DNA of 64,000 nt, taken from NCBI GenBank assembly GCA_040437565.1, contig JBDOQK010000007.1, positions 1 to 64,000 on the forward strand. Direction: 5' to 3'. The stretch is from Albugo candida (taxonomy: Eukaryota). The translations under genes were made by a program, and so were the position numbers. Positions 1-64,000 of the stretch are shown here, piece by piece (position 1 is the stretch's first letter; every line of letters starts with the position of its first letter). The notes under the pieces were generated by a model. The model worked only from the letters and a program-made list of their open reading frames with translations. It was not told the DNA's origin and searched no databases.

Positions 1-1334
1 CGCTTTGAGGTTGGAAATCCTCATCGATGCTTGCTATGGGCGGATTTTTGAATAATGATGAGGATGCCTTCGATGATTAATAAAATTGAAAGCAGATAGG
101 CTTTATATATATTTCCCCGCCGCAATGTGAGTTCTCCCCTGCTCAAATGCATATACAACTCTGATTATGTTCTGTTTGCGAGAAATTCAAATCCTTTGTA
201 ATTTCTTTGTGCATTTGTTTTTCTGTAATCATCAAAACGGCATCGTGGATCGAATTTTGTGCCCTTTTTACTCGCATAATTCTGATTTTTACGTGCTTCC
301 TTCGATTTGACTCTTTCGGACGGGNNNNNNNNNNNNNNNNNNNNNNNNNNNNNNNNNNNNNNNNNNNNNNNNNNNNNNNNNNNNNNNNNNNNNNNNNNNN
401 NNNNNNNNNNNNNNNNNNNNNNNNTTCAGAATTGCTAGGCAATGTCAATATTCACCTTACCTAGTCTTTCATACATTATATATTCTGTGCAAATATTCAT
501 GCGCAACGTTATTATTACACTAAAGGTTGCACATATTCCCTCAGTAAATAAAATAGCAAAGATATCATTTAGCGGAACCGTACCTATGGATTTAGAATGC
601 CATAAGCTAAAATAATCATTTGAGAGCACTTAACTGAGAAAACAAGGGAATTGCTAGACTCACCCTCGCTTTTTCCTAAACTCACCCCATGCATTTTTTA
701 GCTTATCATATTTGATATTTTTAATTAATCATTTTTGACTGATTAAAAGTGGAATTTGATGCAGGACGCANNNNNNNNNNNNNNNNNNNNNNNNNNNNNN
801 NNNNNNNNNNNNNNNNNNNNNNNNNNNNNNNNNNNNNNNNNNNNNNNNNNNNNNNNNNNNNNNNNNNNNNAAATAACATAAATCACATGCAGATGTGGCT
901 GGAAAAGTTACAAAAATGGAACCAGGCGCAATCAGACTGTGGAGTAGACTAGCCACTTAGCGCAGACTAATAAGCACTCACGTCTTCGTATGTTGAGAAG
1001 ATCTGATCTACCAGAAAAATATCCTTTTGGAGAACCTGATTGCAATCGGCCGAACAAAATCCTGTGCAGCTGATCAAGCTGTGCGGTATCAGATCACTGG
1101 CGCTGGTAAAACTGAATATAGGCACTGAATGTTCAATCGATTATCGAAACAGATGGTTCTGCTGGTGCTGGTCGAAAAGTCGTCGGTTCCGATCCGTCCA
1201 GATAAAGTGGATCACGATCGCAACCAATGTGGACCAAAGATTCTACAACACTACTCTGAATGGCTTCCACGTGTCCTGGATGAAAGGAAGTCGTTGACAC
1301 GCAATGTGCGTCCACTTAGGTCGACCTAGACAGA

Positions 1335-1850
1335 AAGCTTTCCACGAAGGAAGTAGCTCTTCTCAAATCGTGTAAGTCCTACTACAGTCGAAAAACAGAT
1401 GCTGATAACTTTCCACCTCACCATAACGCTCTTGTGTGCATAGGATGATTTCCGGATTAGCTTACTGTAGAAACCAGAATCGGGATCGCACTGGTAGAAT
1501 CGAATATGTAATTCGAAGCTGAATGTCCGAGTATATCGGTAATAAACGTCCGCGAAGACGTTTAGAACCCTTCGAGAAATCCTTCACCCAAGTCGAATCA
1601 CCTGCCCGGCCTCTCTCCGGTATGTGCATCAGTAGTGGGTGAGGCTTATCCGGTAGTTCTGCTTTACCAACAACTCGAAAAGTTCAATTCTGAGGAACAT
1701 TTGGAAAGAACACCTTCTTATCCAAAATTTGAACAGTCGGTGTCCAGTATCTTGGAACATCTGTATCGGAATGGAGCGGAAATTCTTCTAGGAATTAGAC
1801 TCGTTGTTTCTTGAGTTGCTTCTCGATCATCTTAACCTGTAAACTACCTT
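1335..1850 (-). mobile_element. LINE (L1/Tx1-like) ORF2 3' fragment with an internal deletion
   Basis: The minus strand aligns by eye to the LINE at 63180-63285 (atgatcga..aagaaacaacga..ctggacac) and then jumps to 63880-64000 (ggataagaa..ccggataagcc.cacccact..ccggagag). It continues with an LPVRSRFWFL-like motif also seen at 31060-31100. Confidence 0.8.
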
Positions 1851-2339
1851 GTGATTAAGGCAGATATAAAAGTGCCTATCGAATGAGCTACATATGTGTC
1901 GAATTCCGCTCATACTTTCGACTCAACAAAAACCGATTTTTTTATCGATTGCCATCGTCGCAGTAAATGCCTCGGGACATTAAAATGTGCCGTAAAATGC
2001 CATAATCTTTACAAAATCATAGTCTGCGCCACCAGTAAACGTCCACGCACCGTTCTTGCACGACGATACTACTGTCTAAAAACACCATAAAAACGATCTT
2101 CTAGGAATTCTATCATCAAATCACCCACTGGTGATTGACGGAAAAGAACTTCAAGAAGCCGCAGTCCGTGAGTTATTACACAATCATGGACTCGCAAAGC
2201 TAATGCAGTGCGATGCCCAATGGGAGTAGAGCACCCGAGTAAAGTTCAACCTAAAGAAGGCGCGTTATTGCGAGCAAATGGCTGAAGATCAACCTAAAGG
2301 ATGCGTGTTACTGCGAGCAAGTGGGCCTGGTACATCTGA

Positions 2340-3018
2340 ACACTCAACAATTGAGGCATTTCGGTCGCTGCTCGAAAGTTTACTGCGTATTGCTCTATGT
2401 ACGCGACCGGGCATCTTTTTTGCTGTGCATCGCGCATCCCGACGTGCCACGTTCCCACTATCTGCGGTTACGAATTGGCAAAAAGCATCGCTCGCAACTT
2501 GGCTGGCAGTGCTGCTCTTAGATTAGCGACGAAATGCGATGGTAAACCCGCTCTTCCGAGAAGAAAAGAATGTATATCGATGTCGATTTTGTTGGTGACA
2601 AAATAGTCAGGAAGTCTTTCAGCGTAGTAATTCTTCGTATCAACGAAATGATCGTGGTTTGGCACTGCAAGAAGCAAACGGCAGTGGCTCCATCAACTGC
2701 TGAGGCGAAACATTTTGCTGCGTCTGGTGGCGGCAAAGAGCTTCTTGGGTTTAGAATTGGCTGGGGACTTCGGCCTTCCAGCTACACTCCGATGCGAATC
2801 AACATGGACAACGAGGCTGCTATCAATCAAGTGAAAACGAAGCCAGCTGAAGCCGGGCGAAGCATGTGGATGTGCGCTCGATATTTATGGGCGATCACTA
2901 CCCTAAAGGTGCTATTCGACCGACCTAAGTGACTGCGCACAATATGCTAATTGACATCCTGAAAAAGGCAATTCCAGCGCCTCGAATTCAAGCTTTGCGT
3001 TCTTCTGTTGGTTTCTAG
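2340..3018 (+). mobile_element. Ty1/Copia remnant: RT C-terminus and RNase H, frameshifted
   Basis: FRSLLESLLRIALCTRPGIFFAV; DVDFVGDKIVRKS..WHCKKQTAVAPSTAEAK; MDNEAAI. A purine tract GGGGAGTAG followed by TGTTG at ~3033-3046 looks like a PPT and the start of a 3' LTR. Confidence 0.85.
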
Positions 3019-3323
3019 TAGGCACAAGCCCTGGGGAGTAGTGTTGAAGGGGTGTCTGATCCGGCTGGATGTTGCCTGGTTTAGTTACAGAAGGAGATAT
3101 ACGAGAGCGATCAGGGTGTGAAACGTAGAGATACCAATATTGGCTAGTAGAACGAGTGGATATAGAGTAGGTTGCTCCTAGGTACGACTACGACTTGGGC
3201 AATACATGTTCACTCTGCAAAAAATACTTGTTTTGGACCACGCTGTCTTGATCGTACGGTGCACGACACTTAAAACCAGCAAAACCTCATTTTGAATGGC
3301 CAATTGTCGGATCATATTACCCT

Positions 3324-3410
3324 ATAATGTTGCCGCTGCTGATTAGCTAAAAGTACATCATAAGTCAGGGAAATAATGTTGCCACTGCTGATTGTTTAAA
3401 AGTACATCAT
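3324..3410 (+). repeat. Imperfect 38-bp direct repeat, period 49 (3324-3361, 3373-3410)
   Basis: ataatgttgccgctgctgattagctaaaagtacatcat vs ataatgttgccactgctgattgtttaaaagtacatcat. Confidence 0.9.
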
Positions 3411-3435
3411 GAACAATCGTCATTGCCCTGACCTA

Positions 3436-5687
3436 GGCTCAGTCATCGCCACTAACTACTTACCCGCTTTAAACCTCAACCATCAACCTTCATTCCGACA
3501 AATATCGTACAATTATGCCTCGCCTAACAAAGTTAAAAAGTCAGATGCGGGAAATGAGAGAGGTCAAGCGCGACAAAACCGATAACAGCTCAGGCATTCA
3601 TGTGTCTACTGATAGCAGTTCTGGAGAAGACATGGATGTTTCGGAGGGCAATGATGACGAAAATCTCGACTTCGCATCTGTTGAAGCAAATATTGGAAGA
3701 GCCTATCAGGCAAGTGTTCTAGTTCTGCCGTTACCAGGATTAAACCATAACAGGCCAATCCAATATACAGGTGGTGCACCGAACTCAAAGACCGAAAAGA
3801 GCCAAACTGAAGAAGGCTGCTGTTGGCTGTTATCTTTTGACCAAATACTTTGCTGTTGCAGGACCAGTTTCGCAAGAAGCTGAGGTCACGGATGGGGGTG
3901 ACAAAGAAGATGACGACGAGGATGGTGCAGTCTGGACTAGGGAGAGGCTGACAACCACCCTTAACACACTTGCCACCCGAGCAAAGACTGGTAAAGCCGA
4001 GCAAAACCGGCGACTTGCAGTTCTTTTTTATCTTCAGCTGGTAAAATCTGGATATGCGCGAATAGCAGCTAGCATACTGATAGCGGAAGGTGCTGGGAGG
4101 GGTGTGTATTTTGCGCGATCTCTGCGTGCTTGGGCAACACTCTGCCTAGAGGGCGAAGAATTGCCTTTGACGCGGACGGGAAAACATGCAAAACGGTGAA
4201 GCTACCTACAGGATGAGGAGTGCATTCTACCGTTCCAGGAGTATCTTCGAGCGAACAAGTTCAAGGTGGAAGTATCAGCTTTGACAGAGCATGTCAACAC
4301 GAACATCGTTCCGCGACTTGGATACGCCCCATCTCTCACAATCTCTGAAAGCACTGCGACACTCTGGCTCCATTCACTGGACATCAAATACCGCACAGTG
4401 ACGAAAGGAATATACATTGACGGCCATGAGCGGGAGGATGTCATTGCGTACCGGAAACACTTCCTGGATCGAATGGCCGACCTTGAGGCGCGGATGCCGA
4501 CTATTGTTGGAAAGGAGGAAGTCGATGGTAAGAATGAGTTCACTGCCATCACCTGGCCCCCTGATGGCATTCGTCCACTCATCTTGGTCACTCATGATGA
4601 GGGTACTTTTGCTCTTCATGATGGACTTAAGCGTCTTTGGTTACCATACGGTGAACAACCATTACGAAAGAAAGGGACAGGGCAGGTCCATTCACGTCAG
4701 CGACTTCCTTTGCAACATCATAGGCCGGTTAGCAATTGATTAAGAAAAGGCTGCTCAGCATCCTGACCTACAAGCAGCGGTCCGCTTCATCATGCAACCT
4801 GGTACGCAGCATGACGGATGGTTGACATCGGAGAAACTGTGCAAACAAGTCTGTGACTTGGCTATCCCAATCTTCGAAGCTTAATTTCCCGGCTGTCAAG
4901 CTCTTTTTGCCTTCGACAATGCAACTGGACACAGTGCATTCGCCCCCGATGCCCTTCGCGCCGGCGCAATGAACTTGTCAAGTGGAGGCAAGCAGCCAAA
5001 GATGCGTGCAACAACATGGGGATACGAAGTCTCTCAGGATTTGGTTTTTGCTTATGACCATCCTGATGAAACGCTCCGTGGTCAGGCAAAGGGACTGAAA
5101 GTTGATCTGGAGGAACGTGGGCTGTGGGAAGCTGGCCGGAAGGCGCGAGACAAAATATGTCCTGTGGATGGCGCAAGCTGCTGAGCCAGAAAAATCATGG
5201 CCAACAATCAGACTTCAAATCACAAGTAGGAATGATAGAGGAGCGAATTGTTGCCGCTGGTCATCAAGTGATATTTTACCCAAAATTTCACTGCGAGCTC
5301 AACTACATTAAAAACTCTTGGGCAGCCGCTAAGCGATACGCCAGAAAACACTGCGATTACACTTGGAAAAATTTACTGGTAACAGTTCCAGCTGCCTTGG
5401 CATCTGTTCCACTGGACGAGATACGTCGACACTTACGAAAAGCTTTGCGATACATGGACACCCGAAAAGGTCTCACCGGAAAAGAAGCAGACTATGCGGT
5501 GAAAAAGTACAAATCCCACCTACGTGTACCCAATTCTATTTCAATGGATGTGGGTGTTATGACAAGATAAGTAGCATCTTTATTGAAAGTTTCCTGCAAA
5601 ACTAATATTATCCTTCGGAACATAGTATTATCCTGCGAAACCTAATATTCGACAGAATAGTTAAGGCGGCCAAATTTCCTCCAGCCC
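3436..5687 (+). mobile_element. IS630/Tc1-mariner-like DNA transposon with a disrupted DDE transposase (3515-5570)
   Basis: YIDGHEREDV, LVTHDEGTF, FAFDNATGH and YPKFHCELNYIK motifs occur across frameshifted ORFs. Tentative ends are flanked by TA at 3434-35 and 5688-89, with weak terminal inverted similarity. Confidence 0.75.
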
Positions 5688-5882
5688 TAGGTAAATGCCA
5701 AAATTCAGACGACTTTGCACCGATACTGCTTTATGAAAGGTTGAAATAATCCGAGCCTTGTGAAGGGAAGCTTAGAGCATGCTCTTTGTTGCCAAAGGCT
5801 TGTTTTCTGTGTAATTTGTCTTTTGGCCAAGCTTTAGCGATTCTTGCAAAGCCACTAAAGTTGCTGGCTTCAAGTGACATGC

Positions 5883-6542
5883 ACTATACTAAAGCATACT
5901 TTATGGTGGATGAACTGAGCGATATGGTAAATAAGTTGAATTCAATTTCATAGTGTATCTGTGCCGAGTTTAGTTGCAAGTGAGTCGCCGCGCGTCACAA
6001 GTGATGAATTTTAGCGAATGCATTAGTGATGAGCGATGCAATTTAGCCAATGATTTGGGAGGTGAGGGAATACTATTAAGAGGGTGAGAAAATACTAAAG
6101 TCTCCCAATAACAAGTGTATATCACCCAAATGCTGTCGGCACGAATTACAGCCAATGTGAGCNNNNNNNNNNNNNNNNNNNNNNNNNNNNNNNNNNNNNN
6201 NNNNNNNNNNNNNNNNNNNNNNNNNNNNNNNNNNNNNNNNNNNNNNNNNNNNNNNNNNNNNNACTATACTAAAGCATACTTTATGGTGGATGAACTGAGC
6301 GATATGGTAAATAAGTTGAATTCAATTTCATAGTGTATCTGTGCCGAGTTTAGTTGCAAGTGAGTCGCCGCGCGTCACAAGTGATGAATTTTAGCGAATG
6401 CATTAGTGATGAGCGATGCAATTTAGCCAATGATTTGGGAGGTGAGGGAATACTATTAAGAGGGTGAGAAAATACTAAAGTCTCCCAATAACAAGTGTAT
6501 ATCACCCAAATGCTGTCGGCACGAATTACAGCCAATGTGAGC
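5883..6542. repeat. 280-bp exact duplication flanking an N gap (5883-6162 = 6263-6542); probable scaffolding artefact
   Basis: Identical sequence directly on both sides of a 100-N gap. Confidence 0.9.
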
Positions 6543-6772
6543 ACTCGCTCTGGATTTGCAGGAAATGAAAGGGCGTCGCCTTTGACTAAGGAGGTGGGAA
6601 TCCAGATCACGCTTGGAGCAGTACCAAGTGCACGCTGCCATCCAAGTTGGATTCTCAGTAGCAATCTTGCTACTGATAGGCAGTAGAAATATCATAATTT
6701 GTTATTTGAAACTTTTAAACCTTGGTTTGTTTTGATTGAAGAAATACTGAAAGACTGTAAATATGCGAAAGC

Positions 6773-7559
6773 TTAGGGCAAAAAGTAAATTTTATCTTGT
6801 AGCTTATCTAGTCTGACTAAATCCGTCAGGTGTATGCTTTTTCGTCTTCTTTTAATCGATCTTTGGAGCCTCGCGTCCTGCTCACGGAATATCATTAGCG
6901 CCTGCTCGAGAGCTAATGGATCGCCGAAGATTTCTGTAGTCGGTGTGAGCAATAAGCGTAGCTGTGAGTCCATTGATGGCACATAAGAAGACCTTCGAAG
7001 TATTAAATGCGCTTGAAAAATCATTTTTCAAATTGAGTACATGAAAGAAGTAATGGAACACAATGCTGACGATTACAGCAAATTAAAGATCACCTTTAGG
7101 TGGGGAAATTGCTTGCATAGTGGCCAAACTTGGTAGTTGTTTCAGAATATCTACCACATGGGTACGGACAAATTCACCAACTTTTGAACAGAACTCCATC
7201 TTGCGCGGCCCATGTTGTTTGGCGCACGCTTGTATTTCCTTGTTTATTTTTGTGTCATTATCCTCCACTGTACGGCGTTGTTCCATAGATTCACGATTCA
7301 GTTCTTCTAACTTTTGGTCCAGTCCTACCAATTATTGGTTCAGCTGTTTGATCATTCCTCTTACCTCCGGCCATTCATCACCTTCTGGCAAAGAATTCTT
7401 ATTCCCATTAATCAGTGTTGCGCTTTAAACCTCTTTTCCTCCCCCTCACTTGACATAGTCAGTCTCAGATCTCTCGGTGGTGTGTACCAAATTCCTGGTG
7501 GGGTGAGTTTGCGCGTGTGATCAAACAAGGCTGAGTAGTATGGCTAGTGTTCGGAGCAT
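6773..7559 (-). pseudogene. Pseudogenised secreted protein (effector-like, coiled-coil)
   Basis: ATG at 7559 gives MLRTLAILLSLV*SHAQTHPTRNLVHTTERSE..., in frame with ORF 7083-7331 through four internal stops. The N-terminus is signal-peptide-like. Confidence 0.5.
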
Positions 7560-9985
7560 CTGTGCACAAAATGGTGAATATGCGAATGACAAGTGATCAG
7601 TGAATGTGACCAAAAAACAGAACTGGACGCATCCAGCATTTGACATTCTATATCGAAAAAATTCCACTATGTGGAATAAAGCTAGGGCATATTAGCTGCA
7701 TTTCTCGCATGTGCACTCCGATCGTAAGTACTTCCTAGCAAGAATTTCTCAGTAGAGTTATTTATCAGAAATGTTGTCAGAGTCTGAGCCATTCCGGCGA
7801 ATACGCGCACAAAACGTCATATAAGGTGTTTGATTGCAGTGCAAGGATGGCATTGGGCAAATATCTGATATCGATGCTTTTTATGTTTACGACTTGAAAA
7901 AAAAAACATAAACAACAAGAATATGGAATGTGTGTTCTCCTTGCAAGTTTTTTCTATGTGCTACACCAAACCGCAACTATGTTTCTATTTTTATTGTAGG
8001 TTAAGCTTTGCTTGTGGTTGAAACTTATAGCCAATCACGTCTGGTCTTTTCGTATGACTCAGTAGTTATGGGAATCCTTACAAACTCACCATCAAGCATT
8101 GATTTCTGGAATAAAGATCGGGTACCTCGTGACCCGTGTGTACGGCTTTGTACCGCTTCATGCATTCCTTAGTGCAGTAATCAACAAATGTTTCGATTGA
8201 AATAGATACCCTTAGTGTTTTGACTTTCTTCGAAGGCATCCTCCTCGCATCTCTTCATCGTATATTCTCAAGTATCCTCCTTGTCAGGATCTCATACCAG
8301 CTACAAAAATTTCACGATAATTTCGTACGGATGAGGCGTATTTATCGCTGCTGCCTTATCTGATTGATGCTCTTATGGTTCGTCGCCTTTGGGAGCTCCC
8401 AAGCCTTCGATATAGATCGTTGCCATTCCGTCTACTATAGAATAAGGAGGCGATGTAGGCAACAATGATTCAACATTTCATGCAGACAATTATGTAATTC
8501 TATAGCATGACTGTAAGTAGGAGCACTCGGCTGTTGAAGTGTTATTTTATACTATAAAGTGTAATTCGATAGATTTATGTGAGTGCGACCGCTGCAACAT
8601 TTGAGGTGCACTGCGACAGCAAAGTATATTATTCATTGTGTGGCCCCTTATATGCTGCAATTTGATGGTCAACAGACGATGCCTCCTCCTATCTGTGGCG
8701 ACCGCCGCATCTTTTCAGCTTATGACGCCATATTTCTTTGCCTTACGCAGTGGTCGGCTTGGCGATTCGACAACTGAAATTAAATAAGATGGGCGTCACC
8801 AAGGCAACAAAGAGTCAACAACACCTTGGACAGATCCTGTAGATACATCCCTGGCAATACTCTCTACATGGTCATATCGAATCTTTCGTTGACATGTAAA
8901 AGAAAAGTGTGTCAGCGAGCAAAAAGCGTTTAGTCACAGGCACACCCGAAATTTGTCACGGATACCGTAGCATCAAATCGTGATATCCTAGAGAAGAAGA
9001 ACAGAAGCGTATAGTGCTGAAATGTACATTTCAATTCGAATTGAGAATCACCAAAGTCGCCTACATACATTCACAAGTTGGAGTCGAGCATCGATACACA
9101 CACAAAACATGTCCTAGAAGAGAGATAACCGAAGCAATGCGGAGAATCTTACTTTTGCTAAAGAAAAGTAATGCATTGCATCAAGTAATAGATACTGAAT
9201 CCATGTTCGTGCTGAAGACATTCATTGGTGATCCCGAATGGAAAAAAACGAAACGGAATGTAAAGAGTCCCTCTGATGCACAATTCCCACCTATCGGGAC
9301 CGAATAAACGGGAGATGATCATGAATTGGAGCAAAACATTTGGTTGGGATTGTGCGCTACTTATATCGATGTATTTCAACAAAAAAGAAACAATATGGGG
9401 ATCAATGAAAGGTTCATGATGCCAATAAAGATCTCAGCAAAGAGAAGACAGCGTTGGAACGGAGAAATCGAATTATGAGAAAGCACAATGGGATCGAAAT
9501 ACTGACTCATACGATCGATAGATTGTCTACTCGGAGGTGGATACTGGAACCCATTCATGCGATGTACAGGGTGATATAGAGAACAATGCGCATCTTCATG
9601 GTTAAAACACAATCGCTGATGGTTGTCTCGTGCTTGAATATAAGTTTTCGACTATCTCCATTCAATGTACGTAAGGATGATCTCAGGCTTATGGGAGTTT
9701 ATACACAAAAAGCAGGAAGTAGGCAACTGAAAATTGAGTATTATAGAGAGTAAGAATGATGGGTTAAGATTGGTGCAATGAAAGTACAAGCACAATTCGT
9801 CCAAGTGATTTTCAAAGCGATGAGACCGATGAATTGGCTATAAAAAAGTTGAATGCGATCCAAATTGCGGTAAGTAGACATTCTGCAAAACTTAATCAAC
9901 ATCGTACCTCTCCATTTTCTGCATCAAAGTATCACCATCAGGAACGGATTCAGGCGCTTTCTATTCCGGGGAATAAATGCTCATC

Positions 9986-10389
9986 TATTCATATTCTTTG
10001 GAACAGAGTCTATGAAGCTGGAAGAAATGATCCTAGATGCTCTTTCTGAAGCTACCATCATGCTTGAATTCCATGCTGATCGGTACAATGCTCAATATCA
10101 ACCGATTCACCTTTGACTATCAGCACCAGTCCAGCTGNNNNNNNNNNNNNNNNNNNNNNNNNNNNNNNNNNNNNNNNNNNNNNNNNNNNNNNNNNNNNNN
10201 NNNNNNNNNNNNNNNNNNNNNNNNNNNNNNNNNNNNNTATTCATATTCTTTGGAACAGAGTCTATGAAGCTGGAAGAAATGATCCTAGATGCTCTTTCTG
10301 AAGCTACCATCATGCTTGAATTCCATGCTGATCGGTACAATGCTCAATATCAACCGATTCACCTTTGACTATCAGCACCAGTCCAGCTG
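9986..10389. repeat. 152-bp exact duplication flanking an N gap; probable scaffolding artefact
   Basis: 9986-10137 = 10238-10389. Confidence 0.9.
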
Positions 10390-12066
10390 TAGCAATTTGT
10401 TAAGCACCCTGGTAATTTATTCCCGCTGCAGCTAAAGCCAAATTCCTGTGGTACCGAGTACGCAGCATCGACGCAAAGTATCAGTGACCAAAGTCTACTT
10501 GCGTAGAGCTCTATCGCGTCGCTTGATTTCAAAACTGGCGTCGTTGTATCTCATAACAAGAGACCACTACACTTTTGTATGACAAAAACGTTCATTGATT
10601 CCATTCCAATGACGAGCGTGTATCACTAGTTAAAGACGCTTGTGCATTACAGGAAAATGCTTACTTGTTTTGCTACGTCCGTGGTAGTGTAGACAACTCG
10701 AAGTGAGAGATAGCAACTTCACTACAATGGATATCGATACAAATGTAATTCCATGAGTTACCTGGTTACGGGTCGAACGGCTTCATCTAACGGTAGCATT
10801 GTGATCAAGCGTCGCCTTCACTAATTGGAACTGCAGCCCCTTGCCGAAAAGGCTAGCAGTCTTCTCACGGTCTCATTTCTGAAAAAGATTCGCAAGCGCA
10901 CATCATACAAAGGAATAGAGGATCTACAAATAAAAGCGTAGGACAGAAAGAGCAACTTCATTTTGTACCATTTTAAACGCGTCGTTAGTTTTTATACCAA
11001 TAAATTCTGTTTTGAGTTGCTTTACTTTATGTGCAGTAGGGATCTCTCGCCTGGAGATCAAGCAGCAGTTACCAATGTAAAGCATATCTTCGGTATGTCT
11101 CATCAATGTATGCACATCCTTACCACAATGCATTCGTTCGTGCTGCATGTGCGCTTAGTATGCAGTTGGTCGGTCTTGTAAATGAAAGCTTTATGTGTAA
11201 GAGGTGTGATTTGCTTGTCTCACCTTTCGTTTTGTGATAAAGTAAAAAGTCTTCAAAACGCCATTATAACGCTCACGATACGCACGGCTTGCGCCAGACT
11301 TAAGAAATTAGGATCGCTGAAAGCTACTCGCTTGATTATCTCACAAAAATGTACATGCAGAAGACAGAGTGCATTTGGATGTGGGTTCTAGAGCATTGGA
11401 GATTTTTGATGAATTTCTGGGATCGAACAACTATCATTCCATCGCGCTCGATGACATCAACTTGCTGGTCTCCCTAGTTGAAGTTACAAGGGTATTGCGG
11501 AAAATGAGCGACGTGTTTTTACGCCATTTCGGTTGAAGATGTACTTGATTGGCTTCCAATTGTGCGTGTCAATACGCTGTCTATTAGTGCTGACTAAAAG
11601 CGGTTCACACAAAGAATTGATAAAGCATCAGGCGACAAATAGTTGAATGATTGCAGAGATGGACGAGTTAGTCAGTTTGAGGGTTTTTGTCTGCAAAAAC
11701 GTGAAAAGATGAGCGTTTGTGACCTTAATAAATCTGCCGATATTGTCAATTCAGAATAGTCGCATGATGTTTCTATGTTATGTTTGAGTAGTAATCTCGT
11801 TATGAATGTTTCACTTGGTGCTCTTGAAAGGCGACGGTTGGCTTTCTCGCTGTTAAGCTTGTAATATACAAGATGGCGTAAAGTCACGGCGAGTGTGAGT
11901 TTATGAATCAAAAGCGAGATTAGACACGGAAAACGTTAAATACGTCGCATCATGTCTGCAAAATCACAGTCAAACTAATAAGAAGTCAGCTCTTGAAATG
12001 ATGTAAGCGGGACTAAATCTTGTATATTCACTAATATCATCTCGAATCCGCTTTATGGTCACATCG

Positions 12067-12235
12067 TGTAACGCCGGCAGGAGGAAGCAAATGAAGATAT
12101 TTGCTGGCGGAGCTCTATTTGATAAAATAATGGAAAGTGAGATTTTTAATTACAGAATCCTGGTTCACCTTTCTGCTTGGCTAATTCAGTTCTTCAACTA
12201 TGTAGAATTATGTATGTGCAATGGAGGTTGTTACA
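12067..12235 (-). repeat. Gypsy 3' LTR (169 bp), with PPT GGGAGGA immediately upstream on the minus strand
   Basis: TGTAAC..GTTACA termini; similar to 16880-17061. Confidence 0.92.
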
Positions 12236-15200
12236 TCCTCCCGGATTTGACTTCTCGTTGGAACTTCTTGAAATCGGCGATGAGAGCATTCCAATGAGAA
12301 ACATGACGAATATCTTGCTCCCGCTCCTATGTAGCTACGTTCTCGAGTAATACATGCCATTTCACGAGTCATTCAGGTTTACGAGTAGTCTGAAATCGCG
12401 GTAGATTTCCCACATAGTGATTTAACACGTCGATATTGAACGTGGAATTCAATCGACTCATACTCCGCAGAAGCTTCAATTGCGCAACATTCGAGTTGAC
12501 CATTTTAATAGTTCTAAATGGTCCAACCTTGCGAGCAGCTAATTTGGCGCGTTTTTCCATCAATGCCTTGTGTCACATGTTTCGCAGAAGTGCGACGAGT
12601 ATCCAACATGACCTGATCTAAAATTTTAAAATTAATAGCAGTGCGTTTTTGTCGTAGTAATTCTTTTGACGAGCATGAGATTGAAGTAAATATTTCGTGC
12701 CTAGATCGATGCTCTCTTGACGACGGCTTTGAAAACGTTTTGCATAATCAGCGATTCCATGTTGAACCTGAGTTTTGACGCTAGGAATATCAAGCGGATT
12801 TAACGGATTCCGTTCCTAGCGACCAGTATCAATTTCGAAAGGTGAGATTACAGTTGATGCACTGATGAGAGTGGCATGAGCATATTCAATTCTTTCTTAA
12901 TATCGGACCAATCACGTCCATGATACGAAATCATACAGCGTAGAGCGTCTTCCAAAATCAGATTTTGTCGTTCTGTTTGTCCGTCGGCCTGTTCTCGATA
13001 CCAAGTTGTCATATGCAGACGAATCCCCATCAACTTAGCAACAGAAGACCAAAACTTCGATAAAACTTGAAATCTCGATCGCTGATAATAATCGATGGTA
13101 CACCATGATGACGAACGACATAATCAAAGAAATGACACGCTATCATATAAGCATCATCGTTGCGATTGGCCGCTCGATCTTTTGACCGGCTGGACATTTT
13201 GTTAGCACCAAATCCGTTTGATTTCGGTAATCCCGTAATGAAATCTATAGAGATAAATGATCAATATTTTTCCGGAATAGGGATCGGAATCATTTTTCCA
13301 TTCTTGCGAGCGTTGCTGTGTCTCCAGCGAGTGCATGTTTCAAAACTCCGTACGTAATCTCGAACGTCTTGGTTCAATGTAGGCCAATGAGACCATTGAG
13401 CGATGCGTTAACATGTTCGTTGAGCACCAAAGTGCGTGACAATGTTGGAGTCGTGAAAGCATGCCTTGATGGAAGCTCGACGGTAAATATCTTTTTTGTT
13501 TGGTACACACACGCGCATCATCATTTGTGTCTTGAACTTAATCAAACCTTCGAGTTTGACATGTAGTGAGTCGTGACATTTGTATTGTTCGGCATAATCT
13601 GGACAAGTACGATATCCATTGGCAAATTCCTTGTAAAACGAATTGGACCAACCAAGCGAGCTCGCCTTTTTGAGATTCTTGCGTCACTTTAACATTCATA
13701 GGAGAAGGCTCCGTAGCGCTTTTAGAACGCGACGTACTTGATTTTTCATGTATATCGCCATAAGTAAGCGTCTAATCACCAACATCAAACTCGCTGATAG
13801 AATCCAGTGCCGTTGACAATTCGGAACTTTGACGTGATAAAGCATCGGCTACCACAATCAAATGACCTTGAACGTGATGCAGCTTAAATGTAAGTTGCGA
13901 AAAAAACGTCAAATATCGAGCCAACTTTGACGAAACTTTCGGATGATGCAAAAACTGTTTGTATGCAGTGTTGTTCGTGTATATGTCAAATTCGCGACCA
14001 TAAAGAGAATGACGCCACATTTTTAATGCAAGCTTGATTGCATAAAGTTTCTTTTCATGTGCCGTCCAATTAAGCTCATTAATCCCCAGGCTTCCTGGAA
14101 TAGAATTCACTAGGGTGATCGCAAGCAGAATGAAGCTTATAAAGTTTACCACCAACACAATAGCCAGATGCGTCCGTTGTCACGATGAATCGTTTGGCAT
14201 GATCTGATAATTTCAACACAGGTGCGTCTTGAAGAGATGCCTTGAGTTGCTCAAACTCATGATTCTGGCCATCCTTCCATTCCCAAACATGCTCTTTCTT
14301 GACTAGAGGGCCAAGTGGTAACGCAAGAGTTGCTGAGTCACGAATTAAACGAGGATAGTAACCTGCCAAACCCAAGAAACTGAATAGTTGTTTCTGAGTT
14401 GTTGGAGTCGGCCACTTCGCAATAGCATCTATCTTCCGAGTATCCACTGTAAGTCCCTTAGCCAAAATTGTATGACCATGAAAGTTCACTTCCGGCTGGT
14501 CAAAATGACATCTGGACTGATGACAGAATAAGTTCTCATGCCGAAGAACTTCAAACAGAATGCGAAGATGACTAACTTGTTCGTCCAGACTAGTGGAGGA
14601 ACAAATGTCATCAAGATAGAGAACAATGAAGTTGTAATTCACAAAAAGTACTCGCATGAGACCAGATCAAACACCAGGCAAACCAGCTAATCCCATAGAA
14701 GCCACACACCACTGATAGGTTTCAGCATGTGCACGAAAGACGTAATACTTGCGGCTTTTGAATGCGATCCGCATTTGATGATTACCTTGGGTCAAATCAG
14801 AACTGAAAAGATGGCACAACCACACATCTGATTAAAGAGTTCTTCAATGCGAGGAAGTGGTATCTTCGAAATGATCGTCTGCGAATTGACGTCACGGTAA
14901 TCAACGACCCATCGAAGAGGTAGATTGGCGTTGTTCGAGCGTACCCACTCGGATCATGATATGTTTTGACCAGTAATGGGGTCCTTCTTAGGTACACCAA
15001 ATATATTTAATACCCATGGAGAGTCAGAAATCTTGATCCAAACTTTCTTGAGTTTTTCCGCGGCAAACATTTCAAGTGCATCTTGTTCGACCTTGTATGG
15101 GCGAAACGGTGCAGGGTTGCTAGATACAACATTCGGTTTCATAATAAGATCAAACTCCACACGACGTGAAGGTGGAAGTCCATCCGGAAGTGTCTCTGGA

Positions 15201-16879
15201 AAGACATCTTCAAGCTCGTTCAAAAGAGTAGTAATTGATCGAGGTGTTGTATCACGCTCCGTCATAACAGCGCAGATCTTTACGCGATACACTTCGTCGT
15301 ACTCATGCTTCTTGACTTTGCGTTTGAAGTCAGCTACAGCAATTTCATATAGATTTTATTGCTCTTATCCCTAGTAGTGCATGTCGAAGGCACGCACTGA
15401 TGTGGAAATGAAATTTCATGAGAACGCCAATCAAGTCGAGGTTGAAACTTGATAAACCATGGTTTGCCCAAGATGACATCATGAGCAGAACCCAATGGCC
15501 ATTCCATGACTTGTAAATTGCGAAATCTGTATCGATCAACTACATAGTCGCAGCACGCTTTTTATTGGAACGGGCTCTAGTGGAAGTTCCATCAAATCGT
15601 GTAACTTGGAAGACACCATATTGTGTCAGTTCCTTCATCAAGCCGGGACGAGAAAAATTACAGGTTTCACCGCTATAAAACATAATAGTGATAGTTATTC
15701 CATCACATGTTCCTTGTTTACGAATAAGTTCATTCTCTGGATGCACCGGATCCATAGTCGACGTCGAAATCTCTTCGATTTCGACAATTTCCACTTCGTT
15801 CCCGGAACGTGTAGTAGGAGGTAACGAGTAAGTCGATCTTGGAGACGTGAAAGGATTGAAGCTTACAGCCGCTTGTTCATGTCGAGCGCTATGAGCTTGC
15901 TGCTTCTTATTCTTCAGCTTATAACAGTGCTCGATGACGTGACCAGAAGGAGCGACGATGTTTGGTAAACTCTGAGTCAATCTCCATCGGTTCCGGATCA
16001 TTCTCTTCTGCGCGCAGTGATACAGATTGTTGATGGTGTTAATGTTGATTGAAAGTTGCACGTGATCGGTCTTGCGATTATACCGGTGGACGGGAGTTCT
16101 TCCCGCGGAAACGATGAGATCGATCATAATCCAACGCAATCTTCATGGCTTGTGAAACTGTGGCACACCGGTGGTATTGCACTTCTTCCAATGTGGGAAC
16201 CACTAGCCCTCCCGTAAAGTAGGTAATTTTATCCAACTCGCTCATTTCCGTAACTTGCATGGTAGCTTCACGGAAACGTGAAATATAAATTTCCAGGTTT
16301 GGACAGCTTTCCTTTTTGAGTGGTACAATTGATTACGCAAGCGTTCTTGCAGGGGTACAAATTCTTCATTTACTTGAACGATGAGGTATTCCATGTCTTT
16401 GATATATGGCTTGTTCAACTTGTACCACGCTGCGGCACTCCCTCTGAAATTGGTGGACGTTATTGCCAAAATACGAGCACTTCGACTGACATCGCACCAG
16501 TCGGTACTCTTTGCTTCGAAGTACTGAGGCAGTTGCTCAATGTACAGATCCACGGACTCGCCTATGTTACCATGGAATTGAGGTAAGCTGATCCGCTCAA
16601 CTTTTATTTCATGCTTGGTCATAGCTTGAAGCAATTGATGGTGTTTTTCTACAAAAGCGGGCAATGTTTTCGTGATGGCGTCGGCGGACCATCCTTGGGG
16701 GTTCAATGACGTCAGGATAACCAGAAAAAACAAAAAACGTCTTACCAAATAGAGCCAGAACAAACGACCAACACTCGGCGAGCGGCTCTCCCGGTGTCGT
16801 GGCGCTAAACAGCGCGTAAGAAAAAATCCTTCCGGGCGACCAACGACCTTCAGTTAGTTAACCAACAAGTGCTACCAGT

Positions 16880-17061
16880 TGTAACATCGGCAGGCGGAAA
16901 TGAGAGGAAGCAAAGGAGGATATTTGCTGGCGGATCTCTATTTGATAAAAAATGGAAAGTGAGATTTTTGATAAAAGAATCCTGGTTCACCAATCTGATT
17001 GGTCAATCCAGTTCTTCAATCGTGTAGAATTATGTATGCATGTACAATGAAGGTTGTTACA
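16880..17061 (-). repeat. Gypsy 5' LTR (182 bp), followed by a putative PBS TGGTAGCAC on the minus strand
   Basis: TGTAAC..GTTACA termini; TGG begins 2 nt inside the LTR boundary. Confidence 0.92.
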
Positions 17062-17066
17062 CATCG

Positions 17067-17580
17067 CCATCGTCTACTGGGGTGACCTTAAGGCTGCCTC
17101 CAGATGGAGAAGGAAAATGGTCCAGGGAGAAACGTTGGGTATTCCGTTGGTGCGATATTGGGTGGAGGCTGAACTCGAATCACAATTCTCCAAAGTCTTT
17201 CCTTTTAATTCTTCACACCACTTGTTGATTTTGAGCACGAGGTGCCAATCTTTGTGAAACCACTACGGTGGTCTGTTACCGGAGAGCCAAGTTGTCATAC
17301 TCTGAAGAATACTTTTCACCAAGAACGGTGACCGGATGGCACTCCAGTTGCTCACACGCGTCCTCAGATGCTGCCATCACTTTAACATTCCTCTTGAAAG
17401 ATTGGACATCTGCCCTATGTGGTGGCTATCCAGGAGAGACAAAAACATCGGTTGATTTGATCTCGGAAGAGAGAGGTAAAAAAGTCCAATTGGATTGCAA
17501 GCCTGACCCGTCAAAGAATCATTGGAAGAATTGCTTTCGCAAGGCTAAATGGCCGTGCTACCTCACGTTTGGCGGGAGCA
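17067..17580 (-). mobile_element. LINE ORF1 fragment (same family as 19341-22632)
   Basis: 17305-17390 (aatacttttcaccaagaacggtgaccggatggcactccag) matches 21830-21910 (aatacttctctccaaggatagtcaccggctgacactccaa). Confidence 0.7.
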
Positions 17581-18039
17581 GCGGATCGGTGCAAACGAAT
17601 TCGTGAATAGTGTTTGACTAGCACTTCTTTTCTTTAATGTTAAATGAGTCTGACTTGATCATGCCAATGCTTTTGTTTCAGCCACAATTATAATGGGAAT
17701 TTACTATCGTGATCAAATTAGTCAGAGACATCCTTGCAATGGTAATTTTGTCTAGTTGATTAGAAAGATAGAGATAATATACTTCGATTCAGCATGTATG
17801 TTGAAAATTATCGACAATTTAAATCAACTGGACACGAACCAATCTAGAATAGGTTTTTGTTTTAGTCATTGCATAAATGTGATAGCAAAGACTCACGGAT
17901 CAACAAAGAAGCTTCTCGGTCGTTGATTAACTCATTGTTGTACAATGCGAATGACGTAGTAGGGGTAATCACATTTCATTTATGCCAGCTAAGTCTGCAT
18001 CCCAAAATGCCTAATAAATAACAATGGAATCCAGAAATT

Positions 18040-18330
18040 CCATTACTGCGATATCTTGATTGGGCTACGTCCGTACAGCATCTTGGGTCTATGACAGGTA
18101 TTATCGTTACAATTAATGGATCGCTTATTATTTTTAAGTCAAAAATGAAAAGAGTTGTGGCATTACACAGCCGAAGAAGAATACGTTGCGCTATTTCTTT
18201 GTGTCCAGGAAGTCATACAGATGAAGATTTTATTGTACGAGCTATAGTTTCACCAACACTCCGTGTAAAAATATTTAAATTGCACTTGCTGCAATAGAGT
18301 TAGAAGCAAAAGTAAAATACATTTAGCATA
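18040..18330 (+). mobile_element. Copia RNase H fragment, highly degenerate
   Basis: TGIIVTINGSLIIFKSKMKRVVAL followed by EEEYVAISLC in another frame. Confidence 0.65.
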
Positions 18331-18559
18331 ACCTGGTATCTTGACACTACAACATGCATGTGGAACGGGATTACAAAATTGACTATGTTTCGTTTCACAT
18401 GACGTCCGTCTGGTACCAAGTGATGACCGTCTCTCATCGTCGGATATGTCACGTTGTCACCAAAACAGCCGTTCAGGTAAGGTCAGACTTTATTTGTGAT
18501 GGGTCTTGCAGTTTACGCACAAACCCTTGACAAAGTGTCAGAAAACGATCTCTTCTAAC

Positions 18560-19340
18560 ATTCCTCCTCGACGTCATCCTGGAGGGCCTTTAACTTGAAC
18601 ATAACACGCAGGCCCAAGATCCTTGGTGCTGGTAGGGCCTTCGTCAAAAGATCCTCCGTCATATCATCAGACTTGACAAGACTTGGCTGCACGACCTTAG
18701 CTTGAGCGTGGTGACAGATAACGAATGTCGACATGTTTCACGCTTGAGGTACTCTTCTCGCTTTCCAATTGCTTGATCGCCGCTTGATTGTCCATCAACA
18801 TGGGCATCGGCTCAACAACGTTCATCTCCACTTCTCCAAATAATCTCCTCAGACCTAGAAGTTCACGACCAGCATGCGATGCAGCGATGAACTCTGCTTC
18901 CATGATGCTAAGCGAGACACTAGACTGCTTTCTTCACGTCTACGATATCACTGCACCGTTCATAGTCAGCACGCATCCTGACACTGACTTTCTATCCGAT
19001 TTGTGCGCAACAAAGTCCGCGTCACTCCAGCCTTCGATCTTGATAGGCTCCCTGTTTGGCTTGTAATGTTGACGCTCATTCGAGTGACTTTGTCTCCTTA
19101 AGATATCGTGAAATTCGCTTGGCCATTCTCCAGTCCCTCATCGCCGGTTTGTATGTCTGCCTGGTTGCGCTGTACACTGCAAAACATACATCTGGGCGAG
19201 TGCATTGTTCAATCCGTAGTAGACTACCAACGAGAGACTGAAAGGACTTGATGCTTGCTAGTTCGTCGTCGGATGACGCAACCAGCACTTCTGAACCTTG
19301 CTTTTTTTCTTCGTTACCTTCTTTACCACCTGGGGTTCGG
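18560..19340 (-). mobile_element. Copia RT/RNase H 3' portion with PPT
   Basis: FQSLVGSLLRIEQCTRPDVCFAV, MEAEFIAASHAGRELLG, MDNQAAIKQLESEKST..KHVDIR. PPT GAGGAGGAA is followed by TGTTAG at 18560. Confidence 0.9.
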
Positions 19341-22300
19341 ATGCGATTGGTCAATAGTTGCCAGGATCACCTCGTGTTCCTTCTTTGTACAGTAATGTTA
19401 TTGCCGAGTGACGTTGTGATCGAAGTAACATACCTCTTTCTAGCTGATATTCGAAAACGATCTTCAGACACTCGCCAAACGTTTCCGGATCAAGCTGATA
19501 AATTTTAGTTGGCAGTCCATCCATACCTGGAGAAGAACTACTCCGCATGTGCTTGATCGCTTCCGCCATCTCGGTCGTACTTCAGCGAGTTGAGAGACGG
19601 TCTTGTTCTGCTGAGGCAAGATAAACTTGAATCGAATCGAGTAACTTTTTTTGCTTTGTTTCACATGGAACATTTGAGTCGGTCTCAGAGCTATAAAGAG
19701 AGCCCATGACACCACCCCAATGATCTCTGAATTCGTCAATAATCTCCGTCGGGTTCGATGTCACGGTACCACATTTTTTGATGACATTTTCGATCAATAC
19801 GCGACGACAAGATCTATCCGGAGGGCGAAAAACTAGACTCAACATCACGTCGGCTATCTTTTGCAACCTTTTTTTCAATTTTTTGAAGCTGTTTCTTGNN
19901 NNNNNNNNNNNNNNNNNNNNNNNNNNNNNNNNNNNNNNNNNNNNNNNNNNNNNNNNNNNNNNNNNNNNNNNNNNNNNNNNNNNNNNNNNNNNNNNNNNTA
20001 GGATGTGGTCGATAAAAAGATGACCATCTTTATAAATTACATTGCCATTCACCTGAGTGATGAGACATTGTTCCACGTTGAAATAATCGAGGTGCCCTTA
20101 GAATTCACGCTGAAGTGCACCAGCAATCAACCTCGTTTCACCATCTGCTTTTTGGAGGTGGAGTGTTGCTTTCTCTTCTGGGAAAAAGCTGAGATTGACT
20201 GAGAGCTCGTTGATATCACCACAGAGAAGTCCTCGCGTTTTACCACCAAACCATTGAGACGATGATTTTATTCCCACGTCGGAACGTTACAACAATATTA
20301 GCACATTGATCGGAAGTAAACGACAATGATGACCCGGAATCCAGATCACTGGTCCATCGGTGAGATATTGTATCCAGTGATCGATTGTGTAGAATGTCGG
20401 GGCAGTACACATGAATAAAAGTTCCAACAACGAGAGAGCTTTCGTTGCTCGAGTCAAAACGATAACGATGTCCGGCACTGACGTCCACCACGACATTACT
20501 TTCTCCAACAAAACAGATCGCTTCGAGGGAACTTTTCCACCAACGTGGCGACTCTATCGCGTCACAAACGTAATATCTTCGCCGAGATTGTGTGTTGCAA
20601 AAACTCGATTTATCATGAGTAGATGCTCCACTTCATCCAAAGCTTTATCATTCGACTCCATACACGCGAGTAGCACACCATTCATCGCGATCGGATGATC
20701 AATTGCCGCTCGGATATTTTTTTCCGGATTTGTGCAGAACTGGATTAGCTTCCGCACATGAGGAATGCAAGCATCCGCTTGAACCAACTTGTCCGGTCGG
20801 AGCGAGTGAAGGGCATTTTCTGGAACCGATTTCCATTAGCTCCCCTACTTCACCAACTCCGGTCCGATTTCTTGATTGTTGTATGCCGTTTTTGATAATA
20901 GTGCGCCACCTCTTTTGGCATCCGTCCTTTCACGGGGATGATTTTGAACGCGATTTGCATTCTCCCGATTGGCAACCAGTTTTACTTTTCCGATCTCCGC
21001 CTCCATAGTTGCGAGCACGAAAATATGATTACTCGTCGCTAACTTTCGAAGCGCAAGAGGTGGTGCTTTGAAGACCATTTGTTCGAACGGCTCCACCCGG
21101 TTACGTTTTCCACTCGTCCATGCCAACTTCATGGATACATCTCAATCCCTCTCTACCCGTGGTTGTGAATATGACTGACTGGTCAGTTGGAGGATGGGAG
21201 GAGTGGGTTGCAACAAGGCTGGTTCTCCTGGTGGTGTGATATTGGGGGGAGTGTTGAGCTACAACGAGATTTGATCGGAGAGCTTCCGTTCAGGTTCCCT
21301 CGCCTCCAATTCTTGACTGGGAACTGGATGCACTACCTTTTGTGGTACCACCACGAGTGCTTTTGGCTCGGTGGTTTGTTTTTGTTGCTTTTTTATTTCT
21401 GGGTGTTGTGAATCTGAGTTGCGGATTGATTTTGGCATTGTTTTTGATTATTGTTTTTGCTTTGGTGTTGCGGTGCTCCAGCGGCAGATGCTGCACCCAA
21501 ATCAAGGACCACGTTGACCAAAACGTGGTCGTTCCGTTGGAATAGGAGCATTTTCTCCCTTGCTGGGTAAAGCTGTTTGTCGTAAGCGATTTGTTCAACC
21601 ACTTTACCAACTCTATCCAGTTGTTGGGGGAACGTCAAACAACCAAAGTAAACTCGCCAAGTCGACATCACCACTTCCTTAGTGGGAATCGTCTCGCGAA
21701 AGGTGTCATGCACCACTTGACATCCGAGTTGTTGAAGATCGCGGAGTATGTTGTTCCGCTCCTCCTCCACGCATACGCCGATAACATCGAGGTAGTGTTT
21801 TGTTTCAAGACTATCAAACTCCCGAAAACAATACTTCTCTCCAAGGATAGTCACCGGCTGACACTCCAACTGTTGGCAGGCATCCGCAGTGGTGACCATC
21901 ACCCTGATGTTTTCCCAGGCATTTTGGACACCTGAGCGATGGAACGGCTCTCTAGTACACTTTCACAGACCGGACTGCCGTGGTCTCGCATCAGAGAGGA
22001 TAAATTTTTCCCATTTGGAGTACGGGTCAAAACCGTCTCCAAGACAATTGGGAAGATTGCTTTCCGGATTTGGAAAGGTCTTGCTGCTTCCAATTTCACA
22101 GACAAAACTGACCAATCCGAGTGCTCCCCATCAGCATATAGCTGTAGTATAGCCTAGATATCCGAGGCTTTCGGCTTTGGGAGCTCCACGCGAAATTTCG
22201 CCCGAAGCTCTAGCCTGGTCCTTACGCAAGGACTCCTGTGACTTCATAAGGTCAGCAAGAGTCGGACTTGTAGTGTCGTCCACAGTTGCAGTTGCCTTTT

Positions 22301-22632
22301 GGTCACCCTGTGACGAGGCAATGATAGTACCGCACGTATCACGGTATCTGACACCGGTAGTACCGGTATTGCCCTGTATTGTCACACTGGGCGTGGGGGT
22401 ACTTTCCGCGTCATCACGCAAGGGTGATAGTTCATCAACAATCATGCAATCACCCAAAACAGGGTGACTCATGAGGGTTGCCACGTCACTACAAGTGGAA
22501 GCTAGTACCCTGGGTTGTGTCGATATGTCGACTTGAACCATTGTTTTTGAGAGGAAAGAGTTGAAAAAGTAGATTTTCGAGTTGTTTTGTACTAAATCGG
22601 CGGGTTACAGATTAGCCGGCAAATTGAGAAGT
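19341..22632 (-). mobile_element. L1/Tx1-like LINE, 5'-complete and 3'-deleted (ORF1 from 22541, APE start, RT start)
   Basis: ORF1 MVQVDISTQP...; SSPGMDGLPTKIY..RSQRHSAITLLYKEG..PGNY matches the N-terminus of an L1-type RT. Homologous to 58055-64000 and 26346-26940. Confidence 0.88.
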
Positions 22633-24127
22633 TTTGTATATAAGCTCAGTAGATGTTCTAGTCCCCAGAACACTGAAAAACGGACGTGTTGTGTATATGA
22701 TCGTTTTGCCTTCTTTGATAACATATTAATTTTGTGGGATCGGTGCGGGTCAAGTTTGAATATAAATACCGCAAGGTATACTATCAAAGTGATCGTGTTC
22801 GTCCTCACCACGAGCAATCCTTGATGAAAACCTCGCTGCCCTATACGTCCCATTTGGCATAGCATGCTAATATATACATGGTCGCTGGAGAAGTGGATGA
22901 ACAGACCACTTCACACGTGTCCAAGCAATCAAGCGTGGTCGACCAAATTGTCGCTGTTCGGGTGATTGAAGCTGGCAAGTAACTTCGATTTGAAGTAAGT
23001 TGCGAGCTGACCAAAGACCATTAATTGAAACTAAGACTACTTTGAAAAGATCCCGTCACATTTCGCGATACGTTTGTAGCTACTTGGCCACTGATGATAA
23101 CAGCATCTCTCTTTGGCAGCTGCTGAAATTCTCTGACACGAGACGAGCTGAATCGGTTTTTGTTAGACCTTATTCATAGCCAGAAGGTATTTTGTGAGAT
23201 TTAAGCAGTGTTCTGAAGTCAATTCATGCACGTGAGACGCAACTCCTTCGTTGTCATCGATGTAAATTGTTACCCGATGTACAATCACAAGACCCATCAC
23301 GCAATTGCAAACACTTTTGATCTTCTATCCGTTGACCAGCTTTGTAAAGTTGTCATGGTCGCACTCTTCTTGAGTTGATTCCCAACACATCCCGCAACAC
23401 AATTTTATCAGCGTCATGGCTCCGCAGCATGTCGAGTCTAGACGATGTATATGGCACTGCACAGTGTCAAATTTGTATGATCCGATTGAACTTCACCGTC
23501 GTAGACCAAAACAACTCATGGACGTAAGCTACTGTATATCTCGCAGACGAAAGACTACGAGAAGTCTTCACTCAGCTTGCTGACTCAATTGCATCATTTG
23601 CGCCCATCGAAAAGAATTCTAAAAACCAGCGAGCTTTTGATCAACTCTATATCACGTAAAGGGGTTGGTACTCCTCTTGTTGTGCTCACTGACAACGAAA
23701 TGATAATCTCGGTGAACGATCATAGCCAATTCCACTTTGGATACCTAAAATACAGAGATCCCATCCCATCCACAAGCACCAGAGAAAGACCCACAAGACA
23801 TCTGCAACGGTGAAGACCTCGTCAGAAATTTATAATGGTACATAAATCTTCGCTTGGGAGGAAGACCGGCTCGCAATCATATCGATCGAACCAAAGAAGC
23901 CAACTGATGGAATACCAGTACTGATAGTGATAGAACCGAAGACGGCTGGGAGCAGTATTTTGGCGATCATACTGATAGACCGGTATTCGGTACCACTTCC
24001 GTTGGCGTCGATATCTCGTTTTACAGCTCGCAGCAACTTCGCCAATTGTATGGACTTCCCGAGAACGTGACCGATTTCGTGTCATCCTTAATGATGAAAT
24101 TGAATGATGGAATTAAGTGATCCATAT

Positions 24128-25837
24128 CGTCGGTGCGTTTTGCCATAATCCCTCAGAACGCTTGTGGACGTGATATCCGATGCAAATACACGCAAGAAGA
24201 CGAGTCATTGGATGAGCGAGTCGGTTTTCTTGGACGTCTTCTTACTCGTTGGACGTCTTCCTCAATCCGCCGCCACGCAGCATGTTCCATTGACCGGAAC
24301 CGATTCCATGCCGCCTTTTCTTGCACTCGGGTACCATTAGTGTCGCTGAGCTATAGAAATGAGTGTGACGTTGATCAAATAAAATCCAGCTTTGATCAGC
24401 GCAGCATCCCGTACGATGTCTTGTGGCTAGACATCGAGCATACTGATGAAAAGGTATCTCACATGGAATCCAATACATTTTGCAAGTCCGATTTTTATGC
24501 ACGAGAATTTGGCGATTGTTTGGACGCAACGTTGTCACGATCGTGGATCCCCATATCAGGATCGATCCCGCGTATTACGTGCATTTCAAAGAGAAATCGT
24601 TGAAATATTAAGTCAAGGGTGAGTATGGGAACGATTTTTATGGATGGTGTTAGCCTAGAGATTCGCCGTACTTGGACTTTACGAGCCATCAAGGTGATCT
24701 GCCCTTTTGTTCCGATATGAGACATATGTTGGAAGTACTTCTTCTCTGTACACTTGAAACGATAGGAATGAGCCATTCGTGTCAGAAGTGTCAATGCATA
24801 AAGGATCACAATTTGTATGGTTTCCATATGCAATTTTTTTTTTTTTTTTTGCAGAAAGCGACTCTGGAAAAAAGAACAATTCATACGACAATCACCGTCA
24901 TTGATCGAGTACTCTGGTCGTGACACTGATATTCAAGAGGATATGAGAAGACCATTTGTTCTTTCCAGGTCTTTTTTGCCGAATCCCAACGTTTTGGTGC
25001 CTTTGCGGGTCTCACATTTGTCGGTGCTGATATTCTAGGAGTTTTTTGGAATATCGATACATAGCTTCTTACACGAAGGTATCAAGCTGCAGCGTACCAG
25101 CAGCCGTTCTTCCATGGACACGTACATCATGATTCCGATCGTTGTGAGCCATAAGTTTTCGGTGAACCACATACGTGACACATTCGCTCGGTTATACATG
25201 AGCGATACAGTCTGCTTTCACAGCTGTACACACTCTTTACATTTTTCGACTGATGGGCTTCCGACAATTCGTCCATAATCATACCACTTCCATTCAGATG
25301 AGATTTTGTATCAAGAGGATGCTTCTTATTGGATTCTGATCTTTTGATCCATCCAGTGGTAGAACCGGGTATCACCAGCATATCTGTGTCCTTACCGTCC
25401 CATTCTATTTGGTATAGTGTTTTTTAGCATTACAAGACAATTCTCGGTCAAGGTAAACTTCGTGACGGGAGCCCAGGCCGAGTGAACATATGCTGGTCTT
25501 TATACAAGGCGGAAGCATTGCCACACGAAAACGTCGCTTTCTCCGAATTTTTGCTTTGTTACATCGTGATTCGGTGAGTCTGTTGATCGCATTGAATGCG
25601 AATGTGTCAGCCAAAGGGCGATTGTACATCGATGATAAGCGCAAATTTGCGAACACAGTAGGCAATCGCTTCAATTTGGTGCATTTTAGATGTACAATAA
25701 ATGGATTACAATCGTTTGTGGTGGCGAATGAGTATGCGTCGTCAATTGTGTCGAAAGAATCGAAATCTACGGTTTCGGAGCGCTGTATTAAGTTCCGACA
25801 AACCTTTTGCGTGACTTTGAAGTTGTTAACGCTGTGA
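24128..25837 (+). pseudogene. Glucosidase II alpha subunit (GH31, GANAB/Rot2-like) pseudogene
   Basis: WMSESVFLDVFLL, MPPFLALGYH*CR*, IPYDVLWLDIEHTD, RPFVLSRSF, VFIQGGSI..AKGRLYIDD. Many stops and frameshifts; the catalytic WNDMNE motif was not found. Confidence 0.88.
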
Positions 25838-26079
25838 TTTCTGCGGAAACAAACGTCAAGAAGACGACATGGAAAGCGATGTTTCGTAACAGCTTTTGAA
25901 TCTAACATACGACTCGGATTTGGATCAATATGATCGTGCGGAAGCCCGCGTTGATATTGCATGAAGTCTGAAAACTTCAATCTCACTATGGAGACCGGTA
26001 ATACCGGCTGCAGCAATGTGACGCTTTGCACAAGTACTAAACGAATTTGTGTGCATGGTAACGATCCCATAATCTGTGT

Positions 26080-26245
26080 ATGCATTTCAACACACCACTC
26101 GATCCAGCTATCGATGCTTCGAATGGAACAATTCGGCACGAACCAAGTCGATTAGCGTGTTTGGAATGGCTTTCAAAGCTGGGTGTGGTAGACGCTTGGC
26201 GAATCCAACATCCGACTGAAAAAGTATTTACAGGACCATTACCAC
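26080..26245 (+). mobile_element. LINE APE endonuclease fragment
   Basis: FNTPLDP..HEPSRLACLEWLSKLGVVDAWRIQHPTEKVFTGP; homologous to 61030-61200. Confidence 0.85.
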
Positions 26246-26345
26246 NNNNNNNNNNNNNNNNNNNNNNNNNNNNNNNNNNNNNNNNNNNNNNNNNNNNNNN
26301 NNNNNNNNNNNNNNNNNNNNNNNNNNNNNNNNNNNNNNNNNNNNN

Positions 26346-26940
26346 GAAAAGGTTGCGTTCCGGATTTGGAAAGGTCTTTCTGCTTCCAATTTCGCAGACA
26401 AAACAGACCAATCCGGGTGCTCCCTATCAGCATATAGCTGCAGTATAGCCTCGATATCCGAGGCTTTCGGCTTTCGGATCTCCACGCGATATTTCGCTCG
26501 AGCTCTAGCCTGGTCCTTACGCAAGGAATCCTGTGACTTGATTATTTCTGCCAAAGTGGGACCTTTGGTGTCGTCCACACTTGCAGTTGCAGTTGCCTCT
26601 GAGTCACCCTGTGACGAGGCAACGACAGTACCGCATTTACCACCGGTACCACATCCGACACCGTTAGTACCGGTATTACCCTGTACCGTCACACTGGGGG
26701 TGAGGATACTTTCCACGTCATCACACAGGGGTGACGACTCATCAACAATCATGCAATTACCCAAAACAGGGTGACTCATGAGGGTTGCCACGTTACTACA
26801 AGTGGACGCTAGCACCCTGGGTTGTGTCGATATGTCGACTTGAACCATTGTTTTCGAGAGGAAAGAGTTGAAAAAAGTTGTTTTTTCGAATTGTTTTTAC
26901 TAAATTGGCGGGTTATTTAGTAGCCGGCAAATTGAGAAGT
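26346..26940 (-). mobile_element. LINE 5' end and ORF1 start (close paralog of 22060-22632)
   Basis: MVQVDISTQPRVLASTCS... nearly identical to ORF 22131-22541; shared 5' terminus. Confidence 0.9.
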
Positions 26941-29595
26941 CGCTGTTGGTGGTTCACCAGATCAAGTGCGCATGCACCAAACGATAATGAATATGGTACG
27001 CTCCGTGCTTTTTGGGTCTGGTTTACATCTGAGCTTCTGGGCGATGCGGCGGAACACTCAGCGTATGTTCTCAATCTCAGCCCAACTCGAGGAAACGTTG
27101 GACGNNNNNNNNNNNNNNNNNNNNNNNNNNNNNNNNNNNNNNNNNNNNNNNNNNNNNNNNNNNNNNNNNNNNNNNNNNNNNNNNNNNNNNNNNNNNNNNN
27201 NNNNCACCAGATCAAGTGCGCATGCACCAAACGATAATGAATATGGTACGCTCCGTGCTTTTTGGGTCTGGTTTACATCTGAGCTTCTGGGCGATGCGGC
27301 GGAACACTCAGCGTATGTTCTCAATCTCAGCCCAACTCGAGGAAACGTTGGACGCTCGTCACCTATTGAGGTACTGACGGGCATAAAGTTTCGACTGACC
27401 GATATTTTTATTTTCGACTCATCTTTTACTGCTATCCGAACGCCAAAGCACAAAGCACTTGATCGACGCGAGGAGCAGGGCATCATTATCGGGAATAATG
27501 ATGACATTGAAGGTTACCGTATACTATTTACGAGAGACCGGGTGGTACGCACCACGCAGCACATCCAGAATATTAAGACTTTGAGCGAGAAAGCAAATGT
27601 GCAGCTCATCCGTAAAATCATTGAGGGATTTGAGGGATAAAGTAACGATGCTGGACATCGGGAGGAGCCGCGCAAGGGACAGATCGAGAAAAAAACTCGT
27701 GGAAAACGTCGAGGTCAAGGAAGACGGCTCGCAAAAGGTTCTGTCGATGAATAACTAGTGTCTGGTCCAGGCATGGATATGATAACACGTTACGGTGGGA
27801 GAAAGAACCCATCGCGTGAGATAGATGGGGCGGTTCACCAAGAAGATCCAAAAGAAGTGGAATGCTGCAATGAAAAGCGACAAAAGTGAAGAATGGAAGC
27901 GTGCAGCACAATCTGAACTTGATTCACTGATCGCGAACAACACATGTAAGCTGGTCACGCGCACTTATCGAATGCGCCCACATCACACGAAATGGGTCTT
28001 CAAGACGAAAAAAATGCGGATGGTGACGTAGAACGCTACAAGGCACGCATGGTAGCGTGCGGTAATGAGCAGCTATATGGATATGTTTATACCATGACAT
28101 TTGCCGCTGTCATGGACATGACCACAGGCATAGTTATCTTGGCATTATCGGAAATTTGGGGTGTATCAGCGAGACATGGCGATGTGCCAAATGCATATTT
28201 CAAGGCGCCTACGGAGTCGGATATTGATATATTTTTATATGTCCCACGGGGTATTATTGTGGAAAAGAAGGAGCTTCAAAGACTTGGTGCTCATCAAGTT
28301 AAAGAAGTGGTTCTACAGCTTCAGCGCAGTCTCTGTGGCCTAAGCAGGCAAGACGGCTTTGGGCAAAACTATTGCATACGGAACGGAAGTATTGAAGTCG
28401 GGATTTGTGCATTGTGTCAGGGACACGTGTCTCTACTACAAAGCTGACAGTGAAGGTCAAACTGTCATGGGAGTGTATGTCGATGAATTTCTAGTGACGG
28501 GAACCTCGAAGCGATTTGACGAAGTAATCAAGCTTCTAGCAACGTTGCAGATAAAGGACCTTGGAGTTGTGAGCAAGTTTCTGGGAATGGGACTTTCTCA
28601 TTCGTTTCACGGTAGATATGAAGATGACTAAGAAGAGTACATCGACGAGATGCTATCGAAGTTTGGGCTCCAAGAAGCACATTTTGTGACCATTCCGATT
28701 GGACTTAACTATAACAACTGAGGTAGACCCACTACTTCCTCCTGGTGAGAGTTTAGATGGATCTGCATCGGTGCGGAATTTTTAGTCGTTTGTGGTTTAC
28801 TACTATGGCTAGCACGGTCTATGAGCCCGGACATCGCTTGTGCGGTGCACCGAGTGAGTCGCCTATCACATGCATCCTCTACAGGCGGCTGGGAGCTCGT
28901 TGGGCGAATCGCAAAGTATCTAAAGGGAACCAAGGACGTTAAGCTTCGGCTCAAGCAAAAAGAGACTGTAGATATCGCTACGGTTGAGCTTACAAGTAAC
29001 AGTGACGCTGATATTGCTGATGATAGAGTCGACCGCAAATCTAGCAGCGGTTGGATATATTGCATGAAGGCATGATTGTGGAATGGAAATGCCGAAAGCA
29101 GACACAGTAGCACTATCCACAATTGAAGCAGATCTCGCGTCGTCTTTACACGCACGACAAGAATCATTGGGGTTACATGAGCTACTTACTGAATTGGACT
29201 TTAAGGTTGGAATACCGATGACTATGGAGATGGATAATCAAGCGTCAATTCGTCAATTGAAAAATGAAGAAAGCTCGACGCGTGCAACGCACATTGACAA
29301 CAAGCTGAAATTTATTAGAGATTATGCTAAGAAGGTGCTGTAAAATCTGTCTACATCGCGACGGAAGCGACGGCGGCTGACCTGCTAACGAAATCGTTTA
29401 GCGCTGTTCGGTTGCGAGACTTGATCAAACTGTGCTCGCTAAGTCAAGGAATGGAAGGTGTAGGCGATACATACACGCGATGCCATGACGGAGGAGTATT
29501 GAAAAGAGATTTATTTTCGCTGAGCTCGAAACACAGCGGAAACCCGATCTAGCGGTATAATCACGGCGTGGATGGTGCGTCTGTTGTAGAAACGG
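26941..29595 (+). mobile_element. Copia element: integrase, RT, RNase H, PPT and partial 3' LTR; degenerate
   Basis: RMHQTIMNMVRS, TKWVFKTK, RYKARMVACGNEQ, HGDVPNAY, GVYVDEFLVTG, SDADIADDRVDRKS, MDNQASI. GGAGGAG PPT at ~29490. The copy 26955-27104 = 27205-27354 is a gap artefact. Confidence 0.92.
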
Positions 29596-31303
29596 TACTA
29601 TCTGATGACGATCGATCCTTTCAAAATTTACTTCGACAACATGAACAGCTTAGGATTTGAATTTGGGTCAATGGCACAACTGCCGCAACTGGGTTATTTT
29701 TTGCCGACGATTCGATATTGCTTTCAAAGACGCCATGTGGTGTTTTGACGCAACCCGAAGTCGTCCAAGTCCATTGCGGAGGTTCGGGTGCAAAACTCAA
29801 CCTGAGCAAATCGTCTTTGCTCTCGATGAAGCGTACCATGCCGTATCCACGACTTCCCAATTTGACCATACTGGGTTCGAGCGATTCGATCAAGTATTTG
29901 GTTGTTCCGTTCCAGACACCGACTCATTCGATCGTTATTTCAACTCTCGACAAGCGTTTTTATGATGGGTTTGTTGTCCGGTTTCGACGACCACGAAAAG
30001 TTCGTGGTCGATTACTGGTTGCGCAGACGATGATTTTATCACGTCTGTGGCATTACATGATGCACGTGAACATACCGGCGGAGACTATTCGACAGTGGTA
30101 ATCGATATTAAATCGATTTGTGCTTGGTCGTAAACACAAAAAAGATTCGAAACACGTCCACCCATTATGTCTTCGCCGACAAGACGGTGGACAACAAGTT
30201 CCTATTTTGCTGAAACGACTGAATCTACAACGTATTCAATTCCTTCAACAGCTCGCATCCGATGACTCGACAATTATTTCTGCGAATTGAACAACTGCTT
30301 CGGCGGGATTATTACAAGTTATCTAACCTTCCTTTGGACCACAAGCCGATGGACATATTCACCATAGCACCACATCAACAACGGGAAGTGGTTTGATGGG
30401 AGATTACAGCTTCTTGGAGAAAACACACATTGAAATGTGGCATCAGATTGATACATCGCCGTCAGTACTTCATGGAACAACCGATATGGTTTCACTTCGA
30501 CCAAGAATAACTGATGGAGCTGCTACTCGTAATCCGAGTACGCAAAACGTTCGATACAATCGTGGCACGGTGGACGAACCACATCGGACGTTTCGAAAAT
30601 CGTTGCTGCTTTTTCGAAAAGGCGACACATGGCCAACGAAGGCTTATTTCGTCGCCAACTATTACAACGACTAAGAGCTGAATACATCGGACATGGCTAA
30701 ATGGAAAGTTATTGAATCGACTTTACATTAAAGTCACTCGGCTACTCCAACGTATTTACTCCACGATTGGTCTCATCACTGGGATCGTTCCAAACGCAAG
30801 TGGCGGATCGTTTTACGTGAGAGTGCAAAGCAAGGTAAGGAAGCATTATTCTTCATCCATTCCACGCTCTCAGCTCTCACGTACCGTCTTTAAACCACCC
30901 GAAGCAACCATGAATCATTCGATGATGACACATTGGTCATCACGGGAAAGATCGGACGCGTCTGATTCAGAACAGGTTGGAAAATGTATGGCTACATCCA
31001 GTTATCTTCGGAAGCGTGCCTTACCCATTTCGAAGATCTACAATTTCATCTGGACTTTCGGATGTTGCCAGTTCGATCTCGTTTCTGGTTTCTCGAAGGA
31101 TATTCAGCTCTACGTTATATTGTGCACCCAGCCTTCGTGTGGCGTAATGGGATCCGATCTACATATCTTTCTTGAGTGCTATCGTACGGCACAGTTATGA
31201 CTAGATTTTCTGTGCACTTGGGATCAGTCTCTCCACTTTGGACGCATATTGCATGTGCAACTGTGCCAGCACTACGGACGCAATGGAAGAATTATCGGCA
31301 CAT
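29596..31303 (+). mobile_element. 5'-truncated LINE ORF2 (RT FADD motif to the C-terminal Cys/His finger)
   Basis: GLFFADDSILL..GSGAKLNLSKS, RGRLLVAQTMILSRLWH, CTQPSC..HIFLEC; homologous to 62640-64000. Confidence 0.88.
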
Positions 31304-32029
31304 NNNNNNNNNNNNNNNNNNNNNNNNNNNNNNNNNNNNNNNNNNNNNNNNNNNNNNNNNNNNNNNNNNNNNNNNNNNNNNNNNNNNNNNNNNNNNNNNN
31401 NNNATAAAAGACAGTTTAGGCATTTATAGAAGTTAATTTATATTAGTTATTACAGACCAATCAAGGGTTGAAAAATAAATATCAGCAAGTTATTAAGTTT
31501 CAGCACAGAATGTGTAGATTGCTTCCTCTTAGAAGGTGAGGCCAACGAGATATGCGGGACGTGCACACACAACAACGAGAAATACAGAAAGCCTCTGCGG
31601 AATCAATTCGACTTAAGTCAACTGTTTCCATCAATGTCGGCGATTTGGTGGACCAGAACTTATGGCGTTTACGAAACCGTTGTTCGACGCCTTCAGCAGG
31701 CAGTGGTCGCACTCCGTTAGCAGCTGTGCAGTAACTGTTCTGAAACAGCACCTATAAATCAGCATCTGGCTCAATATTCTTTCCCCGCAATTTTGTACTT
31801 TCGACGGAAACCACAATATGGCATCACTACCTTGAATTTACCCTCGCTGCGTTGGATATAAAAAGTTACAAGTGAGCGTACGAAGAGTTTGGCAGCGCAA
31901 AGGTATCGATTGATTCACTAAAGAGCCAGCGAGAACGTTCAGAGGGGGATGAAAGAGAACACAAAAGATTTGGTCGTGATGTTTATTCAGCTCTTTTTAT
32001 CTGGGTGATTCACACAATCGAGGTAGCTA

Positions 32030-32883
32030 TTACTTTCGATTAATTTTTTGGACTCCAAATTTTAGAACATCTTTCCCATTTTCTTCGAACATCTTGAATT
32101 TGATGTTGTGCGTGTGCGCAGACGAAAGGCCTAGGATCCAGGTATCTTCACGTAATATGATTTTAAACAATGAATGTTTTACAAAATCTTCACATTTGAT
32201 GCTAGCTTCAGATACTTCAGAACCAGACAAACGCGGAAAAAGCACATGAAATACATGCTTCGGAATCGTGGTCGACAATTTCGTAAAATCGAAAAACACA
32301 GTTTGTTCTGCCGAGGTTACGGACCCGTACGAGATTGTAGCCTGCATAAAAAAAAACGTTTCTGATCTTTTAACGCGTTGACTTGAAGGTAGTCCACTGA
32401 GTTGCCCGCACTATCATCCTTCGAACTATCGTCTGAGATGCAGTAGTTCACCAAAGTTGAACTTTCTAAATACAGATTGAGAGTGGCTGTTGGATTCTTT
32501 CGTAGAACACCAACGACAAATGGAATACGGAACCCAAAACTGAGCTTTTCACCGAATGATTGAATAGGCAATGTGGACGTGGAAGGCTTCGCATTAACTG
32601 GTGAAGGCTCCCACGCCTTGTCAAGAAGTGTCGCGGTCGCTTTAATGGGAAATTTATCCCAGCCCCTTATCTCCCACCGATCTTCAGAAGTGCGGGTGTG
32701 TGTTTCAAGCCATACACCCTCTAAATTGTAACCACTTATAACCACTCCATCCAATATAGGATTTTCGTCTCCCTGTTTGATGATAGGTTTATCGATACGT
32801 GCCAGAATAGAAAACCGTGCAGCCGGTCCTTTCAAAGAGGAAATAATGGAAAGTAAGCACAGTTGCAAAGACGCCGTTCTCAT
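32030..32883 (-). CDS. Hypothetical secreted protein, split by a frameshift in an A9/T9 homopolymer (32348-32356)
   Basis: Signal-peptide-like MRTASLQLCLLSIISSLKG. ORFs 32317-32883 and 32030-32347 join if one T is added. Confidence 0.55.
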
Positions 32884-34080
32884 CGAGTCGAAAATTTGAT
32901 AGTGATCGCTCTGCTGCTTAGCACCAAGTACACATTCAAATATTCAAGGGTGGGATATCGGTATAATCTGCTTGCACGCGCAGCCCTATCAGAAAGTTAG
33001 GTTTGATGGGCAACGTTTTTGGAGCCAAAAGAGCGTGTGTGATGCAGCAAAGACGCACGATGTTGTTGTGACGTGATACGTCCGCAACATTTCGTGGAGA
33101 CAACTACTTTCGATTACGATGTGACAATATCAAACAACCTATGCTTTTCTATGGAACCGATAGACATGTAAAAAGCGTACTACATATCTCGCTTTTTCTT
33201 CCCCGTGAAGTTGCATTGTAGTAGAACATTCTCGAAGCTTCTCGGTGCGGGAAGTTGTAATAGCAAGAATCTATTATTACAACTAGGAACGAGACCTTGT
33301 ATTTAGTGGTGCAGGAAGATGTAAATCAGGATATCAATAAATGGTGTGTAAATGATTGCTGGAAGCAAAGACTTTTACGATAGCGTTTCTGACCTGCGTT
33401 GACAAAATGACAATCATTCTGCCTCAGTGATCCTCCAGTGATCCTCGTTTCCACGTGATAACATGCGCTTAGGATTTATACAGATATGCTACCAATAGTT
33501 GTCGCTGTTACATTCGTAGTGAGGTACTAATTCATCTTGGCACGCTTACATGCAGCCTCCTGATTGCTCAATTACCCATCGTGTCCAAGGTTCCGTACGC
33601 GAGAAGACATCTTACAACGTGTATGCTCACACGTCTAAACATATGAGATAATGATACAGAGCGTGTAACGTGACCATTTTCACGCTGTTTTTCGCTACCA
33701 CCTTGATGTAATAGAGGAAGGTGTGCGGGTTGATGTCCAACGAGATGCCGTACCAATATGTTGGGCGCTTTTAAGAATAGGAGACAGATTCGTGGCGTCT
33801 GTGCACGACCCAATCATCAAACAGAGTGCTCGTCCGTTTCCTGGAACATTCCGAATCCTTGAAATGCGATGCCTGAAATGTGAGCTTTATCGCAATAGTA
33901 TGCGTGGGCGTGTAATGCTGCGTACATTAGTGCAATCACAGAATAGATTTCTATGGCGGAGGATGTACGTTCTAATTATCTAGAGGCTAGTGATCATACA
34001 GGGATTGCCAGGTGTGTGATATCTCAAGCTTGGGGTCTGGTGAGCGGTCACAGATGTTACAGTTTATCTCTCCATTTTGA

Positions 34081-34242
34081 ATGAAGCTCAAGCTGTTATC
34101 CCTAGTATCCGCTTTTGTTTCAATCGGATTATCAGAACTGGCTGTACTTGCTCAGCATGAGCATGATATTCAGCACCTGTTTGAGGAGTCAACCTGTGAC
34201 CAAAGTTTGCTCTGTATCAGACAAACGATGATGACGTCCTAA
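34081..34242 (+). pseudogene. Short signal-peptide ORF, possible truncated secreted Cys-motif effector
   Basis: MKLKLLSLVSAFVSIGLSELAVLAQHEHDIQHLFEESTCDQSLLCIRQTMMTS*. Confidence 0.35.
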
Positions 34243-34841
34243 GAATCTTCATTTTCTTCACTAACGAAAAAGAGTACCAACTTTCTCAGTTTGATAGTCA
34301 AGCGCTTGGAGAACGCGAGGTATCAGGTGATATCTAGTGAATCAAAGCAGCATAGCACTGGCTGTTTTCCTATGCTTCGTGGCATCGCGCATACGGTTTG
34401 TGTCATCTAAAAAAAAAACACCTCATTATCGTCACCTTCCCAATGTACGCTTGTAGCTCTTCACATAGCAAGTTCATGCACAATAATGACACGTACGTCT
34501 TCCATTATACACTAATGCTTGACCATGATCATACTTCCATACGTCTTATCCTTTCAATTGCGTTTCTAAATGGTTCATCGCAATGTATAGTGATGAAATG
34601 ACACTTGCGACCTCAGACAATTTNNNNNNNNNNNNNNNNNNNNNNNNNNNNNNNNNNNNNNNNNNNNNNNNNNNNNNNNNNNNNNNNNNNNNNNNNNNNN
34701 NNNNNNNNNNNNNNNNNNNNNNNAGCATCGTTTGAGCTCTGTGCATACGCACAGCTTCTGATGTGATCACAGGTGCTTGTAACGAGGGATTGTAATACAG
34801 CATAAATGAAAGAAGAAGCTGCAATCAACTATATAACAATT

Positions 34842-35689
34842 TTAATCTTTCTTCAGATTGAAATATTCCGTCTCGATGCCGGACGCTGTTATTGTCATAA
34901 TCTCAACGCAGTCACCGGTGTATATGTCTCGCTACGTAATAAATTAGTACTATCCGCGTCAAATAGATATGAACATGCGCTTACTTCTCCAGCAGTGATA
35001 AATGCATCTTTGATGATTTCTTTTGTCTGCACAAAGTATTAGAAAAGCACAAGTGATTTGTACATGGACAACTCTACCTCTTGCTGAGAAAAAACTCGCT
35101 TCGCGTCTGTTCTTGAATAGTGTTCGACGAGATTATCCAGTAGTGGGATCATTAAATGTCCACCTGAGCCCACAGCTCCACGAGAAACTCGATCATAAGA
35201 TCCAATCGCGTCATAGGAGTACACAGCGCCTTTTCCTTCTTTATCGATTCCCGCAAGTAAGCAGAAAGCGTAATAAGGGAAGAAACGACGTGAGTAGAGT
35301 GAGTTCATCAAAACTTGTGCCAGATTCTCAGTTGATATGCTCGCCTCATTGTCGTGCATATACATTTGTATCTGAAGCTGTAGCATTCCACGCAATTGAA
35401 TGACGTCATTGTGAGAGCCGGGAGACGCCAACACGGAATTACAGGTGAGTTTGTGTAACTTTTTTTCGGTTCGACTCAGAATACTGTAACCTGTGCTAAG
35501 ACGACTGTCACCTGCGATCACGACGAAGTCTGGGCCGGCAATAGCTAATGCTGTTCCACCATTGAAGTCATACGGCTCCCACGATGGGCGGTGATGGGTG
35601 TGAATGCTTGATGTAGCGTCTTTGGGATCACCAAAGTTGAGATGTAAAGGTGTATCCCCCTCCGTTGTGCGAGCTGATATCAATTGCAT
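34842..35689 (-). CDS. PSMB1: 20S proteasome subunit beta type-1 (beta6/Pre7); exons 35689-35078, 35026-34985, 34931-34842
   Basis: WEPYDFNGGTALAIAGPDF..LYSRRFFPYY..GAVYSYDAIGSY. GT-AG introns give the C-terminus AFITAGERDIYTGD..LKKD*. Confidence 0.96.
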
Positions 35690-36189
35690 TGGTTTTGAGG
35701 AGATCCTTCCTTACAATTGTCAGAGGTACCGGTTTTTTTGTGTTAGAATTGTAATTATTTTACATTAGATATGGGAATTATTAAATTGTGACTATAAACG
35801 GATATTCCGTGAGTAGACATTTTGAGCACAAACTCTGATATGTCGAATGTGCGAATTTATGAATCAGATATTTATGAATGCCAACATTTGGGAAATTGAG
35901 AGTTGGAGTTGGTGCGTGGTATGCATGACGATAGAGAAGGCTTGCGCATGAGCTAGACTACATCCCTACATAGCCTTGAGCAATGAGTTTTGTGTGATAC
36001 ATATAGACACACTTACCATCTCAATCGCCATTGTCTTTTAGCAAGCAATCTATTCATTTACTATCTATCCACACTTGTGCTACTGATCTCTTATAACGAC
36101 ATTATCACAACCTTTCAACTACTCAATGGCCATAACCTTTAATTCTGCAGCTCACGGTACTTACTTCCTCATCATTGGAGCAAAACGTT

Positions 36190-37720
36190 ATGGCAACTCG
36201 CGATGAGTACGAATTTCAATCTGAAAATGAACGCTCATTCATTATCAATGGTTTGCAAAGTAAACCCTGTCTACGTACCGATGGTCGAGAGGCTATGCAA
36301 CAACGCAAGGTGTCCAATGAATAGCAATGCATTTCTTTTGCAATACCCTTATTCCACTTTAATAGATTTCTATCCAATTTCGCCGAAATACCTCACAAAG
36401 TCAAGCGATCCTTTGTTTAGGAGGCACACGGTACATGCGCATTCGACACAGAAGCTGATCTCTCATGCTCTTTCATGTAGCGTGCTGGCAAACGTGCATG
36501 GCGACATTGTGAGTCCATTTCCCGATAGACCAACAGAAGGATTCTTCTATATTAATGTCGAGTTATCTCCAATGGCCTCACAAAACTTTGAAACAGGTCG
36601 TCCGTCTTCTCTATCGATAGAACTTGCAAAGATGATTGATCGTAGTATTCGTGATTGTCGCGCTTTCGACACAGAAGCACTTGCTATTATATCGGGTGAG
36701 AAAGTATGGGCAATATACTGTGACGTACACGTCGTTGATTGTGATGGAAACCTCACAGATGCGGTTCAAATTGCAGCAATTGCAGCATTGATGCATTTTC
36801 GACGACCTGATTTCAGTGTCGATTTGCAGAAAAACAATGGAAATGTACAGAATGTCGATACATTTGATGTGATTCCATTGAGTTTACATCATATTCCTCT
36901 GTCAGTGTCTTTCTGCTACATATCAAATCAAAGCGATATCGACAAAAAAGATGGCGCACCGTTATCTCCAATATTCTTCATCGACCCAACCGATCGAGAA
37001 GAGAAAGTTATGGATGGGACTATAAGCTTCACATTCAATTCGTTTCGAGAATTATGTGCTGTGCATAAGAATGGCGGTGCACCGATATCCACAGACGATA
37101 TTTTGCGATGCGCACAAATCGCAGCAGCTCGTGTTGGCGAATTGGTGAGCGTACTGAAAGAAGAGGAACGTAAAGCCGATCAAGTTGCATCGGCTCGACA
37201 TCGCTCGAAATTGAGAGGACGTGATTTTGTGGACATTTCATCGATCCATTATGAGCAATCGACGGCAGATATTATCCAAGTGGATCTTGGCGATTTAACG
37301 GATTTCAGGAAAATGCACATGCGTATCCCGATAGGAGGGAATGAAGCCAACGATGAGAATTGTAATGAGCACGTGTCATCAATGGCAGAACTCCTCCAAG
37401 TGCTTGAGATGACGACGGGAATTCAAGCAAATACCGAAATGGTAGACGAGTCGCCGAGAAAAGCACACTCTGTTGGCATCAATTTGAGCAGTACAAGCAA
37501 AGCAGAATTCGCAGCAAGTGTGAATGATACACAAACGGACTCGTCACGGATCAAAGATACGTTTGCAAGCGAGGATTCTATTGAAGAGGATGAACCCATG
37601 ATCGTGGAAAGCGAATTTGCAAGTCGACCAGTAGCCAAACCTTTATCAAATGCAAAGTCGGAGAGTTCTGAGGAAGAAGATCATAATTTATTGGCAGCAG
37701 TGAGACGAAATAAACGCTGA
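36190..37720 (+). CDS. RRP45: Exosome complex component RRP45 (EXOSC9), two 5' introns
   Basis: MATRDEY..SENERSFI..RTDGR; PFPDRPTEG..ELSPMAS, DTEALAIISGEKVW, DGNLTDA, ALMHFRRPD, DPTDREE (RNase PH fold). Confidence 0.93.
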
Positions 37721-37924
37721 ATTCTCAAAAGCATACGACGCTTTATGATCCGAAAGTGACACAAATGGCTGTGGATCGACGCCAAAAGGAGAAGAAAGCG
37801 CATATACGAACAACAATGAGAATCAGCTGATTTCAGCTCCATACGTTGTGGTACAGAAACAGCAAAAGTAATCCAAAAAAAAATCCATTCTTTCCCCATT
37901 GCATCAGATCTCTTTTTCGACCTT

Positions 37925-40900
37925 TTACAACTCATCCATTTCATCCTGTCGTTCATTAGCTTGTACGAGACCCGGGACAGCAAGCTTTGCAGCCAACAGC
38001 TCTTGTTCCTGTAACTTCGTCTTGGCCATTCTTTCCTCCATATACAGTTCCGCATTGTCTTCTCCAGCAAATTCCTTTATATTGACCAAGAAATCACGAA
38101 GATGTTTCTTAAACATTGCCAAATCCTTTCTCATATCGAAACACCCGACTACGAATTCCACTACTTGACTTTGCGATAAATTTGGAAACGAAGTTCCAAT
38201 GAGATTCGCGACATAATCCTTCAGAAACGTCTACACAGCAATTCGAATCACTTTACGAAAACATCAAAAGTGAGAATGCGTAGCCATACCGAATTCGAAT
38301 GGTCCGCAGGCGCCGGTGTCGGAGTGGGCAGCGTTTCCCAAAGCGGTACATTCAATTGAGGATTCTCAACAATGGCAAACATATGCCGCAGGATCGCCGC
38401 ATGGAGCTTGAATCCGAATTTGTGCAAGCGATCTGTAAGCACTGATAAAATGTCTTGGAGTAATATCAGATAAAACGAGCGGTAGAATCCAGCGGCGATA
38501 TTCGGATTGTCTTGGATATTGAGTAGTAAGCCAAAGAGTGTTTCCAAGCCCTGCGCATAAACGTATCATCAGACATCGTTCTGTGTGTACAAAAAAACAA
38601 GCACTTGCCGTGTCAGCGACATTTCTTTCTGTGTGCTTAAACGCCCAAATAACCGAATCGACAACCAGCTTTTGAAGCTCCTGCGGGATGCCAAACAGCG
38701 CCTCGAAACAGTGCTCATTCACGGCTTTCAGTAACTTGAAGAAATTCACACGATGTTCGGGGAAATCTTCAAAGTTTTTTGTGATCATTTGCAGTGTGCA
38801 TTCAAACACAGCCTTCAAAATCGCCGGAACAGTTGGAACTATCGTTTGTTTCAGTTTGTGGATAAACGTCGCCAACAAACTCAATACTTCTGCTTCTTTC
38901 GCTGTTGGCGTTGTGAGCTCATAATCCGATAACACTGTTTCCAATATTTTCGGCAGGAAATGTGTTGCAACAAGCTGACGTGATGCGTCATCGGATGCAA
39001 TTTGTTGGATGAATGTTTCCATCAGACGCAGCATTTCTTTCTTAGCATTACGCAATCCGCGTACTTCTGATGTTTTCACTGCAATCTCGCCACCCTGTTC
39101 GACGTGTTGAGCAATTCGCTGTGTATACGCCGTGTAGACGTTCAACATGTCTTGGTAGAGGTAGCCCATTTGAGAATTGAAAGCGTTTGGTCCGATCGCT
39201 TTACAGACACGAGTGTTGGTTCGTACGATTCTGATGATTTCTTTGACTCCTCGTGAATCGTAAAGAACACTGACATCTTGTGAAGCTTGAGACATGATCC
39301 CCTTCCACGATTTATTCGGCGAATCCATCAATTTTTCCAATAAGACTTCTCCTCTTGCGGGATCCGATTCAGCGGATAGCATCGATGCGACTGCTTCATA
39401 GAATGTGTGCACTTGATGCGTCTCCAAATGAGATACGATCTTTGGCAATGCTGTCAGTAATTCCTCAACAAAAGGACACGTCTCTTTGAATTGAAGTGTC
39501 ACGAATTTACGCCGACACTTTTGGGAGATCTTGAGGAACGTATCGCATGCCATATCTTGTACACCAGGATGCAATTCGTGCATGAATTCAAACAGTTTGT
39601 TGACAACAGTTCGGAGAAACTTCCAATGCGCTCGTAGAAATCGCGGATACTGCCCAACGACATACATGATGTTTGATGCGACCACAGCTTTGTTATCTTT
39701 GCCACGTTTCATTTCACATAAACCCAACAGATCTTTTATCACTGTGACCAGAAATCGTTTCTCATTCTCTTCGCTCATGGCACCGGATATGGAGCCTATT
39801 GCCCAACAAAGTGTGTTCAGATTGTTCCACGACCATTCTGTGCCTTCCACTTGAGCAGTGAGTTTTTCGAGCATAATCGTTTCCGTGTCGTCATAATTGA
39901 GATGGGTGAGATACACCAGTGTTTCATGCATGGTCTTGTATTGCGATAAAGCTTCGGTGTCTTTGGTTGTCTCACGTACGATCTCACCATTCTCATCTTC
40001 GACGATGAGTACCTCTGACGGTTTGACCATTTTAGAAATCATCACATGTCGTACTTGAGACAAGATAGATGCCACCAGGTCTTTGCGACTTGTTGGTGCC
40101 GACGCTGGGCCACCAGAGCTCAGTGTTGATATATTTGGAAACCCAGCCAGTGCTGCAATTACAGGATTGCAGACGAATTTTGATTTGTGGTACAAATCTT
40201 TGGTAAGAAAATGCCAGTAATCCAAACAGATTTTGAAAATACTGTCATCATCGACATCCGAAATACCGACGAGATACGAGTATCCTGCCAAAAGCGCCTG
40301 ATGTGGCTCGTCTCCAAACTGTTGTATGGGTTGCTCAATGACGTGCACATGATAACGGAAAAAGTTGGTAAAGAAGAGACTTAATCGCTGTACAAATATA
40401 TCGTCTTGATCACAAACGACCTGGAAGGATGTCCCTGAAGGTACCAGCTTGCTCAATTCGTGAAGTACTCCCATGTATAATTGAACGTAAACTTCATCGT
40501 ACTTTGCCGGCATCTGATCATGCAGTTGCGCGATTTCGCTCAGACAACTCAGCGTATCATTTCGGAACGCACTCGTAGCAAGGAATTTGGTGACCAAAAG
40601 CTCAATCAATACCGTTTCAAAGACAAATCCAAGCGGAATCCAACTCAGAAAACGCAATAGCGTCTGCAGGGTAATGGTCAGTAGCGGTACATGACTCGAT
40701 TTGTTGAGCACGAATTCACAGAGCTTTATTGACAGCAGAGAAAACGATGTAAGAAGAGCTGTGTCACAACGAGGTAATCGATGAGTGCCGACCTGAAATA
40801 TCTGTGTAAATTCGTGATTGAGACTTTCCTTCAATAACTTTGTTTTCTGCTCTGTGAGTTGGTCTTTGGAAAAGTCGAAAATCTCTTCACTCAATAGCTT

Positions 40901-41617
40901 CAATATCGTCATATTGTTCTCACAAAGCACTTCCGACGTCTATGCATTCCCATTCATATAAACATACTCTCATTGCATTCGACCGAAACACTCACTTTGC
41001 TCGAACTGACAATATCGGATACAAAAGTTGGCCAGTTTTGTGGCCATTCATGCTTCAAAATCTATACAAAGCTCATAATGAGACAAACTATTGCCAGAAA
41101 CCAAATGTCGACGTACCTGAACAAGTAATAAATCCATTTTCTGAATAAAAACCTTTTCTCGACGCAGAATTGCCTCATCAGACGACATCTGATCCACGCA
41201 ATGAGTATCAGCGAATGTGTATACTACAACTCTGTCAACGTACTGAAAGTAATTTGCTGACAACGTAATTTTTGATCCCTTCTTGCTGCTCTTTTGGTAA
41301 TATTTTCCATCGATATCGAATCGCGTCTTCTAATATCTAAACAATTGAATTGGTGTTGAATTGTGGTACGAAACAATGTAAAGTATCAATTTATGTACTT
41401 GTAAGCCGAAATATTTGGTTTGTGGACTTTTCGATTGTTCCAATATATCTGATGCACGCGTCCATGAGTCCTGGTGTTCTTGTAACGCTACCATAATCTG
41501 ATTCGCTATTCTTTGATGCGGGCTTTTGGGATCATTCATACACGTTACGACTTGATCCAATAGAGACACATCAAAAGGGTGTGAAAAATCCAATAGCTTT
41601 TGACCAATTGCTTCCAT
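37925..41617 (-). CDS. XPO1: Exportin-1 (CRM1), multi-exon
   Basis: [81 protein letters not shown]. Confidence 0.97.
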
Positions 41618-41859
41618 TCCTATTTTTCTATCTCCGATTTCCCAAACACTTTTTTTTTTTTTAAAGGTTTGTCGTGTAAATTGATATGCTATCGAGTGTC
41701 CTGAGTTTGTGTGTTACACTACATTTCAACGCATCGACTACCGACCAGTGCTTCCTTGTTGTAATACAATTCATTTTAGAATTGCAATTCACAGTTTTCT
41801 ATTTATCGATCGTATCTTTTTAAGGGTATTGATATCCGCACAAGTCTTTAATTATAAAT

Positions 41860-42889
41860 ATGAAATCAGATGAATTGAAGCATTCTACCCATACAAAACA
41901 CGTGCACGGTGCGCATTCAAGTCACAAGCATGGAATTGTATCCAATCCTGACGACGTGGTGCGTCAATTCAAAAATGTACGCGGTCGCGATCCTACGCCA
42001 TCGGAAGAAAAACAATTGAGAGAACACGGACATATCCATGAGAATCTCGATTCACCAGGGGATTTTCTTGCAAGAGATCCCGTTCAGAATGGCAGAGACT
42101 ATACGTTGCGATCGTTTACAGTCGGAATTGGCGGTCCCGTCGGTAGCGGGTAGGTAGCGTGTCCGGTTGCAGCTATTCACTCTATTTCACATACTTTTAT
42201 TTAGAAAAACAGCTTTGATGTTGGCACTGTGTAAAGCGCTTCGTGAAGACTTTTGCATCGCAGCCGTACGATCTCGATAGGGAGTGTACTTATTTCATGT
42301 GACTGAGCCCGTGTTTGTGTGGTGCTGTTAGGTAACGAATGATATCTTCACACGTGAAGATGGCGAGTTTCTCGTCAGACATGAGGCCTTACCTCAGGAA
42401 AGAATACGTCCTATTGAGACGGGTGGTTGCCCACATGCAGCTATACGTGAAGACATATCAGCAAATCTTGAAGCTTGTGAAGACCTCACACAACAATTCA
42501 ATACTCAAATCGTACTTGTGGAATCGGGAGGAGGTACGCTTGAAAGCTGGTTGTAGAAGAAATCTAATGAATGAATGTCGATAGATAACCTTGCTGCAAA
42601 TTTCAGCCGGGAATTAGCCGATTATATCGTTTATGTGGTCGATGTCGCTGGTGGAGATAAAGTACCACGTAAAGGTGGACCAGGAATCACTCAGGCAGAT
42701 TTGCTTGTGATCAATAAAATCGACCTTGCACCTCATGTCGGAGCCGATTTAGCAGTGATGGATCGTGATGCTAAGAAGATGCGTGGATCTGGTCCAATTG
42801 TGTTCTCTCAAATCACTGCCAACAACGGTGTTCCTGAAATTGTCAAGCATATTCTTAAAGCGTATGAGGCTGAAACTTTGTCAAAATGA
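41860..42889 (+). CDS. ureG: Urease accessory GTPase UreG, three introns
   Basis: His-rich N-terminus; [12 protein letters not shown]-loop, [69 protein letters not shown]. Confidence 0.95.
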
Positions 42890-42949
42890 ATCAAAATTTG
42901 TTGTATTGATACTCACAAATTCAATCCGTAATCAAAAATTAAAGTGTCG

Positions 42950-44079
42950 TCAAATTTGGTGTTTATTGTTCATCTCCATCTCCATATATTGATTTTGTAA
43001 CTTCTTACACACGTACATAAAGTATCCAAGGCCAACATCTGCATGAAAAGGAACGTGAGGCTATCCTGCCCATGCAAATGTACGACTCTCACCAATTGGA
43101 TGGAATTCAAAAGTCCACTTGTATGGTCTTAATCTCGACTTACCCGAACGCAAATCATCGCCCTGCAAGATACAGGCAAGATCGTTATGAGATACAAAGT
43201 AGAAACGATGTGATCGTACCATGAGGAATCGTTTACGAAATAGCGGTTGTTCGAATGAAATCTGGATGAACACACCGGTTACGTCCAACACTTTATGGAT
43301 GCCGCCGCACATAGCAGCAGCTTGAGCAATGATCTCTTCGGATGGATCCCGTACGCTCACTACATCGACCTACGGCAAGTAGTATCACTCGAATAAAGCA
43401 AAAAGCATCATCATGAGTTACCATTATCGCATCCATTGCGGCTTTGTCGATTACAACGTCGAAACTGCCCGTATCAAAAATCTCTGTCAATTTCGTCATA
43501 TCTCCGCATATCCATTTCATATCCGGTTGACACTGAAGCACAAGTAGTGAGAAGACTATACGCTGACTCGATCGATTGGGAAGCGTACATTTTTGTGTTT
43601 TTCGCGCATTCGATCGATGACAATCTCTGAGAAATCGAGATTCGTTATGTTTCTATACCCAGCTTCATACTAAACACACATAAAACCAGCCTAAAGCTTT
43701 CCGAACGCGCAAACGTACCAAATCGGCGCTGAAAGTGGAATTTCCACAGCCAATCTTTTACAATAAGAATCGCATCAGAATACGTATCGCAACAAGTATG
43801 TATCATACCACAAGGATTCGATCATCCATTTGCAAACAGCGTCCCATTATCTGAGCGACATCTTGATACTTTGCCAACCAATCGTACGTTTCTTCGCTAT
43901 ATCCATTTGGTTAGCTCTTCTCGTCGTATCGACAACTTCTCTACTCACCTTTCATATCGCTTATTCCAGTACTCCCGAGTCTTGTACTCTTTGTTGTCTT
44001 TCTACGCGCAAATGAGCAAAACAAAGCACTGCTCTATAACGTATAGTACCGGCACAGAGGTATCACGCGTCGTGCCCAT
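42950..44079 (-). CDS. SAM-dependent methyltransferase, EEF1AKMT4/ECE2-like, multi-exon
   Basis: EYKTREYWNKRY, EETYDWL, IGCGNSTFSADL, NLDFSEIVI, FDVVIDKAAMDAI, FIQISFEQPLFRK. The terminal exons are inferred. Confidence 0.85.
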
Positions 44080-44176
44080 TGAAGAAAAGTGACTATGTCA
44101 ATTGTGTTCCTCGCACTCGATGTCAAGCGAATGAGTGGTCAATAAGTGCGATAAGAGAACAAACGCTGCAGTGATA

Positions 44177-44983
44177 TCAATTGTAAGAAAATCTATTGCC
44201 TGCTTTGATTACATTATATTGCGAGCGATAGATGCTGCCACCTTCTTTCACAACATATTTCTCTCTATCGGATGCAATAGAGAATGCATTATTTTGCATA
44301 GTCGACGTCACGTATCGCTTTGATTCCATGAAAACATTATCCATATATTTGTGAAGATCCAAGACATCTGTCTGAACATAGATAGGGACAGTTGGGTCTA
44401 AATACTCTGCTAAAGTATCGACGAATTCCGACGTGATCACTCTACGTTTCTGGTGACATCTTTTAAACCATGGATCAGGATGAAAGATCGAGATACTTGA
44501 GAGTTTAGATGGCATGTTATCGAGTATCGTGTGTAGCTGATAGTTTATATTTGCGTGTAGAAAGATCAAATTCGTAAGATTCAATTGAGAAGCGATCCGT
44601 TGAGCTTGTTGTATGACAGTTTGACGTATCTCCACGCCAATAAAATTCAATTCGTTTTCATTCGCTTTCGCGACTTGCATCAAATATTCTCCATGCGCAC
44701 ATCTACACAGAATGCACGTCAGACTCGTTTGAATTGCTTAAAATATCACCACAACTCACCCGATATCCAAATGGATGGGAAGCTTTGAATTGTGGAATTT
44801 GTTCCATTCCGGAAATGTATTCAATTTTTTGAAATGATCCGACAGCGGATTTACATGTTGACGGAATCGTTTTTGTGTTTGTTTGCATTTCTGTACATCC
44901 GAATACCTTCTGACTCGATTGCGCACTTTGAAAGCGACTCGCGGCCATGAAATTGTATCGCGTATCAGATGTGAATTGAGCAT
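44177..44983 (-). CDS. trmB: tRNA (guanine-N7)-methyltransferase, bacterial TrmB type, probable organellar transit peptide
   Basis: RFRQHVNPL, IHLDIG, NFIGVEIR, FLHANI, IFHPDPWFKRCHQKRRV, VQTDV; Arg-rich N-terminus; one intron. Confidence 0.9.
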
Positions 44984-45031
44984 TGATTGGTCAGTCGCAC
45001 TTAAGCTCACTCAAAGCTTCAAGCACGCGAT

Positions 45032-45747
45032 ATGGTACGTCTACTGTCAAACTCTCTTACTGACTCGAGTTTCGTTCTTATAATACTTATAATCAGTCTG
45101 TGACGTTACATACGACACACGGCGATCTTAAAATTGAAGTGTATTGTGACACTGCTCCAAACACAGCGACAGTACGTCCCGTAGCAGATGCACCTCAACG
45201 AATTATAACAACTCCATTATGAATTATAGAACTTTTTAGCATTATGTGCTTCAGGTGCATACGATAACACACTATTCCACCGGTGCGAACTGTTTTGCGA
45301 ATTGTGTGTTTTCTAATCGATTTGCATTCAAAGGAACATGAAAGGCTTTATGGTACAAGGAGGAGATCCTACTGGCACCGGCAAAGGAGGCGACAGCGTC
45401 GGAGGCATACCTTTGAATGACGAATTTCATCCTCAGAATCGTGTACGCACCGCTGATCGCATCTATCAAAGTGAGACATTGTTACATGCGCATAGCACAA
45501 TTGCCGCGGAATTGTATCAATGGCCAACAGCGGACCCAATAGCAACAAACAGCAGTTCTTCATCACATATGCACGTCAACCACATCTGAATAACGTGTAC
45601 ACAGTGTTTGGTAAAGTAATCGATGGAATGGAAACCTTGGACGGAATGGAGAAAACACCGGTGGACGCAAAGCATCGTCCTCTGAAAGAAATCATTTTGC
45701 AGAGTATAACGATACATGCAAATCCAATAGCGGAGCTTTCGATTTAG
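45032..45747 (+). CDS. PPIL3: Cyclophilin PPIL3-like peptidyl-prolyl isomerase; first coding exon is ATG only
   Basis: ATG|gt..ag|[83 protein letters not shown]. Confidence 0.92.
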
Positions 45748-45787
45748 AGAATTAAATAAAGTAATAAAGGTCCATTCCACCGCACCT

Positions 45788-48009
45788 ATGTCATTCGAAG
45801 CGCATGTGGCTGCATTCTACGAATCACTCGCCGAAGACAAATTAGAAGATATGTGTGAATCGCTTCACCAAATGCGTCTCGAAGTCGCACAAACGGATAG
45901 CACACAAAACGATCCAACGCAAAAAGTGTACGCGGAGGTACGGCAATGCTTACTTTTACTGAGCATTTTGCGTAATAACACATGACATAAGATATTGCGT
46001 TCGTGTGAGGAGAAATCGCAATCAAAGAAACAGTTGATAAACGAGTACTTCATTCGTTGTTGCAGCGGTACGGAACGTAATGAGATCGCATTGCAAAAGC
46101 TGCTGAGTGCAGTGACAATGTGTTTGGACCTTCAAATGCTCACAGTAAATGACCAAAACATGAAACAAATTCAAACGTTTCTATCGCAACATTTTCAGAG
46201 GAAAGCGACGATCGTTTATGAGAGCGTTTGCAAATGTAAAAATGAAGCTCGTGCCAATGCATTTGGTTACATTGAGCGCAACTTTTACGTCGAGGGTCTT
46301 AATGAGATACTTGGTAGTGTGATGGATGTCGCAAAAGCTCTGTTGGAGATTGTGGGAGGCGGTGAGTATGAGCACACTTTCTATTCACAGTTTATGTCAC
46401 CGGTGCATGCGCTCTGTGTCGAAGTGACACTGGAAATCGTGCATTTGTTTACGATTGAAGGCAGAATGGAAGCATGGGAACGGCGGGCATTAGAGCAAGC
46501 AAAACTACAAGCAAGTAAATCGGATATTCCTATAGAACTCGATGAATCGCTGCAGATGATGGATCTCTTTTTGGACGAAATGACGTGTGTCTTACGACTC
46601 CTTTTCACATATCAAAGCTGCATTCGGAGGTTTAGAAAGAGTGTCACAATCGATCAAAAGGCTCGAAATCAAAACACATCGACTTTACTGCAAATCACTA
46701 CGAGTTTGAATCGGTTTGATCAGAAAACAGCGGAATTGAATGGCATTTATATGCTTTTAGAACGGTTTTATATTTTTCAATCGGTGCACAAAGCGATCGA
46801 AATCGCCGAAGTACAAACGCTCGAAAACAGTATTTTCATTTCCAGTGTCGTGGAGGATACGTCCTTCGTGCTCAGTAAAGTATTAATGCGCGCATCTCAA
46901 TGGTAAGTACGAATGCAATATTTGCTTCATGACTGTGTAAGCGAATGTTATGTAGTATTCAGTATCCAACGACATTGTCTGTTGTGAGCGCAATTGTGGA
47001 TGCATTAGACTCCATGTACCTTCCAGCAATTCTGAAGCTTCCTGACCGTCAATTCGACTTTTCTGCCATTTCCGCAAAATCGGGTCAGAATGTGGTGGTT
47101 TCCAAATCGAAAGATGAAGAAGAGGCTCACAAAAACACCGATCAGAATGAGAATATCTCATTTTCCGACTTGTTGCTCCAAATTGTCGACGAGGATGTGA
47201 CTCGTGAATTACACAAAGAAGCCAAATTAGTAATGGCAATCAATTCCGCGTTTATGAGCTGTCAAGTTGTCTCTGGTCTTGCGAATAAAATTGAAGAAAT
47301 ATCCGATACAGTTTTCCCCCATGAAGCGAAATTACTCGAATGTGTACCGCGACCGATTTCCGAATTGAATGACACATTCATTGAGGTTGTGAACAATGAG
47401 ATCAGCACCATGATACAAAGCACCATCAAGCCTCACATAGAGCCATTACTCCACGACTGGATGGAGACGAAATGCCAGTACATTCTCTCAAGCGCTGAAT
47501 TCGATCGGTTCGGAGTACAACCATCTCCATTAACAGAGTTTATGGAACGATATGTCGCCAAGAATCAAATACTGAAACGATACCAACAATCGTTGTGCCA
47601 CGAACCTTTCCAGTCATTGATGCAAGCTTTTGCAGATGGAATAACGACATGGCTTGAAGATGCCATAATCCAGCTACAACCTGCGATGAATGAATTAGGA
47701 GCATTGCAATTTGAGCGAGAAGTTTCTGATTTGCTGATGAAACTCTCTTCCTTTGTCAAGACCAAAAGCATGCGGAGTTATTTCACACGATTGTTCCATA
47801 TGACGCTGATACTCAATTTCCTACAGCCGGATGATCTCGTCAGTTCGTACCAGTCAAGATCGATTGATGGAGAAGAAGAATTGGACTCTGCTACACTTGT
47901 AGCTCTTTTGCAGATGCGTATTGAATTCCAATCAACGGATTTAGACGATGCCGTTCACAAGTGGAATGAAAAACGTGAACAGTCCAGGCAGAGAATACAA
48001 AGCAATTGA
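45788..48009 (+). CDS. COG4: Conserved oligomeric Golgi complex subunit 4-like; introns 45938-45991 and ~46903-46953
   Basis: SSVVEDTSFVLSKVLMRA and NELGALQFEREV..RSYFTRLFHMTLILN match the COG4 middle and C-terminal patterns. Confidence 0.75.
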
Positions 48010-48051
48010 AGCTAATTCACGTAATCAATAGAATTTTTCTTTCTTTCTATT

Positions 48052-49173
48052 TCACCCAAAAGCTCCGATTGGAAGTTGAGCCATTGGATCATCGCTGTCG
48101 TCGTCGCTAGCGCTGCCTCCTCCACTACTGAGCGAGTCGTCATCCAAATCATCATCATCGTCGTCTTTGTCTTCCACCGCTGCTTCGATCTCCTGGAATG
48201 AACCCGAAGTTTCGCCATCTTGCGGATGTGAAGCGACATTTTCTTCATTTTCTTGTGCGATTGTTTGTGTTGTATGTGACGATATACAAGCCTCGGGTCT
48301 CGCTTCTACGCTTCGGCTCACTCCCATCGACTGATAAATTGCGTCATTGCTTATCATCGTATCTGACATTTTGCTCTTCTTGGACCCCTTTTTCACTTCA
48401 TTATTCCCCAGCACTTTATCTCTCTTACGTTTGATAGTTGCAGACGCTGTCAATGTCCGCGCTGAACCTTGCTCAATACCGTCCATTTCTTTTTTCTACC
48501 AGTGAGAGTTGAGCCTCTGACAGACGAAATCAATCTCACACCTTTTCGACGGTATCGTTGACCCGACAAGCCCATTCCTATTTGCACTTATCACTGAGAT
48601 TGCGGGTGGCTACTTGATCATTTCTACTTTGCATTACCTCCTGCTTGATCGTTGGGAGTTCCTTCCATTCGTTTTCCAAACGGGTTTTGACGGCACTGAC
48701 AGACATCTTTGTAGCAAAAGGTTGAAAGATGTATGAAATATGTACACTCTTGAGATACCTTTGGATACATCCGATGATAGCGTGGCGCATTTTCCGTAAT
48801 ATAAGAGTTTTTGGCATCGGTTGAGCGTGACGTACGATACTAAAGACACGTAAAAGCTTTCAATACAGCGCTTTGATGAGTGAAAATTATATTGAACCAA
48901 TTCCATTCGTCTGACACGGATAGCTGCGAGTTTTTCGATCATAAGGCTACAATGAAAAGAAGCATTGAAAGTGCGTTTTCGTTGGAGAGGGAAGCGATAA
49001 GATACGTCTGAAGAAGAGATTCTTGAGCGTAGACGTCACATAGACCATCATATTGCTTTTTCAGCTCTTCGGTGGCGTTATTCAACGCGTCAAAGCGGCG
49101 CTTTGGATCGCAATGAGAAATCGAATCTGTCGTCAACATTTACATGAAAGGATGATGTGGTGCACATCATATA
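48052..49173 (-). CDS. Hypothetical multi-exon protein with an acidic C-terminus; start probably in or near the gap
   Basis: 144-aa terminal ORF with a D-rich tail plus upstream exon-like pieces bounded by GT/AG; lies in the gene-dense block. Confidence 0.55.
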
Positions 49174-49289
49174 NNNNNNNNNNNNNNNNNNNNNNNNNNN
49201 NNNNNNNNNNNNNNNNNNNNNNNNNNNNNNNNNNNNNNNNNNNNNNNNNNNNNNNNNNNNNNNNNNNNNNNNNTTCAGATTGAGATCGA

Positions 49290-51239
49290 ATGATAGATCC
49301 TCACAAGCAGAAACAAGCGCAACATGTTGCAATTAATATGACAGGAGGTCCTAGTACGGGAGCACTAGATGTTGATTCTTCGAGAGAAGAAGCTTTGTAT
49401 CGTTTTCGAGACATTAATTGGGCAGCATACACTCGGTACGATCGATGTATCTCAAGTATCTTCTTAAGCAGTATGAATGTGTCTTTAGTGTGGGCGGCTT
49501 CTCTCTGGGAACGAAAGAGATATCAGCTCTCAAGGAGATCGAATCGATCTCAAAGCCCGGAAGCGAAGATGTAAGTGAATTGAGAAACTCGTGTGTGTGT
49601 GATTGTGTTTGATGCCGCTGTTGTCTCAGAATGCGAATGCCGTCGACGATTATTTGCTAGGTTGGTCATTATTAAGTATATCAATGCGATTTAAATCGAA
49701 GATTATACACCGTTTTGCAAAGATTCCGGCGAAGTTCTGGCTGGAGCTTTGCTGAAACTCATCAAGCATGTGACCGATTCGACAGTTTTGAAATACGCTC
49801 TCGCACGGGTTGAGGAATTGCTTCCAGGTAGACGCATGCTCTACAGCTCGAGAATTCTTGGGACTCAATAACAGACTTTAGACGGTCTGAGGTTGCGGAA
49901 ACGTGTCAAGTATTTTGGGGAGAACATTGAAGGCACACCATTTTTGCGGCTACTCAAAAACGATACGGGCTACGTCGGATATGCAGCTAGCCATATATTG
50001 GCGCTTTTCTTGACGTAAAAATCTTTTCTCTGTTTTAGGATCTCATCGTCACGCTGTATGTGATAGGATACGACACAATATGGATGACATTGCTGCAATA
50101 TGTCACTGGGCGGTGCAAGCTTTGAAATTAGATGGGTCGAATGATCCCAATCGCGCAAATATAACGCGCGCAGCCGTAGCATCCATGATGGTGCTATTAA
50201 GAACTCCAGAGGCGCGAACAAGCTTTATCAAATTTGGAGGCGTATCTGCGTAAGAATGGTAGAATATGAGTCATAATTGATCTCACTTTGTCTCGGCACA
50301 GCGTCGCCGACCTGTTGGAATGTTCTCAACACAAGGCGCAGCTTTCATATGAGTTGATCTTCATTCTTTGGACATTATCATTCTCAGAGGATGCAATTGA
50401 GCAATTCAATCTTACCAACATTCTCGATATCTTGATTCAGCAGGTATGCACTTATTTCTAAATGACACTGAGCGTTTACTTTGATGTAAAAACATCAAAT
50501 AGGTCACCATGGCACCACGTGAAAAAGTTGTTCGTGTGGCATTAGAGACTCTGCAGGTACCTTCTCTTTTTCCACCTTCTTGCTTGGTCTCAATGGTGGA
50601 GTCTATAGAATCTACTTGGCAAGCTGAGTGGACATTTCGATGAGCGCATGATCGATAGCGGTCTGTTGAAAACTCTCAACATAATGAAAGATCGGAAATG
50701 GACCGATGAGGATCTGGTCAACACTATCGGTAATGTCCGTGATGCGTTGATGCGAGAATATAAAGAGCTCAAGTAAGTCAATATCCGCAATACTGATTGT
50801 GATCACCGCACATTACGAGGAATGTATTAGTACAATGGAACGGTACGAGAAAGAAATTCGCACGGGCTCTTTGAACTGGGGTTTGCTGCACACCGACAAA
50901 TTCTGGAAGGAGTATTACATGGCGTTTGAACACAAGGATTTCGAGTTGATCCGGTTAGGCTAATCAGTTTGTGTGTCACTCTTTGGAGCGTAAATAACCT
51001 CTTTCTGAAGAATGCTTATTGGTCTATTGGAATCAGAGGACACAAAGACCGTTGCGGTTGCATTATTCGATTTAGGGGAATTCGTGCGGTTTTACCCAAA
51101 TGGAAAGCATATTGCCAAGCGTCTTGGTGCCAAGAAGGTAGTCATGAAACTCATGGCTCATGAAAATGCCGAAGTCCAGAAACAGGCACTTCAATGTATT
51201 TCAAAGATTATGGTCAATAAATGGGAATTTGTTGGTTGA
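49290..51239 (+). CDS. VMA13: V-type H+-ATPase subunit H, many short introns
   Basis: PREKVVRVAL, ERYEKEIRTGSLNWGLLHTDKFWKE, AVALFDLGEFVRFYPNGK..LGAKKVVMKLMAHENAEVQKQALQCISKIMVNKWE. Confidence 0.93.
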
Positions 51240-51806
51240 ATAAAGAATGCGTGCCATGAGCATAAAAGTAATTATGGTAATGTTGCATATAGTCGTTATC
51301 GCACTTAACGTACCTAGTCTTAGATACCATTAGGGAATGATAACTTGTAACAGTGAATACAAGAGAGCGTGTAACTTGATTGGTTATTCTTTCAAGTGCC
51401 ATTTTTCACACTATAAAATCAAAATCAACGAACGCAAAGCTATTTAGCATTTGCGAAAAAAGTGTTAATCAAAACTGTGCGATAAGAACTCGTCAACAAG
51501 TAACCTTACAACGATTGTGGCGGTATCTTCAGGAAAGCGTCGTCAATATCACTGGTTGTGGGAGTGGTTCAGAGATATCTCTACTTTGAATTGCTGAGTG
51601 TGAGTTGTGTATCGTGCGAGCTTCAGTGAAGGGTATACAGCAGCACATACAAAAAGCTTTCGTTTCGAACGAATGGGATAACTGTGAAGAGGGCTAACAC
51701 GATTTAGAGGAAGGAAACTTTGATTCACATTAAAGTAGACGACACACACAAACAACAGCGAAAAACTGAAATTTACGACCCTGAAATTCATAAAGAAGTA
51801 GAAAGG

Positions 51807-52386
51807 ATGATCGCACCAACAAATAAACCAACTTTGGTTCAATGGGCTAATCTATCGTTCGTCATTATGGATGCACCGACAAATGATAATCTGCAGTTTT
51901 ATCTTAAAGAATTGAAAAAGTATAATGTCACAGACCTGGTCCGAGCATGTGAAATAACATACGACCGTGAAGCTGTGAATGCGGCAGGGATCAATGTGCA
52001 TGAACTAGAATTTCCGGATGGAGAACCGCCCGATGATGATATCTTTCAACGATGGTTATCACTGGTCGCCGATCGTTTCAAGGAGAATCAACCGAAACCT
52101 ACGCTGTCAAATCGATCTATTGCTGTGCATTGTGTAGCAGGACTGGGAAGGTATGATCGCCACTTTTTATTACTCATCTTGAGCAACCTTTACTGATTCT
52201 TTGATGTTTGTATTTAGAGCTCCTGTTTTAGTGGCAATCGCATTAATTGAAAATGGCGTTGATCCGATATCGGCAGTCGAACATATACGTAAATTTCGTC
52301 GCGGTGCCATTAATCTCCGACAGTTGAAATACTTGGAAAAATACCAACCTCATTTCGGTCAAAAGCAAAAGTGTACAATTATGTAA
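51807..52386 (+). CDS. PTP4A: Protein tyrosine phosphatase type IVA (PRL); intron 52151-52217
   Basis: [53 protein letters not shown]-terminal CAAX box CTIM. Confidence 0.95.
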
Positions 52387-52839
52387 ACCGTCAATTTCAG
52401 CACAAATACTCAAAAGTATTGGTACATATTCATACCATAAAATGAAACTATTCATTCAATCTTGCTACTTGACAGACTTCTTACGTTCACACGCTGCTGA
52501 GTATTTGTGTAATCAGTGAGATACTACTCGACATGAACACATCAAGAGTGCTTTGAACCTCTTCCAAACGGTACCTGAACAATCGAAGGCAAAGGAACGA
52601 GTGAATCCACCTGTGCTGACATTGTCACTCAACCGATATCATTTCGCGTATTATGCACAGATGATCATCCTATAGACTATAGAACCAAGGTGTTATCACA
52701 AAGCAGACTAGCATCAATAGAGGCTATTCAGGTAATGGAGTAGTGAAAAGGATAAGCGCACTAAGTAAGACAATAGTTTGCAATTGAGAGGTGAGTCTTT
52801 TTATTCCTTATAGCCTTACTCGATATATCAATAACGCCA

Positions 52840-54976
52840 TCATTGTCTTGTTGTTCTTGTTTCCAATACTATCTCCATTAAATCCACTACCGTAAGTATT
52901 CCATGTCCGGATTTCACGCGCATTCCTACACGCGCTTCATCTCGTGAATGTGTTGGTATCGCGGAAAAATTGGTCTTTGGACACATTTGCAAGCTATATG
53001 ACCTTGCATCCTGTGACTCTCCATCAAGCGTATCGATGCCTCGATCTTGTAATGAGAGTCGCAGCTGTTGCCGAATTTCAGATGATTTCAGGCCATCTTT
53101 CTTGCTTCGCCTCACAGTAGTGTTGATGCGGAGTAATGCGTTTCCCCTTCCGAAAGTAGTAAATCTTACAAGCTCTTTTGTATAGATCAACGATGATTGG
53201 AAAATGGTATTTGTGACGTTAAATTTCACATTCACTTTCAGAAAACTTTTTGAAGGTCTACTGCATTAAGTGTCTTTCGAATCCAAACGTACTTCAAGAA
53301 TGTACGGACGCTCGCCAGAATTGGGGTTTTCAGGTACGTAGAGTGGAGATGGACAAAATGTGAAAGAAACGCGGTGCAAAACAACGATACGAGAAAGTCA
53401 TCATAGAAGAATACTCTAAAATCAGTCGCCCTCAGATTGTTATACATATCCATGCATTTAAGATTTTATGCACCAACTATCTCTCCCACATCACTTCAAG
53501 CACAACATGGACAGGAGAGTCGAGCCACCTTCACGAACTGGATAGGGCACCGTTCCTGATTTATCATTTTGAATGAAGAGGAACGCTGCTTCATTGCTCT
53601 GTTCGTTATCGAGTTTTAGTTGAATCACATCGAAGGAGTTAGGCTCACAAGCTGGTTCGCTCAGAGCCTTCTTTATCTCTTCGGTAAATTTGAGCGCACG
53701 CAACTTGAAATACAATAGTTGACGTTTGCGGTCGAGGATGGAGTTATAATCTTCTACGTACGCACACACGAAAAAAAAGATTGTTAGAAGCATCAGAGTT
53801 TGGAAAGAATGCAATCTACTTGCCATANNNNNNNNNNNNNNNNNNNNNNNNNNNNNNNNNNNNNNNNNNNNNNNNNNNNNNNNNNNNNNNNNNNNNNNNN
53901 NNNNNNNNNNNNNNNNNNNNNNNNNNNGGCTGATCTTTGGGGTTGTCTAAATACAACCTATTTGTATAAAATACCAACCAATAGAATGCGTAGAATTCAA
54001 AATGCACTATGATTTCACCAATTCTTTTCGCACTCGCCGAGGGGAATAATTCCATCACGGCTTCCACGACATCTTTAGATTTGCCTCCTTCGATTCGTTT
54101 CAAAATCTTTTCGCATGGATCGGATTCATGTAACACTTTGGTTTCCATCGCCCATTCAACACAATGGTGCACACGCAATTGTATCAATGCGTTCGTGTTC
54201 AAAGAATCGACTACTACCCTTTTCGGCAGATTTTTTGCTTCCTGTACCATGGGGTCAAGGGGAGGTTTGGTCGTATCCGTCAGATTCCGGGTTGCTATAG
54301 GTATCACTTGAAGTTTGGAAAATGTCTCGAATAGTATTGCAAAAGCCCTCATCGCATTGGTAAATTCAAAGAATGCAGTGCTCAGTTTCCTTTTTGGTGA
54401 TTCGGGCAATCTGTATCTCGCTGTTTTTAGACCAGCTTCAAGTTGATCAATTGGAACGGGTTCAAGCTCATACGTTGCTTTGGTGCGGGTTACCAAATTT
54501 TCTTGTATTTTATCAGTGTATAAGAGTGCACGCAACTTCAACTCTAAACACAATCTTTTTTCTTCAGCATACTCATTTTCGTCTATTAATCGTAGGAAGA
54601 ATAGATTGTCAGTAGGATCAGAGTCTACAAAGAGCGCACCTTGATTACCCGCTCTTGTACCAGCTTTATGGAAGGCCTCGGAAACTTTTATGAATTGCAA
54701 CCAGAAAACTTTGTATGTGATCAGCCATTTCTTGCAAACCTCCTCTCTTTTTCCGATTACGGCTTTGATCGACGGAAATAGTACTCGCAGGATTTGTCGC
54801 AGCTCTTCAGCACCTGTACCTTCCGTAATTTCTTCCAAATTTTTCATTGACGGATCGGATGCAGAAGAAACCAGAGAAACAACTTGAGGTTTAGAAAGCA
54901 CCAATGCGTTCTGCCCACTCAAGACAAGCGTCAAGAACGCAAAGCTTAAGAGGTTCCGGATATAGGCGTAGATCAT
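52840..54976 (-). CDS. Large modular secreted protein (effector candidate) spanning a gap; 3' part interrupted by stops/frameshifts
   Basis: Signal peptide MIYAYIRNLLSFAFLTLVLSG; repeated LFP..Y..(F/Y)WL..FF..KLRAL..T..I module; ORFs 53816-54976, 53491-53826, 53238-53453 and 52840-53235 are collinear. Confidence 0.6.
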
Positions 54977-55327
54977 ACTGGTTTATGTTTTGCCCGGCGC
55001 GAATTGGGTGGTCAGGGGATTTAAAAAGTTAGAGAAAACGTTTGCCTTACGCCACTCATCAAGAGTGGTATGCTAAATAATGAGTGACTGGNNNNNNNNN
55101 NNNNNNNNNNNNNNNNNNNNNNNNNNNNNNNNNNNNNNNNNNNNNNNNNNNNNNNNNNNNNNNNNNNNNNNNNNNNNNNNNNNNNNNNNNNCGGATATAG
55201 GCGTAGATCATACTGGTTTATGTTTTGCCCGGCGCGAATTGGGTGGTCAGGGGATTTAAAAAAGTTAGAGAAAACGTTTGCCTTACGCCACTCATCAAGA
55301 GTGGTATGCTAAATAATGAGTGACTGG
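54957..55327. repeat. 136-bp exact duplication flanking an N gap; probable scaffolding artefact
   Basis: 54957-55092 = 55192-55327. Confidence 0.88.
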
Positions 55328-56329
55328 TTTCGAACGTCATTACGTATACACGTTATATGCTATATGTAGGTCCGTTGATTTGTGGGTGACGGGAAGTATC
55401 AGCGAGAGTAGATGTTGCGTTGCGACATCCATATCGTCATTATACTCTGGTCTAATTCTGATGTCCATAACACCAACTTCTATGTCGAGTAGAGAAGTTC
55501 GTGAATATAACTCATTTGTCACTGACAAAATAAAAATTACAGCGCTGTCCTTAAAGGCTACGGATAGTCTTGACTGCTTCTACGTAACAGCTCTCTTTCG
55601 CATAGTCAATTGCCGCCATNNNNNNNNNNNNNNNNNNNNNNNNNNNNNNNNNNNNNNNNNNNNNNNNNNNNNNNNNNNNNNNNNNNNNNNNNNNNNNNNN
55701 NNNNNNNNNNNNNNNNNNNTAAGAAATGAAGCTATTTTCATTTGGCAATATTAGAATTTAGTGCTATGTGAGCTTTTGCGCGAGTTCACTGACTCATATT
55801 GTTGTTACTGAGGAAAATTCCGCGCCTGAACAAGAAAGTTAACTTGGCAGCAATGAAGTCGCTTCTTGCTGTGGCGATCCTACTTCCCACATCGGAAGAC
55901 TGTCCCGACGAAATCGCGATAACCGGTCATGGTATTTTGATTGTAAAAGTATGACGCCTAACAGCGCCTTGATCAGCAATCAAAAATTATTGGTAGCAAT
56001 TGGAGCGAGGCCAAGGAATGGAAGCGATGTCCTGATTATTTCACTTTTGCTCGGACGGCCAAGAACCAATTTATAATCAAATGCAGACTAGTAGCAATAG
56101 AGGCTAGTACGATTTTGCTTGGATGACATGCTAAGCGCGGTGAGTACGAAAGTCGGTATGCATTCGAAAGTGAGTCGTTTGTCCCTTTAGCTTATCTCGA
56201 CATATTAGCAACTCCATCGCTGTCATCTTCTTGTTCCTTTCGGCATTACTTCCACTACCGTGAAGTCTTCCAGGTCCGATTATGGTGTTCATTGGCACAC
56301 GCGCTTCATGTCATGAAGGCGTCTGCTAT

Positions 56330-56715
56330 CACATAAACATTGGTACTTGGATGCACTTGCAAGATGTCAACGATGACGTTGCGATGTAAACATCCTTAAT
56401 TCTCCATCGAACGCCTCGATGCCTCTTCATCCCATTGCCCTGGTGTTCGGAAGTTGCTGGATTCATTGTATTGTATCCTGCATCCCATATCGGTAATTCA
56501 AGCGGTGCTCTTCCTTGATCAAACGCCCACAGTCGGTTTCCATACGCTTCTTGTTCTGGTGTGCTGCCTTATTAGATTGATAAATACTTTTGAAGAACTG
56601 TGCGACGACTTCGACAGAAGAGGCATCGAGGCGTTCGATGGAGAATTAAGGATGTTTACATCGCAACGTCATCGTTGACATCTTGCAAGTGCATCCAAGT
56701 ACCAATGTTTATGTG
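56330..56715. repeat. Perfect inverted repeat, 99-bp arms (56330-56428 / 56617-56715), 188-bp spacer
   Basis: Direct reverse-complement match read base by base. Confidence 0.95.
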
Positions 56716-56879
56716 TGTTCGGTTTATGAAAAGTCAAAATAACGGCGCAAGTGGCAGCTCACGTCAATTGGATGTCGCACTCTTACTCAAGCGATCCAAG
56801 ACTCGCACGAGATAGTGCGACATCCAATTGACGTGAGCTGCCACTTGCGCCGTTATTTTGACTTTTCATAAACCGAACA
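56716..56879. repeat. Perfect inverted repeat, 66-bp arms (56716-56781 / 56814-56879), 32-nt loop
   Basis: Direct reverse-complement match; abuts the previous repeat with no gap. Confidence 0.95.
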
Positions 56880-58052
56880 AATAATAACAATGCTTGAAAT
56901 TTTTTTAAGCTGTATTAAGGATTTTAGACTAGGATGTACTCGGCATGTTGGGTGGGTACATTAGAAGGGCTCGTATCTCGATGGTAGATTTTAGGGCATC
57001 CATTTTGAGTTTGACACATTCTTCTTTGTGTTGTAGAATTTCCAGATTTACGTCTACGTACGCAAACATAGCAGTGGAGACTGTCAGTAGTGTCAGTCTA
57101 ATCTCAGTGTAACATACTTACCGTGCGAGTAATTCGATGATAGGTGCTCTTCGTCGTATTTCTTGCGAGTTGTATAAAAAATGATCCAGTGCTCTGCGTA
57201 TTTTTTCAAATCATCGCTAGCGGTACGAATTGATTCGGATGACACATCCATGCCGAATATAGTCCTCANNNNNNNNNNNNNNNNNNNNNNNNNNNNNNNN
57301 NNNNNNNNNNNNNNNNNNNNNNNNNNNNNNNNNNNNNNNNNNNNNNNNNNNNNNNNNNNNNNNNNNNNATAAGTGGCTGAGATTGAACGCTGATCAAATC
57401 TAACCGTTCTACTTCGATGTCCTATTTCTGTTATTAGTTATTTTGCACGGAGTTAAATGTCCTATCAAAGTGATTATTGAATAATTTTCTCTTCCAGTTT
57501 CTCTGCTTTGCTTTTTAAGTTTGTACATGACATTACATAAACTACACGTATTTGCACCTTAACCCAGAACAGGAGTGTCTAAATCACAAGGCAATGTTCC
57601 GCATGTCTATTACTGAAGCTCGTGACTATGACCAACTGATCACTTTTGTCAAACTAGAAAAAACAGCGCTGTCCTGAGAGATTACTTATGCGTCAATTGC
57701 GCCGCACAGACAATGATACTATGGTCACATATAGCTGAAAGGTGTCGATATTATTGGACTTAGATTAAAGACTTTACTGATACACCTAGCTATCTTATGT
57801 CACATACACACGCACACCAAAGTTACACGAGCTACCTGTGAGCATTGATAATATTTGGTGCTGTTTACTTATTGCGGCTACGTGAACCCACCGCAATACG
57901 AGGCTCTGCGCAGCTTGTGATCAATAAAAATGTCCTAGAATAACTTTTTGAGCACTTCAGATGAAATTTGGAAAGTGAGATATATTAAATGGAGGAGGTC
58001 CTTAGTTCACTTTACTAGCTAGTCTAAGCCTTCTCGTACTATACGCCCACAG

Positions 58053-58073
58053 CCACTTCTCAATTTGCCGGCT
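58053..58073 (+). promoter_or_regulatory. Oomycete Inr/FPR-like core promoter motif at the LINE 5' terminus (also at 22614-22632 and 26922-26940 on the minus strand)
   Basis: CCACTTCTCAATTTGCC fits the oomycete YCAYTYY-N-CAWTTTNYY consensus. Confidence 0.6.
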
Positions 58074-61000
58074 GCTACGCACCTCGCAAACGTGATTCAA
58101 AACAACAAACAACCACCTCTCAACCAAACCAACGTTTTTGACTACTATTCTCTCCAACAGAATGGCTCTATCGACATTTCGCATCTACCCGTCGTTACGT
58201 CGTCCGACGAATCACAACTCGTGCACCTGTTTCAACTGACAATGTTTCTTTGTATGCGGCCAATGCAGCCAATCAGATTTCACGGAATCTGAAACGGTCC
58301 AATCAGATGTGACCATGACTGCCGATTAGTCCGCCTAAGGAGATTCCTTCCATCCCTATGGACATCGATGACCCAGCGACGCCATCATCTCCTTTATCCA
58401 CAAAAAGACCGGTTCATATCGATAACCGACCTACCTTGGCGGATATTTTGAAGGGTCGGGAGGAAATGCGCAAGGATAAAGCGGCCAAAAAAGCAACCTG
58501 GAAGGTTGAAATGCCAAAGCCTTTAGCTGCAGAGCTACGCGCTATTGAACAAATTTTCGAAGCGGGCCATCCAAGTTGGGAGGTTTTGTCTGCTCGCTTA
58601 ACTGCAGCAAAACCTGTCGCGTTACCGAGTGCCAAATTCTCGGTTGTGTTGGAGACTGGTCAAGCGCTGGTTCGAACCCCACCAGCGCACATTTTGCAAT
58701 CCTTTGTTCGAGATCACGGTAATGTGATCGTTGACGAGCTTTTGAAGCTGGAAAGATTGGCCAATTGCAAAATTACCTGGTGGTAATTTGAGACTACTCG
58801 TTACCGAAGAGGAAGTCTACCAGAAATGGCCCATGAAAAAGTTACGATTCTCGGTAACACCTACTCTTNNNNNNNNNNNNNNNNNNNNNNNNNNNNNNNN
58901 NNNNNNNNNNNNNNNNNNNNNNNNNNNNNNNNNNNNNNNNNNNNNNNNNNNNNNNNNNNNNNNNNNNNGTATGAGAACTTTCGTGAAGCAGTGGCTTCCA
59001 AAAGACTTGCAATGTCGACTTGGAGAGTTTATTTCCGAGGCACCAGCTGTCCTGAGTAGCTCATTGTTGGCGGAAAAGTTTATGAGCAAATATATATCGA
59101 GGGGAGATACTATTTGGCTCGAGGCAAATTCTCTCCACTCCCGGTTGATTCGTTGAGGATGGGTCAGCGCAGTCCGTAATGCTTACTGCTGCCGGTTAAA
59201 ACTCCTCAACCGAATCAGCCACCGACAAAAAACTTCTTTTCATCGGCTAAAAGTCATCCCGTGAAGTCTAAACCAATATCAAAACAAGGCAAAAGCAACG
59301 TCGACATGCCTGACGTTTCTAAAATAAGTCTCAAAAACAAGCTTCCTGCTCGTAAAGCCACTTCCGGTCGCAACGTTGCTGATGGAAAAGCATCCGAAGT
59401 TACCAAAACCGGATCTACCTCAGCAGGATATTCCCTCCGTTGTTCCGGATTTCAACAAAAATACAGAAAACATTGCAGCAAAAGCAACGTCAAAGTCTAC
59501 TGCAGACACGTGGACTCCGATTCGAACTCGCAACAAGCGTAATCGATCATTTTATCGCTTTCAGAGTTTACTGAGCAACGCCCCTCCCAAATCATTGGAG
59601 GTTTTGCTACAAGCAATTACTTTAATTTGCTTGGCTCGGTAGACGTGGATTTCGTGAAAATTGACGTAACAACGAAAGACGACTTTGGCAAGAGGTACCA
59701 GATTGTATCATCGCAGCTTGTCGTTAACAATGATCTGGACAATTCCATATAAGGATCTCACTTCATCAAGAAAAACCACACCCGGATCGAAAAGGACGAT
59801 CGTCCTCCTCGTGTGGCAGAAGTGGTGTATTTCCTAATTCAAGATGTGGAAACAGCTCAGACACCTCCTTGAACAAAGTATGCGATCGTGAAGGATGTTC
59901 ATGTTGCGAAAGAAAGCAAGCATGCTGTATTCACATCCAACGGAGACAGTATTCTCCACTTTGCATTGGATCACCCTATAGCACTGCATGGAGTGCTAAA
60001 ACGTTGCATGAGGTCCAATGACCCATGCTTGGAGCAAGTGGTGCGAGTCCACACAATAAATCGTGTATTGGCAGCATCCGAACCGAATTCGGGTACCACA
60101 TTCAGCAAAAAATGGTCGAAGAAAGTCGATGGTTCCGTTTCGGCAGTTCGAAATCTTATTCTCGCAACGGTCGGCAACTGGTTGACCACATCAGTGGAAG
60201 TGGAAGAATTGACACGAGCAACATTCTCGCTTTCGTTCTTCGAGCTAATGTTGCACCATATATCATAGCGACCACTGGATCCAGTACGTTACTGGTCAAC
60301 CAGTGCTGTGGATTCCAACTCACCACTGTCGTCTGCTTCACACGAATGTGTTGTTGCACATTTTGCGTTCACCGCTGGGAACACTTTGCCTGAGCGGGTG
60401 GTTTGACGCACAGTGAAGGAGTCCAATTTTTGATGACTTGGTGTAGTTACAGTCATCGACTCTTCTTCTTATAGACAAAGCTTCCATCCTACAGCTGAAG
60501 GAGGAAGACGGAGCTCACAAACTCGTCGTTGGACCCCTTTCAGTTTATTACTAAGGGAAGCTCATCGGATTTCAATTCTTGGACCAATAAATTTCTGTCA
60601 ATACAAACGGATCAAAAAGAATGGTCACCTTGCCATCCAACATACCTTTTCCAAATACGCACTTTGTTGCTTGCAGGGTACACGTTTTCGTGATCGTCAG
60701 CACCTGGAGACATTTCGTTTTCACCTGGCATCGACCTTCAACACTAAATCTTTTGTCAGTGATACGAATGGTCTTCATTCTCACCCCTCTCGGGAACGAG
60801 TAATCGGTGTAATGACTATTCTCCGAAACAATTTCCTGGTTTTCAAACTGCGGAAGTAGTACCCAATATCACGGTTCAAGATCGTTATCTGGTTATTCGT
60901 TTGGTGGTTCATGAAGCACCAGTATACGTCCACAACGTTTATGCTCCTGTGGATTCAACGGAACGAAAAACTTTTTTCGATCAGCTTCCAACTGGATCGT

Positions 61001-64000
61001 TCGAAGCAAAAGCATCACACATCGTTTGTGTTGATCTCAATACAACTCTGTCCAAGTTTCGATCGTTCTAGTGGTGCTTCTCGACACGAACCGAGTCGGT
61101 TCTCGTGTATGGAATGGATTTCAAAATTGGGTGTTATTGATGCGTGGCGGCAACAGCATCCGGAAGAACTTGTCTTCACGGGACCTCAGCCAAGACGTAT
61201 TCGGCTGGATTACATCCTTTAGTCGAAAAATCTGTTCCGTACAATTTATAACGATTCCAGTAATGCCATCCTTCCTCACACGGGGGACCATTTGGCAAAT
61301 GCACTCACGTTTGCAAATCCGAGCCAACTTCAGGGCCGTGGTTACTGGAAATGTCCTCTCTCATTATTCGAGTACCCAGTTATCACAGAAGCTATCGAAG
61401 CGGAAGAAGATCCTATTCTAGAAAAGCTTCGTGCTTCTTCATTACCGGGAAAGGATTGGGAACGTTGGAAGAAGTATATGAAGCGTTTACTTTGATAAAT
61501 TTACAAGAAGCTTCGACGTCAAGAGGAAGATGAGCTCGTTCGAGCTCAACTGGAGTTGGAACATGCTGCATCCGCTTATAGCATGTCGAATCAAGATCAA
61601 GAAAAGCAGGTGTACAAAGCAGCACTCCATGCTTATCCTCAACGAGTGACGAGCTCCTCTAAGTACAATTAAGACTCCGTGTTCGACCACCAGATGAAGA
61701 CTATGGAGAAATCATCCCGATATTTATTCGCTCCGTCGATTCAACTATTCATCGTGTTCCTTTGGAAGAAGTACTCCTTCCGAATGGCGAATTGTCAGCG
61801 AATCCAATCGACATCACACTTCAGTTCACTGATCACTGGGGTGGAAGTATGGATGATAAAGCAAGCTCGACTGAAGTCCTTGTGTTCGAAAACAACAAAC
61901 GCTGACCGACTCAATAACGAGGGCATTACCCAGCTCTGATGAGTCGTTCTTTTCTGCTACGTTAACCAAATCGGAAATGGTTGGAGATTTAAAAAGTATG
62001 CGCGGACACTCATCACCTGGAATGGATGGATTGCCGGCAGCATTATACCAACTCACTCCGAGCGTTTTTGGTGAATGTTTGCAAATTGTCTTTGACGGAC
62101 AACTTGGTTGAGGCTCTTTGCTGCGCTCTCAGCGTAGTTCGGCAATCCCGTTGCTTTACAAAAAAGGATCTCAAACAGAACCTGGCAACTATCGTCCTAT
62201 CGCATTGATATGCGTGGATGTAAAAGTGCTGTCGAAAGTACTTGCCTATCGACTCCAGAAAGTGCTTCCGAAACTAATACACGAAGATCAAAAAGCATTT
62301 CTGAGAGGCAGATCCATCCACCATCACATTTGGTACACTAGTGATCTACAGGATTTGATCACTCATCGTGGTGAATTTTGAGGAAGCGTACAATCGAGTG
62401 GACTGGTCGTACATGTTTGCAGTGCTTTCGAAAATGAATTATGAAAATTCGGTTATTAAGTGGATAAAGGTTCTATACACCAACACGACTGTTTCGTTGT
62501 TGTTGAATGCAACGCTTTCACCGAGGATCCATCTCGGGGAGTGAAACAAAGTGATCCACTCTCTTCGCATTGCTCTTTCTAACAAATCGAGCCGCTGGGT
62601 AATTTATTGCGGAGGACCGAGGCCCTGGTATTTTTATCACTCTAGTGGATACATCAACCAGTTTATTCTTTGCGGACGACTCGACTTTGTTATCGTCTTC
62701 GCTCGGTGGAGTGGGAGCGCAGCTTGATATCGTTCAACATTATTGTGATGGTTCAGGAGCAAAGTTAAATCTGTCCAAGTCGACTTTACTTTCTCTTAAT
62801 CGTCGTCAAGTATGTCAGCCGTTCGCTTTGGTGAAAGTTCTATCACGTTGCGAGTCGGGCAAGTATCTAGGAGCTCCTTTCAGTCAATCACTAGTGGGTG
62901 ATTTGATGATTGAATTCCTAGAAGATCGTTGCTATGGTGGTTTTCGTCAGTGGTTCGTCTTGCAAGAACGCTACGTGGACGTTTACTGGTGGCGCATACT
63001 ATGTTTTTCTCAAGATTATGGCATTTTACGGCACATTTTCATATCCCGCAGCATTTACCGCGACGCTGGCAATCGATGTTGAATCGATTTGGGTCTAGTC
63101 GAAATTACGAGCGGGATGCAACTCACATGCAACTATTTCGATCGGAACTTTATATCTCACTTATTCACAAGGTGCTTTACAGGTTCCGATGATCGATATT
63201 CATTTAAAGAAGCAACGAATACAATTCCTCCAACAATTTGCGCTCCATTCAAGTACGGCTGTTCCGAGCAACTGGACACTGACTGGAATGGAGATGGTGG
63301 AGACCATCTTACCCAACTTTGGACCGTTCAAAACGCTTGATATCTTAACGATATCACCTCGTAGGCATTCTACCATGGTTCGTTGGAATGTAGCGTCATC
63401 ATGGTGGAAGTAGACGTGCGTTTGGTGGAGTCAAAGTAAATGGGAGCTCACACCGACGACTTTGTCTTCGCAGGAGCAATACATAGTTATGTTAAATGCT
63501 CCTGTGGGTTTTTATATGGATAATCATCTTCACTTTGAGTAGCGAAAACGTTCTACTAGTGCTGTTGCTCATCCTCGATGTATGGGAATGTTTCCAGAAC
63601 CTGCGCGTACTTTTCGAATGTAGTTCGCTCAAGCGTTTCGTATCCGTTCTCTGCATGACTTGTTAGGTGGAAGATTAAGTTGGTTCGATTCGTTTTCAGA
63701 GTTTGTCTTGCGTTTCAGTACGAACTCAGATGGCACTCCAGCTGAAGTTTCCACGACCAAGCTTGTGCGACGATTATACGTCGAAGCTAATCAAATTCTT
63801 CGTCGACTTCAACCAGAGGTTGTGTTGTTGTGTCCTGAGCATTCACTGAACGGAGCTCATCCGTTTCATCTTGGCATCCAAGTTTCGGATAAGAAAGTTT
63901 TGTTTTCAAATATTCCTCGGAATCAACTCTTTCGAGTTATTAGTATAGCAGAACCACCGGATAAGCCGCACCCAATGTTGCTGCACTTACCGGAGAGGGA
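58055..64000 (+). mobile_element. Near full-length degenerate L1/Tx1-like LINE (ORF1 from ~58162, APE ~60590-61300, RT ~61950-62950), running off the window
   Basis: VHNVYAP, LGVIDAWR..RLDYI, SPGMDGLP, GNYRPIALICVDVKVLSKVLAYRL, GVKQSDPLS, LFFADDSTL. Confidence 0.93.

What the first reader, a model, noticed from the sequence alone, without database searches (positions are those of the whole stretch)
56330..56879. Double perfect hairpin (99-bp + 66-bp arms) inside a dead effector-like paralog
Seen: the layout is A-spacer-A'B'-loop-B with no mismatches, inside an otherwise decayed pseudogene. The central 165 bp (56617-56781) is the reverse complement of B joined to A. That is the junction a circle or tandem duplicate of 56330-56879 would make, inserted in inverted orientation. 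Perfect arms in a degraded gene imply a recent event. Inference: if real and transcribed, it would form long dsRNA from effector-family coding sequence. That could be a source of siRNAs against closer family members, or a novel sRNA locus; oomycetes have Dicer/AGO and silence effector genes. Possible origins are replication template switching, eccDNA re-integration, or an MDA/mate-pair chimera.
Basis: partly seen in the sequence, partly recalled or inferred. Interest (0 to 1): 0.78.

Follow-up and report, generated by a model that had tools for sequence, protein, structure and literature searches.

The report
Double perfect hairpin from inverted flank copies
A 165-base insertion in a decayed gene copy of the white-rust pathogen Albugo candida is made of two inverted copies of the sequence on either side of it, which looks like the scar of one broken-and-repaired DNA site rather than a designed RNA gene, and it still needs confirmation in independent reads.

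Summary
A 56330-56428 and A' 56617-56715 are 99 nt and 100% complementary. B' 56716-56781 and B 56814-56879 are 66 nt and 100% complementary. The loops are 188 and 32 nt. This is the only local inverted repeat of note in the 64 kb.

The locus lies in the decayed second copy of a tandem unit. That unit encodes an orphan, secreted-looking protein in an Albugo candida scaffold.

No circle or tandem junction is needed. The central 165 bp sits at a single insertion point. Its left half is an inverted copy of the left flank and its right half an inverted copy of the right flank. That layout is expected if both ends of one break fold back, copy themselves and are then joined (snap-back, SD-MMEJ-like synthesis), though at an unusually large and error-free scale.

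An artefact cannot be excluded. The locus is on a 1549-bp contig between two placeholder gaps in a loosely scaffolded draft, and no independent sequence could be reached. I found no evidence for or against transcription or small RNAs, and no matching target exists elsewhere in the window.

Confidence that the event is real and arose in vivo is about 0.55. Interest is modest.

The parts
56330..56428 (.). Arm A (99 nt): the original left-flank copy and template for A'
   Evidence: 100% complementary to 56617-56715. Colinear with the paralog: a single HSP 56062-56425 ~ 52681-53042 runs across the L|A boundary.
56429..56616 (.). Loop S (188 nt) between A and A'
   Evidence: No inverted or direct similarity to its surroundings and no detectable similarity to par1. 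Open on the minus strand in frame with A (79-aa frame 56329..56568).
56617..56715 (.). A': left half of the 165-bp insertion, an inverted copy of A
56716..56781 (.). B': right half of the 165-bp insertion, an inverted copy of B
   Evidence: exact reverse complement of 56814-56879
56782..56813 (.). Loop P (32 nt) between B' and B. It holds the stop codon (56785-56783, minus strand) of the annotated gene model P0003.
56814..56879 (.). Arm B (66 nt): right-flank copy and template for B'. It is read on the minus strand as part of the last exon of P0003.
56880..56892 (.). First 13 nt after B. They match the first 13 nt of A at 8 of 13 positions, a possible imperfect homology at the point where copying stopped.
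   Evidence: the repeat finder extends the B pair to 79 nt at 94%. 8 of 13 or better occurs in 0.7% of random 13-mer pairs from the contig or window. Four junction comparisons were made; the other three gave 2, 3 and 4 of 13.
56062..57251 (-). par2: decayed second copy of the tandem unit (C-terminal remnant of a family gene plus its downstream region). It contains the hairpins.
52681..53827 (-). par1: the corresponding region of the first unit, downstream of the intact gene
53816..54976 (-). Gene 1: intact 355-aa orphan protein with a hydrophobic N-terminus, interrupted in the window by a placeholder gap
   Evidence: 99.4% identical over 350 aa to P0001. No Pfam family and no Atlas lead.
55620..55719 (.). 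100-N gap bounding the hairpin contig on the left
57269..57368 (.). 100-N gap bounding the hairpin contig on the right

Best explanation
The double hairpin is the scar of one recent DNA break-and-repair (or stalled-synthesis) event in the Albugo candida genome.

Before the event the sequence read L-A-S | P-B-R. At the point between S and P, the 3' end on the left folded back on its own strand and copied A, adding A'. The 3' end on the right (the other strand) folded back and copied B', adding B, which reads B' on the top strand. The two extended ends were then joined. That gives L-A-S-A'-B'-P-B-R, exactly what is seen.

The 165-bp insert is therefore two templated, inverted copies, each taken from its own side of the break. 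The junction A'|B' is the repair joint, not a circle or tandem junction. The hairpins are a by-product and no function is implied.

Shown: the geometry, the perfect identity, that L.A is the ancestral adjacency, and that the structure is unique in the window. Inferred: the break, the fold-back synthesis, the polymerase and the in vivo origin. A replication-based version with three successive template switches gives the same product and is not distinguished here.
For: 1. Geometry. Each half of the insert is the exact reverse complement of a segment on its own side, 188 nt to the left and 32 nt to the right. Passages of PMC2943611 (Figure 6 legend and model section) and the S7 Fig legend of PMC5068794 describe this as the signature of snap-back synthesis: an insertion in reverse-complement configuration relative to the flank in cis. 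[quoted passage not shown]
2. L.A is ancestral. One alignment to the paralog (56062-56425 ~ 52681-53042) crosses the 56329/56330 boundary. So A is the original and A' the copy, and B.A cannot be the ancestral adjacency.
3. All three novel junctions (S|A', A'|B', B'|P) must lie on one physical molecule that rejoins the two sides of the same site. Random library ligation or independent chimeric reads would not do this (inference).
4. The 13 nt after B resemble the 13 nt that would have been copied next, at 8 of 13 (p about 0.007 per comparison, four comparisons made). This is the kind of imperfect homology expected where a copying strand lets go.
5. It is not a repeat family or a recurrent artefact. 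No other copy of A, B, S or P exists in the window. No other local inverted repeat of 16 nt or more exists apart from two short palindromes. There is no match in 72,556 plasmid records.
Against: 1. No independent sequence of this locus was reachable, so none of the three junctions is verified outside this assembly. The only database protein touching the region (P0003) stops inside loop P. It probably comes from the same assembly, because its model starts right after the gap.
2. The locus is on a 1549-bp contig between two 100-N placeholders in a locally fragmented, loosely scaffolded draft.
3. The scale is atypical for polymerase-theta repair. In C. elegans inserts average about 10 bp, about 85% are primed within 10 bp of the break, snap-back is a minor class, and the error rate is about 1 in 30 bp (passages of PMC5068794). 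Here 165 bp were copied without error from templates 32 and 188 nt away, so another polymerase or a replication-based switch would be needed.
4. No primer microhomology is visible at the inner ends of the arms. The S and P ends match at 3 of 13 and 4 of 13. It could be hidden inside the arms, which is untestable without the pre-insertion allele.
5. Similarity to par1 stops 3 nt before the A|S boundary, and S, P and B show no similarity to par1. S and P may therefore not be ancestral flanks but further filler, which would make the event more complex than stated.
Confidence: 0.55

Rival explanations
1. Artefact. The 165-bp insert does not exist in the organism's chromosome. It comes from a chimeric molecule made during DNA amplification or library preparation, or from a mis-assembly or gap-filling step, and was built into a short contig.
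For: - The contig is only 1549 bp and is bounded by two 100-N gaps. Neighbouring contigs are 1164, 428 and 1500 bp.
- The scaffold has other construction faults. A 136-bp, 99.3% identical overlap was left unmerged on both sides of gap 55092-55191. A 100-N gap inside gene 1 stands for only a few codons.
- Perfect identity of the arms is also what an in vitro copy would give.
- Strand-displacing amplification is known to make inverted chimeras. This is recalled knowledge and was not checked in a paper here.
Against: - Three different novel junctions must co-occur on one molecule, and that molecule returns to the correct side of the same site. Single chimeric reads or random ligation do not predict this (inference).
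- The structure is unique in 64 kb, whereas a systematic assembler or library fault should recur.
- An assembler needs repeated read support for each junction.
Confidence: 0.3
2. A circle (eccDNA) or tandem duplicate of the A...B segment formed a B.A junction. A piece spanning that junction was re-inserted in inverted orientation.
For: The central 165 bp is indeed the reverse complement of B followed by A. If circularised, the whole 550 bp would be a dumbbell with a 165-bp stem and loops S and P (my reading of the layout).
Against: - It needs three separate steps: circle or duplication, excision of exactly the junction piece, and inverted re-insertion inside its own parent.
- It does not explain why the insert lies so that each half faces its own template.
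- The inverted-triplication (ODIRA-type) version predicts B immediately left of A and A immediately right of B. Instead L is colinear with the paralog, and R matches A at only 8 of 13 positions.
- No second copy of the unit exists in the window.
Confidence: 0.05
3. Functional hairpin-RNA locus. Whatever its origin, the locus is transcribed. Its 99-bp and 66-bp perfect stems are diced into small RNAs that act on family members or on the host. This is a claim about function and is compatible with the best explanation of origin.
For: - Very stable predicted RNA stems.
- An annotated gene model on the minus strand ends inside loop P, so a read-through 3' end would carry both hairpins.
- Albugo has Dicer-like and RDR homologues (passages of PMC4791657).
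- Template switching is reported to create whole perfect hairpins in one event, and some of these became miRNA genes in primates (abstract of PMC10710096).
Against: - No expression or small-RNA data were available.
- There is no exact match longer than 11 nt between the arms and any other part of the window, and the nearest paralog is about 67% identical. No target is visible.
- Rfam matches to MIR821 and MIR8007 score 67.6 and 63.3 bits against gathering scores of 249 and 195. They reflect only a long hairpin.
- The PMC4791657 passages note deviations in the RNase III motifs of A. laibachii DCL2.
Confidence: 0.1
4. Mobile element. The A-S-A' (386 bp) and B'-P-B (164 bp) units are two adjacent foldback or MITE-like elements.
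For: Each unit alone looks like a terminal-inverted-repeat element with a loop.
Against: - Each is a single copy in the window.
- No target-site duplication is visible at 56329/56330, 56715/56716 or 56879/56880 (read by eye).
- Arm A is native sequence colinear with the paralog.
- Arm B is read as part of an exon in an annotated gene model.
Confidence: 0.02

Closest known systems
Snap-back synthesis-dependent microhomology-mediated end joining (SD-MMEJ), i.e. templated insertions of polymerase-theta-type end joining (PMC2943611 and PMC5068794, passages read; PMC4912351, search listing only)
   Same: The insertion at a junction is the reverse complement of flanking sequence on the same side. 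Synthesis from both sides of a break and complex inserts are described. There is possible imperfect homology where copying ended.
   Different: Size (99 + 66 bp against about 10 bp), distance of the template from the junction (32 and 188 nt against mostly under 10 bp), no errors (against about 1 in 30 bp), and no visible primer repeat. Whether Albugo has polymerase theta was not tested. One search and the passages read in PMC9779921 did not say.
Template-switch mutations that create perfect hairpins in one event (abstract of PMC10710096 read; bioRxiv 10.1101/2021.04.15.439925, search listing only)
   Same: A single mutational event yields a perfectly paired stem from previously unstructured sequence. 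It is a possible birthplace of hairpin-RNA genes.
   Different: As I recall that model, one contiguous nearby segment is copied in inverted orientation. Here the insert joins two segments that lie 220 nt apart before the event, one on each side. The stems are also much longer than miRNA stems.
ODIRA / inverted triplications through hairpin-capped intermediates (abstract of PMC10766183 read)
   Same: Forward-inverted-forward order, with loops at both inverted junctions.
   Different: ODIRA triplicates one and the same segment. That would require B left of A and A right of B, which is not the case. The scale is kilobases, not tens of bases.
Inverted-duplication origin of young plant MIRNA and hairpin-RNA loci from their target genes (recalled, not checked in a paper here)
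   Same: Long, near-perfect inverted repeats derived from coding sequence of a gene family.
   Different: There the arms match an expressed target gene. Here no target with matching sequence is seen in the window, and expression is unknown.

Membership tests
Snap-back templated insertion at a repair junction (SD-MMEJ / TMEJ) | The insert is the reverse complement of flanking sequence on the same side of the junction | tested here: met
   A' is the exact reverse complement of A (left flank). B' is the exact reverse complement of B (right flank).
Snap-back templated insertion at a repair junction (SD-MMEJ / TMEJ) | Template within a few bases to tens of bases of the break, and insert of a few to tens of bases | tested here: not met
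   Templates lie 188 and 32 nt from the insertion point and the insert is 165 bp. The reference values are about 10 bp inserts and about 85% primed within 10 bp (PMC5068794 passages).
Snap-back templated insertion at a repair junction (SD-MMEJ / TMEJ) | Short primer repeat at the start of the template, and microhomology at the final joint | tested here: inconclusive
   No pairing beyond the arms at the inner ends (3 of 13 and 4 of 13). There is 0 nt of overlap at 56715/56716. An 8 of 13 similarity exists between the start of A and the sequence after B. The pre-insertion allele is needed.
Snap-back templated insertion at a repair junction (SD-MMEJ / TMEJ) | Error-prone copying (polymerase theta) | tested here: not met
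   0 mismatches in 165 copied bases, against about 1 error per 30 bp (PMC5068794 passages).
Snap-back templated insertion at a repair junction (SD-MMEJ / TMEJ) | The organism encodes polymerase theta | not tested
   No proteome search by organism is possible with these tools. One literature search and the passages of PMC9779921 gave no statement for oomycetes.
Single template-switch mutation (one contiguous inverted copy) | The inserted segment is the inverted copy of one contiguous nearby segment | tested here: not met
   The two source segments A and B are not adjacent. They flank the insertion point on opposite sides.
ODIRA-type inverted triplication | The same segment is present forward, inverted and forward | tested here: not met
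   The left neighbour of A is not B, since L is colinear with par1. The right neighbour of B matches A at only 8 of 13 positions.
MITE / foldback transposon | Multiple copies, target-site duplication, and arms not derived from local unique sequence | tested here: not met
   Single copy in 64 kb. No duplicated flanks. Arm A is colinear with the paralog. The whole genome could not be searched.
Known miRNA families (Rfam MIR821, MIR8007) | Score at or above the family's gathering threshold | tested here: not met
   67.6 bits against 249 and 63.3 bits against 195.
Small-RNA-producing hairpin locus | Transcription and size-specific small RNAs from the arms | not testable with these tools
   No expression data could be reached.
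Assembly or library chimera | Junctions absent from independent reads, and similar structures recurring in the same assembly | tested here: inconclusive
   Recurrence is not seen in the window. The three protein searches found no independent ORF across a junction.

The most novel reading that the evidence does not exclude
A single fold-back repair event in Albugo candida created, at one stroke, a tandem pair of long perfect hairpins in the 3' part of a still-transcribed remnant of a secreted-protein gene family. This newborn locus is diced into small RNAs. It would be a caught-in-the-act example of de novo birth of a hairpin-RNA gene in an oomycete, by a two-sided, high-fidelity snap-back mechanism much larger than the templated insertions described so far.
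Probability: 0.08. Interest if true: 0.6.

Novelty: new member of a known kind. Interest (0 to 1): 0.35.

Why it matters
If real, this is a clean natural example of both ends of one break making inverted copies of their own flanks before being joined. Its size (99 + 66 bp, error-free, templates 32-188 nt away) lies well outside the usual templated insertions. That would bear on which polymerases do such synthesis in oomycetes, whose break-repair pathways are little studied. It also shows how a perfectly paired long hairpin can appear in one step inside fast-evolving, effector-type gene clusters, giving raw material for RNA silencing. If it is an artefact, it is a useful warning: short contigs between placeholder gaps in this assembly can carry invented structures.

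Tried and rejected
1. Independent evidence for the junctions through predicted proteins.
- The 73-aa plus-strand frame 56594-56815 crosses S|A', A'|B' and B'|P. It found 1 hit among 3 candidates: P0003, which covers only the B part and ends in loop P.
- The 92-aa frame 56400-56675 crosses A|S and S|A'. It had 1 candidate and none scored.
- The 79-aa minus frame 56332-56568, searched against 1.84 billion representatives, gave 1 hit. P0004 is a 1642-aa repeat protein at 31% identity over 33 residues in 6 stretches. I regard it as spurious and dropped it.
- No answer either way.

2. Using par1 as an outgroup for the pre-insertion state.
- At the DNA level, S, P, B and the 94 nt after B score no better than shuffles against 53000-53700.
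- At the protein level, the three minus-strand frames score within the shuffle range.
- The middle of the two paralogs is too diverged to help.

3. Circle, dumbbell and ODIRA readings: rejected on the L.A colinearity.
4. Mobile element: rejected.
5. Known RNA families: only sub-threshold generic hairpin matches.
6. Vector or plasmid origin of S or P: no match in 72,556 plasmid records.
7. Family assignment of the intact neighbour. There was no Pfam family (11 proteins scanned, 4 without any match including gene 1 and the par1 frame). Only 2 relatives were found among 2606 candidates, both unnamed. The Atlas gave no lead.
8. The eukaryote genome itself, other Albugo assemblies, reads and expression data could not be searched.

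Full report
**Observation**

- The repeat finder reports arms 56330-56428 and 56617-56715: 99 nt, 100% complementary, 188 nt apart. It reports a second pair, 56703-56781 / 56814-56892, 79 nt at 94%.
- A direct test shows A equals the reverse complement of A', and B (56814-56879) equals the reverse complement of B' (56716-56781), with no mismatch. The bases just outside the arms do not pair.
- The layout is A(99) - S(188) - A'(99) B'(66) - P(32) - B(66). The central 165 bp is the reverse complement of B followed by A.
- As a single strand the region folds into two long perfect stems: RNA -366.7 kcal/mol, z = -30, 0 of 100 shuffles as good; DNA -235.3 kcal/mol, z = -31.6.
- It is unique in the window. 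A scan for local inverted repeats (at least 16 nt, at most 800 nt apart) finds 4 pairs. Two are this locus and two are 17-21-nt palindromes at 86-88%. The window-wide scan finds only distant, diverged repeats besides it.

**Setting**

The window is a eukaryotic scaffold with 15 runs of exactly 100 N. It carries housekeeping genes: exportin-1/CRM1, an RNase PH exosome subunit, COG4 and a proteasome subunit. In one search, 11 frames were scanned, 7 had a match at E <= 0.01, and 5 of those were above the curated cut-off.

The hairpins lie on a 1549-bp contig (55720-57268) between two gaps. Its neighbours are 1164, 428 and 1500 bp. The gaps are placeholders:
- The gap inside gene 1 stands for only a few codons (P0001 reads ...DQPYPYGK across it).
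- The gap at 55092-55191 is flanked by a 136-bp, 99.3% identical overlap that was never merged.

On the minus strand there is an intact 355-aa gene (54976 to 53816).
- It has no Pfam family and no Atlas lead.
- It has only 2 relatives among 2606 candidates, both unnamed.
- Its N-terminus is hydrophobic and signal-like. That is my reading of the sequence and no predictor was run.

Downstream of this gene lies par1 (53827 to 52681), itself a degenerate partial copy of the family. A second, decayed unit lies at 57251 to 56062. It has a C-terminal remnant resembling residues 329-355 of gene 1, followed by par2.
- 56974-57096 matches 53674-53796 at 58.5%.
- 56062-56425 matches 52681-53042 at 67.5%.
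- Upstream similarity 55482-55551 ~ 57603-57675 fits a tandem duplication of the unit.

The hairpins sit in par2. 'Dead paralog' is therefore right. 'Effector-like' is a guess.

**Organism**

The 73-aa plus-strand frame across the insert found one named protein, P0003: 'hypothetical protein ABG067_001484 [Albugo candida]'.
- P0003 is a three-exon model on the window's minus strand (57251-57123, 57054-56959, 56908-56786). Identity is 100%, 31 of 32 and 100%.
- It ends at the TAA at 56785-56783 inside loop P, so it says nothing about what lies beyond P.
- The model begins immediately after the gap at 57269-57368, and gene 1 (broken by a gap here) has no named counterpart. P0003 therefore most likely comes from this same assembly, and I do not count it as independent.

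**What the structure is**

The key facts are two. First, the alignment to par1 runs without a break across the L|A boundary (56062-56425 as one HSP; 56062-56363). So L.A is the ancestral adjacency, A is the original and A' is the copy. Second, each half of the 165-bp insert is the inverted copy of a segment on its own side of the insert.

This is what results if a break (or arrested synthesis) between S and P is processed on both sides in the same way:
- The left 3' end (...A-S) folds back and copies A, adding A'.
- The right 3' end on the other strand (...B'-P' in its own sense) folds back and copies B', adding B, which reads B' on the top strand.
- Joining the two extended ends gives L-A-S-A'-B'-P-B-R.

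All three novel junctions are explained, and the junction A'|B' is simply the repair joint.

The literature describes the small-scale version.
[quoted passage not shown] A weak extra sign comes from the 13 nt after B. They match the 13 nt that would have been copied next (the start of A) at 8 of 13 positions. Random 13-mer pairs reach that in 0.7% of trials. I made four such comparisons and the other three gave 2, 3 and 4 of 13.

**Where it does not fit the known family**

The passages of PMC5068794 give these values:
- Average insert about 10 bp.
- About 85% of priming within 10 bp of the break.
- Snap-back as a minor class.
- About 1 error per 30 bp.

Here 165 bp were copied without error from templates 32 and 188 nt away, and no primer repeat is visible at the inner ends. 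So this works like snap-back repair but is not a typical polymerase-theta product. A more accurate polymerase, or three successive template switches at a replication fork, would be needed. Whether Albugo has polymerase theta was not tested. One search and the passages read in PMC9779921 did not say.

A second caveat concerns the flanks. Similarity to par1 stops 3 nt before the A|S boundary, and S, P and B have no detectable similarity to par1 at the DNA level or protein level. S and P might therefore be further filler rather than ancestral flanks.

**Rivals**

1. Artefact (0.3).
- For: the short contig between placeholder gaps, the other faults of the scaffold, and the lack of any independent sequence.
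- Against: three novel junctions must lie on one molecule that returns to the same site, and the structure is unique in 64 kb.
2. Circle or tandem junction re-inserted (0.05).
- It is formally equivalent and needs more steps.
- Its triplication form (abstract of PMC10766183) predicts B to the left of A and A to the right of B, which is not seen.
3. Mobile element (0.02).
- Single copy, no target-site duplication, and native arm sequence.
4. Functional small-RNA locus (0.1, compatible with the origin proposed).
- For: stable stems, an annotated model ending in loop P, Dicer-like and RDR genes in Albugo (passages of PMC4791657), and the precedent that template switching can create whole hairpins, some of which became miRNA genes (abstract of PMC10710096).
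- Against: no expression data, no exact match over 11 nt between the arms and anything else in the window, and Rfam hits far below threshold (67.6 against 249 bits and 63.3 against 195 bits).

**Age**

There are zero differences in 165 paired positions. If the arms evolve neutrally, this implies a pairwise divergence below about 1.8% at the 5% level (inference from exp(-165 d)). For scale, the nearest independent relative of gene 1 (P0001) differs at 2 of 350 residues. The event could therefore be specific to an isolate or race.

**What stayed unchecked**

- Reads, other Albugo assemblies, the rest of this genome, and expression or small-RNA data could not be reached.
- The three protein searches across the junctions were uninformative.

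**Verdict**

The best explanation is a two-sided fold-back templated insertion at one break. That makes it a new, unusually large member of a known kind of repair scar, and it awaits confirmation of the junctions in independent data.

Noticed in passing
window 54957-55091 and 55192-55327 (flanking gap 55092-55191): The two contig ends on either side of this 100-N gap are 99.3% identical over 136 bp. The gap is really an unmerged overlap, and the start of gene 1 is artificially duplicated (the repeated peptides are visible).
   Followed up: partly
window 53828-53927: A 100-N gap inside gene 1. The 99%-identical protein P0001 shows that only a few residues (about 3 codons) are missing, so the 100 N is a placeholder.
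   Followed up: yes
window 1613-2156 and 62866-63997: Inverted copies of a repeat several hundred bp long, 81-89% identical and about 60 kb apart. This is probably a dispersed repeat or transposon fragment.
   Followed up: no
window 58046-58106, 26905-26949, 22581-22632: A short (45-52 nt) sequence containing a GCCGGC core recurs three times in mixed orientation at 73-90% identity. Its nature is unknown.
   Followed up: no
window 35039-48009: A block of conserved housekeeping genes lies a few kb from the fast-evolving orphan cluster: proteasome subunit (35039-35710, -), RNase PH exosome subunit (36143-37720, +), exportin-1/CRM1 (38366-40939, -) and COG4 (45986-48009, +).
   Followed up: partly
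window 51708-52196 (+): A frame with a weak, sub-threshold match to a dual-specificity phosphatase-type family (20.5 bits against a cut-off of 27). By eye it looks like a PRL/PTP-type phosphatase exon.
   Followed up: no
window 57251-56783 (-), protein P0003: The public annotation calls a 116-aa 'hypothetical protein' here. Its first exon is the C-terminal remnant of a family gene, and its model starts right after an assembly gap. It is probably an ab initio model built over a pseudogene.
   Followed up: partly
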